DNA of 64,000 bases, taken from IMG/VR virus record IMGVR_UViG_3300020057_000035, positions 32,001 through 96,000 of that record; one strand, written 5' to 3'. The notes below the pieces were generated by a model, which was not told where the DNA came from, did not search any database, and saw only the letters and a list, made by a program, of their open reading frames with translations. The stretch comes from a virus. The position numbers and the translations under genes are program-made. Of this stretch, positions 1 through 64,000 are shown piece by piece; within the stretch, counting starts at the first letter, position 1; the number at the start of each line of letters is the position of its first letter.

Positions 1-215
1 GATTATCAGGATCTAATATGCGAAATAAAACACATTGCTCACAGGGACATCCCTATGTCGGAAACAATCTATATATACAACATGTTAGTTTTGGTAATGG
101 AATACGTAGAAAGTGTCGTACATGTATATCAATACAGAAAAAAGAATACTATTATGTGAAAAGTAAGGGGATTCCGCCATCCCATAACACACTAGGCAGT
201 GAGAGCGTAGAGTGA
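1..215 (+). CDS. C-terminal part of an HNH endonuclease-associated Zn-binding domain (5' truncated by window edge)
   Basis: Frame open from the window start; KTHCSQGHPY...RKCRTC motif typical of phage HNH endonuclease C-termini. Confidence 0.6.
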   Translation, partial: LSGSNMRNKTHCSQGHPYVGNNLYIQHVSFGNGIRRKCRTCISIQKKEYYYVKSKGIPPSHNTLGSESVE

Positions 216-1157
216 GAGATTACGCCACTCGGGATTGCCACTAGCTCTGATTTTAGCCGTGATTAACAAAGAGCGAAAATTCAATGTAGTAATCACCTCT
301 TGTTTTTGCTTAAGGAAACTTAAAGCATCACGCTTAATTTCCAGAGACAGTTCAGGCAAGACACTTTCCAGCACCGTTTCCATTCGTTCAATTTTCTCTG
401 AATTTGACATAGAGAGATCAACAGTAATTGCCCGAGTACGAATTGGTGGTGGAATTGAGTATTGCGGCTTGTTACTGATGAATACAATACCACCAGTAAA
501 GTTGAAACTAGAAGCATATCCTACTGCTGGCCTACCCGATACCCAAGAAACAGTTCTAGTCTCATAGCTATCAAGCGCGGCCTTAAGAAGATTGATTGTA
601 GTTTGATTTTCCAACACGCTATCACAGTCATCAAATACAATAATCTTATCGTAATTGTCGTGCATAGTCTCATACAAACCTAGTGGAGTAGTGAATCCAC
701 TAATAGGTAAGTATCCTGATTGATCACCCTCAATCATGTTCGATTCAAGACCGATAGATCGAAGCGTATCAAAGACCGTGTATGTCTTACCCAGACCGGA
801 TTCACCAGTAACAATCAAACTAGGCAGTTTGCGTTCTGCTACCATAGTAGTGAATTCTTCCAAGTACTTGAAGCGTTCATTGATAGTGAAGCTAGGGGTG
901 ATAGTCTTGGGTGCATACGTCTGAGTGACTGTACGAGACGTGTCAGAGCGAGTGCCTTTGGCCATTGAAGCATAGCCCTCGCCTACTTCTACAGCGGTCA
1001 CGCCCATCTTGAAAGCCTTGACGTTCTCGCCATTTTCTATGCGCCGAATGATTTGCTGCTTACCATTCTCACCCGTGCCCGTGCCAAGAGTGATGCCAGA
1101 ATAAGTACATACCCACTTTTGTCTTGCTATGTCGAATCTGAGCGATGCAGTTTTCAC
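192..1157 (-). CDS. Phage AAA-family ATPase
   Basis: Walker A GESGLGKT, Walker B IIVFDDCD, sensor IVFISN. Confidence 0.85.
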   Translation of the reverse strand: MKTASLRFDIARQKWVCTYSGITLGTGTGENGKQQIIRRIENGENVKAFKMGVTAVEVGEGYASMAKGTRSDTSRTVTQTYAPKTITPSFTINERFKYLEEFTTMVAERKLPSLIVTGESGLGKTYTVFDTLRSIGLESNMIEGDQSGYLPISGFTTPLGLYETMHDNYDKIIVFDDCDSVLENQTTINLLKAALDSYETRTVSWVSGRPAVGYASSFNFTGGIVFISNKPQYSIPPPIRTRAITVDLSMSNSEKIERMETVLESVLPELSLEIKRDALSFLKQKQEVITTLNFRSLLITAKIRASGNPEWRNLSLYALTA

Positions 1158-1294
1158 GATGCCTTACCTTTGCGTTCCCGCCGTCATCAAGCTTATGCTC
1201 GTGCGGCTGATGTACTTAAATATAGCTTAAGTCTGGGTTTGGGTCAAGCCACTGGAATAGATGTATCCTATCTCAGCTATAGACCAGATGCTAC

Positions 1295-1323
1295 TTGACA
1301 CAAAAGCTGTTAGGAGGTAAGAT
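1295..1323 (+). promoter_or_regulatory. sigma70-type promoter
   Basis: TTGACA-17 nt-TAAGAT. Confidence 0.7.
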
Positions 1324-1331
1324 ACAGTAAG

Positions 1332-1604
1332 TTGAAAGGATACCTAATGAACACTGACACAGATTACAGCTTGATTCGTCCCAACATTCGAGAATCCCTC
1401 GATAATTATGTGAATTTTGGCTATCATCCGGGCGGATTTCTAACCGCAGTATTGGAAAACAATCTCTCTGAGGCTATTGCGCGCGCAGATTTACAAAATC
1501 TTGAAACACTGCCTGCCCTCGTCTCATATGTCTACAATGAGATGCCCCGCAATTGTTGGGGTAATCCTAAGTTTGTTACACACTGGCTTAATAGTCATGC
1601 TTGA
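1332..1604 (+). CDS. Conserved phage hypothetical protein (start probably ATG 1347)
   Basis: PGGFLTAVLENNL...CWG motif; AAGGA upstream of the ATG. Confidence 0.7.
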   Translation: MKGYLMNTDTDYSLIRPNIRESLDNYVNFGYHPGGFLTAVLENNLSEAIARADLQNLETLPALVSYVYNEMPRNCWGNPKFVTHWLNSHA

Positions 1605-1667
1605 CACAAACGTCTAGGTATGCTAAGTTATAAATGTTGAGTGAAGAGAATATCTGATCTCTTTTAT

Positions 1668-1735
1668 GCCGGGATGGTGCAATGGCTTTAAGTCCCGTCC
1701 CTCCTTAAGCAAGAGGTTGCTCGCTCCCGGTACCA
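1668..1735 (+). pseudogene. Degenerate tRNA-like gene (Leu-like 5' end, no T-arm)
   Basis: Acceptor stem GCCGGGA/TCCCGGT plus ACCA; interior does not fold as a cloverleaf. Confidence 0.5.
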
Positions 1736-1872
1736 TAGGATATTACTCGGTAGTAATACTGGGTTTTAGGGTCTTCGTCCGGCAAGAAACAATACATAAA
1801 TAGTTGCCCTGTTCTATTTATGCTAGTCTCAATAATTGCCCAGCGAAACATTAACAGGGCAAAAATCACCAC

Positions 1873-1937
1873 TTGACACAACGTGTCGTTGACACAAACG
1901 CAAAACGCTTGACACAGTAGAAAAAGTATGATACAAT
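1873..1937 (+). promoter_or_regulatory. Stacked TTGACACA repeats ending in a consensus promoter for the tRNA cluster
   Basis: TTGACACA at 1873, 1889, 1909; last copy TTGACA-17-TACAAT. Confidence 0.75.
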
Positions 1938-1943
1938 AGTCCT

Positions 1944-2021
1944 GCACAGATAATTCAAAGGAAGAATCTTAGTCTTATATACTAATGGGTGGTTTGGGTT
2001 CGAGTCCCCCTCTGTGTACCA
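1944..2021 (+). tRNA. tRNA-Ile(TAT)
   Basis: GCACAGA/TCTGTGT acceptor, TTAGT-CTTATAT-ACTAA anticodon arm, TTCGAGT T-loop, CCA; T-stem imperfect. Confidence 0.75.
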
Positions 2022-2033
2022 TACAAATTAAGT

Positions 2034-2107
2034 CGCGTGATGGTGTAAAAGTAACACATGGCGCTCATAACGTTAGGTTCTAAGTGAGATTCTTAGTCAC
2101 GCTACCA
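2034..2107 (+). tRNA. tRNA-Met(CAT), initiator-like (C1:U72 mismatch)
   Basis: CGCGTGA/TCACGCT, TGGCG-CTCATAA-CGTTA, CTAAG/CTTAG T-stem, ACCA. Confidence 0.8.
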
Positions 2108-2156
2108 GTTATTTAAAGTAAAAAGTTTTGCTGGTTTAAAACGTGAAAACCAGAAG

Positions 2157-2233
2157 TTGACACAACGTGTCGTTGACACAACGTGTCGTTGACACAACGT
2201 GTCGTTGACACAAATACAAAACTGTGTTAAGAT
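2157..2233 (+). repeat. Three tandem 16-bp units TTGACACAACGTGTCG followed by a promoter
   Basis: Exact copies at 2157, 2173, 2189; fourth TTGACA (2205)-17-TAAGAT. Confidence 0.95.
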
Positions 2234-2272
2234 AGATTCACATGTGACTATAGTGTGTTTTATTTTACTCGT

Positions 2273-2308
2273 GCGCTTGTAGCTCAATGGACAGAATACT
2301 GCGCTTCT
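2273..2308 (+). pseudogene. 5' half of a tRNA-Arg(TCT), truncated at the anticodon
   Basis: GCGCTTG TA GCTC AATGGACA GAAT A CTGCG CT TCT then unrelated sequence. Confidence 0.7.
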
Positions 2309-2331
2309 CGCTCCGGTATGCCGCCACGGTT

Positions 2332-2994
2332 CTAGAATTTAATATTCAAAATACCGTTATCAAATTCCCAATGACAATTTGGACATAATTGAACTACGTT
2401 AGAGGGATCATTTATTTCTCCTACTGTAGTAGTAAGGGGATAAGTAGATACAGCTTTAATATGAGCTAACTCCACATGTTTAATATAACCACAAACATAA
2501 CATGGAAGTAGACAGAGATCACGGTTCCATGATCTACAGAAGTTTCTGACTGCTACATTGGCCCATGAAGGGTGTTTATCTACTACATTATTTTTTGTGC
2601 GATACTCTTCAATTGTTAAATTTTTATAATAAGCAGTCTTGTCTGCACCAGTACAGGGTTTACATTTGGTTCTTTTATAGGTTACTATATTTCCGCACTT
2701 GTTAATACATTGTTTTTTATGATTCTCTTGCCAAATTTTAACTTTTTGACTTTTTGTTAATTTAGTATATTCTAATTGCTGTGGTGTGCTTCTATTAACA
2801 GGGTCTCTAGCAGTCGTGCAAGCATCACAAATTATTCTTCGATAACTAAGTATTTTAGTAGAATCACAACAGTATTTGCATACTCGCATAATTTTTTCTC
2901 TCTTTGGAGATAATGTATTGTTGACTATGGTGGCGCACGATCTAGAACAAAATTTTGGATTCTTAGTTTCCACTTGACAACTAAAACACTTCAT
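2332..2994 (-). CDS. HNH homing endonuclease with N-terminal Cys-rich Zn fingers
   Basis: CYVCG...ELAHIK...NVVQLCPNCHWEFD; FCSRSC motif. Confidence 0.9.
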   Translation of the reverse strand: MKCFSCQVETKNPKFCSRSCATIVNNTLSPKREKIMRVCKYCCDSTKILSYRRIICDACTTARDPVNRSTPQQLEYTKLTKSQKVKIWQENHKKQCINKCGNIVTYKRTKCKPCTGADKTAYYKNLTIEEYRTKNNVVDKHPSWANVAVRNFCRSWNRDLCLLPCYVCGYIKHVELAHIKAVSTYPLTTTVGEINDPSNVVQLCPNCHWEFDNGILNIKF

Positions 2995-3011
2995 GGTATA
3001 CTTCTCTCTAC

Positions 3012-3087
3012 GGCCCTATGGTGTAACGAAAAACATAATTCTCTTCTAAAGAATAGATTCTAGGTTTGATTCCTAGTAGGGCTACCA
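3012..3087 (+). tRNA. tRNA-Arg(TCT)
   Basis: GGCCCTA/TAGGGCT, ATTCT-CTTCTAA-AGAAT, CTAGG/CCTAG, ACCA. Confidence 0.9.
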
Positions 3088-3348
3088 ATCTATTATAACA
3101 TGCTTTTTATGAAAAGGAGAAAGCTAATTGGATTCATGCAGGTTCGAGTCCTGTCCGGAGTTCCATTTTCTATTTATCAGGATTATCATGTTCCCAATGA
3201 CAATTAGGACATAATTGAGAGAGGTTTTATATGTAATTATTAATTCCGTTTGTAACTCAGTAAGTAAAGTAGGAAGCTTTTTGTCCAAATTTAATTCAAC
3301 GTGGTCTTTCGCCCAAACCACTTGACACATATCAACAGATAAACACGT

Positions 3349-3426
3349 GCTCTCGTAGCTTAGCCTGGTTAAAGCAAAAAACTTTTAATTTTGAGATCGA
3401 AAGTTCAAATCTTTCCGAGAGTACCA
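3349..3426 (+). tRNA. tRNA-Lys(TTT)
   Basis: GCTCTCG/CGAGAGT, loop CTTTTAA, GAAAG-TTCAAAT-CTTTC, ACCA. Confidence 0.85.
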
Positions 3427-3842
3427 CCTAACTTTGCCGTAAATCACCTACTAGAGAAGCCACGAATCGAAATAAGTGGTTAGTATGTTTAGTGGAGTTT
3501 AGCTCATAAACCACTAACTAAAATAAATAGGGAGATAAATTATGATTAGTTTTGGATTACAAATAGGAAGTTATATTGCTGTTCTTCTTTTGACTGGCTT
3601 TGGTGCTTTTCTTGAGTGGATGTTTGGTTGGTTTTAATTACTATTTTTGCGCCCCTTGACACAAATCAAACTATGTAGTAAAGTAAGCTGACAAGAGGAG
3701 GAAAAACATGAATTGCTGTTCTTCTTTTGACTGGAGGTAGAGAAGCAAAGTAAAGTTTTTCTACCTCTCAGAATTATGTTAAGTAGAACAAGTGTTCTGG
3801 AAAATTATTATGTCAAGTTTTATTTCTATATATACAGTTTTT

Positions 3843-4000
3843 AAAAATCCCACGAAATTCTTTATATATGGCGAACAAAAACCCCCACGTAATTTTCTAT
3901 ATATGGCGAACAAAAAAATCCCACGTAATTCTTTATATGGATTTTTAAAAAAACCGGCGGAATTCTTTATATATAGAGTGAAGAAATCCCACGAAGTTTT
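3843..4000. repeat. Imperfect ~35-bp tandem repeats (CCCACGNAATTYTYTATAT...)
   Basis: About 4-5 units, two sharing TATATATGGCGAACAAAAA. Confidence 0.85.
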
Positions 4001-4068
4001 AAAATAGATAGTACGCCCTTTTCTTCTTTCCTTCTAGAGTTAACTCTGTGTTGGCGCACTACCTAGAT

Positions 4069-4133
4069 GCAATGCCCTCTCATACCTACGAGTATTCTTT
4101 TATGAAGAAGTTAGGTTCCTGTGAGGGCATTGC
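4069..4133. other. Long imperfect hairpin
   Basis: GCAATGCCCTC/GAGGGCATTGC outer stem, ACCTA/TAGGT and TTCTT/AAGAA inner stems. Confidence 0.7.
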
Positions 4134-4170
4134 TATTGACATATCCCCAAAAGTGTGATATCTTGAGCAT

Positions 4171-4623
4171 ATGAACAAAGGATTCTGTATAAAAGAAACC
4201 CGTAGAGCTAGACCTAATGATGTTGATGTTACAAACATGGTTAAAGTCTATAAATATGTATTAAATTGTACTAATTCTTATCTTAATATTCCTTTTCCAA
4301 ACTATTTTGATATTAGGTGGTTGCGTACTTTATTTACTAAATTAGAACTTAATATAGATAATATATTAAGAACCGAGGATATCCCTAAAGCAAATAAAAG
4401 CTATTCTGAAAATATATTACTAGACTTATTAGAATAAGATGTAAGATGGAAAATAAATAGTATAAATACTTATGCTGCTATAAATAAATTTATTAATATT
4501 CATCCTTTTATTGATGCAAATAAAAGAATAGCAAACTTAATACTCAATAGTATATGTGGTACTCTTGAGCACCCTATAACAATTGAAAGACTAAAATCTC
4601 AAATGTTAAATTTCAAATATTAA
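4171..4623 (+). pseudogene. Fic/Doc-family protein interrupted by one in-frame TAA (4435-4437)
   Basis: Same frame continues to HPFIDANKRIA (Doc-type Fic motif) and stops at 4621-4623; promoter TTGACA-17-TATCTT upstream. Confidence 0.8.
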
Positions 4624-4791
4624 AATAGAAATCTGAAATTATAAAAATCAAAATGTAAATCTGAAGTTTTAAATTCTAAAAATGAAAATATAAAATTAAA
4701 ATCTCCAAATATAAATTATAAAATCAAAATCTGAAATTATAAAAATCATACGCAATGTGTCTAAATGAATTACTTTGGTATAAATTAAAAT

Positions 4792-5025
4792 ATGATAATA
4801 CAGATACAATCTAAAAAAAGCATAGAAGCAATACAATATGATGGAACAAACGAAAGAGAGATAATTGACTGGGCTAAACCAAAATCAAGTTATATAAAAT
4901 CTGGTGGAGTGAATAGATTCGAATTTGAAGGAATAACAATACATAAAACTGATTGGTTTATAAACTTAAATCTAACCATGATAGTTTGTACTAATGAACA
5001 ATTCACAGATACCTATGATACATAA
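4792..5025 (+). CDS. Phage hypothetical protein
   Basis: IEAIQYDGTN...FTDTY, common small phage family. Confidence 0.65.
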   Translation: MIIQIQSKKSIEAIQYDGTNEREIIDWAKPKSSYIKSGGVNRFEFEGITIHKTDWFINLNLTMIVCTNEQFTDTYDT

Positions 5026-5747
5026 TTGCTTAAATTTAATTTCTTTAATTTTGGTTGTTTCGCACCCATAACACCGCTGCTATCCATATAGCTGCTGAAC
5101 CGTTCCACACTCACTACAGCACTAAAAAAGAAACGCTAATATAAATTACAACAGAAATACCAGTACTAAAGACTGGGGATAAGATTTAAAAAGAATGTTA
5201 GTAGAAACTTAATGAAGTATCCAAGTAAATTTAATTACTTTTCTTTTAATTTGCCATTTTTGGTCTCATAATCTTAATTTTATCTGCTTTTATGGTTCAG
5301 TCGGTCTTTATATTATTCACCGGTGATTCAGGGCATTAGGATTAAGAAAAATCCACAGGTAAGAAACATAATTCTTCATAAGTATGAAAGGTTAAATAGA
5401 TATTACTTAACCAATTATTCGAAGAGAACTACCTAATCTAACATAACTATGTACGCTGCCTGCATACTATTAGATTGATATCTATGTCTTAATTATACCA
5501 CAGAATCTAAGAAAAGAAATGAATTATATTTACAAACTATTACCACATTTAACAAGAGGTTTTATATATTTCTCTACTTTAGAAAAGGCAAAAGAATACG
5601 CAAATGAATCTAAAGATTGGGAGTATAAACATTTTAACAAAAGAATATGGATAGCTAAATTCGGTATCTAACAGAAGAAGAAATAGACCACATCTACAGT
5701 AATACCACCAGACATTAAGAGCAACTTCATATCTGATAGGCGATATT

Positions 5748-5939
5748 ACTAGATTTTGCTTTTTATTATGGACACACAGTCACCTAACTAGATTTTGCTT
5801 TTTATTATGGACACACAACTGCCTAAGATGGATAATCTAAGTGTTTTGGGGTTTTCAGATGGATAATCTAAGTGTTTTCAGGTGTTCTCAGATGTTTTGG
5901 TGTTTTCAGGTGTTCTCAGATGGATAATCTAAGTGTTTT
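5748..5939. repeat. Cluster of direct repeats
   Basis: ACTAGATTTTGCTTTTTATTATGGACACACA x2, AGATGGATAATCTAAGTGTTTT x3, TTTTCAGGTGTTCTCAGATG x2. Confidence 0.9.
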
Positions 5940-6549
5940 GCTACTAAATAGGGGGGTTTTGGATCGGGTTCGAGTAAATTTTTATATTCTTATTAGCTTC
6001 TTACTATTAGTAGGCTCTATTTTAATGATTTATATATAAAGTATATTATTATTTGTTATCCTGATTTTTGTATTTTATACCTATACCAAATGTTAAGTTC
6101 TAACATTCTTTACTTTTCATAACTACATATATAGTATTACCTAATTTTCCTTTTTTGCGCCCTTGGGTTTTTGAGGCGGTACATAATCAATATTGGAAGG
6201 ATTATTCGTATAATAATTAAATCAGATATTAAGTTATTAAATGTCACGATCTACACTACTACTGTAGATTTAAGTTTATTTTGCGGTTCTAAGTATGAGA
6301 TTGATGTTGATCCACTGGATATCTCAAAATCAATCATGTTAGTTATTGATCATTCTATTAATAGGATTATTCATGTTAGACCTACAGATTGGTTGTTTTC
6401 TAATTCTAATTGCGACTTTCTTATAGTTTTTCATGAAGATGAATTTAATAATATATTTGAAGTAGCGTCAATTACTCACTAATTAATTAATGCTAAAAGT
6501 GGAAATGTTGCCACTTGACAAGTACAGACGAAGCTGGTATACTGAAGCT

Positions 6550-7137
6550 ATGAAACCATATAATATTCAATCAGAAAACGAACAATATCTTTTTAGTCTT
6601 TATGCCCAGCCTCATAGGTATTACCATACAAGGGAGCATATTTTCAATATGCTTTCTGGACTTAGTGATTTTGTATATTGTTCTTATTTAACTCAAAAAG
6701 AAGTAGATCTATTAACTATAGCTATTTGTTATCATGACGCTATTTATGATCCACAAGCGAGTGATAATGAACTTAATAGTGTTGCATTAATGATGTTACA
6801 TTATAATAATATTTTGCCCTTAGAGGATATTAAAACTGTTACTCATTTGATTATGGCTACTAAAGATCACATCAGTTATGATCTATTAAGTAGTATTATT
6901 ATTGATCTTGATCTTTGCGTTTTTGGATCTTCTGAGAAAAAGTATAAGAAATATGCAAAGAGCATTAGAAAAGAATATGGTCATGTATCACAAGAAGACT
7001 ATGTTAAAGGTAGAACTGATGTATTGAATTCTTTTCTCAATAAAGAAAATATATATTCTAATGATTTCTTTGGAAACTTATATGAGAAGAAAGCAAGAAC
7101 AAACATCAAATCAGAAATATATTTATTGGAGAGATAG
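6550..7137 (+). CDS. HD-superfamily metal-dependent phosphohydrolase
   Basis: RYYHTREHI, YHDAIYDP, DLDL, IRKEY; start placed at ATG 6550 behind TTGACA-17-TATACT. Confidence 0.85.
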   Translation: MKPYNIQSENEQYLFSLYAQPHRYYHTREHIFNMLSGLSDFVYCSYLTQKEVDLLTIAICYHDAIYDPQASDNELNSVALMMLHYNNILPLEDIKTVTHLIMATKDHISYDLLSSIIIDLDLCVFGSSEKKYKKYAKSIRKEYGHVSQEDYVKGRTDVLNSFLNKENIYSNDFFGNLYEKKARTNIKSEIYLLER

Positions 7138-7987
7138 TTAACAGGCAGTAACCAAAGAATTAAGGTCTTTAGGGCACGAAGCATACTCTTGTGATTTACG
7201 ACCTTGTTCTGGTGGTCACTCAGAATGACATTTACAATGTGATGTATAATAAATATTATTTAAATCTAAAACAACATTTATTTTGTAGGTTTTTCCACAA
7301 AGAAGATCTCTGTTTTGGTGGTCAACTTAAATACTGGCACTGTATGAGATGTAATTTTTGTAGTGAAAAGTCATTTTTGTAGTGAAAAATTTGATTTTTC
7401 ACATGAACTGGACAATTAGTTTAGATGATCTAAACTCGGCATTAGGAGACGCTTTCTATTCTTAATGCTCACATCGCGTTAATAGAATTCATGAAAAAGA
7501 GCAATCATCTTGATCGCTGTGCAATTTTATTTTCAACACACCCGTTTGAACCCGATGATTGCGATTGTGGTTTAACTTCACTGAAGGAGAAATTTAAAAA
7601 ATGGAATATTATGTATTTAGACTTATATTTTGTATGGGATTAATTAGTTTAATTTTTGCTGAAATACATATCAAAGATGTGAATGTTTTTCTACAAATAT
7701 TGTGGGTTGGTTTTTCTTTATTCTTAATTGGCATGTCTTTAGATGAAATGTATGGTAATAAAAATTAATGAGAATTTATTGAAACAAGCGTCGTATATTG
7801 GAAATTCAATCATTGCAGAAATTCGTAAATTAAAAGAAGGGCTTCTTAACTAATATGAGAGAAATAGGAATGTGGATATTAAGTGCCTTTATACTCATGC
7901 AAACATTTAGTAATTACGTACAAAGGGCAGATATAAATAAAAACACTAAAGACATTAAAAAATTACAGATATTTAATTGGAAATTAA

Positions 7988-8278
7988 ATGAGTAAAGCGT
8001 CAAATAAAGTTGCTTTAAGTCAACAAACTAAAATCCTAATAGTACTACAAGATACTGGATTAGAGTTAATTAGTTGGAATACTGATATGGATTTTTCAGT
8101 ATTTGAGACAGAGAAACCCCATATTAGACACGATATATATAGTCAACTTGCAGTCGTACTAAAGAGATTTAGTGCTGCTGAAAAAGCATGTAGGGTATTT
8201 GACGAATTGGGTTATGGTTCGGCTGAATTAGATGATTGGAGAGTACTGGCAAAAGGAAGACCAATACAAAATGAGTAA
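7988..8278 (+). CDS. Hypothetical protein
   Basis: ORF in co-directional gene string. Confidence 0.55.
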   Translation: MSKASNKVALSQQTKILIVLQDTGLELISWNTDMDFSVFETEKPHIRHDIYSQLAVVLKRFSAAEKACRVFDELGYGSAELDDWRVLAKGRPIQNE

Positions 8279-8319
8279 TATAATAGAACAATGTTTAAAA
8301 TGTAAGAAATGGAGATATA

Positions 8320-8670
8320 ATGAGTATTTTATCTAATAAAAATCTACCAGTAGTAACTTTAGCCTCTTGGGAAGGCGTAATAACAAACACAAAAGAACAA
8401 GGGTATACAGACTCTGTTTCTATTCCTCCGTGGTTAGACATATGTGGATATGATCTTTCTTCTTGTATAGAATTTAATGCGGCTCCATTTTCTATTACTG
8501 ATATTGTTGAAGTTATGTTGCTTAAAGAAGGAGAGCGTGATAGTGGTGCTTGGGAGTGGATTATTACACTAAATAATCGCGATAAATATTTTATCCAAGG
8601 ATCGTGTGATTATACTGGTTGGGATTGTCAAAGTGGTGCAAGTTACGTAAGACTACCTCGTGAACGATAA
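8320..8670 (+). CDS. Phage hypothetical protein
   Basis: GGAG RBS; EGERD...CDYTGWDCQ motif. Confidence 0.7.
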   Translation: MSILSNKNLPVVTLASWEGVITNTKEQGYTDSVSIPPWLDICGYDLSSCIEFNAAPFSITDIVEVMLLKEGERDSGAWEWIITLNNRDKYFIQGSCDYTGWDCQSGASYVRLPRER

Positions 8671-9076
8671 CTCTTGCATGTGTACTCATACAAACGAGAA
8701 GTATTTCTTTAGTCTAGATGGGAAAGAATATGTTGATGAAGAATTAGCTTTAGTTAGATTACTTAGTGATGGTATTTTATTTTCTAACTCTCGCGATTAT
8801 TCTCTTACTTTAGATGGAAACCTTGTTAATGCCGGTCACACTATAGTTCTTTTTGTATCCTGTAACGATATTTTTTATTGGGGAACAGCAGATGGAGAAA
8901 ATATAAGTCATGATGAAATTGGTTCATTATTAAAAATGCATTTAGATGATCCAGAGTGGGGTAGTATAAAATGGTGTTGTAAAAAGCGTAATCTACAACC
9001 ACAAGTACCAGTTAAACTAGATATGATTACTGCTGGTGCGTGGGAAGAGTGGATGAATCAACTACCAGAACGATAA
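8660..9076 (+). CDS. Phage hypothetical protein
   Basis: CNDIFYWGTADGE...WCC...PQ motif; overlaps previous gene. Confidence 0.7.
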   Translation: MNDNSCMCTHTNEKYFFSLDGKEYVDEELALVRLLSDGILFSNSRDYSLTLDGNLVNAGHTIVLFVSCNDIFYWGTADGENISHDEIGSLLKMHLDDPEWGSIKWCCKKRNLQPQVPVKLDMITAGAWEEWMNQLPER

Positions 9077-9171
9077 TAATAAAGAAATTAATTAGTGAGT
9101 AGTTCATGAGGTAGAAAGCTGTCTCTTGACAAGCAGATGAAGTAGTGTTACGATATAAACAAGACTTAATT

Positions 9172-9245
9172 TCCGGGGTAGAACAGTGGTAGTTCGGTGA
9201 TCTTTGGAATCACACACGAGAGTTCGATTCTTTCCCCCGGAACCA
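9172..9245 (+). tRNA. tRNA-Gln(TTG)
   Basis: TCCGGGG/CCCCGGA, GTGAT-CTTTGGA-ATCAC, TTCGATT, ACCA. Confidence 0.9.
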
Positions 9246-9309
9246 AATAGTGGCGCACTAGAATAGTAGAAGTTCGTAAGAGTCCAAATCTCCCCAAGAG
9301 TACTATTTT

Positions 9310-9383
9310 ACCACTATCGTTCAACGACAGGACATGTGACTGATATTCACATAATCTAAGTTTAATTCTTAGTAGTGGTACCA
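9310..9383 (+). tRNA. tRNA-Ile(GAT)
   Basis: ACCACTA/TAGTGGT, TGTGA-CTGATAT-TCACA, CTAAG/CTTAG, ACCA. Confidence 0.8.
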
Positions 9384-9406
9384 ACTATAATAAGGAAATA
9401 TAAATA

Positions 9407-9799
9407 ATGATTGATTTTTTTAATTATGTAGAGAGTGAAGAGTTTTGTTTTTCTCAGAAAGCGCTGTCTATTTTAGATGCAAAAATAGACAGAATATATG
9501 AAGTAGAAGAAGAGTGGTCTAATAAACAGATATTAAATAACTCTCTAATGTGTGATAGAGCAGAAATGCTACTGACACTAAATCATAGAATGCCGGATAA
9601 TTTCGTAGATCCACATGACGAGGCGCTATTATGTTATTTAATACTAATGGGTTATTATAATGATGAAAAATTTATTAATTTGTGTAAATTAATTAGTAGA
9701 AATTATCCTAATTATAAGTTTTCTGTATTGTATTGCGATAGAGTATTACTTAGAAAACTAACTGATTTGATTAGAGAAAAAGATAGGTTATTAAGTTAA
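9407..9799 (+). CDS. Hypothetical protein
   Basis: AAGGA RBS, 130 aa ORF. Confidence 0.6.
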   Translation: MIDFFNYVESEEFCFSQKALSILDAKIDRIYEVEEEWSNKQILNNSLMCDRAEMLLTLNHRMPDNFVDPHDEALLCYLILMGYYNDEKFINLCKLISRNYPNYKFSVLYCDRVLLRKLTDLIREKDRLLS

Positions 9800-9800
9800 C

Positions 9801-10898
9801 ATGAGCAATATGCGAAGCAAAGAAGAATCTGGTCTTAAAAGATTAAAAGTACCAACACATGTAGATCTGGAATTATTCAATAAATTAAAAGAAGAAGATT
9901 TATTAAGATCTCAAAAACACCCAATATATCCAATATCTATATGGAACTATACACAAAAAGTACAATTTGAAAAATTATGGACAGAAGAGACAATGATGGC
10001 TCGTGGTTTAGTTTTAGATAATATTACTGGTGAGATTTTAGCTAGACCATTTAAGAAGTTTTTTAATTTTGAGGAGCACTTCGGCCCACTTCCAGACGGA
10101 CCTTTCGACGTATGGGAGAAAAAAGATGGATCTTTGTTTATTTTGTTTCATTGGAGTGGTGGATGGATTGGGGCTACTAAAGGATCATTTGCTTCTGAAC
10201 AAGCCGTTGAAGGTATGAAAATTCTTATTGAAAAATATTCTGATACAATAGAAAAATTAAATAAAAAATCTACTTTTCTATTTGAAATTATATATCCAGA
10301 AAACAGAATAGTGCTTGATTATGGTAGTGTTAGAGATTTAATATTTCTTGCGGAAATAGAAACTAAAAGTGGTTTAGAATTAGGACCAGATACTTATTAT
10401 GGTTTTCCTATACCAGAATTCTTTGGTAAATTAGGAAGTAAAGAAAACCCATTAGATTTAAAGCTATTAGAAGTACCAAACAAAGAAGGCTTTGTTATTA
10501 AGTATACTTCCGGCCTAAGATTGAAACTTAAATTTGACGAGTACATTAGATTACACAAAGTAATGACAGGATTTACTGAGCGTAATGTTTGGGAATCTTT
10601 AATGCGTGGCGGCAGAGAAGAGTTAAATAGAGTTATTGATAGAGTACCGGACGAATTTTTCCTCTGGATAAATGAAGTGGCAACAAAATTAGAAATAAAA
10701 TTTAATGAAATAGAATCTACATCAATAAAAGATATGGTATTCATGCCAGAAGACACACGAGCAATACAGGCTGCATATATTAAAGACACAAAGTATCCAC
10801 GTATATTATTTGCTATGTTAGACTCAAAACCATACGCAGAAGGAATTTGGAAAATGATTCGACCTGTCTCCACGGAAGTTTTTCGCCTTGTGATATAA
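9801..10898 (+). CDS. T4 Rnl1-type RNA ligase
   Basis: ARPFKKFFN, motif I EKKDGS, FEII, motif IV EGFV, motif V LKLK. Confidence 0.9.
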   Translation: MSNMRSKEESGLKRLKVPTHVDLELFNKLKEEDLLRSQKHPIYPISIWNYTQKVQFEKLWTEETMMARGLVLDNITGEILARPFKKFFNFEEHFGPLPDGPFDVWEKKDGSLFILFHWSGGWIGATKGSFASEQAVEGMKILIEKYSDTIEKLNKKSTFLFEIIYPENRIVLDYGSVRDLIFLAEIETKSGLELGPDTYYGFPIPEFFGKLGSKENPLDLKLLEVPNKEGFVIKYTSGLRLKLKFDEYIRLHKVMTGFTERNVWESLMRGGREELNRVIDRVPDEFFLWINEVATKLEIKFNEIESTSIKDMVFMPEDTRAIQAAYIKDTKYPRILFAMLDSKPYAEGIWKMIRPVSTEVFRLVI

Positions 10899-10908
10899 TA
10901 AAATAAAA

Positions 10909-11779
10909 GACCAAGAAGGTATATATTAATAGAAGATGGACTACTCACACATCTTTATTAAAACAAAATAAACACCATTCTATTATTCTTCAAAGGGCTT
11001 ATAATAAATATGGTGGAGAAAATTTTAAGTTAGAAATAATTGAAGAGTGCACAAAAGAAGAACTAAAAGACAGAGAACAAGAGTATTTAAACTACCAGAT
11101 TGGTAAATATAATATTTCTATTGATGCAGGTAACGGAATGAGGGGCAGACATCATTCAGATGAAACAAAAGCTAAAATAGGTAAAGCACATGCTGGTAAA
11201 ATTATGTCAGAGGATGCGCGAGAAAAAATAAGTAAGGCGGGTATTGGCAGACTAATATCAGAGGAAACACGGGAAAAATTAAGAAACAGAATAATCACAG
11301 AGGAAACACGGGAAAAATTAAGAATGGCAGGTATTGGGAGAGTGTGGACAGAAGAATCTAAAGCACTAATGAGTAAAAACTGCTGGCGCGGACCCCGCAC
11401 AGAAGAAGCTAAAGAAAAAATAAAAATAGCACAAACCGGTAAAACACGCACAGAGGAATGCAAGGCTAACATAAGTAAGGCAAATACTGGTAACATACAT
11501 ACAGAAGAAACTAAAGCTAAAATGAGAGGTAGAGTTGTCTCAGAAGAAACACGAGAAAAAATAAGAAAAAGTCTTCTTGGTAAACCACACACTGAGGAAA
11601 GAAAACTAAATATAAGTAAAAGTAAAAAAGGCATGTTGCTTACGGAAGAACATAAAGAAAAACTAAGTGCGTCCTGCTTAGGTAAGATTCATACAGACGA
11701 AGCTAAAGCAAAAATGAGCAAAAGTAAAAGAATAAGACGCTTATTAGAAATAAAAAATATTCCTTATCAAGAAAAGTAG
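10909..11779 (+). pseudogene. GIY-YIG homing endonuclease lacking the YIG segment; NUMOD3 repeat ORF (11138-11779) intact
   Basis: GIY then TAA at 10927; other frame reads RRWTTH...LQRAYNKYG...REQEYL into many HSEETKAKI-type repeats. Confidence 0.8.
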
Positions 11780-11789
11780 AGAATTAAAA

Positions 11790-12074
11790 GTGGAATTTTA
11801 CTGGAAAAGAAAAGAATGGTCTATATTAAAAACTAATTTAGTAAATATTTTAGTTGCTCCAGATAATAGATATTTATTAATTGTTGATAAAGATACTGAA
11901 ATTGCATGGCTTCCAACATATCTTAATATCCAAAAAGAAATAATAGAACTATTCGTACAACGCGAAAAAGATCCAAAAACTTTCTCAAAAGAACAAAGCG
12001 ATAAACTTTTAGAATTTGCGAAATATACATTACTTTGTACAAATTTACCTCTTTACAACGAGAAAGAAATGTGA
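11790..12074 (+). CDS. Hypothetical protein
   Basis: ORF; shares a ~60-bp segment with 12341-12400. Confidence 0.5.
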   Translation: MEFYWKRKEWSILKTNLVNILVAPDNRYLLIVDKDTEIAWLPTYLNIQKEIIELFVQREKDPKTFSKEQSDKLLEFAKYTLLCTNLPLYNEKEM

Positions 12075-12197
12075 TACAATAAATAAACAATCTAACTGTG
12101 ATGTAGAGGTAATATATTTGCTTTGGGCGCAAACAGGCGTTGCCTTTAGTAGTGGAAGCAATTCACACAGTTCCATAAAGTTTAATGGAAATCAAAA

Positions 12198-12437
12198 ATG
12201 AAAACTTTTCTTTTCAATATATATAAAACGACAGCAGAAGTAGCTGAAACAGAAGTTAAAGCAAAAGACGAAAATGAGGCTTGGGAAATTTTTGTTTCGC
12301 AAGATTTAGGAACATTTACATGGAAGCTATTAAATACAGAAATAGAACTATTCGTACAACGCGAAAAAGATCCAAAAACTTTTTCAAAAGAACAAAGCGA
12401 GATCAAAAATGAAAACTTTTCTTTTCAATATATATAG
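12198..12437 (+). CDS. Small protein, chimeric duplicate of the following gene
   Basis: First 49 aa nearly identical to the 12409 ORF, tail copied from the 11790 ORF. Confidence 0.6.
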   Translation: MKTFLFNIYKTTAEVAETEVKAKDENEAWEIFVSQDLGTFTWKLLNTEIELFVQREKDPKTFSKEQSEIKNENFSFQYI

Positions 12438-12585
12438 GACAACAACAGAAGTAGCTGAAACAGAAGTTGAAGCAAAAGACGAAGATGAGGCTTGGGAAAT
12501 TTTTGTTTCCCAAGATGTAGGAACATTTACATGGAAGCTATTAAATACAGAAATAGATAGAGAAGAGATCATAGATGAATACTAA
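12409..12585 (+). CDS. Small acidic protein (58 aa)
   Basis: MKTFLFNIYRTTTEVAETEVEAKDEDEAWEIF...; stop abuts thioredoxin start. Confidence 0.65.
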   Translation: MKTFLFNIYRTTTEVAETEVEAKDEDEAWEIFVSQDVGTFTWKLLNTEIDREEIIDEY

Positions 12586-12888
12586 ATGGTAATAGAAGAT
12601 ATCGTAAAGTTAAATGATTTAGTTATGGTAGATTTTTGGGCACCTTGGTGTGGGCCTTGTAAAACAATAAGTCCAATATTAGATGAAATAGAAAAAGAAA
12701 ACAGTAATATTACAGTAGTAAAAATAAATATAGATGAAAATTCAGAAATGCCAACAAAATTTGGCATAAGATCTTTACCATCAGTAATATTTTTCAAAAG
12801 AGGTAGTATAGATCCAATCGCTATGATGAGTGGAGCACAACCAAAAGCAAAGTTTTTGAATAAAATAACTTCAATATTATATGCTTAG
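12586..12888 (+). CDS. trxA: Thioredoxin
   Basis: VDFWAPWCGPCK active site. Confidence 0.95.
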   Translation: MVIEDIVKLNDLVMVDFWAPWCGPCKTISPILDEIEKENSNITVVKINIDENSEMPTKFGIRSLPSVIFFKRGSIDPIAMMSGAQPKAKFLNKITSILYA

Positions 12889-12979
12889 TATAGGAACTAC
12901 TTTTAGTGGTATTGGTGCTCCAGAGCAGGCATATAAACAGCTAGGAAGTACTATGACCCGGTTGGGCAGGGCAAGTTAG
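12881..12979 (+). pseudogene. N-terminal remnant of a C5-cytosine methyltransferase
   Basis: MLSIGTTFSGIGAPEQAYKQLG (motif I), cut by the GC-rich island. Confidence 0.7.
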
Positions 12980-13245
12980 ACTTGGGATAGGGGTGATTAG
13001 CTCAGTCGGCTAGAGCACCTCCTTTACACGGAGGGGGTCGGGGGTTCGAGTCCCTCATCGCCCACCAGACTCCCTCAATTGGCGTAGGCCGGACGTTCGA
13101 GCTTGCCTCGGTGCTCGCTGCCTTCTCGGCGGAAGTAGTCGCGCCAGGCCCGCACGCTGGACCAAACACCGGTGCTGACCAGCGGAATCGGTGCGTGGAG
13201 CGTCAGCCCCAGTCGTTCCGCATTCGCGAACGCCCGCATTACGCA
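12953..13245. other. GC-rich foreign (host-like) DNA island
   Basis: Abrupt rise in GC; holds tRNA-Val and the 3' end of a convergent ORF. Confidence 0.8.
12991..13067 (+). tRNA. tRNA-Val(TAC), fully canonical bacterial type
   Basis: GGGTGAT/ATCGCCC, CCTCC-TTTACAC-GGAGG, GGTTCGAGTCC, ACCA. Confidence 0.97.
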
Positions 13246-13660
13246 ATGTTGATGTGGTTGCTGGAGTAGATGATATTTATTGTGGATTAAGCACAAAAGT
13301 AGAAACATATGATAATGGAGATGTACTTCCTGCTTATGTTCACTATTTAGAAGAGCAGTGGAAATCTTGACAAAGACTGATGTTTTTGGTACACTACGTT
13401 TAGAGATAAGCATGAATAGAGAAAAAGTTTTAGTTTGGATAAAAACATTAGAGAGTGAAAAATATACACAAATAGATTTAATAAAAAGAAAAAATCTATC
13501 GAAAAAATAAAAGCCTTCGGAGAAAAATCCACTATTTAATATTATAAATATTAAACAAGATGTTTCGATGATAAGGAGAAAAACACATAGCAGTAAATGA
13601 TGCAATTAGACAAGCTGTTATGGTACAAGAGGCAATGACATATTTAAGGAAGATTAGAAA

Positions 13661-14134
13661 GTGAACACTATACCAAAAATAGATATTCCGAAAAAAGAAA
13701 AGTATGAATGGAATGAAGAATCAATAGCTACAGATAAATTAATGATAGCTAATATAATTTCTGAATTTACTCTAAAAGGAGATTTCACTTTATCTAATGG
13801 TGGAACCTCTGATACATATATAGATTTAAGAGCAGCTATTTTAACACACCCAAGATTTATAGGAAAATATATGAATTACATGGTTGGACCAGATAGTTAT
13901 CCAGTAGGAACAGGGGCTGGTGGGGCATTACTTCTTGGAGTAATGCAAAGAGAGGGGTTTTTATGGAATCCTAAGCCACATGGTATTGAGTGGAGTCCGC
14001 AACCTAAAGAAGGAATGAAAGTAGTTCTAGTAGACGATGTTCACACAACAGGTAATACAATAAAAAACCTTAGAGAAGCGTGTAAGAAACAGAAACTTAA
14101 TGTGATAAAAGAAATTGTACTTTACAGACGGTAG
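13661..14134 (+). CDS. Orotate phosphoribosyltransferase-like protein
   Basis: GDFTLSNGGTSDTYIDLR; PRPP loop VVLVDDVHTTGNT. Confidence 0.85.
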   Translation: MNTIPKIDIPKKEKYEWNEESIATDKLMIANIISEFTLKGDFTLSNGGTSDTYIDLRAAILTHPRFIGKYMNYMVGPDSYPVGTGAGGALLLGVMQREGFLWNPKPHGIEWSPQPKEGMKVVLVDDVHTTGNTIKNLREACKKQKLNVIKEIVLYRR

Positions 14135-14632
14135 AGAATTCAATACATTATATAGACAACAGTGCTTCACAAGAAGGGATGGAATGATATACTGTAAGTA
14201 CATAATATTTAATTCACTGGTTAATAAGTGATGTCAGAATCAGGGTGGTTTTGGTTTATTATAACTTCCGCATTCATTGTTTGGTTAGAAAATATAAGTA
14301 TATATTTTGAAAATCGTCAATGTAATGAATGCAGAAGTTACAGAACTGAAGAATTAAATACAGAATTAAAGTGTTGGAATTGCGGTTCCACAAGAGAAAG
14401 AGGAAAAAGTAAATGGTTGAATTGGTAAGAGAAGAAATAATTCTTGATCGTAGAATAAGTCCTGTAACAAGAGAATCTATTATCGAAATAAAACGCCCCA
14501 TAGAGCATGAAATACTATCTACATTGGTTGTTTGCATAGTGAGTTTTATTACAGGTGTAGTTTCAGGTGTATTTTTCTTTTAGGGACTCTCAGCGCGTTC
14601 CTACTGCGTTCTAGAGGCATTCTAAGAGCAGC

Positions 14633-15448
14633 ATGACTATAAAGGTGGAGCTTCTTGATAGTATGGGGACAGACCTTGATCTTGTAAACTCAGCAAGAGT
14701 TTCTTATAACAAAGAATCTACTATGAATTTAGATTCTAGTTGGGAATTTCTTAAAGACATTGATTCCAGGTATCTTAATTGGGATGCTGTATTTAGAGAT
14801 TATGGCTCATTAACAAAAAGAGATATAGGGATATCTAATTCATTATCTGCTAATGGTCACACTAGTCCCTCTGAACAAATAGAGTTTAGATTTAGAATAG
14901 AATGTCCTATTAGTGTAGCTAGAGAGATATTTAGAACTAGAATTGCTGAATACAATGAGATTAGTGCTAGATATACTAAAATGCCTAATGAATTTTATTT
15001 GCCTTTACCTGAGCATGTAAGAAGACAGACAGGTAAAGCGATGTCTTATACATTCGAATCAGTAGATAGTGAAAAAGCGGAAAGATTTATTGAAGAACTT
15101 GACAACATGTATAAGATAATGTATACTTTCTATGAACGATGGACAGAGGAAGAAGGATTAGCTAAAGAGTTAGTTCGTAATGTTTTACCTGTTGGTATGA
15201 TGACTAAATTTATCATGAAACTTAATTTACATAGTTTATTTAATTTTCTAGATTTGCGCTCTTCTGATCTAAATAGTGATTCTGGAGTAACTAATGCTTC
15301 TCAAGCTTTGTTGGAAATACGAATGGTAGCTGATGAAATGGAAAAACTAGCTACACCTATTGCTCCTATAGCGTTTGCTGGTTGGAGGAAAAGAAAAGCG
15401 CAATGGAATGAATTTTTAGAATGGAAAAAATCACAAGTAAATGTATAA
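14633..15448 (+). CDS. thyX: Flavin-dependent thymidylate synthase
   Basis: NSARVSY, GHTSPSE, RTR-X7-SARY (variant of RHR-X7-SXR), AKELVRNVLP. Confidence 0.9.
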   Translation: MTIKVELLDSMGTDLDLVNSARVSYNKESTMNLDSSWEFLKDIDSRYLNWDAVFRDYGSLTKRDIGISNSLSANGHTSPSEQIEFRFRIECPISVAREIFRTRIAEYNEISARYTKMPNEFYLPLPEHVRRQTGKAMSYTFESVDSEKAERFIEELDNMYKIMYTFYERWTEEEGLAKELVRNVLPVGMMTKFIMKLNLHSLFNFLDLRSSDLNSDSGVTNASQALLEIRMVADEMEKLATPIAPIAFAGWRKRKAQWNEFLEWKKSQVNV

Positions 15449-15776
15449 TTATAAAGCAGAGATATTGAGAGTTGTCGATGCCGACACCCTTCGTATCCGG
15501 TGCGATCTTGGGTTAAATATATTCACAGATGTTACTGTAAGATTATGGGGTATTGATGCTCCAGAACTATCTACAGTAGATGGAAAAGCAGCTAAGGCAT
15601 TTGTAGAATCTATGTGTCCTGTAGGATCTATTGTAGAAATAGAAACTATTAAAGACAAAAGAGAGAAATACGGACGGTATCTAGTGCGGGTTTACGTTCA
15701 ACCTGCGTTATTTTCTAAGTCGTTGAATACTATTTTAGTAGATAATGGACATGCGATTTATAGAAATTTTAAATAA
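15441..15776 (+). CDS. Thermonuclease (SNase) family nuclease
   Basis: VVDADT, VRLWGIDAPE, EKYGRYL. Confidence 0.9.
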   Translation: MYNYKAEILRVVDADTLRIRCDLGLNIFTDVTVRLWGIDAPELSTVDGKAAKAFVESMCPVGSIVEIETIKDKREKYGRYLVRVYVQPALFSKSLNTILVDNGHAIYRNFK

Positions 15777-15855
15777 GTAAATATATACAACAACAATAAT
15801 ATATATTACTAAAAAGAGACAATAATAAAGCTATTTTAGATGTAAAATTAAGTAA

Positions 15856-15875
15856 TGGCCCGCGATATCGGGCCA
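15856..15875. terminator. GC hairpin upstream of the RNR gene
   Basis: TGGCCCG-CGATAT-CGGGCCA in AT-rich spacer. Confidence 0.45.
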
Positions 15876-15903
15876 ATTTAGATCAGATTAATAAGGAAAA
15901 TAA

Positions 15904-18900
15904 ATGAAAACTGTAGATATTAAGTTAGGTGATTTTGAAAAAAAGGGAATATCAGCTCCAGATAGTTGGAGTGAAAAAGCAATAGGAATTGCAGCTAGAA
16001 TATATATGACACCAGATGAATATTCTATATATGATTTAATTGATAGAGTAGTAAATAGAATAGTAGAAACTGGTGAAAGATTAAATTATTTTCCTCAAGT
16101 CATCAAAAAAGAAGAGTTTAAATATAAATTAAGAGACATATTATTAGATCAAAAAGCAGCGTTTAATACACCAGTATGGTGTAACGTTGGTGTTCCACAC
16201 AGAGATGAACAATCATGGGCTTGTATTCAATATGATACTAGAATGCTCACTAATAGGGGACTGGAGAAAATAGGAGAAATAGAAAACCTAAATAGACTGT
16301 TTTATACTCCTAATGGATGGTCCGATGGTTTTTCTTGGAAAACAGGTACTAAAAAAACAATAAATATATCCTTATCTAACGGAATGAATATTACTACCAC
16401 ACTAGATCATAAGTTTGTAGTAGGAGAAGCATTAGAAGAAGCGCAGTTTTTAAATAATTTTAAACTTGAGCCTTTTTTAGGAAAAGGAAATTGGATTAAT
16501 GGAAACGATTTAGATTTGTCTTTCATAGAATTAACTAAATTGGGATACATACAAGGAGACGGATGCGTTAGTAATGAGGGGTGGGTTGGTTATTTCGGAG
16601 AGAAAGACAACGACGTTAGGGACTTTTTCGGAAACGAAGAAGGAACAATAAGATCATCTCAAGAAACTGGAATTTATTTTGGAAAATATACATCTCTCAA
16701 TAAAGCGGCGGATTTATTAGGTTTAGAAAGAGTCTCGTTGCCAAATAGAGATCTTCCTAAAAATTCTTTTACTTTAACACCAGAAGGCATGGCTGCTTTT
16801 CTTAGAGGACTATATAGCGCTAATGGATACGTGTTGGTTGATAAGAAAAATGCATCTAGGATATCCCTTAAGACGACTTCTATTTCTCTCGCTATAAACA
16901 CTCAAAGAATGTTATTAGCCTTGGGAATTAGATCTTCTGTAAATTCAAAGAAATCAAAAAATATAATTTGGAAAAACGGAGAATATATATCTAAAAAAGC
17001 TTACGAGCTTAATATTTTATCTAATGAATATAAGGAAAAATTTCAAGAATTAATTGGATTTATTCATGAATATAAAAATAATAAAATAAATACTGCTTTA
17101 TCCACTACTAAGAGAGAATCACGATATATTAAAATACCAGTAGTTATAAATATCGAAGAGATGGAAGAACAAGAGGTTTACGATTTTAACGTAAAGGATA
17201 ATTCTCATGTTGGGTGGGCAAATGGGTTTGCTGTTCATAACTGCCTGATCCTTGATGTAAAGGATAGTATGAAATCTATCGAAGAAGGGTGGCTTATAGA
17301 ATCTAAAACATTTCAAGGTGGAAGTGGAAGCGGTGTGAATGTTAGTAAGATTAGAGCAGATGGAGAACCTATAGTAGGTGGTGGATATGGAAGTGGACCT
17401 ATTTCACTATGGATGCGCCCCACAGACTCTATAGCTGGTGTAGTAAAATCTGGCGGGAAGTGTCTTGCTGGAAATCAAAAAGTCTATACAAATAATGGTC
17501 CAAAAGAAGTTAAAGAATTAGCAGATTCTAATGAGAAATTTATTGTTTTATCTTATGATCCTCCAGCTAAAAGATATAAAGCTAAATGGGCTTCGGCATG
17601 GAAAAGTGGACAAAAAGAAGTAATAAGAATAACTACAGATAAAGGATATTTTGATCTTTCTTATGATCATCCTATACGTTTATCTGATACTACAGTAGTT
17701 AAAACAGAAGATTTAGTAGTTGGGCAATCTTTATTTGCTTGTTCTATAGATGAATCAGAAGGATATGTTCGTGTTCATTTAAGGGATGGAAAAAAAGGAA
17801 AAGAAAAACTACATAGATTATTAGCTAAAGATATATTAAATGAAAAAATTGATGGAATGTCAGTTCATCATTTAGATTGTAATAAAACAAATAATTCTTT
17901 ACATAATATCGCAGTTCTTACTCAAAAGGAACATTCTGCAATACACGCTACTATGCAAGTAGAAAATAATTCTCATGTTTTTCAAATATCTACTTTTTCT
18001 CATGCAGGAATAGATAATGGAATGCATTCTTCAGGAACTTTTTGGAGCAATGAAGAAAAAGCTAAAGAATTTAGAAAGAAAAAATCTGAAGAGCTACTAA
18101 CTAGGGGTGATGCTGCTAATATGCAAAAAACAGCAGTTAAACAAAAAATGATTAATACTGGATTTAAATTAATTAATTTAGGTTGTGATATATCTACATT
18201 TGATAGCTATGTTTCTGCTAGAAAAACTAATATTGGACCATTAGGGTGTTCCACTAAAAAAATAGAAGAAAAATTTATAAATCAATTCGGAGGATACAAT
18301 AATTATATAAAAGAATTATCCAACCTTAATCATAGAGTAGTTTCTATAGAGTCTCTTGGTATTATGGATGTTTATAGTGTTGAAGTAGAGTGTCCAACTT
18401 TAGACGATAAAACATCTGAGTCTGGGCATAATTTCGTTATTTGGTCTAATGCTTCTGATAGTGTTTATGGAAGTGGAATAGTTGTATTTAATACACGTAG
18501 AGCTGCCAAATTAATTTGTATGGATGTTGATCATCCAGAAATAATGGATTTTATTAAATTAAAAGCAAAAGCAGAAAAAATGGCTAGAGATTTACTTAAT
18601 CTTGATTATGATATTTCGATGACTGGTAAAGACTCAGCTAATATACCGTTTCAAAATGCAAATAATAGCGTCAGAGTAACTGATAAATTTATGAATGCAG
18701 TAGAAAATGACTTAGATTGGGAAACCACATATAGAACAACAGGCGAGGTAGCGAAGACATATAAAGCGAGAGATTTATGGTATGAAATAGCAAAAGCTTC
18801 GTGGGACTGCGGTGATCCAGGACTCCAGTTTCATGATACTACTAACGCTATGAATAGTTGTTTGAATGACGGAGAAATAGTAGCAAGTAACCCGTGCGTT

Positions 18901-21852
18901 ACTGCTGACACGTTAGTTTCTACTGAAAAAGGGCTTATTAAGATAATTGATTTAATAAATCAAGATATTAAAATAACAGGAGCAGATGGTGAATTACATC
19001 ATATGTCTCGTGCTTGGAAAACAGGTACAAAAGAAATATTTAAACTTACTACTAAGAGTGGTTTTTCTATTAAATTAACATCTGATCATAAGGTTCTTAC
19101 TTCTTCTGGAGACATTAAAGCAAAGGATCTTACTTCTGATATGAAAATTAAACTTAATAGATTTAATTTTGGTAAAGAACACTTAGATATTAGAATTGCT
19201 GAATTTATTGGACTAGCTGTTGGTGATGGATGTAAAACAACAGATGGAGCAATAACAATTACTCTTTCTCCAGAAGAATATACAATGGCTAAACGAATAC
19301 ATGACAATCTTTCTTCTTTTAAATTAGAATTCTCAGAAGATAATTTAGGAAAAAGAAAAACAAGTATTCATCAGCCTCAAAAAACCCTAAGAATAACATG
19401 TAATACAAAATTAATTAATTCTATTTCAGATAAATTTGCTATATTAAATGAAAAATCTGATAAGAAATTATTTACTGATTCTATTTATTCTTTAGATCAA
19501 GAATCAGTAGCTTCTTTATTAAGAGGGCTTTTTTCTGCTGATGCTACAGTAGCAAATTATGGACAAAAATCACAATATATTTCTCTTGATTCTACTTCTT
19601 TAATTCTTCTAGAACAAGTTCAACTTCTTCTTTTGGGGTTTGGAATTAAAGCTAAATTATATAAAAATAGAAAACTAGCTGGTTTTTCTTTACTTCCTGA
19701 TGGAAAAGGTGGGCAAAAAAAGTATCCCACTAACTGTTTGAGAATTTCTAAAGCAGGAAGAAGATTATTTCAAGAGCACATAGGGTTTTTAGAGGGAAGT
19801 AAAAAGAACCTACAACTTAATGATATGAACTCTACCATTTCTTCATATAGTGAACCATTAGAAGATAATTTTTCTTCACTAGAATATATTGGAGAAGAAG
19901 ATGTATATGATTTAACTGAGGGAAGTACTAATCATTTTGTTGCTAATGGGCTAATAGTACATAATTGCAACGAGTATGTCTGGCATAATAATACAGTTTG
20001 TAATCTGGCTTCAATTAATTTAATAAAATATCTTAAAAATGATAATAGTTTTGATACTGAGACGTTTCTAAACGACTGTAAAATAATGATTATAGCCATG
20101 GATATACTTGTAGATTTGAGTTCATATCCAACAAAAACAATAGAAAAAACCTCCAAAAGATATAGAACATTAGGATTAGGTTTTACTAATCTTGGTGCAT
20201 TACTTATGTCTTTAGGAATAGCTTACGATAGTGATGAAGGTAGAGATATAGCAACATCAATTATGTCTGCTATGCAAGTAGCAGCTATTAATCAAAGTCA
20301 AACTTTAGGTGAAGTATTGGGGTCTTATCCAGCATTAAAAAACAATGTAGATCATCAAGCTTCCGTATTACTGAAGCATTATAATTCGTGGAAAACTAAG
20401 AGTTCTATTTATTCTCTCTCTCAAGATATAGATGAGATTTCCTCATCAGAATGGGGAAACGTTATGCCATACAGTCCACGAAGAAATGCTCAATTAAGCG
20501 TGATAGCCCCGACTGGCACGATATCGTTTTTGATGGATTGCGAAACAACAGGAATTGAACCAGTATTAGCTGTTAATGCTAAAAAAGATTTAGTTAACGG
20601 CGGTACATTAGACGTTGGTGTAGATGAATGTGTAAAAGCAGGGATCAATAGCATTAGAAATAATACAATTAATGGAAAAACACTATCTGATCAATATATT
20701 TTGAATTCATACACAAAAATATTTCAAACTAGTCTTGGTGATAATTCTGTCAGCCCAGAAGGACACGTCAAAATGTTAGCTGCTGTGCAGCCTTTTGTGT
20801 CTGGTAGTATTAGTAAAACCTGTAACGTACCAGCAGAGTCCACAATAGAAGATATAGAAAATATCCATATGTTAGCTTGGAAACTAGGAGTTAAAAATAT
20901 TGCTATATTCAGGGATGGAAGCAAGACATATCAACCAGTTAATCAAATTAAAAAAGAAGAAAAACTTACAAGTGAGGCTACCAACGAAATGCACAAGCTC
21001 ATAGAGGCCGCACGCGGAATCAAGATGTCCGCCGAGGAGAAAGAGCGGCAACGGCGGAGTTTCGCCTATGGCAACACTCACGCTGAGAACGAAAAGATAA
21101 CCCGAGCGACAATAGATGATGCGGCTGACAGGCTGACTAATGCACAAGTTATTAGTGTTACACCTACATTAGATTGGAGTGCAATTACCAACACTACAAA
21201 TACTTCTTCTCATGCCTCTATGGTTATTTCTAGTGTTGCTATTTTCCCTGAACCAAAGGGAACAGTAAGAAGAAAACCAAATGGAACAAGAGTAGGAGAT
21301 ACGCATAAGTTCAATATAGCAGAAGATGAATATTACTTAACTATGAACTATTATGAGGATGGGCTACCTTGTGAGATATTCCTGAGAAATAATAAACACG
21401 GTTCTAATATCGGTGGTTGGGTTGATGCTTTTTCTATTGCAATTAGTTTTGGACTCCAACATGGTGTGCCTATAGAAAAATTCATAGAGCAATTTAGAAG
21501 AAGTAACTTCTTACCTAGTGGTTTAGTAGAAAGCGACTCCAGTATTAAAATGGCAGATAGTCCATTAGACTATGTGGTAAGATGGATAGAGCACAAACTA
21601 CAACACAATAAAGAAGACAAGAGATTTAACAAGAATGTGACACAATTAGATACTAGTACAGTATCCGTAGTCCCTACTTATGTCTCTTCTTATTCTCATG
21701 AACCTGATATTTATCCTAGTTTAAAAACTAATACTAGATTAAGATCTGGAGCACCAACAGAGTGTCCTTTCTGTGCTAGTGATGATATTAGAGATACAGG
21801 AACTTGTTTCACTTGTGGTACTTGCGGAGAGTCTATAGGAGGATGCGCTTAG
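15904..21852 (+). CDS. nrdJ: Class II (B12-dependent) ribonucleotide reductase with three inteins, C-terminal TSCPD domain and Zn ribbon
   Basis: FNTPVWCN, KSGGK/TRRAA, ASNP/CNE, CNLASIN, IAPTGTIS, ISKTCNVP. Confidence 0.95.
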   Translation: MKTVDIKLGDFEKKGISAPDSWSEKAIGIAARIYMTPDEYSIYDLIDRVVNRIVETGERLNYFPQVIKKEEFKYKLRDILLDQKAAFNTPVWCNVGVPHRDEQSWACIQYDTRMLTNRGLEKIGEIENLNRLFYTPNGWSDGFSWKTGTKKTINISLSNGMNITTTLDHKFVVGEALEEAQFLNNFKLEPFLGKGNWINGNDLDLSFIELTKLGYIQGDGCVSNEGWVGYFGEKDNDVRDFFGNEEGTIRSSQETGIYFGKYTSLNKAADLLGLERVSLPNRDLPKNSFTLTPEGMAAFLRGLYSANGYVLVDKKNASRISLKTTSISLAINTQRMLLALGIRSSVNSKKSKNIIWKNGEYISKKAYELNILSNEYKEKFQELIGFIHEYKNNKINTALSTTKRESRYIKIPVVINIEEMEEQEVYDFNVKDNSHVGWANGFAVHNCLILDVKDSMKSIEEGWLIESKTFQGGSGSGVNVSKIRADGEPIVGGGYGSGPISLWMRPTDSIAGVVKSGGKCLAGNQKVYTNNGPKEVKELADSNEKFIVLSYDPPAKRYKAKWASAWKSGQKEVIRITTDKGYFDLSYDHPIRLSDTTVVKTEDLVVGQSLFACSIDESEGYVRVHLRDGKKGKEKLHRLLAKDILNEKIDGMSVHHLDCNKTNNSLHNIAVLTQKEHSAIHATMQVENNSHVFQISTFSHAGIDNGMHSSGTFWSNEEKAKEFRKKKSEELLTRGDAANMQKTAVKQKMINTGFKLINLGCDISTFDSYVSARKTNIGPLGCSTKKIEEKFINQFGGYNNYIKELSNLNHRVVSIESLGIMDVYSVEVECPTLDDKTSESGHNFVIWSNASDSVYGSGIVVFNTRRAAKLICMDVDHPEIMDFIKLKAKAEKMARDLLNLDYDISMTGKDSANIPFQNANNSVRVTDKFMNAVENDLDWETTYRTTGEVAKTYKARDLWYEIAKASWDCGDPGLQFHDTTNAMNSCLNDGEIVASNPCVTADTLVSTEKGLIKIIDLINQDIKITGADGELHHMSRAWKTGTKEIFKLTTKSGFSIKLTSDHKVLTSSGDIKAKDLTSDMKIKLNRFNFGKEHLDIRIAEFIGLAVGDGCKTTDGAITITLSPEEYTMAKRIHDNLSSFKLEFSEDNLGKRKTSIHQPQKTLRITCNTKLINSISDKFAILNEKSDKKLFTDSIYSLDQESVASLLRGLFSADATVANYGQKSQYISLDSTSLILLEQVQLLLLGFGIKAKLYKNRKLAGFSLLPDGKGGQKKYPTNCLRISKAGRRLFQEHIGFLEGSKKNLQLNDMNSTISSYSEPLEDNFSSLEYIGEEDVYDLTEGSTNHFVANGLIVHNCNEYVWHNNTVCNLASINLIKYLKNDNSFDTETFLNDCKIMIIAMDILVDLSSYPTKTIEKTSKRYRTLGLGFTNLGALLMSLGIAYDSDEGRDIATSIMSAMQVAAINQSQTLGEVLGSYPALKNNVDHQASVLLKHYNSWKTKSSIYSLSQDIDEISSSEWGNVMPYSPRRNAQLSVIAPTGTISFLMDCETTGIEPVLAVNAKKDLVNGGTLDVGVDECVKAGINSIRNNTINGKTLSDQYILNSYTKIFQTSLGDNSVSPEGHVKMLAAVQPFVSGSISKTCNVPAESTIEDIENIHMLAWKLGVKNIAIFRDGSKTYQPVNQIKKEEKLTSEATNEMHKLIEAARGIKMSAEEKERQRRSFAYGNTHAENEKITRATIDDAADRLTNAQVISVTPTLDWSAITNTTNTSSHASMVISSVAIFPEPKGTVRRKPNGTRVGDTHKFNIAEDEYYLTMNYYEDGLPCEIFLRNNKHGSNIGGWVDAFSIAISFGLQHGVPIEKFIEQFRRSNFLPSGLVESDSSIKMADSPLDYVVRWIEHKLQHNKEDKRFNKNVTQLDTSTVSVVPTYVSSYSHEPDIYPSLKTNTRLRSGAPTECPFCASDDIRDTGTCFTCGTCGESIGGCA
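16222..17241 (+). mobile_element. RNR intein 1 (LAGLIDADG), 340 aa
   Basis: SWA|CIQYD...TLDH...GYIQGDG...RGLYSANG...AVHN|CLIL. Confidence 0.92.
17461..18492 (+). mobile_element. RNR intein 2 with HNH endonuclease, 344 aa
   Basis: GGK|CLAGN...SYDH...LHRL...VHHLDCNKTNN...VVFN|TRRAA. Confidence 0.9.
18895..19965 (+). mobile_element. RNR intein 3 (LAGLIDADG) at the thiyl-radical cysteine, 357 aa
   Basis: SNP|CVTAD...TSDH...GLAVGDG...RGLFSADA...IVHN|CNE. Confidence 0.93.
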
Positions 21853-22965
21853 TATGATGGACCAAAAACTAATTCAGTGGTATTACTATTTGTACGATTC
21901 ACAGATTGTTGACTTATTAGTAAAACTTGACAAAGAAAATAAAAAGAAGTAATATAACAAACACATACATTATGATGTCTAAAAAAATTAATAAAATGAC
22001 GATATGAAAATTTTGAGGAAAAATGATAGAAGAAGAAACTGTTAAATATTTAAATACAATTATTAAATGTGCAGAGTGTACAGGAGTAATACTTGTAGAA
22101 GAGTGCAACGTTTTGTTTCAACAACGAACATTACATATGAGATGTTTACCTGTTAAAAGACCATCGTGGATTGTGTATACATGTAAACACAGTTTAAATT
22201 GTCATGATAGACCTGTAAATAGAGAAATTGAAAAAGCAAGATCAAATAGAGAAGATGATTCTCGGAAAGTACCAGCATGAGATTAGTAGATTACATAGTA
22301 TCAATAGGGTATATATTTATATTTATTATTTGCGCTATAGCATTAGTAAATCCAGATATTTTGCCATTATTTATAAGAATAGGATTAGCAATAGGATTAT
22401 GTATACCAGCATTAGGGAACTTAATGTTCATGATAAATAATGGAAAAAATAAAGAAACTAACACAGATAGTAGCTGAATTAGGTTTAGATATTAAAGAGA
22501 TAAACGCCTTAATAATTAATCTTGAATACTTTATTCCACAATTTGAGAACTACATTCAAGATACAAATACACAAATAGAAATATTGAGAAAAGAAAAACA
22601 GATGATAGAAATGTACCTTCATGTCCAAAGAAATTAAGGGTCCATTTATTCCAAAAGAGATATGCTCTTGTTCTTCTCCTAAAATAGAAAGCTATATAGA
22701 TTTACTAGTTGGTTGGGGAAGAAGATGGTGTGTTTACTGCAACAAGCACTATAAGTGGGGAGTCAAGGATGTTTAGAAGAGACGAAATCGCAAAAGGCAC
22801 TAATAAAATGCCTTGGGTAGAAAGAGTACCGAACGATCTACTTAAGCAAAAACCAAAAACAATAGAAAAATGGTATAATAGAGATAGTACTATTAAATGC
22901 TTTATTTGTGCATTATCTATAGGTACACTAATTAAAGTTAAAGACGGGATTTATACGCATAAAAA

Positions 22966-25473
22966 TTGTCAAGTGAATTAAGTCCAATTGACGCCATAAA
23001 ACAAATGGCGAAAGACAACTTAGCAATATACATTAGTTTAGTTCATAAAACAGATAGTGGAGGAATGGCAATTCCTCCAGCGCATATCTTAAATAAAATA
23101 ATTCCAGTACTAGAAGACGAAACTAACGGACATACACTAATTATTGCTCCTCCCGGTAGTGCAAAAACCAATACAATGATCGCTTACTGTTGTTGGTTAT
23201 TAGGCAAAAATCCTAATTTACATATTGGGTATTTGAGTTCTACTTCTACTCAAGCAACACAAAGATCTGTTGCTATTAGAGATATTATAGATTTAAGTAA
23301 AGAATATAGAGATATATTTCCTTTAACTTTGCCTGATAAAAGTAGAGGATGGGCAGAAGCAGAATGGTTCGTTAAGAGAGCAGATGTAGGGGATAAAAAT
23401 GCCTCTATGATTATATCTGGTACTCCGGGAAACATTCTTGGTTCTAGATTAGACTTAATTGTGTTGGATGACATAGCGGATGAAGAAAATATGGCAACTG
23501 CTTTACAAAGAGCAAAGGTTATTAACTTTCTGCAAAAAACAGTAGATACAAGACTAACTCCATTAGGTAGAATAGTACTAATCTGTGTTACTGGAGACAG
23601 TAAAGTATCTACTAATAAAGGACCAATAGAAATAAAGGATATAAAAATTGGAGATCTAGTTTGGTCTTTAAATGAAAATAAACAATTTGAATTACAAAAA
23701 GTAACAGATCAATTTTCAACTGGGATAAATAAAGTATTTAAAGTATCTACTAGATTGAAAGAAGTAAAGGCCACTGCATATCATCCATTTCTTTGTATTG
23801 AAGATGATGGATCTTTAGTATATAAAAAAGTAGAAGATCTTAAGAAAAGAGATAAATTAGTAGTTGAGCATGAATTACCTGAATATGGAACACCATATGA
23901 ATTATCAGATGGAACATTTACAGACTCTGATTTTATGTGGTTATTTGGGTTTTTAACTGGAGACGGGTGGGTAACTGCTAGAAATAGAGCCGCCAAATGG
24001 CTTGTTTGTATGGCAAAAGGTGTGCATAAAGAAGTTAATGATAAAGCTTTTTCTCTGTTTACTAAATTCGGAAAAAAAGAACCATCCTATACTAGATTTG
24101 GGTATTGGAGATTAGATGATGCCCCTACTGGTAGATACGGATTCAAGAGAAACTTAGGACAGATACTAATAGATGCAGAATTTCAACAAGGAGCATGTAA
24201 TAAATCTGTTCCTGATTGGATTTACACATTACCTAATGATCAACGTAAGGCTTTTATTCTTGGTCTTTTAGCGGCGGACGGACATAAAGGCACTTATTCT
24301 AATAATTCATATATATTATCCTCAGTAAGTAAGTGTTTAGTTGAGAAAACAAGACTGTTAGCTATGACGTGTGGGATTACACCAGCTAAATTACGAGAAA
24401 GCACTAGAATAATACAAGCACCGCACTCTAAAGCCCCGTCTCTTCACACAGAATTCTCTTGTTCTTTTAATTTTGATTATAATGTAAAAAAGAACCATAT
24501 TATTCATAATAATGGTTTACATTATGAGTTTGTTAAAGAAATTGAGTATTCAGGAGAGGAAGAAACTTTCGATATTACAGTAGAAAACACACATAACTTT
24601 GTTGTAGACGGTATGACAACCGCAAATTGTACGAGATGGTCAGAATCTGATCCAGCAGATTGGGCAATGAAGCAAGGCTGGAAAAAAGTACATATTAAAG
24701 CAATAGATGAAGAGGGCAGAGCTTACTGGCCTGATTATTGGCCTATTGAGAGATTAGCTTGTCCTGATAACATACATGGTAAGATTTTATTAACTGATGG
24801 GGGGAACGCATGCTACATGCAACCACTGCCTTCTGGTGGATTTAGACCAATTAACTGCAAGAAAAGAGCAGGTTCTGTTGCTTTTGCTCAACAGTATCAA
24901 GGTGAAGTATTTGACGAAGAAAGCAGTATAATCAAAAGAAGCTGGTGGAAATCATATGAAAAACTACCAGAAAGTACAATAGAAAAACCAATAGATTTAA
25001 TAGGCGGTATCTTTATTGATACTGCACATACAGAAAAAACATATTCTGATTACTCTGTAGCAACTGTCATGTATACAGATGGTAATAAGTTTTATATAGA
25101 AAACTTAATGAGAAAAAAATTAGAATTCCCTAGACTAAAAGATGAAATTAAAATTATTAAATCAAGATATGACTTACCGCTCTATATTGAGTCAAGTGTT
25201 GGTTCCTTAGCTTTAATTTCTGAACTTAAACAAGATTTTCCAGACGTAATAGCGTGGGAAAATAAAGGAAAAAGTAAAATGACCAGAGTACAATCTATTA
25301 TAGGTAAAATAGAAGGCAATGGTGTGTATCTAAAACAAGATTCTCCTTGGGTAGAGGACTTTATATCAGAATGTGAAGCTTTTCCACACGGAAGACACGA
25401 TGATCAAGTAGACGCTTTGTCTATGGGTTTAATGATTCTTGGTCCAAGTAAGATTGTTTGGACTACGATCTAA
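22966..25473 (+). CDS. terL: Terminase large subunit with intein
   Basis: APPGSAKT Walker A, LIVLDD Walker B, C/TRW coupling motif, IDTA...SDYS, FPHGRHDDQVDA nuclease domain. Confidence 0.92.
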   Translation: MSSELSPIDAIKQMAKDNLAIYISLVHKTDSGGMAIPPAHILNKIIPVLEDETNGHTLIIAPPGSAKTNTMIAYCCWLLGKNPNLHIGYLSSTSTQATQRSVAIRDIIDLSKEYRDIFPLTLPDKSRGWAEAEWFVKRADVGDKNASMIISGTPGNILGSRLDLIVLDDIADEENMATALQRAKVINFLQKTVDTRLTPLGRIVLICVTGDSKVSTNKGPIEIKDIKIGDLVWSLNENKQFELQKVTDQFSTGINKVFKVSTRLKEVKATAYHPFLCIEDDGSLVYKKVEDLKKRDKLVVEHELPEYGTPYELSDGTFTDSDFMWLFGFLTGDGWVTARNRAAKWLVCMAKGVHKEVNDKAFSLFTKFGKKEPSYTRFGYWRLDDAPTGRYGFKRNLGQILIDAEFQQGACNKSVPDWIYTLPNDQRKAFILGLLAADGHKGTYSNNSYILSSVSKCLVEKTRLLAMTCGITPAKLRESTRIIQAPHSKAPSLHTEFSCSFNFDYNVKKNHIIHNNGLHYEFVKEIEYSGEEETFDITVENTHNFVVDGMTTANCTRWSESDPADWAMKQGWKKVHIKAIDEEGRAYWPDYWPIERLACPDNIHGKILLTDGGNACYMQPLPSGGFRPINCKKRAGSVAFAQQYQGEVFDEESSIIKRSWWKSYEKLPESTIEKPIDLIGGIFIDTAHTEKTYSDYSVATVMYTDGNKFYIENLMRKKLEFPRLKDEIKIIKSRYDLPLYIESSVGSLALISELKQDFPDVIAWENKGKSKMTRVQSIIGKIEGNGVYLKQDSPWVEDFISECEAFPHGRHDDQVDALSMGLMILGPSKIVWTTI
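23584..24627 (+). mobile_element. TerL intein (LAGLIDADG), 348 aa
   Basis: VLI|CVTGD...TAYH...GFLTGDG...GLLAADG...TTAN|CTRW. Confidence 0.92.
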
Positions 25474-25908
25474 ATGTCTTTTCCTATTTACGTGCGCTCT
25501 GGTAGCATTTCTATACGAGATATTCAATCACAAGATCTTATTCAATCTGTTGATCCGGCTTATATATTAGGAATAACAACTAAACTAATTGATAAACTGT
25601 ATGTTGGATTAAATAAAACAATAAGAATAACAACAGAAAACAATCAAATAGTTGTATCAGAAAATCAATTAATACTAACAACAGAATTTAATCCTATATT
25701 AGAAATAAAACACTATATTCTTAAAAAAATAACAGACTTATTATCTGGTGATGAGATTATTTGTATAGACATAGAAAACAAAATAACTGAACAAATAATA
25801 GAAGAAATTACACCAAATAAAATAGAGGAAACGTTTGATATAATAGTAGAAAGGAATAGATTATTTGTTTTGAATGAATTTGTTTTTTCAAATGAGGAAA
25901 TAGAATAA
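25474..25908 (+). CDS. Stand-alone degenerate Hint (mini-intein-like) protein
   Basis: ISIRDIQSQDLIQS, DLLSGDEI, ETFDIIVERNRLFVLNEFVFSN resemble intein blocks A, N4, F/G. Confidence 0.75.
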   Translation: MSFPIYVRSGSISIRDIQSQDLIQSVDPAYILGITTKLIDKLYVGLNKTIRITTENNQIVVSENQLILTTEFNPILEIKHYILKKITDLLSGDEIICIDIENKITEQIIEEITPNKIEETFDIIVERNRLFVLNEFVFSNEEIE

Positions 25909-26271
25909 TATGAGTAATGACAGCAAACACAGCATTCCTTGTCCGGGTGTAGCACCTATTTTCGGTCATACTATTCCATGTAATAAAATATATCAACATA
26001 ATGGAGCATGTTTAAATTATGAGTTAGTATCATATTGGTGTTGGCCGTGTGAGAGTTTTGGATGTGAACACTTAAGTTCAGAAGAAATTGTTTTTAACAT
26101 AGATCAACAACTAACAACAAGTATGTACACATATATGGTAAATGAACGAGAGAGACAATCAAGAGAGAATATGTTGAATTCTTTCACAAAGACATTAGAG
26201 AAACTAGGAACTACACTTGACAATGAGCTTGAGATATAGTATGCTTGTGAAAACTAACGAAACAGGGTGTC

Positions 26272-26646
26272 ATGAGTAGTAAGGATATAGTCGGTTGGGT
26301 GGAAAAGGGGTGGCTCAATTATTGTAATGATTGCGAAAGAAATAAAGAACCAATCTCTTTATATTTTGTAAAATCATCAGATATAAGTAGAAATCCCATG
26401 ATAAGGTATAAGTCTAATCAATTTACAGAGCTACACAAATGTAATGAAATTAGACCTATTTATATTAAACAAATCCAAGAAGTTGTAAAACAGAAATATC
26501 TTAAAGAAGGCAGTAAAGTTAAAATGAAAACTTCTGGTATAGAGGCAGTAGTACATAGAATATTTGCTAGTGGAAGTGTAACATTAAAGGTAGCTGGTCA
26601 AGCAGGTGTTTTAAGAGTAAGAAAGAACGAATTGGAATTAATTTGA
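26272..26646 (+). CDS. Hypothetical protein with SH3/KOW-like C-terminus
   Basis: LKEGSKVKMK...RVRKNELELI. Confidence 0.5.
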   Translation: MSSKDIVGWVEKGWLNYCNDCERNKEPISLYFVKSSDISRNPMIRYKSNQFTELHKCNEIRPIYIKQIQEVVKQKYLKEGSKVKMKTSGIEAVVHRIFASGSVTLKVAGQAGVLRVRKNELELI

Positions 26647-26817
26647 AGAAATCACTAGAAGAAATATGGGCAGAAAAAACATACAAACTACTAAAGAAAT
26701 ACGAATGGGTAAATGACCACGAGTGTCTTACGTTTTGTATGAGTGGGTATTTAAGTAGTCATGTTCTTAAACATTCTGAAAAATGTGAACTAAATTCTTT
26801 ATTAAAAGAATGGGAAA

Positions 26818-27231
26818 ATGAATAATTTGGAAGAACGAGAACCAGAGATAAAAGAATCAGGACATTATGATCCTAGTAATAAATTAAAAGAAGACACACC
26901 AGATAGTATTTTTCATAGAGCACAAATCTTATTAAAGAATGAAAGCAAATGGTGTCAAAACTCTGTAGCTATAAACAGAAACGGAGAAAAAGTAAGTGCT
27001 TTACATAAAGATGCAGTAGCTTGGGATATCTACGGTGCTATTATGAAAACATGTAACCAGTATAGACCAGATCTTCTTATAAAAACATTAGACTATTTAG
27101 AGACATTAAATCTAGGAAAGTTTAGTTCCATTATAGATCTAAATGATTATGGTACTCATAGTGATGTTTATTGGTTATTGTCAAAAGCGGCAATAGATTA
27201 TAAATTGTGGAAAAAACGTGTTAATTCTTAG
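26818..27231 (+). CDS. Phage hypothetical protein
   Basis: WCQNSVA...AVAWDIYGAI motif. Confidence 0.6.
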   Translation: MNNLEEREPEIKESGHYDPSNKLKEDTPDSIFHRAQILLKNESKWCQNSVAINRNGEKVSALHKDAVAWDIYGAIMKTCNQYRPDLLIKTLDYLETLNLGKFSSIIDLNDYGTHSDVYWLLSKAAIDYKLWKKRVNS

Positions 27232-27296
27232 TTGGCAAATTTGGCTTGTTGTTTTGTTCATAGTTTTGTTTTTTCTTATTTTAAATGGGATTCGTA

Positions 27297-27464
27297 ATGA
27301 CAGACATTGAATTAAATTTCGAGGGTTATTGTGAGATATGTGATGTTGCCCTCAGAGAAGATGCTATTAGAAAAGGTGAAAGTCTTTGTATAGAATGTGC
27401 ATCAAGAAGAAAGAAATCGCAAAAAACTAAAAGAGAAAAAGATCCTTGGCCGGAGAAGTATTAA
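27297..27464 (+). CDS. Small C4 zinc-finger protein (DksA/TraR-like finger), 55 aa
   Basis: GYCEICD...LCIECA; below ORF-track cutoff. Confidence 0.55.
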   Translation: MTDIELNFEGYCEICDVALREDAIRKGESLCIECASRRKKSQKTKREKDPWPEKY

Positions 27465-28652
27465 TATTAAAAGATCTATTGTTTTAGATGTTCTAGTTAC
27501 TTACCAAAAAGAAATAGAAAAACGTAAACAAGAAGCAGTAGGGTATGAAACTTTATTAAAAGAGATAAAATTAAAAATAGGAAAAGTTTCTATTATGATA
27601 GCTGGCCCTTTACATTTAGCAGATAATTGTGTACAGTGTCAAGACGACATTATAGAGGCAAAACTAAATTTAAATTCTGCGTGGGCACTCTTGACAAATC
27701 ATCAAAACAGTGGTCCGCTAGACTCAGACAAAGAAGATACTAGAATCGAACAGCATTAAGAGATTTACAAAATAGCGTAAGTGGACTTAGTTTGTATGTT
27801 GATCAAATACATTCGGGGATTAGGATTAACAATGATTGAAAAAATAGCTAAAATAGAAAAAACACAACTTGGAATTATGAAAAAGAAAGATTTATTACAT
27901 TTAGCTGCGGAACTACTTCAGGGTAGGGGTTGGGACTACGACGACTCAGATGAAACTGTATATTGTCTTAATTGTTTAGGGGAAAAATATATTCACACTG
28001 ATACATGTGAGTTAAAGAAATTTCAAGATCAATTTTTACTTAAATACCCAGATTCTTCCATTACTTTTTATAGATAATGATAAAAGAAAAATTCATGTGG
28101 GAAAAAGTTAATGAAAGAGTTTCTATAATAGAGGATTTAGCTCAATGGTACAAAGAAACAGAAAATAAGTTTTTAACTGGTGAAAATGTGAATAGACTAA
28201 CAGAACTATGCGAAAGGGCACAAAAATTAGTAAATGTTAAATAAAATAACTATTTATATTCCTGAGGGGAAAGCTTAATGAGTGCAGAAGAAGGATCAAT
28301 ATGTCTTACATATATTGGTCAAGTAACATGCTACGGATCAGAAGAGTGTTTATTACCGCCTACTTTTAGATTAGATATTGGTGAGTACTCTGATTGGAAT
28401 GGTGGGGTATACTTGTGTCATGCCCATGCCACTATCGCAATAGAGGAAGCAATTAAAAATAGGTATCAATGGCTTGATTTAGATTATTATAATAAACTTA
28501 ACAAAGAAACAATAGATGGATTCAAACTAGAGCGAGATAATTTTTACTCTGCTGTTAATATAGAGTTGGAAAAAGGAAAGTAAGTATAATGATGGCTTTA
28601 TTAAATGGTCCTTTTAATTGAAATGCAGAAAATACTACGTGCGATAAATGTA

Positions 28653-28857
28653 ATGAATAGTGTACGAGTGCTTTCACTTTTCGACGGAATGTCTGTCGCA
28701 TACACAAGTCCGTAAACTAACTCCTATAGAGTGTGAGAGACTTCAAGGACTTGAGGACAATTTCACAAAAGGTGTTTCAAATACTCAACGTTATAAAATG
28801 TTGGGTAACGCATTTAATGCAGATATAATAGCACATATACTTTCGAATATTAAATAA
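28653..28857 (+). pseudogene. C5-cytosine methyltransferase with large internal deletion
   Basis: VRVLSLFDGMSVA (motif I) joined out of frame to RKLTPIECERLQG...RYKMLGNAF (motifs IX-X). Confidence 0.85.
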
Positions 28858-28865
28858 GGAAAATA

Positions 28866-29534
28866 ATGATTGATTTTGAGTACAAAGAATATACACTAAC
28901 AGAAGTGACAATAAATGAAGGTGGTATAGATCTTAGATTTGGGTGGTCTTTTTTTGCAGAAGAAAACAGAGATAATATAACTCCAGAAGTTGGAGATACT
29001 GTTCGTATTTATGGAAAAGGAATTGGTTTCTCTGTTCGTGGTGTAGAAATTGTAAATAAAGGGTTTCTTTTCTATAGAACAAAAGATCAGGAAGAAGGAA
29101 AAAGAGATCTCGAACAGCAAGAACGTATACAAGAAAAAGAAGATAATTTAACTAAAACCATGGAAATAAGAAACTTAAATTGGTCTAAGCTTCCATATTC
29201 TTTTCAAGAGCGTAAAAAAAGATTTGAAAAGAATAATCCAAACTGGAGAAGAGACCACGAAGAGTATGAATTATTTGTGTGTCAAGAAGCATTTAATTTT
29301 AGTAATCATTTTTCTACCTCTGCTGATCTATTAAGATGGCAAAAGCTACCCTACGAAAAACAACAAGAAGCTTTTACATTTAGTGATTCTCATTCTGGAA
29401 ATACTTTCGAAGCTTCTTGTTTCTTTGCTTCTTTATTTTTAGAAGAAAAAGAAGTAGAATTAGTTGCACAACATGGCTCTATTTGTCCATTAGTTGGGTG
29501 TATTGAGTATGGGTGTGTGAAAACAGATAATTAA
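28866..29534 (+). CDS. Phage hypothetical protein
   Basis: AAGGA RBS, 222 aa, HSGNTF and PLVGC motifs. Confidence 0.7.
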   Translation: MIDFEYKEYTLTEVTINEGGIDLRFGWSFFAEENRDNITPEVGDTVRIYGKGIGFSVRGVEIVNKGFLFYRTKDQEEGKRDLEQQERIQEKEDNLTKTMEIRNLNWSKLPYSFQERKKRFEKNNPNWRRDHEEYELFVCQEAFNFSNHFSTSADLLRWQKLPYEKQQEAFTFSDSHSGNTFEASCFFASLFLEEKEVELVAQHGSICPLVGCIEYGCVKTDN

Positions 29535-29757
29535 CTCTACAGAAAAATTATATGTAATATTGGTATAGGATATCCTATACAACAAGAAGAAGAAGAGCGC
29601 GTTCGTAAGAACATATATAACACTGAATTTCATTCTATTATGTTAAAGGATATTTAAGCGATTGATAATGTTATTAAATTAATTGAAAAAACACTTGACA
29701 TATAGACAGAAACAAAGTAAGATTAAATAAAAAAGAGTAATAATAGGTTCTAATAAA

Positions 29758-30282
29758 ATGAAGATAGCATTTGTAGGTCCAATTTTCAGTGGTAAAACCC
29801 GTACAGCACTAGCATTAGGCTATGTTACTAAAATAGAAACACTGGCTTTTGGTGATTTAGTTAAAGAAGAAGTTGCTAGGGCAGTTTCAGATAATGATCC
29901 AATAGAAAGATCTAGAGTACTACATGAAATGCACACCCCAGAACTAAAATACAAATGGAGAGAAATACTTCAAGTGTGGGGTACTGAAGTTAGACGTAGA
30001 CATTATGGTGATGATTATTGGGTTAAAAAAATGGAAAATGAGTTACTTGATTTCTCTTCCATTATAGTAGATGATTGTAGATTTTGGAATGAATATGACA
30101 TGCTTAAAGAGCATGATTTTTGGTTTGTAAGATGTATGCCAAAAGAGGCAAATACTTCATTAACAGCACTGCATGAGAGCGAAATGTATTGGGCACAGTT
30201 TCCAGTAGATTTAACTTTAGAGTGGAAACCAGTCGAGAAAAGAGTTAAAGATATAATTAAGAAGTTTAATTATCACATATAA
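29758..30282 (+). CDS. Deoxynucleoside monophosphate kinase
   Basis: GPIFSGKT, REILQVWGTE, IIVDDCRF-NE. Confidence 0.85.
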   Translation: MKIAFVGPIFSGKTRTALALGYVTKIETLAFGDLVKEEVARAVSDNDPIERSRVLHEMHTPELKYKWREILQVWGTEVRRRHYGDDYWVKKMENELLDFSSIIVDDCRFWNEYDMLKEHDFWFVRCMPKEANTSLTALHESEMYWAQFPVDLTLEWKPVEKRVKDIIKKFNYHI

Positions 30283-30324
30283 AGCAACTGACTGTTTTAT
30301 AGAAAAGTGTGATATAATAAACAT

Positions 30325-31473
30325 ATGCCAAATAAAATAAAAACAAGAAAGCATATGATAAAAACATACCAATATAGATTACAAACAAGAAAAAATACAG
30401 AAGAGAAATTATTATTCACTCTTGAGCAGTGTAGATTGCTTTACAATAAGATATTAGAAACAAAAATTAAATATTATGAAATAGAAATTAAATCATTATC
30501 TATGTTTGATTGTAATAATTTAATTAAAACTTGGGAAATAAAAAATGTTAATGCTCAAGTATTGCAAAATGTTTCAGCAAGAGTAGATAATGCATTTAAA
30601 GGCTTTTTCAGAAGACTAAAAACAAAAGAAAAAAAAGCTGGTTTTCCTAGATTTAGGGGATTTAATAGATATGATTCTTTTACCTTTCCTCAATATGGAT
30701 TTAAATTGAATGGAAAATATCTCAAACTACAAAATATTGGAATTGTTAAAGTAATTTTACATAGACCAATTGAAGGTAGAATTAAAACATGTACAATTAA
30801 ACGAAATGGATTAAATCAATGGTTTGTTAGTTTTGTTTGTGAAATAGATAAAGAAATAATTATTAGTGATAATAAAAAAGCAATAGGTATTGATGTTGGG
30901 TGTAATAAATTTGCAGTAACAAGTGATAATACAATAATTGAGCACCCACATTATTACAGACAATCAGAAAAAAAACTAAAAGAACTTCAATCAAACTTTA
31001 ATGAAGTAATCAATTTATCAAATGATAATAAAAAGAAAATAAATATAAGGAAAAAACTAACAAGAACACATATTAAAGTAAAGAATCAAAGAAAAGATTT
31101 CTTACACAAAACAAGTAGAAGTATAGTAAATGAAAATGGTATTATTTGTGTAGAAAAACTAAATATTAAGAAAATGACTTCTGATAACTGGAAGTCACTA
31201 AACAAAAGCATGCTTGATGGTGGTTGGTATAACTTCAAACAAATGCTAACTTACAAGGCAGAATGGGCCGGTAAGAAAGTAGTTGAAGTAAATCCAGCAT
31301 TCACCAGTCAAACATGTAGTAAATGTGGAAATATTAAAAAGAAAGAATTAAATGAAAGAGTACATAATTGTTCATTTTGTGGATTAATATGTGATCGAGA
31401 TTTTAATGCTTCTTTAAATATATTAAGAGTTGGGATGAACTCTTTGAGTAGAAATATTCTAAATGCTGTTTAA
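30325..31473 (+). mobile_element. tnpB: IS200/IS605-family RNA-guided endonuclease TnpB, no TnpA nearby
   Basis: KTYQYRL, GFPRF, RuvC GIDVG / VEKL / DRDFNASLNI, CxxC...CxxC finger. Confidence 0.93.
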
Positions 31474-31828
31474 TAAACAAGCGCATTCGTACAGACGAAT
31501 AATAGAAACGTTTGGTTACGAAATATTATTCTGGAGAGAATTTGGAATATTACAAGGAGATAGTTTTGTTCTTTTAAAAAAAGATTCTGATTTTGGATAT
31601 TTAGTCATTGGTTGGGGCAGTTGTTTGGGGTGTGATGTGTTGATGAGAACTACTACAGCGAAAGAATTTATAGAATTAGAAAATATCTTACAAAATAAGA
31701 TATTTTGGGGAACTGCAAGTGGAATCATCAAACATATTGCAGAAGACTGTTATGATTGGTACCTTTATGAGGAAGATTTTGTTGATCTATTTAAAGAGGC
31801 AGTTGAAATAATTAAGGAAAATATCTGA
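31463..31828 (+). CDS. Phage hypothetical protein
   Basis: FGYLVIGWGSCLGCD motif. Confidence 0.65.
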   Translation: MLFNKQAHSYRRIIETFGYEILFWREFGILQGDSFVLLKKDSDFGYLVIGWGSCLGCDVLMRTTTAKEFIELENILQNKIFWGTASGIIKHIAEDCYDWYLYEEDFVDLFKEAVEIIKENI

Positions 31829-31990
31829 TTCTACTGCCACAATGCCGCTGAGAAGCTGTAGGAACGCGCTGAGACAGCTTTGTGGTTAAAAAGCTGTCTA
31901 ACTACTACTTTTCTAAATGAGGGCGGAAAACGTGTTTCTGCTATACTTAGTATATCGGAGTATACAATTATTTATACAGATTGTGTTGGA

Positions 31991-32341
31991 ATGTCGGGGG
32001 GAAAAAGAAAAAAGACATGTATGCGATGTTCTTCTGCTTTACCTCCACGTAGAATAAAGTGGTGCTCTAATAAGTGCAGCAATTGGTGGTTCGATAATCA
32101 TTGGTATTTTAAAGCCAGACGTAAGGTAGTATTAAAAGCGCGGGTACTTGACAAAAGAAAAGTTTTAGGGTACACGTGTGCTATATGTAATACTTTAGTA
32201 CAAATAATAGAAGTCGATCATATAATTAGAGCAATGGGAACGCATAATATATTAAGCTGTCTACATCATCAAGATAATCTTAGGGTATTATGCATTCCCT
32301 GCCATAGAATAATAACCAAGGAACAAAGGAAAACAAAGTAG
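31991..32341 (+). CDS. HNH endonuclease
   Basis: CAIC...EVDHII...NLRVLCIPCH; ATG 31991 preferred as start. Confidence 0.85.
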   Translation: MSGGKRKKTCMRCSSALPPRRIKWCSNKCSNWWFDNHWYFKARRKVVLKARVLDKRKVLGYTCAICNTLVQIIEVDHIIRAMGTHNILSCLHHQDNLRVLCIPCHRIITKEQRKTK

Positions 32342-33057
32342 AAAATCAAGTAATACAAGATGATTGTTTAGCTGTTCTAAAAACTCTTCAAGATAAATGT
32401 GTTGATTTAGTTGTAACAAGTCCACCATATAATATGCGAACTCGTATTAGAAATGGTAAATATACTACGAGAGAAAAGACAGAACACTTTAGTAAAAAAT
32501 ATAAACACTTTGATGATGCATTATCAATAGAAGATTTTTATGAATTTCATAGCTTTGTATTAAAAGAATTATTGCGTGTATCAAAGATAGTTTGTTACAA
32601 CTTTCAAATAGTAACTGGCAGTAAAGAAGCATTTTTTAAGATCATTGGAGATTTTAACAAAGACATAAAAGATATTATTATTTGGGATAAAAACACAGGT
32701 CAACCAGCAATGCATCAGCAGGTATTAAATAGTTGTTATGAGATGATTTTAGTATTAGAAGATGATAAAAAAGCAGGTAGACTTATACAAAACGCAAAAT
32801 TTAAAAGAGGAGAAATGAATAATATTTTGCGTATAGGTAGAGGTAAAAAAATATCTGATATTCATGGTGCTATTTTTCCAGAAGAGTTACCAGATATTTT
32901 AATAAAAGCATTTTCAAACGAGGGCGATGTTGTTTTAGATCCTTTTGCTGGAAGCGGAACCACTTTAGTATCCGCAAAGAAAAACAACAGGAAGTATGTA
33001 GGGATTGAAATAAGTTCAGAATATGTAAACAGTATCAATAAGAGACTAGAGGAATAA
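32338..33057 (+). CDS. Amino-methyltransferase, beta class (SPPY, probably N4-C); no canonical start codon
   Basis: Frame open upstream of ATG 32434: VENQVIQDDCL...VVTSPPY; H-AIFP, DPFAGSGTT. Confidence 0.8.
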   Translation, partial: VENQVIQDDCLAVLKTLQDKCVDLVVTSPPYNMRTRIRNGKYTTREKTEHFSKKYKHFDDALSIEDFYEFHSFVLKELLRVSKIVCYNFQIVTGSKEAFFKIIGDFNKDIKDIIIWDKNTGQPAMHQQVLNSCYEMILVLEDDKKAGRLIQNAKFKRGEMNNILRIGRGKKISDIHGAIFPEELPDILIKAFSNEGDVVLDPFAGSGTTLVSAKKNNRKYVGIEISSEYVNSINKRLEE

Positions 33058-33058
33058 T

Positions 33059-33769
33059 TTGGAAAAAAACACAGTTACACAAGGAGATTGTCTTTTAGTA
33101 ATGAAGGACATACCTAATAAATCAATAGATATGATTTTATGCGATCTTCCTTATCAAATTACTAAATTAAAATGGGATATCATTATACCTTTTGATTTAT
33201 TGTGGGAACAGTACAAAAGAATTATTAAAGACAACGGCGCAATAGTTTTGACAGCAAGTCAACCATTTACTAGTGCTTTAATTATGAGCAATATCAAAAT
33301 GTTTAAATATGAATGGATATGGCAAAAGTCAAAAGCAACAGGATTTCTTGATTGTAAATTAAAACCACTCAACAACTATGAAGACATAGTGATCTTCTCT
33401 AATGGAAAAACAACCTACAACCCACAAATGATTAAGGGAAAATTACATAAGAACGGTGGTGGGAAAACTGGACCAGCAGAAGTTTATGGTAACTTTGCAG
33501 ATAGAAAGTCTAGTGAGACTGATTTGTATTATCCAAAGAGAATTATTCAATTTACAACTGAACACGGTCTTCATCCCACCCAAAAGCCAGTAAAACTATT
33601 TGAGTATCTTATCAAGACCTACACAAATGAAGGAGATCTTGTATTAGATAATTGTGCAGGCTCAGGGACTACTGGTGTAGCTGCTATAAATACTGGTAGA
33701 AATTATATGCTTATTGAAAAAGAGCAAAAATATGTAAACAGTATCAACAAGAGATTAAATACGACATGA
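33059..33769 (+). CDS. Amino-methyltransferase, beta class (DLPY)
   Basis: ILCDLPY, HPTQKP, DNCAGSGTT. Confidence 0.92.
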   Translation: MEKNTVTQGDCLLVMKDIPNKSIDMILCDLPYQITKLKWDIIIPFDLLWEQYKRIIKDNGAIVLTASQPFTSALIMSNIKMFKYEWIWQKSKATGFLDCKLKPLNNYEDIVIFSNGKTTYNPQMIKGKLHKNGGGKTGPAEVYGNFADRKSSETDLYYPKRIIQFTTEHGLHPTQKPVKLFEYLIKTYTNEGDLVLDNCAGSGTTGVAAINTGRNYMLIEKEQKYVNSINKRLNTT

Positions 33770-34218
33770 GAAGAATTTTATTCAATGAATTAATAGAAGG
33801 AGCAAAGAAACTAAAAGAAAAACGTATAGATAACGAAGAATTACGCGAAATTGATAAAAATATAGCAGAACTTTTAGGATATGATGTATCAGATGGTTTT
33901 TATTACAGAGGAGGAGATCCAGAAGAAGGAGTACCAGCACACAAAGTAAGCAGAGCTATACAAATAAAACCAAAAGGAAGCGCATCATGGTTCTACAAAA
34001 ACTGCCCTTATTACACGGTAGACATAAAAGCAGCATTAGAGTTAATGAATGAAATGAAGGAGTTAAATCCTTTTCTTGGTTTTTCCGCTCATTTTTCTCG
34101 CGAGTGGGTATACACGTGGTATCCAGAAAACAGTTCTGTACCAGAAAACAGCATCTCAGATGAACCTGCTCATGCAATAGCTTTGGGATGGCTGAAATGG
34201 AAAACTAAAGGAGAATAA
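33766..34218 (+). CDS. Phage ABA-sandwich-like protein
   Basis: EIDKNIAE...PYYTVDIKAA...PAHAIALGWLK. Confidence 0.6.
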   Translation: MRRILFNELIEGAKKLKEKRIDNEELREIDKNIAELLGYDVSDGFYYRGGDPEEGVPAHKVSRAIQIKPKGSASWFYKNCPYYTVDIKAALELMNEMKELNPFLGFSAHFSREWVYTWYPENSSVPENSISDEPAHAIALGWLKWKTKGE

Positions 34219-34284
34219 GTGAAAATATTAGAATTATTTGCAGGAAGTTGTTCTATTGGTAAAGAAGCTAAAACCACCCTCTAG
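34219..34284 (+). pseudogene. Truncated methyltransferase N-terminus at the strand-switch point
   Basis: MKILELFAGSCSIGKEAK then stop; GGAG RBS. Confidence 0.7.
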
Positions 34285-34305
34285 GACTTTAAATTCTATT
34301 AACAT

Positions 34306-34638
34306 TCAATGTATTTCCCATTCATTTATCTCTGCCATCACATGTGGTTCAGAATGATACCAGAACGTTTCATCATTTTTGATCCATGTTCCTGTGTGAT
34401 TTTCCCAAGACTTCATTGCAGCTTCAGGAGAAGAAAATACTCCTTCTATATATCTAACCTCAATGAAAGTTGTTAGTATATATACTTTTTTATTAAATAG
34501 TTGATTAGCTCTAATCATTCTTTGATCTAAAGAGCCATATGAGACACACATAGAACAACCATAAGAAGAAAAATTATCAACACAAGAACAAGAAGGATCA
34601 CATTGCTGTAAAACTGAGCAAGGACAAGATCTATTCAT
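34306..34638 (-). CDS. Cys-rich hypothetical protein
   Basis: CPC...C-PSCSC...GCSMC-SYGS. Confidence 0.6.
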   Translation of the reverse strand: MNRSCPCSVLQQCDPSCSCVDNFSSYGCSMCVSYGSLDQRMIRANQLFNKKVYILTTFIEVRYIEGVFSSPEAAMKSWENHTGTWIKNDETFWYHSEPHVMAEINEWEIH

Positions 34639-34840
34639 GAGTTATTGGGTGCTTTACTTTTAGTACTTTATATCCCATGTGACTAGCTAATTTAAATGTT
34701 TCAGTGTCATTATCTGTTGCATGAACTAAACTTGGTGAACTACCAATATCATAATCATCTATTCCTTTATTTTTATATACTAAGTACATTATTTACATCT
34801 TCTGCATTTCTTTGGTTCTTCATTGCTTTCCCAATCATAA

Positions 34841-34889
34841 GTGAACAAAGTTGTTCGCAAGCTCACTAATTAATTAGTGAGTACTTGAC
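34841..34889 (+). mobile_element. IS200/IS605-type end / omegaRNA-like double hairpin
   Basis: GTGAACAA-AG-TTGTTCGC then AAGCTCACTAATTAATTAGTGAGTACTTGAC. Confidence 0.6.
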
Positions 34890-34932
34890 ACATGAAGTAT
34901 ATCAGAAAAGTGTCAGTTTGTCAATAGGTTAA

Positions 34933-35235
34933 TTATGGTATTTTTAAATCTGATGCACTCGGCATAGAGCTTGATGATGGGTTAGGGGGCGCGGGTAATG
35001 GATAGTTTGATGATCGATCTGCTGCCGACTGAGCTACTTGATGTGATCCCGTTATTAAGGTTACGATTGAAGTCATAAGAGCGCCTAGTGTTGCAAATAA
35101 ACTCTCTGGTAAACCCCAGATAGCGATAGATGGGATAGCAATAATTGCCAATATAAGTATTGATCCTACTCCTATAGATAAACCAATAATGAGACCAGAT
35201 AGTTTACGAGACTCTGCTGGATCATAAAGTTTCAT
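34933..35235 (-). CDS. Two-TM membrane protein (holin candidate)
   Basis: Two hydrophobic segments, SHQVAQSAADRSSNY tail. Confidence 0.65.
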   Translation of the reverse strand: MKLYDPAESRKLSGLIIGLSIGVGSILILAIIAIPSIAIWGLPESLFATLGALMTSIVTLITGSHQVAQSAADRSSNYPLPAPPNPSSSSMPSASDLKIP

Positions 35236-35489
35236 TATCTAATCCTGTTATCTTTTTTAGGACGTGATTCAGACGGTTGATAGTTTGGAGATCTATCCGC
35301 CATAGTTTGTCCAACCTGGTGACCAATACCAATTCCCGTAATCAAGGCACCAATCTGCTCAAACAATCCCGTATCCATACCAAAAACAGACACTGCTACT
35401 ATAGCAAGGATACAAAGAAGTAACAACGCACATAATACAACAATAAGACTAATGAGTTTTCTACTAGGGGGTATGGTTGGTAAATTCAA
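35235..35489 (-). CDS. Two-TM membrane protein, paralog of previous
   Basis: SRKL...GHQVGQTMADRSPNY. Confidence 0.65.
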   Translation of the reverse strand: MNLPTIPPSRKLISLIVVLCALLLLCILAIVAVSVFGMDTGLFEQIGALITGIGIGHQVGQTMADRSPNYQPSESRPKKDNRIR

Positions 35490-35674
35490 AAATTATCTCA
35501 GATTATATTGCGCCACTAGCTGTTGTTATTGCATATAAAAATACCCATGCGGCAAAAACAACGCCTGCAATTAAAATAAGCCATTTACGACGAGTCATTT
35601 TATTCCTTCTCCTAACATACCAACTACAAGAAATATTGATATTAGTATTAGTATAAACCACACAACTGGTGTTT

Positions 35675-36013
35675 TCATTTGAGAATCCCTAGGATACCAT
35701 TTACAAATATCCCTCCTGTAACAAATAAAGCACCTCCTAGTAAAAACCAAATAAAAGCATTATCTAATTTATTAAGTGTTACTATTACAGCATTAATTGG
35801 TCCAACAACACCATCATGCTTTCCTTTTCTGTATGCCTTTTTTTCTATTACTTCAATATCATCTAATGAATGTATTGTTTCATGGGAAGCACGCCACAGC
35901 TTTATTCCTGCAAGTGTGCCATTCATGGCTTTGAATTGATTTTCAAGTCCAGTAGTACGTTCTATAATAACAGTTAACTGCTTTAATACTTCTACTTCAA
36001 AAGCTTCTGCCAT
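35675..36013 (-). CDS. Coiled-coil protein with C-terminal TM helix
   Basis: GGAG RBS; hydrophobic C-terminus. Confidence 0.6.
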   Translation of the reverse strand: MAEAFEVEVLKQLTVIIERTTGLENQFKAMNGTLAGIKLWRASHETIHSLDDIEVIEKKAYRKGKHDGVVGPINAVIVTLNKLDNAFIWFLLGGALFVTGGIFVNGILGILK

Positions 36014-36241
36014 CTAATCCGCTCCTTTTAGTCATTTTGGTTCTTGTTTTCGTGTAGGAATTGAAAAGCCAAAATGCTCTGATGGTAATTGTACCATAGG
36101 AGTTAATCCCTTGAGACGTACTATCTCTTCTTCAAGCATAATAATGCGTAATTTATATTGCCCAAGAGCAAGCATAAGTCTACCTATTGGTAGACTCATA
36201 GACTCGTCTTCTGGAGGAGATTCTGTATTACTCATATCAGG

Positions 36242-36499
36242 TTAAGGGAGGTGCTGGGTTACGGCATCAACCAAGTCATGTGCTACTCTCATGAAACTAT
36301 CTTTTAATACACGTAATTCTTCAAGACAAGCATCAATGGTTTTTCCACCTACATTAATAGGAGCTTGAACCGCTGCTTGTGCAGCATCAGCAGCACTACC
36401 AACTACTTTGATAGTGCTATCAAGTGTACTGTCAGCAAGATCAACTACAACATTTGAGGTATTTTGGACTATATCAGACATTTTTTCTTTTCCTTTCAA
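36242..36499 (-). CDS. Small amphipathic Ala/Val-rich protein
   Basis: ORF, probable start MSDIV. Confidence 0.55.
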   Translation of the reverse strand: MKGKEKMSDIVQNTSNVVVDLADSTLDSTIKVVGSAADAAQAAVQAPINVGGKTIDACLEELRVLKDSFMRVAHDLVDAVTQHLP

Positions 36500-36979
36500 T
36501 GACAGATAAAATATTATCTTGTTTCGTTAATTACTTGTCACTATTAGTTTTTCTTAAAGAAACAGATCCCTGTACTAAAGAAGTTAATAGTGTAGAACCA
36601 GAGGCAGCAAAGCTTGTAATTGTTAAAGTAAGTATACTTAGCCAGTACTGAGTAGAAGTAATATCAATAAGCTGTAGTGCTTGTAGTGCCACTAGTGGTG
36701 GACTAAGTGTTCCAGCTATTATTGAGAAAAACATACGACGTATTGACATATTAAACTACTTATTTTCCTTATAAGCTAAAAATTTCTCCAGCCTCTTATA
36801 AGTATATTATACCACGAAACAATTACACAAAAGCTGTAATTGTATATATTTTATAACAGTTTTGAACTTATTGTTTCGGTTAAGATTTCATTAAGTCTTT
36901 GCAATATACAGTGTTGTTCCCACTGATTTGTTTCTGCCACAATAATAAACAATAGCTTTTCTTAATTCTTCTAATTAAG

Positions 36980-37342
36980 TCATAACGTGTTCGCAACAAA
37001 ATACCACGTTGGAGAAACATATTTAATACTTAACGTTTCGCAGAATTCCTTAATGTCTTTTTCCCATCTAATTAGATTATTGTTTGATGGTATTTTAATT
37101 TGAACCATTTGATAATTATTTGTTAAGGTTGATGATTCTATATGATACAAATAATATACAGTAGCTTCTTTATTTTCAGTAGGTATATTGATACTTACTT
37201 TGCAGTTTTTCCATGGTGGTTTATTTGTTACTTCTTCCCACACTTCTTCCCAATCTACCTCTTTTTGTGTCACTTTATCCTTAAAGTAAATTTGATCTTT
37301 TCTTAATGGGAAACCATAAAAAGTTGAAGCCAAAGAATCCAT
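36980..37342 (-). CDS. Hypothetical protein
   Basis: ORF with AAGGCGG upstream. Confidence 0.55.
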   Translation of the reverse strand: MDSLASTFYGFPLRKDQIYFKDKVTQKEVDWEEVWEEVTNKPPWKNCKVSINIPTENKEATVYYLYHIESSTLTNNYQMVQIKIPSNNNLIRWEKDIKEFCETLSIKYVSPTWYFVANTL

Positions 37343-37361
37343 GTGATACCGCCTTATTTAG

Positions 37362-38227
<866 letters not shown>

Positions 38228-38365
38228 AATAAATATTCATTTATATTTTGTTTTAATATATCCCATTCAAGTTGTGTCATTGCGTGCTTGGCTATATTCT
38301 CAAACCAAGTCTTCTGATGCCCTAATTGTCACTGGTTATTTGATCATCCCCTAAAATAGAATACT

Positions 38366-38441
38366 TGGAGCAGACAGGAGGCCATGATCCCCCAACCTCT
38401 TCATTACAAATGAAGTGCTCTACCACTTGAGCTATGCCTGC
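38366..38441 (-). tRNA. tRNA-Thr(TGT)
   Basis: GCAGGCA/TGTCTGC, CTTCA-TTTGTAA-TGAAG, atypical T-loop ATCATGG, TCCA. Confidence 0.85.
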
Positions 38442-38474
38442 AAAATCGCACTCTGCCAACTGAGTTACACTAGC
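38442..38474 (-). pseudogene. 5' half of a tRNA fused to tRNA-Thr
   Basis: GCTAGTG TA ACTC AGTTGGCA GAGT G CGATT TT ends at the anticodon loop. Confidence 0.7.
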
Positions 38475-38810
38475 CATTATATTATTCTAGCGAAAATACT
38501 GTAATAATCAGTATAGTTGAGTGGCATGCTAACAATCTACTGTCTCAGTATAACAGATTGAGTCCGTATTGTCAAGAGATGTCTAAAAAATCAAAACCTC
38601 TTTATTTCTCATTTTAATCTTTTTTGCTTTAATTGTTATATTGTCTTGATATGCTGCATATCCGTACGCAATATTAAAATGATCATATGCAAAATTTATA
38701 GCTTCTGACAAATAAAACCCATAGTGAATATATGAATACAATTTAATAATAGAAAAATCATCTTTTTTTGTGTAAAAATCTACTATACATTCTTCTGGTT
38801 TATTAATTTT

Positions 38811-39140
38811 TTAACTCCATATTATGCTAAGTTCTGGTGTTAAACCAGAAGTTCTCCAATAAGGTTTATTATATTCTTCTTCTATAATAGTTACTTCTGG
38901 TGTTTCTATTCCTGTGAAAGTATTATTTAAATAATTGAATAATTCGCTTAATTTTTCTAATGTATGCGAATCAATTTTTACTCTCAAAAAAGCACACCAA
39001 TAAACACTAGTTACATTTACTATTTTTCCGCACCCTAACATATTTAATTTATTATGTAAGTCTTCGAATGTCTCTAATATCTCTGACTCATCTATGTCTT
39101 CTACTGTAATGTTTATTTTAAATTCTAATTCTTTTGTCAT
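38811..39140 (-). CDS. Hypothetical protein
   Basis: ORF following the ligase C-half. Confidence 0.5.
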   Translation of the reverse strand: MTKELEFKINITVEDIDESEILETFEDLHNKLNMLGCGKIVNVTSVYWCAFLRVKIDSHTLEKLSELFNYLNNTFTGIETPEVTIIEEEYNKPYWRTSGLTPELSIIWS

Positions 39141-39149
39141 ATTTTTCTC

Positions 39150-39764
39150 TTATTCTTTAAAGTATAAAATGAATTCTGGATTTATTATTTTGAAACTAAG
39201 TCTACCTAGTTCTTTGTCTCTAATAGTATTGTCTTCTGATCTAATTACAATACCCTCTGCCCACACATTATTATTTATTGTTGATTTAATTGTTGCTTTT
39301 GCAACTAATTCATCTATAGTAAATAATAATAAATCAGTACCTAAAAAGGGTACGTGTCTTAAGTCATTTATTTCACAAAAGACAAGCATCTCAAGAAAAT
39401 CTAAATATCTATTTTCTTTTCTTGAGTATACGTTAAATACATATAGATCTTGTTTAGAGAGTTTTAGTTTATTTCCTTGTATTCCCGGCCCTACTAATTC
39501 TCCTTGAACTACATAGTCATCAGAATATTTAGTTAGAATTGATTTAAGATTTAATAGTTTTGCTATTCTCCAATAAGAATTATCTTCTGTTTCTTTTATA
39601 TCTAAGTTTTTACTACACACATGTAATTCACTGTCTTCTACAAATGCAGTCATACTTGAGTTATGCACTAATATACCATTTGCAAAAAAACTATGAGTAT
39701 GTTTTGTTTCTATATCATACTTATTTGAACTACAAGAAATCCTAGTTATTTTTTTAATTTTCAT
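39150..39764 (-). CDS. Split-intein C fragment (35 aa) fused to C-terminal half of a DRB0094-family RNA ligase
   Basis: MKIKKI...YDIET...FFANGILVHN|SSMT...VCSKN...QGELVGPGIQGN...FNV...EGIV...SFKIIN. Confidence 0.92.
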   Translation of the reverse strand: MKIKKITRISCSSNKYDIETKHTHSFFANGILVHNSSMTAFVEDSELHVCSKNLDIKETEDNSYWRIAKLLNLKSILTKYSDDYVVQGELVGPGIQGNKLKLSKQDLYVFNVYSRKENRYLDFLEMLVFCEINDLRHVPFLGTDLLLFTIDELVAKATIKSTINNNVWAEGIVIRSEDNTIRDKELGRLSFKIINPEFILYFKE

Positions 39765-39898
39765 TTATTCATTTTTCCTATTTCTTCTAAAATAAAACTA
39801 TCTAACTCTTCATTGTGATATTAATTGAACCTCACTCGAATTAATCCAACCTGTACTAATTACTTTAATATTAGATGTACTCAGGTTACTCCCTTGTG

Positions 39899-40417
39899 CT
39901 AGTATATCACCTTTGACTGAGAAATGTCAATAGAGGAGCTTTGCTCGCGCAAGACAGTAGGAAATGTCCAAGAAGCCGCAGTTAAACGAAAAACAATTTT
40001 AGTAGGAACATGGGTTACCCCCCTCTCCCACCTAGATACACTACTTTGACTCACCCCTAGTGCTTTAGCGAATCCGCGCTGAGTTTGATGATTTTTTGTT
40101 AGGCCAGATGCTCTTAGTTCTATTAACTCTTCTGGCATCATTGGAGGAAGCAAACAATATTCTCTATTTCTCTCTGCATTAGCACGTTTATATTCTTCCA
40201 TGCCGTTTATTTGTTCCTTATGGCTTTTCTTTATTAGATTATTGTACAAATGAAATATATCATAGTTAAATTTACGTGTTGCAAGTATCATCGGCGTAGT
40301 TGTGCCTTTTTTATTAGGAAATTGTTCTTCTATGCTCAAGCTACGCTGTCTCCAAGTTATTAATTTTCTCTTGGAAAAATACCCCATAAGCATACCATCA
40401 TTGTCTTTAGTCATCAT
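39899..40417 (-). CDS. Protein with C-terminal XRE-type HTH
   Basis: TQRGFAKALGVSQSSVSRWERG. Confidence 0.7.
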   Translation of the reverse strand: MMTKDNDGMLMGYFSKRKLITWRQRSLSIEEQFPNKKGTTTPMILATRKFNYDIFHLYNNLIKKSHKEQINGMEEYKRANAERNREYCLLPPMMPEELIELRASGLTKNHQTQRGFAKALGVSQSSVSRWERGVTHVPTKIVFRLTAASWTFPTVLREQSSSIDISQSKVIY

Positions 40418-40429
40418 TATTAGTTTGTC

Positions 40430-41329
40430 CTAATCCTTCGATATAAGCGGTATTTTAATGCACTTTACTGCTGGTCGTATGCCGCAAAGTGGCAGTTGGG
40501 TAGGTGTTGAAATAGGAGTCAGTGATCCCACTGGAATTAATGTTTCTGGTGTCCTAGTAGGTGTGAAAGAAAAAGTAGGTGTTCTAGTAGGGGTAGAGGT
40601 GCTAAGTGCTATTGTGGATGTTCCTACTGTGCCTGGAGGCGTATTTGCGGGAGTTCCCGAGCATACATAAACAGCACACACACCAGCAATATCATCAGAA
40701 TGTGGCACTGTCATAATACCATGATATGAAGCAAACATTACTGCATTTGTATCTAAAGAATGTCCAAGTCCTGCGCAATGCCCTATTTCGTGCCATAGAA
40801 CTGTTTTAAGATCTATTCCACCTGATCCCCAATTAGCATTAGAGGATATCTCTATATCACATTCATCTGCTCCTGTCCACCAACAAGCAGTAGCTAATAC
40901 AGTACCAGATATAGGATACCAATTTATAGTATTTTCTCCGTTAGAAGCAGCACCTCTACATAAATTAGCATTATCTGAAATAGAAGACAATCCTCCATAT
41001 TGTAAAGATAGGTTTGGTGTTATTCCATTCCAGCTAGTAGTTACTGCGTTTGATACAACAGCTTCGTCATTTACTATAGTTAGAGATTTTCCTTCTGGAT
41101 TATATCTAGTTACTATAGGCATTTTACTTCTCACAAAACCAGTTAACACATAATTTTCTATGTTTATTTCTTCTTTTTCTAAAGAATAAACATCTATATT
41201 AAAAGTAGATCCATCTGCAAATGTTTTAGAGAATGTGTTAAAGTGTGCTTCTGCTTTAGTCATATTACTAAAAGTAATAAACACACCAAAAAACATAAAC
41301 AAACTTAATAATAAATAAATATATCTCAT
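40430..41329 (-). CDS. Secreted matrixin (M10) metalloprotease with Pro/Thr-rich tail
   Basis: Signal peptide, HEIGHCAGLGH, Met-turn AVMF, TPTRTP repeats. Confidence 0.9.
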   Translation of the reverse strand: MRYIYLLLSLFMFFGVFITFSNMTKAEAHFNTFSKTFADGSTFNIDVYSLEKEEINIENYVLTGFVRSKMPIVTRYNPEGKSLTIVNDEAVVSNAVTTSWNGITPNLSLQYGGLSSISDNANLCRGAASNGENTINWYPISGTVLATACWWTGADECDIEISSNANWGSGGIDLKTVLWHEIGHCAGLGHSLDTNAVMFASYHGIMTVPHSDDIAGVCAVYVCSGTPANTPPGTVGTSTIALSTSTPTRTPTFSFTPTRTPETLIPVGSLTPISTPTQLPLCGIRPAVKCIKIPLISKD

Positions 41330-41354
41330 ATTATTATTCTATCATGTTGTTTTT

Positions 41355-41578
41355 GTCAATTACTCACTAATTAATTCTACCTCTTACGTCTACTGTATAT
41401 TACTTTAATGCCCAACCACCACCAACTAATGTTGTTATTGCTAAAATAACTCATTGCTTTGCGCGTTCCAAACACCCATGCTCAATAAGAAATTATTATG
41501 TGTGGCAGGCGATTGTCAATTCGCCAATAGTGGGAAAAACTTCTCACAAGCTCACTAATTTATTAGTGAGTAATTGAC
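41355..41578 (+). mobile_element. Non-autonomous IS200/IS605-derived miniature element with tnpB 3' remnant
   Basis: Inverted ends GTCAATTACTCACTAA...TTAGTGAGTAATTGAC; internal QAIVNSPIVG-coding hairpin like TnpB C-termini. Confidence 0.6.
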
Positions 41579-41579
41579 A

Positions 41580-42023
41580 TTAGTGTTCTCCAAAAGCTAA
41601 TCTGAAATTATTTGGTTTGTATACAGATTCTCTCTGCATCATTCTCTCCTCTAATTCTGGATTGTGTTTTCTTATCAAAGATAAATACTCTTTGTAAAAT
41701 ACAGAATTGTGTTTTTCTTGTATTCCTACTTTGTAATGAGCTAGTTCATGCAAACAAACTATCATTGCATCAATATGATCTTTTCCTATTCTTATAATTA
41801 TATGTCCATCTCCGAAAGTTGTTCCACTAGAAAAAAACCCGCGTTCTTCTAATTTTCTAGTTTTAGTTATTGGTCTTATTTTTAGCTCTCTGTTTCCCTC
41901 TGATTTCCATTCTATTACAGGAGCAAAGGACTCATTATCAAATTCTTTTTCCAACAATATATACATAAATTTTTTAATTTTGTAATCGTGAAGCTTACTT
42001 ACTAATATTTCTTTACTTATCAT
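41580..42023 (-). CDS. HExxH zinc metalloprotease-like protein (SprT-like)
   Basis: CLHELAH...HNSVF. Confidence 0.7.
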   Translation of the reverse strand: MISKEILVSKLHDYKIKKFMYILLEKEFDNESFAPVIEWKSEGNRELKIRPITKTRKLEERGFFSSGTTFGDGHIIIRIGKDHIDAMIVCLHELAHYKVGIQEKHNSVFYKEYLSLIRKHNPELEERMMQRESVYKPNNFRLAFGEH

Positions 42024-42382
42024 TAAAATCCATAATTTGGATTAATGTATATTATTTTTTTAGATCGTATATTCATGTCTATTAACGTATTCCAATATTT
42101 AATTTCTTCTGTTACACCAACACTATAATTCCATCCATCTAGTTTAAGTATCCACAACTCATCTGCTAAATTAAGCATATGAAAATCGTGCTTTTCCCAT
42201 AGCTTAAATCCATGTACATCTGGTTCTTTAATAAATGGAACTAGACCATGTGAGTGAGAAATAGGGGAATAAATGAAATACCCTTTACTAACATAATAAG
42301 CAGCAACTTCACATACTGCTTTTATCCTGTAATCTCTAGTTTCTTGTGATTTATGTGAATATGGACTTGCCAAATAAATCAA
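42023..42382 (-). CDS. DUF1937-like protein (nucleoside deoxyribosyltransferase-like fold)
   Basis: IYLASPYSH, YSPISHSH, GW-YSVGV-EE. Confidence 0.8.
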   Translation of the reverse strand: MIYLASPYSHKSQETRDYRIKAVCEVAAYYVSKGYFIYSPISHSHGLVPFIKEPDVHGFKLWEKHDFHMLNLADELWILKLDGWNYSVGVTEEIKYWNTLIDMNIRSKKIIYINPNYGF

Positions 42383-43888
42383 GTATTTTTTACAGCTAAC
42401 TGTAGTGCATTCTCAACGCGATCCCAACCTACACCATAGAGATCTCCATAAGTCTTTCGAATGTATCTCCATTCTGATAAAGTATCAGCGAGCATCGTTA
42501 TCAACTCTTCGTGGGTATTGAGGATACGAAACATCTCCCTCAGTATGTCATCACAAAAGTCTCCATCATCGCGAACAACCTCACATAGTAAAGTGTTTCC
42601 TTGTACTATGTATTGAACACCAAATGTAGTAGACTTATAAAGCTTCCATACTGTATCATTTTGTTCACTCACTTGGTATTTATCACCTTTAATAGCTGAG
42701 AGTAAAGATACTCTTGTCTTGAAATTAATTGTTGAAAATCTAAAACTCTACCTTGATTAGTATATCCATACTTTAGAATGGCTTTAAGGCAATTAGGTAA
42801 ATCGCTGTAATATCCAATAAAGGACTCTACAGTACCCTCAAGAGCCTCTTTTGTTTTTAGATTTCTTCTTTGTCTATCGTTTTTTCTGTTTACTTGCCAA
42901 CCTGTTCCCTCTACTGAACATTCAAATATTACCCACTCATCAATTTCTAATCTAGTTGCATCTCTTGTTGTTTTCATAAGTTTATGTTACTCTCTCTTAT
43001 TCTGTTTGTCAAGCGGCTCAAAGAATCTTCCATCTTGGCCGCAATATCCTAGTCTATTTTGTCGTTGTATTTTTGCAAAATTATAAATTTCTGTAATTTC
43101 TCCTGTTGATTTATCTATCTCTTCTTTAATCGCAGAAATATGAGTACAAAAACTCCATCTGTCTCTGTTTCTAGGCTCTATTTTATAATGTTTACATTCT
43201 ATACAGATTTTTACCAATCTTTTATATTCTCCGGTTCTAAATCAATCATTTATTCTATCATTTATTCTATTCACTGCTTCTAAGTATTCACTTACTATTC
43301 GCGCCCAATAAAAGTATCTTTTTTTAACATATAATATTGCTATATTAAAATATTCTGTATTATGTAATCTAACAATATATGCTGCTATTTCCACATCATT
43401 AGGATTGTATTTATTTTTACTATTCCATCCCATTTTTTTAACCCAATTAAACACTACTACATCAGATTTATTTAATAGAAACTCATATACTTCTGATTGT
43501 TTTATTTTTTCTATTGCATCATTGGCGTGTCTACAATTTAATACTAGCTTATTAAGTTTCTTAACATCTGTTCTCGGGGCTAGTACTATAGCACTCATAT
43601 TATTTAATCCTCTGGGAGGATATAATTATTATCGTTTGCTTTAAGTTGCGCTAGCATTTCTGCTATCTTAGGGTTTTTGTGCTTCATAAGAGGACTATTA
43701 TGGTTAGTCTTAGAGTACCACGCTTGAAAACCTCCAGTTACTGTAGTAGATATATGGAAGGCAATATACCCTTTATCTAATAACTGTTTAGGTATATACC
43801 AAAATATGTCATTGTTTTCTAATGAATCAAAAGCGGTAAGAGGGAGAAATTTCTCTAAATCTTCGTATAGTTTTTCAATATTAATCAT
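42379..43888 (-). CDS. Five small hypothetical genes (42379-42672, 42669-42977, 42987-43217, 43242-43598, 43604-43888)
   Basis: Tightly packed co-directional ORFs. Confidence 0.55.
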
Positions 43889-44004
43889 AAATATATATTC
43901 TTAATTCTAAACCATGTTTGTTTAGTTTCCCACACTCAGGACAAAGTTGTGTTGAAGGAAAACTTCTTGAAACGAGTATTGTCTCTGATTTCTTTTGTAA
44001 ATCA

Positions 44005-44862
44005 TTAAAATTCCTTACCGCTTTGATTTACGTCAAACACAAATAAACCCATCCTTCTCCACATTCTCACAACTCTTGGTCGATCATCAATTACAAACAA
44101 AACATTCCAAAAATCTTTAATATAGTTATTAAAAATTTCTCTTTTTACAATATCATCTGCTCTATGATCTCCTTCTTTTCTCATAAACAAAGCTAAATAT
44201 TCTACATTGTGTTTCTTGAGCCATTGTTCTGTCTCTTCTCTGAATTCAGAAGTTCTACCAGACAAAAGTATTATTTCATATGGTAAAGCAGAAATAATAT
44301 TGTATACAGGCAAATTTAATTCATCATTTATGAAATCTCTCTTGTAGGGATTTTTATCTCCACCAAAAATCGAGAGTGTGCCGTCGATGTCCACAGTTAC
44401 GGCTTTTTCTAGTTCTGTGTTTGGTACATATTGTTTTAGTTCTTGAACCTGATCTCCATATCGTTTATCATAATCTCTAATTACTTTTTCCCCTACTGAT
44501 TTATCTCTTAACGAATCGCGTCTGATTGCTTCTTCTACTTCAATAGGTACTTGAATAATTTGCATTCCAATATTAGGGTCAATCAATTGTGCAAGCGCAG
44601 AAATATGAATAATAGCGTTACCAAAATTAGTATTATCTACTACTACTGTTTGATTATTCTCAATACCAATTCTGATAATCTCATCTTGAATAAGATTTAC
44701 AATACGTTCATTTGGTTTACTGTGTCTGGAGTCATGAAGCATGGATCTTATGTCGTCTTTTGAAACCCTGAGTGATGTGTCTGGTAATTTACTTACTATT
44801 TCTCTTGCTTTAGTACTTTTTCCTGCGGCAATTCCCCCTTGCATTACAATTATAGTAGACAT
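44005..44862 (-). CDS. pseT: Polynucleotide 5'-kinase/3'-phosphatase (T4 PseT-like)
   Basis: GGIAAGKST P-loop, VVVDNTN, HAD DIDGT, LSGR, IDDRP. Confidence 0.93.
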   Translation of the reverse strand: MSTIIVMQGGIAAGKSTKAREIVSKLPDTSLRVSKDDIRSMLHDSRHSKPNERIVNLIQDEIIRIGIENNQTVVVDNTNFGNAIIHISALAQLIDPNIGMQIIQVPIEVEEAIRRDSLRDKSVGEKVIRDYDKRYGDQVQELKQYVPNTELEKAVTVDIDGTLSIFGGDKNPYKRDFINDELNLPVYNIISALPYEIILLSGRTSEFREETEQWLKKHNVEYLALFMRKEGDHRADDIVKREIFNNYIKDFWNVLFVIDDRPRVVRMWRRMGLFVFDVNQSGKEF

Positions 44863-44985
44863 TTCTTATATTCCTCATATTTTTTTAAATCTTTATCTAA
44901 AAATTTCATTGTTTTATTCTCTAGTAGTTCGTCTTATTTGTCCTATCCCCGGAAGGTATTCCATTTAGATATATTATTGTTTCCA

Positions 44986-45840
44986 CTATAATTGATCAAC
45001 TAACATTAAAAGATCCCCCACCTTTAAAAGATCTGCTCTCCTATAACAATTCAATTCAGGAACCCAGACCTTGTGATTACCAGTTAAGGTTATATTTGTT
45101 CCGTTCTCTAATTCAATTTCATACCAATCATTTGATTTTGAACCTATTGAATGCCCAACAACATCATCCCAGAACACTTCTTCTTTTTCAGTGTCAAAAG
45201 ACTTTATTTTACCAGTATATTTAATATCACAAACTTCTTTTATAGTCTTTGGTCCATCCTCTGTATCTATTACAGCACAGTCCGAAAGACAGCCATCAAC
45301 TTTCTCTGTGACGTAGATAGGAACGCCAGAATGCCTCTGTAGCACAGTAGGAACACTCTGTATTCGTGTTTCGTCTGTTTTCGATATGAAACTAGGGAAA
45401 GATCCTCGCACGAGTCCAGAGAGCGATCCAATTAAAGGTATCTCATATTTATGAATCCCCATTAACTCGGTTACATCCGTTCCTTCTTCAAGAATATCTT
45501 GTGTAAATCCATAATTAGACATGAAACTTGATAAATCAGAAATAGGTAAACATAAGCCTTGTGACACAGATCCGCGCAAGCGAACCGTACGTAATCTGTA
45601 TCCTTCTTTTGTTTCTCCATTTACATTCATAGTTTTTCTTCCGTCTTTTTCCATGAATTCAAATAGGGTGTGTATAGGTAAAAAAGCATCAGGTTCAATA
45701 AATACAACTGTATCATTTACATTAAATTTGCCTTTTTGTACGCACAAATTCCAGCCCAAAACAACCGCTATTTCTAGCAGATCAGCGTTGGGGTGTTTTT
45801 TTATTTCTTTAATTTTCTGGATGCTTGCGATTTTTCTCAA
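44986..45840 (-). CDS. N-terminal half of a DRB0094-family RNA ligase fused to split-intein N fragment (101 aa)
   Basis: MRKIASIQKI...HPNAD...RLRGSVSQGL...FPSFISKTDETRIQ...TEKVDG|CLSD...TGNH...DLLKVGD. Confidence 0.93.
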   Translation of the reverse strand: MRKIASIQKIKEIKKHPNADLLEIAVVLGWNLCVQKGKFNVNDTVVFIEPDAFLPIHTLFEFMEKDGRKTMNVNGETKEGYRLRTVRLRGSVSQGLCLPISDLSSFMSNYGFTQDILEEGTDVTELMGIHKYEIPLIGSLSGLVRGSFPSFISKTDETRIQSVPTVLQRHSGVPIYVTEKVDGCLSDCAVIDTEDGPKTIKEVCDIKYTGKIKSFDTEKEEVFWDDVVGHSIGSKSNDWYEIELENGTNITLTGNHKVWVPELNCYRRADLLKVGDLLMLVDQL

Positions 45841-46067
45841 AATTAAGATGCTCCTTGTTTGTATCTTAACTGAAACTTAGTATTTTGTCAAGCGGTCGGT
45901 GACATTTATTTTCCCAACACGCCATCGTAACTTTCTTTCCTTTTTCCCCCTGCGTTATGTGCCAATGATCAAATGATAAATAAGTATGATAATCTTCTTT
46001 TTCATCTTTACACATGTTGCAATATCTTTTTGAACCATCTACTTTAGGATAATGGAAATGTCTCATT

Positions 46068-46439
46068 CTAACTCTGCTTTTTGAAAACCCTTACATCTCC
46101 TACTTGAACATATTGAACTAGTCTTTTTTTACACCTACTACATATTTCTATTTTTTCTGTCCACAAACATGCCCACCCAGGATTCCCAGGAAATGCTTCA
46201 TTGCAATTAGTTGTTACATCTACTCCATTTATTTCAACATATAATTCTGTACTTTGTATATCTACTCCGTCTACTTCTATATATAATCCAGACATACCAT
46301 GAGTTTTATCTATTCTAATAGGAAAATCAAATCTATTACATTTTAAACACAATAACTGATTATTCATCCATGATCGATCTACTAATTTAGCTTTTTCTGG
46401 ATCTGCATTAATTGTTTTAAATCTATTGTTTCTATTCAT
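46068..46439 (-). CDS. Hypothetical protein
   Basis: AGGAG RBS, CxxC pairs. Confidence 0.5.
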   Translation of the reverse strand: MNRNNRFKTINADPEKAKLVDRSWMNNQLLCLKCNRFDFPIRIDKTHGMSGLYIEVDGVDIQSTELYVEINGVDVTTNCNEAFPGNPGWACLWTEKIEICSRCKKRLVQYVQVGDVRVFKKQS

Positions 46440-46491
46440 TTGGTACTAATATTGCTCCTTCTACTTAAACTGCATATTAACATTTATTGCC

Positions 46492-48981
46492 TTAGCCAAC
46501 AGATCCATCCATTTGTAGCTCTATTAATCTATTTAGTTCTACAGCATATTCCATTGGTAGTTGTTTTACGATTGGTTCTATAAAGCCATTAACAATCATT
46601 TTTGCGGCGGAATCTTCACTCATACCTCTACTCATAAGATAAAATAATTGATCTTCACCAAGTTTCGAGACATACGCTTCGTGCTGAATATGTACATCTG
46701 ATGAATCTATTTCCATCGTCGGATACGTGTCCGAGCGAGAAGTTTCACCTACGAGAAGCGCATCACATCTTACATTCGATTTAATGTTTTCACAATTATC
46801 ATATACTTTAAGTAATCCACGATAACTCGTTCTTCCACCATCAATACTTACTGATTTTGAAACAACTGTTGAAGTAGTATTAGATGCGCTATGAATTACT
46901 TTTCCACCAGCGTCTAAATGTTGTCCTTTTCCAGCAACAGCAAGAGAAAGTATTTCTCCGTGTGCTCTTTCTCCCATTAAATAAATGCTGGGATACTTTA
47001 GAGTTAAGCAACTTCCTCCGTTGAAATCTGTCCATTCCATAACTGAATCTTCATATGCAACTGCGCGTTTAGTAACAAGATTATATACATTATTAGACCA
47101 ATTTTGAATTGTTGTATACCTTACTCTTGCGCCTTTTTTAACTATTATTTCTACTACAGCACTGTGTAATGATTCAGAACTATACACGGGGCTGGAACAG
47201 TTGTGAACAACAAAACCAGAAGCTAAATAACTATTAGGAAAATCAACATTTAAATTATAAACAGGCTCTGAAATATCTCTAGTAGATATTTTTTTAATAG
47301 GAACTAGAAAATATTCTCCAGCGTCCCGTACTTCTCGTGAACCATTACCCCCTTCTGTCCATTGAACTTGATACAATGCGTGACGCATTATATGCCTACC
47401 TAAAATTTCTCCTGACCCAGCTACTCGTGACATACTAATAGTAGAATAAATATCTAATGTAGCCATAATTGATTGAAGCTGAAGTGCCCACGTTCGAGAG
47501 GTAGTGTGTGCTCTTTTCCAATCTACATTTTTTCTTTTGATAACATTACCATCACCATACATATATGTTTCTACCAAATTTTTAAGAAATTCTTTATTTT
47601 GTCCCATTAAGACAGAAGATAGTTTTTTGCTATATGATCTAGTTCCAATATGATTTTTCATTGCATCATATCCTTCGTTTGTATAAACAAGAACTCTTCC
47701 CTCATGTTTTTTCTTGTCATAATAAACTGATCCGCTAGATCCATATAAATATTTACAAATACTTTGAACTTCTTCAATATATTGTGTTTCATTAATATGA
47801 AAGGAGAAACTCAAAGCTTTGTATTTATTACATAATTGCGCAGATCCTTCAGCAAGATAATATCCAGCTAATCTAGCAAACTCTATAGGCATGTTAATAT
47901 TTGACTTAATGTGTTTTGGTTTAGGGAACACTAAAAAGTCTCCATCAAGTACATCTTTTGCTTTAACCCATTCAGGAATAGAATTTATTAGTGATGGGCT
48001 ATTAACTTCAGGTTTATTTTGCTTACGTTGTTTACGTTTTATTAACACTTTAAGTCTTGGAACAATCAACAAGGGGTGTTCTCCCGTAACTGAAAAAGCA
48101 CTATTTGGTGATATTGGTTTAAATGTAAATAGTGTTCCAGAAAAATCTCGTACTTGTGTAGCATTAACTCGGACAGGGCTACCGTTTTGATCTAATACAT
48201 GATCTCCGACTTTTACATCTTCAATTCCAGACCAACTACCGTCCGCCATGGATATTGATTCTCCCGCTATAAGACACCCTTCAAGGTAGTGGACTTGACT
48301 ATCTTCATCAGCAATAATCAATGTTCTTTCGAATTGTCCCATTACTTCTGTATTGATTCTAAAATATGCCTGTAAAGGAATATCCACTTTTACACCTTTT
48401 GGTATATAAATAAAACTGCCCCCTGACCAACAGGCGCTATTAAGTGCGGCGTATTTATTATCTCCGGGAGGTATTATTGTACTAAAATATTCTCTAAGTA
48501 AATCTGGATATTCTATTAGTGCTTGATCTGTACTTAAAAATATAACACCAAGTTTTTCAAGATCTTCCCTTAATTTATGATAAATAACAGTAGAATCCAT
48601 TTGCGCTCCAACGCCAGCCAAATACTTCTTTTCTGCTTCTGGTACCCCTAATTTATCAAAAGTTGTTTTGATATATTCTGGTACATCTTCCCAAGAACTT
48701 TCGTCTTTATCAGAAGCTGTTACATAATACCTTATGTTATCAAAGTCGATATTTTCTAGTTGATTTGTGCTTGTCCACGTTGGATTTTTTTGTTTATAAA
48801 ATAAATCAAGTGATTTAAGTCTAAATTTTCTCATCCACTCCGGTTCATTTTTCATATCAGATATTGTATTAATAATATCAGAACTTAAACCCTTATTAGA
48901 TTTAAATACAGGAGGGGTGTCATCGTGGAAACCATACTTGGTTTCGTAATTTTCTTCTTTTACTAATGTAGCACTGTTCAT
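46492..48981 (-). CDS. sufB: Fe-S cluster scaffold SufB with intein
   Basis: YAALNSACWSGGSFIY, PLQAYFRIN, GQFERTLII, RYTTIQNWS, LPMEYAVELNRLI. Confidence 0.96.
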   Translation of the reverse strand: MNSATLVKEENYETKYGFHDDTPPVFKSNKGLSSDIINTISDMKNEPEWMRKFRLKSLDLFYKQKNPTWTSTNQLENIDFDNIRYYVTASDKDESSWEDVPEYIKTTFDKLGVPEAEKKYLAGVGAQMDSTVIYHKLREDLEKLGVIFLSTDQALIEYPDLLREYFSTIIPPGDNKYAALNSACWSGGSFIYIPKGVKVDIPLQAYFRINTEVMGQFERTLIIADEDSQVHYLEGCLIAGESISMADGSWSGIEDVKVGDHVLDQNGSPVRVNATQVRDFSGTLFTFKPISPNSAFSVTGEHPLLIVPRLKVLIKRKQRKQNKPEVNSPSLINSIPEWVKAKDVLDGDFLVFPKPKHIKSNINMPIEFARLAGYYLAEGSAQLCNKYKALSFSFHINETQYIEEVQSICKYLYGSSGSVYYDKKKHEGRVLVYTNEGYDAMKNHIGTRSYSKKLSSVLMGQNKEFLKNLVETYMYGDGNVIKRKNVDWKRAHTTSRTWALQLQSIMATLDIYSTISMSRVAGSGEILGRHIMRHALYQVQWTEGGNGSREVRDAGEYFLVPIKKISTRDISEPVYNLNVDFPNSYLASGFVVHNCSSPVYSSESLHSAVVEIIVKKGARVRYTTIQNWSNNVYNLVTKRAVAYEDSVMEWTDFNGGSCLTLKYPSIYLMGERAHGEILSLAVAGKGQHLDAGGKVIHSASNTTSTVVSKSVSIDGGRTSYRGLLKVYDNCENIKSNVRCDALLVGETSRSDTYPTMEIDSSDVHIQHEAYVSKLGEDQLFYLMSRGMSEDSAAKMIVNGFIEPIVKQLPMEYAVELNRLIELQMDGSVG
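47200..48276 (-). mobile_element. SufB intein (LAGLIDADG), 359 aa
   Basis: YLEG|CLIAGE...TGEH...LAGYYLAEG...YGDG...VVHN|CSSP. Confidence 0.93.
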
Positions 48982-48985
48982 TTCA

Positions 48986-49351
48986 CTAACCTACTATTTC
49001 TCTAAGTCTGTCTAAAGCTTTTGGATCTATTAGTAGTCCATTAACTTTTATATTCATATCATCTACTATAATGTCATCTTTTGTTGGGTATGTCAAGTTT
49101 TTATCTAAAACTAAAATACCAGAAAGATGATTTAATATTCTTCTTTTCCACATATCTGCATAGTCTATACCACCACCAGACCAAACAACAATTAAACCTA
49201 GATTTTTATTATGCCATTTTTCTACTAAGTCTACAAGTTCTGTATTTACTGTGTAATGATCACCTTTCCACACTGTAGTCCCTTCAGGAATGTGATTGGG
49301 TGGATCATGCCAAATTATCAACGTATTATCACAATCGCAGTATAGTATCAT
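48986..49351 (-). CDS. HAD-superfamily protein
   Basis: YCDCDNTL, VWSGGG, IVDD. Confidence 0.75.
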   Translation of the reverse strand: MILYCDCDNTLIIWHDPPNHIPEGTTVWKGDHYTVNTELVDLVEKWHNKNLGLIVVWSGGGIDYADMWKRRILNHLSGILVLDKNLTYPTKDDIIVDDMNIKVNGLLIDPKALDRLREIVG

Positions 49352-49414
49352 TTTAAGAAAGGTGAAATCAATTCCTCACCTGTCTACTATATCACACATG
49401 TAGGTGAATGTCAA

Positions 49415-49849
49415 TCACTCCCACCAATCGTACCAATGTTTCTTAAAGCTATTATTTCCGTCTTTCCATTTTTTATAGCCTTGATACATACATGTTTCTG
49501 GGTTAAATATTCCTTCATATGTTGGATATTGTTGAATCCAACAAGAAGCACCAGACGTAGGATTTATTGCACATAAATCTCCGCCGCTCTCATTATGTAT
49601 AATATAAGCAAGTTCATCTAAAGGCCAATCATATTTTTCTGCATATTTCATCCAATTAAATCTATCTGGATGTTCATAGCAAGTATTATATACTGGTTTG
49701 GTTTCTCCTACAGAAGAAGCTATTACTTTTGATTGTTGTATTTCTGTTATCGATGGGAAAAACTCTTCAAAGATATAAACTGTTGAGTTTGATGTTTGAT
49801 TAAACATTGATAAAATCAATAATATAAAAAACAGTAATATGCTAAACAT
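49415..49849 (-). CDS. Membrane-anchored lytic transglycosylase-like protein
   Basis: N-terminal TM; IIHNESGGD...NPTSGASCWIQ. Confidence 0.65.
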   Translation of the reverse strand: MFSILLFFILLILSMFNQTSNSTVYIFEEFFPSITEIQQSKVIASSVGETKPVYNTCYEHPDRFNWMKYAEKYDWPLDELAYIIHNESGGDLCAINPTSGASCWIQQYPTYEGIFNPETCMYQGYKKWKDGNNSFKKHWYDWWE

Positions 49850-49872
49850 AATACGCTCCTTATATGTAATTT

Positions 49873-49958
49873 TGGCTGAAAGTAAGTGATTCGCACACTT
49901 GAGGCTTTAACACCCGCTTGTTTTCAAGACAAGTTCTTCGTCTATCCAGTCACTTTCA
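49873..49958 (-). tRNA. tRNA-Ser(TGA), divergent
   Basis: TGAAAGT/ACTTTCA, CTTGT-CTTGAAA-ACAAG, long variable arm, GCCA. Confidence 0.7.
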
Positions 49959-49962
49959 ATTT

Positions 49963-50036
49963 TGGCTCCCCCACTAGGTCTCGAACCTAGCCCAAATTTT
50001 TAACAGAAATTTATACTGCTACTATACTATGGAGGA
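49963..50036 (-). tRNA. tRNA-Asn(GTT)
   Basis: TCCTCCA/TGGGGGA, AATTT-CTGTTAA-AAATT, CTAGG-TTCGAGA-CCTAG, GCCA. Confidence 0.88.
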
Positions 50037-50118
50037 ACTATATAAAACTAAAATAATTCTTAAACTATTTTAACTGAGCATGTAAACTCAGACCTAAGAA
50101 TTATTAATTTATTAAATT

Positions 50119-50194
50119 TGGCAAGGGTGACAGGAATCGAACCTGTATTATGGGGTCTGGAAGCCCATGTGTTTATCCATTACACTACACCCCC
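50119..50194 (-). tRNA. tRNA-Trp(CCA)
   Basis: GGGGGTG/CACCCTT, loop TTCCAGA, ACAGG-TTCGATT-CCTGT, GCCA. Confidence 0.88.
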
Positions 50195-50222
50195 GCACTA
50201 TATCTATTATACCACAAACTGA

Positions 50223-50807
50223 TCAATCCCAAAGCTGGGGTAGTAAAACTCCTAATTGAACTACACACCATGGCACAAAGTTTTGTCCATAAAGTGCTTC
50301 TGGATCTTTTTTCTTTTGCATTGCTTTATAAGCAACAATAGAACTAAATAACTGCTCTACTCCTTTTAGTTCTTCATGTTTTGCCATAAAGTTCATGTCG
50401 TGTTTACATGCCCATATATATCCAGCAAGGAATTGAGACATAAACTCTAATATTGTTTCTTCATTTTCCCAATATTTCTTTACAGATATTTTTATTTCTT
50501 TATATGGATTATCTTTATGAAAATGCCAACCTCTGGCTAGATTTTCTGCATCTTCTATAGATCTATATTTAGTCCATATGTTTTTAGTATTATATTTAAG
50601 ATTATCATAATCATCTATGATTAATATATCAGACTTAATCCACGATAAAACTTTACTTCTTGCGTCATCTTCTCTTTGATCTTCGTCTCCCTTAGAACAC
50701 GTAATGTAGTTAGAATTTATTAATTCAGTACATAGTTCACTAAAAACTACTGCTTTATCGTCTTTCATATACTCTTTTAGATCAAATTTGCTTTTTATTT
50801 TTTTCAT
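50223..50807 (-). CDS. Hypothetical protein
   Basis: GAGG RBS, 194 aa. Confidence 0.6.
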   Translation of the reverse strand: MKKIKSKFDLKEYMKDDKAVVFSELCTELINSNYITCSKGDEDQREDDARSKVLSWIKSDILIIDDYDNLKYNTKNIWTKYRSIEDAENLARGWHFHKDNPYKEIKISVKKYWENEETILEFMSQFLAGYIWACKHDMNFMAKHEELKGVEQLFSSIVAYKAMQKKKDPEALYGQNFVPWCVVQLGVLLPQLWD

Positions 50808-50828
50808 ATTTGCCTCTTATTTTAATTA

Positions 50829-50902
50829 TGGAGTGTAGTTCAAGAATCGAACTTGATCCAGTTCGGCCACAACGAACCATTCTGCCAATAAACTAACCAC
50901 AC
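50829..50902 (-). tRNA. tRNA-His(GTG), lacking the usual G-1/C73
   Basis: GTGTGGT/ACTACAC, GTTCG-TTGTGGC-CGAAC, TCAAG-TTCGATT-CTTGA, TCCA. Confidence 0.85.
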
Positions 50903-50937
50903 AAAATCTCGTGCTACCCCCACAACGATACTAGTTA

Positions 50938-51300
50938 TCAACTACCGCAGGAGCGAGCTTTACCAGAACCATCTGCTGTCTGAAAACTTGAGCCACAAGA
51001 GCAACTTTTTGTTGCATTTGGATTGAAAATAGAAAAACCACTCTTCATAATGTCTTCTACATAGTCTATCTCTACTCCATCTATGTGTTTAATAGAGTCT
51101 GGGTCGATAACTATCCTAACATCCTTTATTGATAATACAATATCATCATCTTCTGCTTCTTTACTTAAAGCCATTGCATATTGGTACCCAGAACACCCAC
51201 CACCAGATACGAACACACGAAATAATCCGTCTGGCATTTCTTTGTGAATAAGTATCTCTTTAACTTTGTTTGCTGCCGTTGCTGTTAGTGTTAATTCCAT
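50938..51300 (-). CDS. A-type Fe-S carrier (IscA/SufA/ErpA, HesB family)
   Basis: GGGCSGYQY and NPNA-KSCSCGSSF. Confidence 0.95.
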   Translation of the reverse strand: MELTLTATAANKVKEILIHKEMPDGLFRVFVSGGGCSGYQYAMALSKEAEDDDIVLSIKDVRIVIDPDSIKHIDGVEIDYVEDIMKSGFSIFNPNATKSCSCGSSFQTADGSGKARSCGS

Positions 51301-51543
51301 GTCTTAAGTATACATTACCTTTCCGTTAGTTGTCAACCCTGTTGGGTAATATGTCTGTTGGTTTACACTGTGTACAATTTATCGTTTTTGGTGACATTAT
51401 TGAATTGCATTTTGGGCACTCCCAGCCATAGTTAGTTGAGGGCTGATTACTATTACCCCAATCTACAACAACTTTTTCTAAATGATGATGTAATGCTGTC
51501 CCTTGTTCTTCTCCACATCCCTTACACATACGTCCGTAATTAC

Positions 51544-51834
51544 TCATTTATTCACTATTTCTTTCTTATTATGATTAATTTTTGCATAAATAGCCGTCTC
51601 TAGATCTATTCTATAGAATGCACATATATCAGCTATATATATAAATATGTCTGCCAATTCTATTGAAAATCCTACAGGCTTCCCATCCTTAAAATAGAAT
51701 CCGGGATAAAGATTAGGACTATCTGTTTCTGAATCTTTATAGCACTGATATGCTTCTATTACTTCTTTATTTATATTTAAAAGTATTTCTTCTATTGATC
51801 TTTCTTTATTCCATTTTCCTTTTGCAGTGGACAA
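51544..51834 (-). CDS. MazG-like NTP pyrophosphatase
   Basis: EVIEA...KPVG-SIELADIFI. Confidence 0.7.
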   Translation of the reverse strand: MSTAKGKWNKERSIEEILLNINKEVIEAYQCYKDSETDSPNLYPGFYFKDGKPVGFSIELADIFIYIADICAFYRIDLETAIYAKINHNKKEIVNK

Positions 51835-51865
51835 AGAGTGAACATCCTGAATTAGTTCTTGTATG

Positions 51866-52240
51866 TTAATCTACGTCTTTCCCATCTTGGCTTCCACCTA
51901 TATCTCCATTCCAAACATTAGTAGCTAATTCAAGTAATTTTCCAACATCATCTCTAGAGTAATTACTGAGATCTATGTTATTAGTAGTAATTGTGCTTTC
52001 TACCTCAACCCTAGTTGTGACTTTTCCCCTAGTTCTTTCTAGAAGTAATTTAATAGCTTCGATTGATGGTTTCTCTCTATATATTCTAATTGTTCCACCA
52101 TTACCAAGTGGTTCTTCTCTCCAAAGACCCTCTATTAATTCTGTTAATGCGATTGGAGTTTTAGACAATAAAGCATGTAGTTCTCTATCATTAGAGTCGT
52201 ACATCTCTCCATATATTTCTTCTCTTGATTTTCTTGCCAT
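51866..52240 (-). CDS. Hypothetical protein, possible terminase small subunit
   Basis: AIKLLLERTRGK...VEV...IDLS pattern. Confidence 0.4.
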   Translation of the reverse strand: MARKSREEIYGEMYDSNDRELHALLSKTPIALTELIEGLWREEPLGNGGTIRIYREKPSIEAIKLLLERTRGKVTTRVEVESTITTNNIDLSNYSRDDVGKLLELATNVWNGDIGGSQDGKDVD

Positions 52241-52278
52241 TTGATTTCTCCAAAACGTTTGTTTATATTCTAATTATA

Positions 52279-52827
52279 TCATGTAGGGTTGTTATTATTT
52301 AATAAAGCACTTTGAGCTATCCATAGTGCGTCTGCTGTATTGTCGTCTTCTGGAATTATTCCCCATTTTTTTATGGCGGAATCTATCATATCTTGTTTTG
52401 ACGCCTTACCACTACCTATTGCTAACTTTTTAATACTCATAACGTATACACAGGCACAGTGTATATTTCTATTTGCACAAATTAACTGTATGATTGCTAT
52501 AATACCACCATACATATGCGCCGCTGCTGTTCCTATGTGTCTTGATACCTTCTCATAACATATCAACAATTCTTTTGTTATATCTATATTTAATATTTGT
52601 AAAATAATCCAATCAATAAGCTCATTTATCTTATTATAAATTGCCAAAAACTGATCTTTTGTTTCTTCATTTTTTTTTCTTGTGAAGTTACTAGTCTTAG
52701 CATATAATATGTTTGAGTTTTTGTCAAGTACCGCTATTCCCATATGTGTTCCGGGATCTATACCAACATAGATCATCCATCCCACCTCAGGCCATATCTC
52801 TCTTTTAGTATCTTCTCCTCGCCACAT
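52279..52827 (-). CDS. ruvC: RuvC-like Holliday junction resolvase
   Basis: GIDPG, YE, GSGKASKQDM, DDNTADA. Confidence 0.9.
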   Translation of the reverse strand: MWRGEDTKREIWPEVGWMIYVGIDPGTHMGIAVLDKNSNILYAKTSNFTRKKNEETKDQFLAIYNKINELIDWIILQILNIDITKELLICYEKVSRHIGTAAAHMYGGIIAIIQLICANRNIHCACVYVMSIKKLAIGSGKASKQDMIDSAIKKWGIIPEDDNTADALWIAQSALLNNNNPT

Positions 52828-52896
52828 TTTTTACATACAGATCTTCTACCAAACAATAATTTATTTTTTATTTCTTCTTTAGAGAATTGAACAGCC

Positions 52897-53556
52897 TCAG
52901 TTGTCTCTATTATCCAATGATGAATACAGTTTTGGGTTTGCTCCATTTAGTATTTCCGCAATCGGTTTAGTGTTTTTCCTATGAACATTGGTTACTCCAA
53001 ATTTCAATATCGCATCCATGTGTTGTGGTGTACCGTATCCTTTATGTGTTCCAAATCCGTATTCAGGATAAACAGAATCTAAAGAATGCATATACCTGTC
53101 TCTCACGACTTTTGCACAAATAGAAGCTGCCGAAACCTCTTTAATTTTAACATCAGCTTTAATTATTGGATAGCCTATGTCAAAATCGTGCGTTCCGTCT
53201 ATAATAACACATATTTCAGATGGTAAGGAAAACTCTTTTTTAATTTTTAAAATTACTTCTTGAAATGCTTTTTTAAGAGAGTTTGTGTGTCCAATACTTT
53301 CTATTTCATCTGGGTATATAAAAAAGGTCGCCCAAGGAATACCAGATAGAGCTATTTTAGTAAAAAGATATTCTCTTTTTTTCTCTGATAATTTCTTACT
53401 GTCTCTCAGGTCTGACCAAAACTCTGGGATTTTTATTGGTGTTGCAACTGCCCCACAAACGATAGGGCCAGCAAGTGGGCCAGTTCCTACTTCATCCGTT
53501 CCAATGATTCTTCCCTCTAATAATGCTTTAATTCGTGAAGAATATTTCAAATACAA
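52897..53556 (-). CDS. rnhB: Ribonuclease HII
   Basis: GTDEVGTGPLAGP, DSKKL, IDG, AASICAKV-RD, HKGYGT. Confidence 0.95.
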   Translation of the reverse strand: MYLKYSSRIKALLEGRIIGTDEVGTGPLAGPIVCGAVATPIKIPEFWSDLRDSKKLSEKKREYLFTKIALSGIPWATFFIYPDEIESIGHTNSLKKAFQEVILKIKKEFSLPSEICVIIDGTHDFDIGYPIIKADVKIKEVSAASICAKVVRDRYMHSLDSVYPEYGFGTHKGYGTPQHMDAILKFGVTNVHRKNTKPIAEILNGANPKLYSSLDNRDN

Positions 53557-53730
53557 ATACAGTTTCTGTGTATTGCAGCAATTAGATTATTCTCTTTATC
53601 CAACACATAATATATATATTCTTCTCCACCATCATTATCCGGGACATTCACCTTTTCTCGTTGAAATAAAAGTGAATTTCTAAATAGATCTATATTATAT
53701 TGTTTAGGTAATATATATCCGTTTTGGTTA

Positions 53731-54174
53731 TTAAACACAGACAATAAACCTGCCATCTAGTATATTTTCTAACATCGGTTTTACTTGTATTTCCCAATTT
53801 AATCCACCTAAACCGCATCCTAACTTTGGTAATGCAATTTTATCGTCTTTTGAAACATGCTCACTTACTAAAATAGCATTTTGTTTAATTAGTTCAATAG
53901 AAGAAGAGTCTTTCCAATGTATTTTAGTAGGAAAGCATATTAAGGATTTTGGTTTTCCGTTTATATCAGAAGTGGTTATTGCTTTAGGCTTATCTTTTTT
54001 ATATTGTATCGCCTTGCCATATAAGTACTGTAGTCTTGAATATTTATCAGATGCTTGCTTAGCCAAACCTGCTCCCATAACAGCAGTTCCATCTTTTCTG
54101 ATTTGACAATTTGTGGGTATTATGATATAGTCACAATCTATTTCCCAAATATCTATCCCAGCTACAGTAATCAA
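53731..54174 (-). CDS. Macrodomain ADP-ribosylhydrolase-like protein
   Basis: PTN...VMGAGLA...FPTK-HW...ALPKLGCGLGGL-W. Confidence 0.9.
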   Translation of the reverse strand: MITVAGIDIWEIDCDYIIIPTNCQIRKDGTAVMGAGLAKQASDKYSRLQYLYGKAIQYKKDKPKAITTSDINGKPKSLICFPTKIHWKDSSSIELIKQNAILVSEHVSKDDKIALPKLGCGLGGLNWEIQVKPMLENILDGRFIVCV

Positions 54175-56723
54175 TTAGAAAAATAAACAGGATACAGGGC
54201 CTCCAGACCTCTTTTTTCGCTCATCACAAGCACAGTTTGTGATGGTTTACTTATTTTACCATATGCCTTAAGGTACCAGTTGCTTCCGCCGTCAATCGTG
54301 CCATTCTGACATACTGTGATTCCTCCGACTCTGAAACTAGCGAAATCATGCCTGTGTCCCGTAAGTACTAACTCGGGTGTGCATTTAAATATGTTTGATA
54401 AAGCCCATTGTGGTAGTAATCTTTGTAGATCCCACACTGGTCCTCTCCATTGATCTCCATGCATCATTACTACATCGTGACTTAATGAGTTAAGTTTACC
54501 CCACCAATTTTCGTGTATATTCCATTTTATATTTGATTGATTTATACATTTATCTTGCGCCCACCAAGCTAACATTGTATCAAAGTTGTCTTCTGGATCA
54601 GCATAATCATTTTTACCATTTGGTCTACCATGATTACCGGGAACACTATCTACTATTACTTCTGGAAAATAACTTGCCATGTCCATAGCTAATGATGCTA
54701 CTAATCTTGCTGCCATTGGTATTTGTCTTGTTATTCTATGTGAATTAGCTGTCTTATCTAACCCAGAAACGTTTTGTCCAGCGTAAATAAAACAGTTATG
54801 AGTAACAACACCATCTGCTATAAAGGTATGATCTTGATCGACGGTTATGTTATACACAGGCTCTGCTATTTCACTTTTGTTTATCTCTAACACCTTAGAA
54901 TATCTACACCCTAAAGGAGGATCTACGACTCTTCCTTTATCACAAACTGGATAAGTGGTAACTCTCCTAGTCCTTTTTTTGTTGCCCCACCTTTTATTAT
55001 ATATAGGTGTATAAGAGCCTACTTTCATATTTAAATCTGAGGAGTTACACATAGAAACCCACAACACAGACTCCATTGATCCTCCTTGTGGAAGAGGACA
55101 TATTCTAGTTTGTGATCTAATTCTAGATGTTAATAATCCCGAAGTGACACACAATTCATTAATATCTCTAATAAGATCTTTATTAGTAGAGCTATAAACT
55201 ATTTGTCCTAGTTTATTAACGTATCCATCTGAATCTAAATATCCCCTAAGAAATGCTAATTTATACTCATTAGATAAATTAAATACCCATTTTGGAACCC
55301 GTTTAGTTCTAGCATATCCAGCTACACCAGCATTAACCATTATCTCTGCTGCTTGTTTTGAACTAAACCTAGATCCGCTTTCATTTAGACCAATGTGTAT
55401 TTGTTCTCCGTTGTGTTTTATAAATAATTGTTTACATATATCCCAATATCTATCCATGTATCCAATATTTTTATTATCATGAGATAAATAAATACCAGAA
55501 GGATTTCCTTTTATGTCTCTTGTTAAACACCCATTCCCTAAGTAAAAACCCAATATTTCCATTAACTCAATAGATGCTGTTCCAACCGGAGTATAATTAC
55601 TTTCAGATTTAACATCATCAACTATACATAATAAATCCCCCTCTCTAACATCAGAGGCTCTGATGTATTCATGTGTGGTTATGTATCTATTTCTCTTTGG
55701 AAGAACATGAGTAGATATTTTAGTTCTTCGTTGTACCAAAATAGGATGTTCTGCATTAGCTTTAATTGTTTTCTCTATAGATCCAATTGTATATATTGGA
55801 TCTATCCCAGTCATTTCAGAAGCAATTACTTCTCTTGCTTTAAACCCACTCCCTGTATATGCCCAAACATAATCTCCTTTTTGTATATTTTGAATTTCTA
55901 TTGGACCTGTCGGCGTAGACACTATAGATCCAGCAGGTAAGCATCCTTCGACGAGATCTCCAAGTAAGACTAACCTACCAGTATTGATTGGACAACCAGA
56001 CGCTTTGAAGTGTTCTGTGATTTTTCTTGCTGCGTCCATTAGTCTAGGTATTCTTTCTTCTTCCATTATTTTAATACCTATCCCATTTTCCATTTTTCCT
56101 ATTTGCCAATCAGAAGCCACTACAATAATTTCTCTCTCACTCTTTGAAGAATTATTTTTATTAGGAATTGGAACGATAGGAAATCTTAATTCTGGGGTTG
56201 AGTCATGTAGGTCTTTTAATTCGAATCTCATAAAGTCTCGTAATGAGGTTAAGTATGTATTTTTTCTTATTAATTGATTTTTTTGTTCAAATGCTCTTTT
56301 TGCCATTTCAAGATTAGTAGCATCGGGCAACAGAGATCCCTCTTCTTGAAGTATCTCTTCTGTAGTCCATTCTAAATCAGAATTATGGCACACAGAAGAA
56401 CAAAAGAAGTTATTAGCATTTACTGGAACAAATCTATTTATGCAAAGTTTATTTTTACATCGTCTTGTTATTGATGTTTCTGTAATTTCTTCTTTTATTA
56501 TTTTTGAAATTCCTGCTCCCTTTCCTCTAGAAATAAACTTACCATGTACTCTTTTTACATATTCTGATACGGATTTTGCACTCTTAATTACACCGAAATT
56601 TGTAGCTATACTTTCAGATATGTTTTTTCCTATATGTACATCATCACTATTATTGATCTCTTGATCAATAAAATCAGATATAAGTTTTTTTGTTTCTTTA
56701 TCACACTCTTTATAAAGAATCAA
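54171..56723 (-). CDS. Calcineurin-like metallophosphoesterase with intein
   Basis: SDWQIGK, LGDLVEG, PGNHG, HGD, GHRH. Confidence 0.88.
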   Translation of the reverse strand: MILYKECDKETKKLISDFIDQEINNSDDVHIGKNISESIATNFGVIKSAKSVSEYVKRVHGKFISRGKGAGISKIIKEEITETSITRRCKNKLCINRFVPVNANNFFCSSVCHNSDLEWTTEEILQEEGSLLPDATNLEMAKRAFEQKNQLIRKNTYLTSLRDFMRFELKDLHDSTPELRFPIVPIPNKNNSSKSEREIIVVASDWQIGKMENGIGIKIMEEERIPRLMDAARKITEHFKASGCPINTGRLVLLGDLVEGCLPAGSIVSTPTGPIEIQNIQKGDYVWAYTGSGFKAREVIASEMTGIDPIYTIGSIEKTIKANAEHPILVQRRTKISTHVLPKRNRYITTHEYIRASDVREGDLLCIVDDVKSESNYTPVGTASIELMEILGFYLGNGCLTRDIKGNPSGIYLSHDNKNIGYMDRYWDICKQLFIKHNGEQIHIGLNESGSRFSSKQAAEIMVNAGVAGYARTKRVPKWVFNLSNEYKLAFLRGYLDSDGYVNKLGQIVYSSTNKDLIRDINELCVTSGLLTSRIRSQTRICPLPQGGSMESVLWVSMCNSSDLNMKVGSYTPIYNKRWGNKKRTRRVTTYPVCDKGRVVDPPLGCRYSKVLEINKSEIAEPVYNITVDQDHTFIADGVVTHNCFIYAGQNVSGLDKTANSHRITRQIPMAARLVASLAMDMASYFPEVIVDSVPGNHGRPNGKNDYADPEDNFDTMLAWWAQDKCINQSNIKWNIHENWWGKLNSLSHDVVMMHGDQWRGPVWDLQRLLPQWALSNIFKCTPELVLTGHRHDFASFRVGGITVCQNGTIDGGSNWYLKAYGKISKPSQTVLVMSEKRGLEALYPVYFSN
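54795..55943 (-). mobile_element. Metallophosphoesterase intein (LAGLIDADG), 383 aa
   Basis: VEG|CLPAG...NAEH...GFYLGNG...RGYLDSDG...VTHN|CFIY. Confidence 0.92.
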
Positions 56724-57223
56724 CGTACCAACCTAATCTCTGCGTCTCTTCTGCTTTGCTCTCTGCTTAGTGTGTTAATTTGTTTTTCATATATTTTCAA
56801 TTGCGTTTCCAATCTTGTCACTCTTGCTTTTCTATAAATTAAATTAAGTGCCATTGCTTTTAAATTATCATTATCTTTAATTGTTGCACCCTCTATCATT
56901 TCTTTAGGAATAGATCCCTTAGTGTCAAGTAGTGTTTTTTTGTAATCTAACATAGAAGAATTTAAGGTTATAGAATATGCTGTTTCAAATGCATTTAGCT
57001 CAAACTCCTCTCTTCCCAATTCTTCTATAACATAAGTAGCAAATGCTGTTAGTTTTAGTTGTAATGAACCTAACTCTATTGAATTAACTTGCTTTACTTC
57101 TGTGGGAAAAGAGTAATTTTTCTCTACTAATTCTGGTTTTGTTTGCCTCATTATTTGTAATGAATCTATAAAACCTTCTGTTTTTTGAATAAGATCAGTT
57201 AAGCTAAACCACTGTACCACCAA
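56720..57223 (-). CDS. Helical protein, possible recombination mediator (UvsY-like)
   Basis: Coiled-coil, LSREQSRR end, position in recA cluster. Confidence 0.4.
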   Translation of the reverse strand: MVVQWFSLTDLIQKTEGFIDSLQIMRQTKPELVEKNYSFPTEVKQVNSIELGSLQLKLTAFATYVIEELGREEFELNAFETAYSITLNSSMLDYKKTLLDTKGSIPKEMIEGATIKDNDNLKAMALNLIYRKARVTRLETQLKIYEKQINTLSREQSRRDAEIRLVR

Positions 57224-58033
57224 CTAATCCTTTACCATATCTAAAGCATACTCTACTGCTTTAAGTGTTTCTGGGTCTTTATCTTGTACTCTGTAACACA
57301 AAGACTCTTTATAGCAGGCTCTACACTGTTTACTTGTTCTAACAAAAGGTGGCTCTATTAGTTCACCCCTCTTACTGTATTCTCTTGCTACCATTGGAAG
57401 AGCAAACAAATCATTCATTAGCTTTGTATCAGGCTTAACATATCTTATTTTATACTCTTGAGTATCTGTATTCTCAAATAAGAATATTCCTACATCTGAT
57501 GTCTTATACTCTGTGTCTTTGAATATTTTAATATATTGAGCTAATTGATACATATATGATCTTTCTTGTATAGCAAACATTCTAGCCATTTGTTCTAGAT
57601 CTTCTGTTTGTTCTGGAAGACTTTTATATCTAAATGCGTTCATTGTTTTTATTTCTAAAATAAAATTTTCATCAGTGAGTGGATTTTTTACTATGACATC
57701 GCACTCTCCACTCCAACCTATTTCTTCTACTTTCAGTCTAACATTTTTGGCTACCAGTATTCCTGATGCTTCAAATTCATCATTCCATCTATCGTGTGCG
57801 GCTGTACCGTTTCTTGTTCTTCTTAGGTTTTGTGGTTTCATTTTTTCTCTGAAACCTAACATAGAAAATTGAATAGCTCTTGAGCAATTACCACCAGAAC
57901 TAGATGGTCTAATAGATAACACGGGTGGAGAATTTAGACCATTTTTATTGCCTTCTCTAAATAGTTGTTGATCTAAGTTTTCTCCTACCCAATCTTTGTC
58001 TCTTATTTGTTTTAGAAACCTACTTATTCCCAT
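57224..58033 (-). CDS. Cas4-like PD-(D/E)xK exonuclease
   Basis: PS...C, GTAAH, SGECD, EIKT, QLAQY, CxxC...C. Confidence 0.85.
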   Translation of the reverse strand: MGISRFLKQIRDKDWVGENLDQQLFREGNKNGLNSPPVLSIRPSSSGGNCSRAIQFSMLGFREKMKPQNLRRTRNGTAAHDRWNDEFEASGILVAKNVRLKVEEIGWSGECDVIVKNPLTDENFILEIKTMNAFRYKSLPEQTEDLEQMARMFAIQERSYMYQLAQYIKIFKDTEYKTSDVGIFLFENTDTQEYKIRYVKPDTKLMNDLFALPMVAREYSKRGELIEPPFVRTSKQCRACYKESLCYRVQDKDPETLKAVEYALDMVKD

Positions 58034-58382
58034 TAAATTTATCCATTCTGTCTGAGATCGTCCACATATGCTCTTCTACAAAACTTTCTATAATCAACAG
58101 AAGCTGTTCTTTATCTTTTAATTGTACTTCATTTATTCTCAAAATAGGAACACCGGCTATTTCTAAAAACCAAAGATCTCTATTTTTGTCATGAAGTTTT
58201 TGTTTCGGAGAATCATGCATTGGTCCATCATATTCAAACCCTAAATGCACTTCTTCTACATAACAATCAAGAGTGTATTTTCCTATTTGCTTCTCGTCTT
58301 CTACACCAAACCCTATGTCAGAAATAATAGAATGTAATTCTCTATGTGGTTTAGTTAAAGATGTTGGTTGTGTGACAGACAT
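58020..58382 (-). CDS. DUF559/Vsr-like endonuclease
   Basis: YTLDCY...EYDGPMH...D-NRD...ILRI. Confidence 0.8.
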   Translation of the reverse strand: MSVTQPTSLTKPHRELHSIISDIGFGVEDEKQIGKYTLDCYVEEVHLGFEYDGPMHDSPKQKLHDKNRDLWFLEIAGVPILRINEVQLKDKEQLLLIIESFVEEHMWTISDRMDKFNGNK

Positions 58383-59440
58383 TAAAAAGAAGACTCTTCT
58401 ATAGGAAGACTTAAATCATCTTTTAAATATTGCTCTAACTCTGGAGTAGATTTAATAAGATCTATAAAACCAGCTTTTCCCATAATCTTATTTTCTTTAT
58501 AATCATAGTATGCTCCGCGTTTAATTATGATACCTCTTTCTACTGCCTCTGTTACCATACTCCAAATATAATCAATTTTACCTGTTGCGAACATAAAAGG
58601 TATTTCTGTTTTTTGAAAAGGAACTCCTTGTTTGTTTTTTTCAACAATCAATTCAAGCATATATCCAACTTTAGCTTTACTAGCTCCTACACCTTCCTCA
58701 ATCCATTCTCCTCTCTTAACTCTAATTTTTTGCCAAGCCCAATAAGCAGAAGAACGCCCCCCTGGTTGTGTTTCTGGATTACCATACATAGTTGGTGAAA
58801 CTCTTGTTTGATTTATAATCAAAAGCATGGTACCTTCATTCTCAGCCATTGCATTGTTTAATCCCATTTGATTCAAAGAAGCATTAGCCATAGGTTGAGG
58901 TTTTTCAAACATCTCATTTAAATCTTTATTTAAAGACTTAGAGGAAGCTATAGAAGCAAGAGAATCTATAACAATTACACCTACTCTCTTTCTTATCCAG
59001 AAAATTACAGCTTCCCAGACCTCTTCTCCTGTTTTTGGTCTTACAACAAGGACATCATTTGAGTTTACCCCAACCTTAGCTGACCACTCAGGAACCCAAG
59101 AATGCTCTACATCTATGTAGATAATGCTTAGATTTTGATCCTGTGCTGCCTTCATAGCTAATAATGCTACTACTGTTTTTCCAGCAGAGGCATCTCCAAA
59201 TATCATATTTACTCTATCGAACGCTAAGCCACCATCTAAAAGATTATCTAGGGTTGGAATACCAAAAGGAAGTAACTTAAGCTCAAACTTTTCATTGTCT
59301 CCCCAGTTTAATTTAGAATTAAGTTCTTGTTCAATTTGTTTTTGTTGTTCTTTAAGATTTTCGATTGAAAGCAGGTGAGAAGAACCCTCACCCACTTCTT
59401 TATTTTTAGATTTAACCACGAACTGCTTTTGATAGTTCAC
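58382..59440 (-). CDS. recA: RecA/UvsX-family recombinase
   Basis: GDASAGKT, YIDVE, VIDSLA, INQTR, YGNPETQPGG, KNK. Confidence 0.92.
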   Translation of the reverse strand: MNYQKQFVVKSKNKEVGEGSSHLLSIENLKEQQKQIEQELNSKLNWGDNEKFELKLLPFGIPTLDNLLDGGLAFDRVNMIFGDASAGKTVVALLAMKAAQDQNLSIIYIDVEHSWVPEWSAKVGVNSNDVLVVRPKTGEEVWEAVIFWIRKRVGVIVIDSLASIASSKSLNKDLNEMFEKPQPMANASLNQMGLNNAMAENEGTMLLIINQTRVSPTMYGNPETQPGGRSSAYWAWQKIRVKRGEWIEEGVGASKAKVGYMLELIVEKNKQGVPFQKTEIPFMFATGKIDYIWSMVTEAVERGIIIKRGAYYDYKENKIMGKAGFIDLIKSTPELEQYLKDDLSLPIEESSF

Positions 59441-59795
59441 TAATTAAATTAGTTTGTTCTTTAATCTTGTCTACCATGAGTTTATTATTAGATCTCATTG
59501 TTTCCATGTTTCTCAAAGTATTACTTAATATCTCTTCAACTTCAGTTACTCTATCAGTGACACCTTTTGTTCCTAGTGCCCCACCTATTAAGTTAGAGAC
59601 AGCAATTTCCATATGCTTATCAATAGCTACCCACATTGCAGTAGCTGCACTTAATGCTAAGGATATTTGAGTCTCTACGTCACCACTTGGATCTAACCCA
59701 TCTATTTTTATTAGAGGTTTTATATTTCCGAAGCCTTTTTCAGAGAGAGGCATTACTGCCCCCAACTCTACTGAAACTGTTAATTTATCTGTCAT
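59412..59795 (-). CDS. Hypothetical protein
   Basis: ORF within replication operon. Confidence 0.6.
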   Translation of the reverse strand: MTDKLTVSVELGAVMPLSEKGFGNIKPLIKIDGLDPSGDVETQISLALSAATAMWVAIDKHMEIAVSNLIGGALGTKGVTDRVTEVEEILSNTLRNMETMRSNNKLMVDKIKEQTNLISELSKAVRG

Positions 59796-60575
59796 TTAGT
59801 CGAACGAAACTATTTCATCACTAGGAACGTTTCCAAAAGAAAGCAAGTCATCATTGTCGTCTGTATTTCTAGCAACCACTGTTCTAGGTTTAAATGAAGC
59901 AAATTCAGCTAAAATTACTTCTTCTAAATCAGGTGCGTTTTTTCTAGCTTCTATGACTTCTGGTGTTATTACTGAATTAGCAAGCTCTCGTAAAGTTTCC
60001 ATTGTATTTACTCCAGAACCAGTTCTTTCTAAAGCAAAAGCTCTATCAAGCAGTGTAGGGTTTTCTTTTGGCTGTAAATCAGAACCTTGATATGCTCCAA
60101 TTAATTGAGGTATAAGTTTAGGTTTTGCTACTAATAACCAAACATCTTTTACTTCCTCAACATATACAAATCCAGAAACGCTTTTAGGAGACTTTTTCTT
60201 TTCCCAGACAACACCCTCTCTATCAGAAGGCGATACGTGTAGAATACTATCTACATAAACTAAGCAGCACCCTCTACCCCAAGGACCGGGAAGTCCATCA
60301 GTACAATACTGACACTTTTCATCATCATCTTCTGGTGTTGCTTTTTCGCAAAGTACGTCTTTCTTCCATACCCCGCCAGACTTTTTATTAACTTCTATCA
60401 GGTGTACATTAGGAATTAATAAATCTTCTGCGTCAGTTACGAAATAAATCTTTGCTGTTTCATTTTCTTTTAACCACAGCTTAAATATCTTATTGCTTTG
60501 TTGCGCTCTTTTTTCTGCTTGTTCATTCTGTTGTTCTTGTAGGAATCTTAGTCCTTTTGAAAATCCACTTATCAT
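59796..60575 (-). CDS. Single-stranded DNA-binding protein (gp32-like)
   Basis: H...C...CxxC Zn site, ERTGSG, acidic C-terminal tail, next to recA. Confidence 0.65.
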   Translation of the reverse strand: MISGFSKGLRFLQEQQNEQAEKRAQQSNKIFKLWLKENETAKIYFVTDAEDLLIPNVHLIEVNKKSGGVWKKDVLCEKATPEDDDEKCQYCTDGLPGPWGRGCCLVYVDSILHVSPSDREGVVWEKKKSPKSVSGFVYVEEVKDVWLLVAKPKLIPQLIGAYQGSDLQPKENPTLLDRAFALERTGSGVNTMETLRELANSVITPEVIEARKNAPDLEEVILAEFASFKPRTVVARNTDDNDDLLSFGNVPSDEIVSFD

Positions 60576-61162
60576 AATGTTAAATACCTCTTTATTGAAT
60601 TTAGTTGTTTTTTGTTTCTTTGAATCTGTTTGTAATCTGCTGATTCTAGTTTTTGATCATTTATTATTTTAATCACTGTTCTCTGTAGCCCTTTATTTAA
60701 TTTAGTTAAGAATAAATTTACTCCTGTTTTATCTTCTATTTCTTGAGCAGCAGAATATATTTCTATATTTAAATATTCTGTTTGTCCATAAATTATTTTT
60801 CGCTCTGTTTTTCCACACTCAACACATTTTTTATGTTTTGTATATATAGGGATTATAGCACTACAAAACAAACATGTCAAGTGTTTTATTGGTCTATTAA
60901 TAAGATAATTTTTTAGTAGGGATTTGTATGTATTATTTAAACAATACTCATAAAATACTGTTTCATATACGCCGTGAGTTGGAGAAAAAGAAATATAGCT
61001 TTTCCATAGTGTTATACATAATTCTTGAAAGCAATCTTCTTGTTCAAGACCTACTTTTTCAAGTGCAATGGTTTTTTTATGTATTAAATCTTTATATTTA
61101 TAAAACACTATACTAAAATCTTTTGTCTCTGTAGTTTGTAGTAAATTATTCCATCTACTCAA
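60572..61162 (-). CDS. Sigma-factor-like protein (region 2) with Zn ribbon
   Basis: EQEDCFQELCITLWKS...F; CLFC...CVECG. Confidence 0.6.
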   Translation of the reverse strand: MSRWNNLLQTTETKDFSIVFYKYKDLIHKKTIALEKVGLEQEDCFQELCITLWKSYISFSPTHGVYETVFYEYCLNNTYKSLLKNYLINRPIKHLTCLFCSAIIPIYTKHKKCVECGKTERKIIYGQTEYLNIEIYSAAQEIEDKTGVNLFLTKLNKGLQRTVIKIINDQKLESADYKQIQRNKKQLNSIKRYLTL

Positions 61163-61167
61163 TTACA

Positions 61168-62103
61168 TTATACCATAGCAGAGGCCCACTCCCACGCTTT
61201 AATTTTGTTTTTATATGCCTTTTCTATTTCTATTTTATTTAAATTCTGTACATCCCTACCTACTGGTAGTGGTAATATACTACACTCTATTCCTTTAAGC
61301 TCTTGTATTACTTTTTTTGTAGCCCTTATTCCCGGAGATTCTAGTTTTCCAGAAGACATCATTATAGGAACGTCATTATCTAAAGCCAATACTATTTCAG
61401 AAAATCTGCCCAATAATTTATTTTTCTGTATTCTAGATATATCTAATCCCATTAAAGCAATTGCTGGATACCCTAGTTGATTTAACCAAACAGCATTTAA
61501 TGGTCCTTCAACTACAAACGTCCATTTACTTGAAGGATCTACATGGTCTATTCCAAATAAATAATTACTTTTAATAAACCCAGTAGAAGTAATATATTTC
61601 ATTGGTTTACCTGTAATTGTTCTTGTTATTAATCCTACTAATCTACCGTCTTCTTTTACTGGTATAGCTATTCCATGTAGCTCTGGCTCATATCCTATTT
61701 GCCATTTTTTTGCTGTCTCAACAGTAAACCCTCTATCGAGAAAATATTTTGGTAGTTTATTTCTATCATAAAAGATTGGCTCTTGCTTTTTATAAACAAT
61801 CTCCGTCGGTGCTAACATATCAGCTAACGCTCTTGGATCACTTGCCACTTTCCAAAACAAATCTTTTCTTGCTTGCGCAAAAGATGTTTTATTAACTGTT
61901 GCTATTAATACAGCCAAGTCTTTATTGCCTCCACACCCAGACCAACATCTCCATTCTCCAGTATTAATATTTATAGAGAAACTAGGAGATTTATCATCAT
62001 GTAATGGGCACTTCGCTTTCATCCACCCTTGGTAATTTGAGTTTCCTTGTCTTATTCCCAGCGATCTTAATGTTTCTTGTACTATTGTCGGGCCATAGTT
62101 CAT
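61168..62103 (-). CDS. dnaG: DNA primase (CHC2 Zn finger plus TOPRIM)
   Basis: CPLHDDKSPSF...CWSGC; VVEG; LALDND. Confidence 0.9.
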   Translation of the reverse strand: MNYGPTIVQETLRSLGIRQGNSNYQGWMKAKCPLHDDKSPSFSININTGEWRCWSGCGGNKDLAVLIATVNKTSFAQARKDLFWKVASDPRALADMLAPTEIVYKKQEPIFYDRNKLPKYFLDRGFTVETAKKWQIGYEPELHGIAIPVKEDGRLVGLITRTITGKPMKYITSTGFIKSNYLFGIDHVDPSSKWTFVVEGPLNAVWLNQLGYPAIALMGLDISRIQKNKLLGRFSEIVLALDNDVPIMMSSGKLESPGIRATKKVIQELKGIECSILPLPVGRDVQNLNKIEIEKAYKNKIKAWEWASAMV

Positions 62104-62325
62104 TTATAATTTTTCCTTCCTTGAGTATGTTAATACTTTCTTTTATTTCTTTTATAGTATGAAGTAAGTCCTCATATTGATCCGTTAATTGTTTAATACT
62201 ATCTAAGTATTCTTTAATTAATAAACCGACAGCTATAGATTGTCCTTCAAAGTCTGTAAGAACTTTTTCTAAAAGAATCAGAGAAGCACTATGTGTATCT
62301 CTTGTAAACTCTACTGTTTCTATAT

Positions 62326-62868
62326 TTATGCTAATGCTTGATCTCCCCAACTAGAGAAATTTTCTGCTGTGTTCCTAGCAAAAAGCTCCAATCTCGGTTC
62401 TGGCGAAGAAGCTCTAATGTAATCGTACATCTGTGCTGGCTTCTTAGAATGAATATTTCTTTCTGCCATAATTACATTTGGTATATTATTTTGCGAAGTC
62501 ATTAATTTTCCTTTAACTCCAAATAAACATATCTCTGTAGAATTTCTAAAATATCTACCCATTCCTATTCTTACATTTCCGTTTTTTGCAGTTTTTACCC
62601 ACACTATGTTTGTTTTCGGAGTGAAGCCCCACGCTCTCATTACCTCAAAACCTAGTTCAAGGAAACTATTTGTTGTCCATAAATATAAATGAGCGTTTGG
62701 TGCCGTTATCTCACTTACTGGCATATTCACTATGTCTTGATTACTCATTACTCTATAATGTTTTTCCGCCCCTCTCCCGGGGCCGGGTAGTCGATCGGAA
62801 AATTGCCACGGACAATCGGCTAATATGGTTTTCCATCCTCCGTCTACAACAGGGAAAGGCTCACACAT
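62326..62868 (-). CDS. MT-A70-family adenine methyltransferase
   Basis: ILADCPW, HLYLWTTN, WVK, HSKKP, LELFAR, WGDQ. Confidence 0.92.
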   Translation of the reverse strand: MCEPFPVVDGGWKTILADCPWQFSDRLPGPGRGAEKHYRVMSNQDIVNMPVSEITAPNAHLYLWTTNSFLELGFEVMRAWGFTPKTNIVWVKTAKNGNVRIGMGRYFRNSTEICLFGVKGKLMTSQNNIPNVIMAERNIHSKKPAQMYDYIRASSPEPRLELFARNTAENFSSWGDQALA

Positions 62869-63255
62869 TTAAATACCCAACACCTTTCGTAAGTCTGGTT
62901 TTCTATAATTTGGACCTTTAAGGATCTTTCCATCACTTCTGACTATTGGTTTTCCATCGACATCTAGTTTTGAGAGATTGGATTTTTGAATTTCTAATAA
63001 AACAGCGCATAGATCTATTCCATGTGCTAATGCAGCGCCATACACAACATAGATTATATCTCCCATGGCGTCCGCCATCGCCGTGAGATCTCCTTCTTTT
63101 TCTGCATCTACATACTCTTGACATTCTTCTACAATAAGATCTACTCTTAGTTGTCTTTCTGGTATATCTAAGATTGGTGTAGATCTTATTAGATGATTGA
63201 ATACTACATGAAACTCTGTTACTAAATCCGTTGGATCAACTTTCATACAAAACAA
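62869..63255 (-). CDS. MazG-like/HisE-like NTP pyrophosphohydrolase
   Basis: LIVEECQE, ADAMGDIIYV, SNLSK, DGKILKGPNY. Confidence 0.9.
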   Translation of the reverse strand: MFCMKVDPTDLVTEFHVVFNHLIRSTPILDIPERQLRVDLIVEECQEYVDAEKEGDLTAMADAMGDIIYVVYGAALAHGIDLCAVLLEIQKSNLSKLDVDGKPIVRSDGKILKGPNYRKPDLRKVLGI

Positions 63256-63336
63256 CCTCTTTTATGTTCCATCTATCTTTAATTATTTTTCCATTTTTAA
63301 TTATTAAAATTGCTTTTTCTTCTTTATCTGAACTTC

Positions 63337-64000
63337 CTACCACTGTATTTCTCCTACTTCGTCTATTTCATCTTCAAAATCTGGCATTATTTGAAATATA
63401 TTTCCTGTATCTACATCAAAGTGTAAATATTGTTTAGTTAGGATTTGTTCTCCATCTCTGTGTTTAACCACTCTGAATATCCTTTGATCTTTTACTCCTC
63501 TTTTTGCGGCTAAAGATATTACTCTGTTTGCTGCTTCTGATAAACCCATGCCATATGCTTCTTGTCCTAGCTCTGCTGTTTCGTCTGCTGCTAGTACTGC
63601 TTCTCTTTTAACCTGAGATCCAGCTATAACAGTACACCCTTGATATTGAGCTAGCCCTTTAATTTGTTCTGCGGAAGATTTCATATTTTCCCAAGTTTTA
63701 CCCCCATTTGATATCAAATGAAATCCGTCTACAAAAACTAGATCTGGTTTATATTCTCGCATTAAGGAGGTAATATCATCAATAGTAAAAGCTCCTTTAT
63801 CCCCAGAGTCTCTAATAATAAAATCTTTTCTTCCTTTTGCTGCTATTTCTCTTAAATATTTTTCATATGCTTTTGGCTCTTGTGTTCCATTCCTAATTCC
63901 CCTGTTGGACAAGGTATATCCCATAAATCTACCTATAACTGGGTCTAGTCTCGCATTAATGTCACTTATTGTATTCTCTGGAGACATAAACAATACTTTA
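63337..64000 (-). CDS. dnaB: DnaB-like replicative helicase, C-terminal part (5' outside window)
   Basis: SPE, LVFVDGFHL, SQVKR, VKHRDG. Confidence 0.85.
   Translation of the reverse strand, partial: KVLFMSPENTISDINARLDPVIGRFMGYTLSNRGIRNGTQEPKAYEKYLREIAAKGRKDFIIRDSGDKGAFTIDDITSLMREYKPDLVFVDGFHLISNGGKTWENMKSSAEQIKGLAQYQGCTVIAGSQVKREAVLAADETAELGQEAYGMGLSEAANRVISLAAKRGVKDQRIFRVVKHRDGEQILTKQYLHFDVDTGNIFQIMPDFEDEIDEVGEIQW

Follow-up and report, generated by a model that had tools for sequence, protein, structure and literature searches.

Two distant reading frames in the genome of an uncultured phage from a microbial mat each join part of an RNA ligase to part of an intein. Judged from their residues, they very probably represent a class-1 intein that is naturally split and sits in motif I (KVDG↓S, the arrow marking the insertion point) of an Rnl5-type ATP-dependent RNA ligase. 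The frames lie in the window, by which we mean the whole stretch of DNA analysed (64,000 nucleotides, positions 32,001 to 96,000 of IMG/VR virus record IMGVR_UViG_3300020057_000035). Since the splicing mechanism is known and split ligases proved common, the unusual part of the locus is the wide separation of its halves without a homing-endonuclease gene; the accepted view of how split inteins work is unchanged by it.

Two reading frames encode collinear parts of one RNA ligase

A sequence-only reading had proposed that the N-terminal half comprises 183 residues of a DRB0094-type ligase, ending in TEKVDG, followed by an IntN of 101 residues, and that the C-terminal half opens with a 35-residue IntC (...GILVHN), after which SSMT and the remaining ligase follow. 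Both open reading frames were confirmed at the proposed positions:

44986-45840, minus strand: rnl-N, N-extein plus IntN, 284 aa, TTG start with AAGGAG ribosome-binding site
45292-45840, minus strand: N-extein, 183 aa, comprising the OB-like N domain and the first part of the nucleotidyltransferase domain up to motif I TEKVDG (K180), from PF21189 and the NgrRnl alignment
44989-45291, minus strand: IntN, 101 aa, with Cys1 (C184) and block B T253-x-x-H256, from TIGR01445
39150-39764, minus strand: rnl-C, IntC plus C-extein, 204 aa
39660-39764, minus strand: IntC, 35 aa, with block F (YDIET..HSFFANG) and block G (ILVHN), from TIGR01443
39153-39659, minus strand: C-extein, 169 aa from Ser+1 (SSMT), with motifs III, IIIa, IV and V, from PF09414 and the NgrRnl alignment

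The TTG start of rnl-N lies at 45840, with its ribosome-binding site 10 nt upstream. Residues 5-100 of the N-half matched the PF21189 OB domain (E 2e-25) and the C-half matched PF09414 RNA_ligase (E 1e-20). Against TIGR02306 (RNA_lig_DRB0094), the N-half scored 121.9 bits and the C-half 49.8, each below the cut-off of 151.15, which is exceeded only by their rough sum. When aligned to NgrRnl (solved structure, 5cot), residues 1-184 of the N-half fell on positions 4-175 and residues 30-183 of the C-half on positions 169-326. G183 corresponds to G174 of NgrRnl and Ser+1 to S175, and the exteins abut with no residue lost or doubled. This agrees with the proposal that splicing would rebuild motif I within a 352-residue enzyme, for which we predict a mass of 40.1 kDa.

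The ligase motifs are intact, with motif I (KVDG) in the N-half and motifs III (QGELVG), IIIa (F of YVFNVY), IV (EGIVIR) and V (SFKIIN) in the C-half. K180 and G183 are invariant in the alignment of N-half homologues (A4), as are G92, F110, E170, G171 and K192 of the C-half in the alignment of C-half homologues (A3). Genome-wide, a single IntC of the rnl-C type and a single PF09414 match were found. The predicted product resembles DraRnl of Deinococcus (DRB0094) and NgrRnl of Naegleria in having N-terminal OB-like and nucleotidyltransferase domains and no C-terminal domain, whereas the phage enzyme is encoded as two pieces. An uninterrupted T4 Rnl1-like ligase is also present in the phage (9801-10898).

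Intein residues and nearest relatives

The N-half matched the intein_Nterm profile TIGR01445 with 33.3 bits (cut-off 24.5) and the C-half the intein_Cterm profile TIGR01443 with 29.1 bits (cut-off 15.6). The block A nucleophile C184 directly follows G183 and is invariant in 15/15 homologues. Block B is present as T253-G-N-H256, with T253 and H256 invariant among 12-15 homologues. Blocks F and G are likewise present and end in the terminal His-Asn followed by Ser+1 (YDIET...HSFFANGILVHN↓S), and D17, F26-N29, H34 and N35 of IntC are invariant in alignment A3. With all intein catalytic positions present and invariant among homologues, trans-splicing is predicted. The split falls at the endonuclease-insertion point: a stop codon follows IntN residue 101, and the Met of IntC, encoded by the rnl-C ATG at 39764, comes immediately 3' of an in-frame stop.

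The fragment sizes (101 and 35 aa) and charges are typical of split inteins; IntN, described in the sequence-only reading as acidic, has a computed net charge of -9.1, and IntC, described as basic, one of +3.7. The likeness to DnaE-type inteins that had been suggested holds for these sizes and charges; by family profile, NrdJ-1 is nearer. In searches with the family profiles, the NrdJ-1 split intein was the nearest solved relative of IntN (E 2e-10) and was also matched by IntC (E 5e-8), while DnaE inteins gave weaker matches to IntN (E 2e-7 to 5e-5). The family profile was required here, as phmmer with IntN alone against the PDB returned no more than a weak TFIIB-intein match. The nearest relative of both intein halves is one and the same, L013.

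Ten genes between the halves and a promoter-like site before each half

The halves are 5.2 kb apart. Where about ten unrelated genes including PNKP had been reported between them, we counted exactly ten co-oriented ORFs, none of them related to intein or ligase; they are listed here together with the promoter-like sites before the two halves:

45863-45891, minus strand: promoter-like site before rnl-N, TTGACA-17-TAAGAT
44005-44862, minus strand: PNKP, kinase P-loop and HAD phosphatase, first gene after rnl-N (PF25109 E 8e-37, AAA_33 E 8e-10)
39899-43888, minus strand: nine more intervening genes, namely seven small ORFs, an M10-like peptidase and an HTH_3 protein
40430-41329, minus strand: M10-like secreted peptidase
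39899-40417, minus strand: HTH_3 protein
39901-39930, minus strand: promoter-like site before rnl-C, TTGACA-18-TATACT with extended -10 TG, then a 137-nt leader

One of the seven small ORFs matched DUF1937 and one gave a faint WLM-like HExxH match. [quoted passage not shown] The sole Vsr/DUF559-like ORF detected in the endonuclease search, at 58020-58382, lies outside the gap.

In the related loci (n = 90), the distance between halves does not exceed 1.76 kb (median 0.97 kb, most gaps about 1 kb), and a Vsr-like homing-endonuclease gene usually sits between them. All ten gap ORFs tested from these loci matched DUF7487, most with an additional faint match of Vsr/DUF559 type. Possible further uncoupled loci are L046, L120 and L101, where the 1.9-3.4 kb around the N-half contain no IntC; the C-half is absent throughout the L046 record, which is only 54% complete.

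The sigma70 promoters expected near 45890 and 39930 correspond to predicted promoter-like sites running from 45891 to 45863 and from 39930 to 39901, and both resemble one sigma70 type. Overall, the promoter scan stayed at the shuffled level (42 sites against 41.4 expected); what weight the two sites have comes solely from the strand bias of the TTGACA-N17-TAnnnT class, for which 21 of 22 window matches lie on the gene-direction strand. All twelve genes from rnl-N to rnl-C are co-oriented, and no intergenic terminator was found across this block. We consider it doubtful that the uncoupling is functional, as in the two-input switch suggested by the sequence-only reading, with rnl-N and PNKP co-expressed from one promoter and rnl-C expressed from another 5 kb downstream. 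If it were, the ligase would be active only with both transcription units on, and RNA repair would be controlled by a post-translational AND gate.

Alternatively, the locus could be a decaying relic that lost its endonuclease and was rearranged, its halves no longer being made together or spliced and the phage relying on the Rnl1-like ligase. With this second, intact ligase present, selection on the split enzyme could be relaxed, and the outlier arrangement (in no other of the 90 loci does the gap between halves exceed 1.8 kb) is as compatible with decay as with uncoupling. However, neither ORF is interrupted, each has a ribosome-binding site and a promoter-like site, and all catalytic residues of intein and ligase are kept. 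Moreover, in the diverged strain represented by contig L078 the N-half is open with only two substitutions, despite the replacement of the neighbouring PNKP segment. We regard decay as quite unlikely.

Two assemblies agree on the separation of the halves

Misassembly had been named beforehand as a risk for this locus, and it would mean that the halves are truly adjacent or come from different genomes. The record is a short-read metagenome assembly, and the junction at the start of rnl-C (39743-39813) was unbridged in samples X4 and X5 and bridged only in a sample that is possibly the source of the DNA. Nevertheless, a Logan contig (depth 88) covers 38954-46100 with zero differences from the IMG record, two assemblers thereby agreeing over the 7.1 kb; X4 and X5 tile the region collinearly at even depth; and the junction from rnl-N to PNKP recurs independently in L078. 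An artefact of this kind is very improbable.

Split inteins are common at the adenylation motif of ligases

IntN has relatives in at least 252 clusters (50% identity) at E ≤ 1e-10. Among the best 149 of the 252, nearly all lie at or beside ligase motif I (KxDG/KxHG) or at a second Rnl5 site (KTDExR), and 148 are split, ending about 99 aa past Cys1. The host proteins are Rnl5, Rnl1, Rnl2-like and ATP DNA ligases, the DNA ligases bearing same-clade inteins at KLDG↓CR. The 90 related loci contain cognate IntN/IntC pairs in ligases, and the +1 residue in the clade is Ser, Cys or Thr. A check for contiguous or split alleles at KxDG↓S, as suggested in the sequence-only reading, yielded mostly split ones, along with the contiguous L037, P0138 and P0139, the last of which includes a LAGLIDADG domain and lies at the same KVDG↓C site. 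Relatives on viral contigs were recovered by an alignment-based scan, while a single-protein scan gave none; megablast of 38000-47000 against phage records gave no match. In the tree, the window intein fell loosely among inteins of Rnl1 hosts, with L013 nearest (55% identity), and apart from other Rnl5 motif-I inteins. A switch of host gene by the intein was considered, and the tree support was too weak for this claim.

The earlier statement that no split intein was known in an RNA ligase stands for the literature searched, in which we found no paper describing one, but not for sequence data, which hold hundreds of relatives in RNA and DNA ligases. Indeed, split-intein ligases are common in metagenomes and not a rarity. 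RNA ligases of three families can be counted among the hosts that split inteins have fractured, and KxDG, the active-site motif of covalent nucleotidyltransferases, stands out as a major hot spot for inteins in phages. Conceivably, the inteins of these ligases form a single very large, undescribed clade whose specialised target is the lysine-adenylation motif and which has spread among four families of ligase (Rnl5, Rnl1, Rnl2-like and ATP DNA ligase). The clade, NrdJ-1-related and comprising those 252 or more clusters, could also supply numerous orthogonal protein-ligation candidates.

Relation to known split genes

Like the split inteins of DnaE (Ssp/Npu) and Nanoarchaeum PolB, the window intein has its halves at separate loci, rejoined (here by prediction) through trans-splicing, and combines an acidic IntN of about 100 aa with a basic IntC of about 35 aa. 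The hosts of those inteins are cellular replication enzymes whose halves lie hundreds of kb apart, in contrast to a phage RNA-repair enzyme with both halves inside one co-oriented gene block.

Fractured genes with split inteins, including a DNA ligase locus, the NrdJ-1 intein and a gp41-7 locus that has no homing-endonuclease gene, were described by Dassa, London, Stoddard, Schueler-Furman and Pietrokovski in 2009 (PMC2677866). As in those loci, a split intein here interrupts a phage enzyme gene, the break lying where endonucleases usually insert, and relatives of the window intein are found on either side of endonucleases from the same Vsr-like family (DUF7487 plus Vsr/DUF559). However, the intein here resides in an RNA ligase, a host absent from the eight enzyme types listed there, and in place of a free-standing endonuclease gene ten unrelated genes separate the halves. 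In terms of the 2009 model, the locus corresponds to the final, "uncoupled" stage (steps III-IV, endonuclease loss followed by uncoupling; PMC2677866) and not to the compact layout. It would thus be a phage example of a predicted end stage documented earlier only in cells.

Proposed mechanism

We propose that rnl-N and rnl-C are translated into separate precursors (32 and 23.7 kDa) and that acidic IntN and basic IntC associate, whereupon the HINT domain would fold and Cys1, the TxxH block, the terminal HN and Ser+1 would perform protein trans-splicing. Splicing would give the complete ligase, in which K180, the lysine to be adenylated, is joined to motifs III-V; a complete nucleotidyltransferase domain is expected in neither half alone. 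That the intein halves are merely a non-covalent dimerisation module, the ligase working as two unspliced chains as intein-free fractured genes such as the SbcD-like and NrdA cases can (PMC2677866), is extremely improbable, given that homologues throughout the family retain every splicing residue and that motif I would hardly accommodate an unspliced 136-aa insert three residues past the catalytic lysine.

If the halves are spliced as predicted, the ligase and the adjacent PNKP could heal and seal broken RNA during infection. The locus would represent a late "fractured gene" stage, in which the free-standing Vsr-like endonuclease was lost and the gap filled by other genes. The position of PNKP by the ligase gene, the presence of an Rnl1-like ligase and the 12 tRNA genes of the phage recall the tRNA-repair pair Pnkp and Rnl1 of T4. 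Rnl5 enzymes, however, are known for sealing nicks in duplex RNA and not breaks in tRNA loops.

Two ORFs encode the halves of a split-intein RNA ligase

We recovered both ligase ORFs where the sequence-only reading had placed them:

44986-45840, minus strand: rnl-N, the N-half (N-extein plus IntN) of an Rnl5-type RNA ligase, 284 aa, with a TTG start 10 nt downstream of an AAGGAG site
39150-39764, minus strand: rnl-C, the C-half (IntC plus C-extein), 204 aa, with an ATG after an in-frame stop

The N-half carries a PF21189 OB domain (E 2e-25) and scored 121.9 bits against TIGR02306 RNA_lig_DRB0094 and 33.3 bits with the intein N-terminal model TIGR01445 (cut-off 24.5). For the C-half, PF09414 matched at E 1e-20, TIGR02306 gave 49.8 bits, and TIGR01443, which models intein C termini, gave 29.1 bits against a cut-off of 15.6. 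Based on alignment to the solved Naegleria ligase NgrRnl (N-half 1-184 to 4-175; C-half 30-183 to 169-326), the last N-extein residue is the KxDG Gly and the first C-extein residue is the Ser right behind it, with no loss or duplication. Computed sizes are 183 aa for the N-extein and 169 aa for the C-extein, with a predicted spliced product of 352 aa (40.1 kDa); IntN (101 aa) has a computed net charge of -9.1 and IntC (35 aa) one of +3.7.

All splicing residues (C184, T253 and H256 in rnl-N, block F Asp, H34 and N35 in rnl-C, and Ser+1) and all ligase motifs were present in sequence comparisons, and they are invariant or nearly so among homologues. Judged by its sequence, the element is a genuine split intein, and its mechanism is of a type already known. 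The oppositely charged IntN and IntC would associate and trans-splice the exteins, yielding a complete adenylation site that neither half holds alone. The sequence-only reading likened the fragment sizes and charges to DnaE-type split inteins; by family profile, the nearest solved intein is NrdJ-1 (E 2e-10 for IntN and 5e-8 for IntC), followed by the DnaE inteins.

The layout is supported by other assemblies

Two other samples, which carry their own SNPs, tile this stretch in matching order and connect rnl-N to PNKP, a kinase/phosphatase gene; both leave the start of rnl-C (39743-39813) unbridged. An 8230-nt Logan contig covers 38954-46100 with zero differences. L078, a JGI contig from a separate assembly, runs collinear with 43946-46333 and has an N-half that differs by two residues (D156G and V181I). 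Misassembly is therefore unlikely, though less firmly so at the rnl-C junction. The mat population holds two alleles of a PNKP phosphatase-domain segment (44034-44433), where L078 is 63-76% identical to the window, as against 99-100% on both flanks; in run X5, one of the two other samples, a joint (44029->44399) spans the same segment.

Related split inteins are abundant in ligases

A word-index search turned up some 15 further N-halves whose IntN is homologous, together with C-halves to match. Scans of viral and metagenome contigs yielded 156 loci, among which 110 IntN sequences are distinct.

Intein sites in the ligases
Rnl5-type ligases: after KxDG or KxHG
Second Rnl5 site: after KTDExR
T4 Rnl1-like ligases (PF09511): after EKxDG
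Rnl2-like/PF09414 ligases: after KxHG or KxDGEN
ATP DNA ligases (PF01068): after KLDG, before CR

When IntN by itself was the query of an exhaustive HMMER search, 575 clusters passed E<=1e-3, of which 252 also passed E<=1e-10. Junction motifs among the best 149 clusters were Kx[DHE]G|C (108), TDExR|C (17), KxDGxx|C (11) and others (12), most of the last being near variants of the listed motifs. The sequence-only reading had called for contiguous or split alleles at KxDG|S, and both kinds exist: 148 of these best 149 clusters are split and one is contiguous. Contiguous forms include the contig L037 and the proteins P0138 and P0139. The P0139 intein, which has a LAGLIDADG domain, also interrupts KVDG|C, so by sequence this site serves two or more intein lineages.

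P0139 (711 aa), by alignment, and P0140 (722 aa), by domain content alone, are both Rnl5 ligases whose LAGLIDADG intein is contiguous. The closest N-half relative, P0002 (394 aa, 48% identity), has an HNH domain at its N terminus, either a true fusion or a product of joint gene calling. In L004:9914-13289 (same in L083 and L084), two split inteins from this clade divide an Rnl5-type ligase into three pieces: one comes after KTDEPR, the other is an IntN/IntC pair further on, and the final extein piece begins near 12795.

The halves are uncoupled and lack an intervening endonuclease

The gap between the halves holds ten co-oriented ORFs:

PNKP, directly 3' of rnl-N
Seven small ORFs, among them a DUF1937 protein and another that shows a faint WLM-like HExxH match
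An M10-like peptidase and an HTH_3 protein

At 5.2 kb, this gap is three times the family maximum among the 90 loci with both halves, in which the spacing between the IntN ORF end and the start of IntC ranges from contiguous (L037) to 1762 bp (median 974 bp). The ~1-kb gaps of related loci encode a ~300-aa ORF; 10 of 10 tested matched DUF7487, most with faint Vsr/DUF559-type matches, and on sequence grounds this ORF is the homing endonuclease that Dassa et al. 2009 described as Vsr-like. No endonuclease resembling those of related loci was found among the window's ten gap ORFs, which bears out the earlier remark that none was recognisable between the halves. The uncoupling of the halves and the absence of the endonuclease are what is distinctive at this locus.

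Dassa et al. 2009 proposed that fracturing is followed by endonuclease loss (gp41-7 locus) and then by "genomic uncoupling" of the halves, a last step for which they could cite cellular DnaE and PolB alone (PMC2677866). The arrangement seen here fits the uncoupled stage, in a phage. Further uncoupled split-intein ligases may be represented by three contigs that are cut short, whose N-halves are followed by 1.9-3.4 kb of sequence with no IntC in it (L046:9527-10423, a DNA ligase; L120:4871-5506 and L101:47-658, both Rnl1-like).

Elsewhere in the window, a stand-alone 120-aa DUF559/Vsr-like nuclease ORF (58020-58382, minus strand), directly downstream of recA (58382-59440), shows weak likeness to the catalytic domain of the Vsr-like endonucleases between intein halves. 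Vsr-like ORFs in recA group I introns were reported by Dassa et al. (PMC2677866).

Transcription and repair context

A promoter-like class, TTGACA-N17-TAnnnT, follows gene direction in 21 of its 22 window hits, and the rnl-N start has one member 23 nt in front of it. For rnl-C, a TTGACA-18-TGaTATACT site is found 137 nt upstream. Internal genes are likewise preceded by promoter-like sites (43012 and 41359), and no intergenic terminator-like site was found at the locus. Separate transcription of the halves is plausible from these motifs and read-through across the locus possible; the two-input switch on RNA repair suggested by the sequence-only reading is speculation. PNKP beside rnl-N suggests an end-healing and sealing pair, and in the contigs L033 and L047 a PNKP gene is likewise found 3-4 kb away from a split Rnl2-like ligase. 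Looser TTGACA-N17-TAnnnT sites span window 1295-60880, and a promoter unit TTGACAcaaat...TGcTAAGAT is highly repeated, the first 32 kb containing about 60 minus-strand copies (genome C1:1950-31604).

Host enzyme and genome setting

The split-intein hosts listed by Dassa et al. are gp41, IMPDH, DnaE, NrdA, NrdJ, DNA ligase and terminase, RNA ligase being absent (PMC2677866). We found no report of a split intein in an RNA ligase in full-text searches that covered only a minority of subscription journals; the nearest item was a preprint with contiguous inteins in an actinobacteriophage "RtcB-like RNA ligase" and a tRNA-splicing ligase. RNA ligase as a host enzyme appears unpublished, yet it is abundant in sequence data, and the claim that none was known holds for the papers searched but not for sequences.

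The parent record is a 111.8 kb IMG/VR virus, estimated 73% complete, from microbial-mat metagenomes, with 12 tRNA genes. In the whole genome PF09414 is matched once, and an IntC of this type likewise occurs once. The record also carries contiguous endonuclease-bearing inteins:

15904-21852: ribonucleotide reductase, two inteins, with HNH_3 and LAGLIDADG matches within the ORF
22966-25473: TerL, one LAGLIDADG intein
46492-48981: SufB, one LAGLIDADG intein
54171-56723: unassigned 850-aa ORF, one LAGLIDADG intein

An uninterrupted T4 Rnl1-like ligase (9801-10898, plus strand; PF09511, TIGR02308) has a free EKKDG|S, the site held by intein relatives in Rnl1-type ligases of other phages. This phage genome further encodes a TnpB/IS605 OrfB-type gene (window 30325-31473, plus strand) with Cas12f1-like TNB, OrfB_IS605 and HTH_OrfB_IS605 domains.
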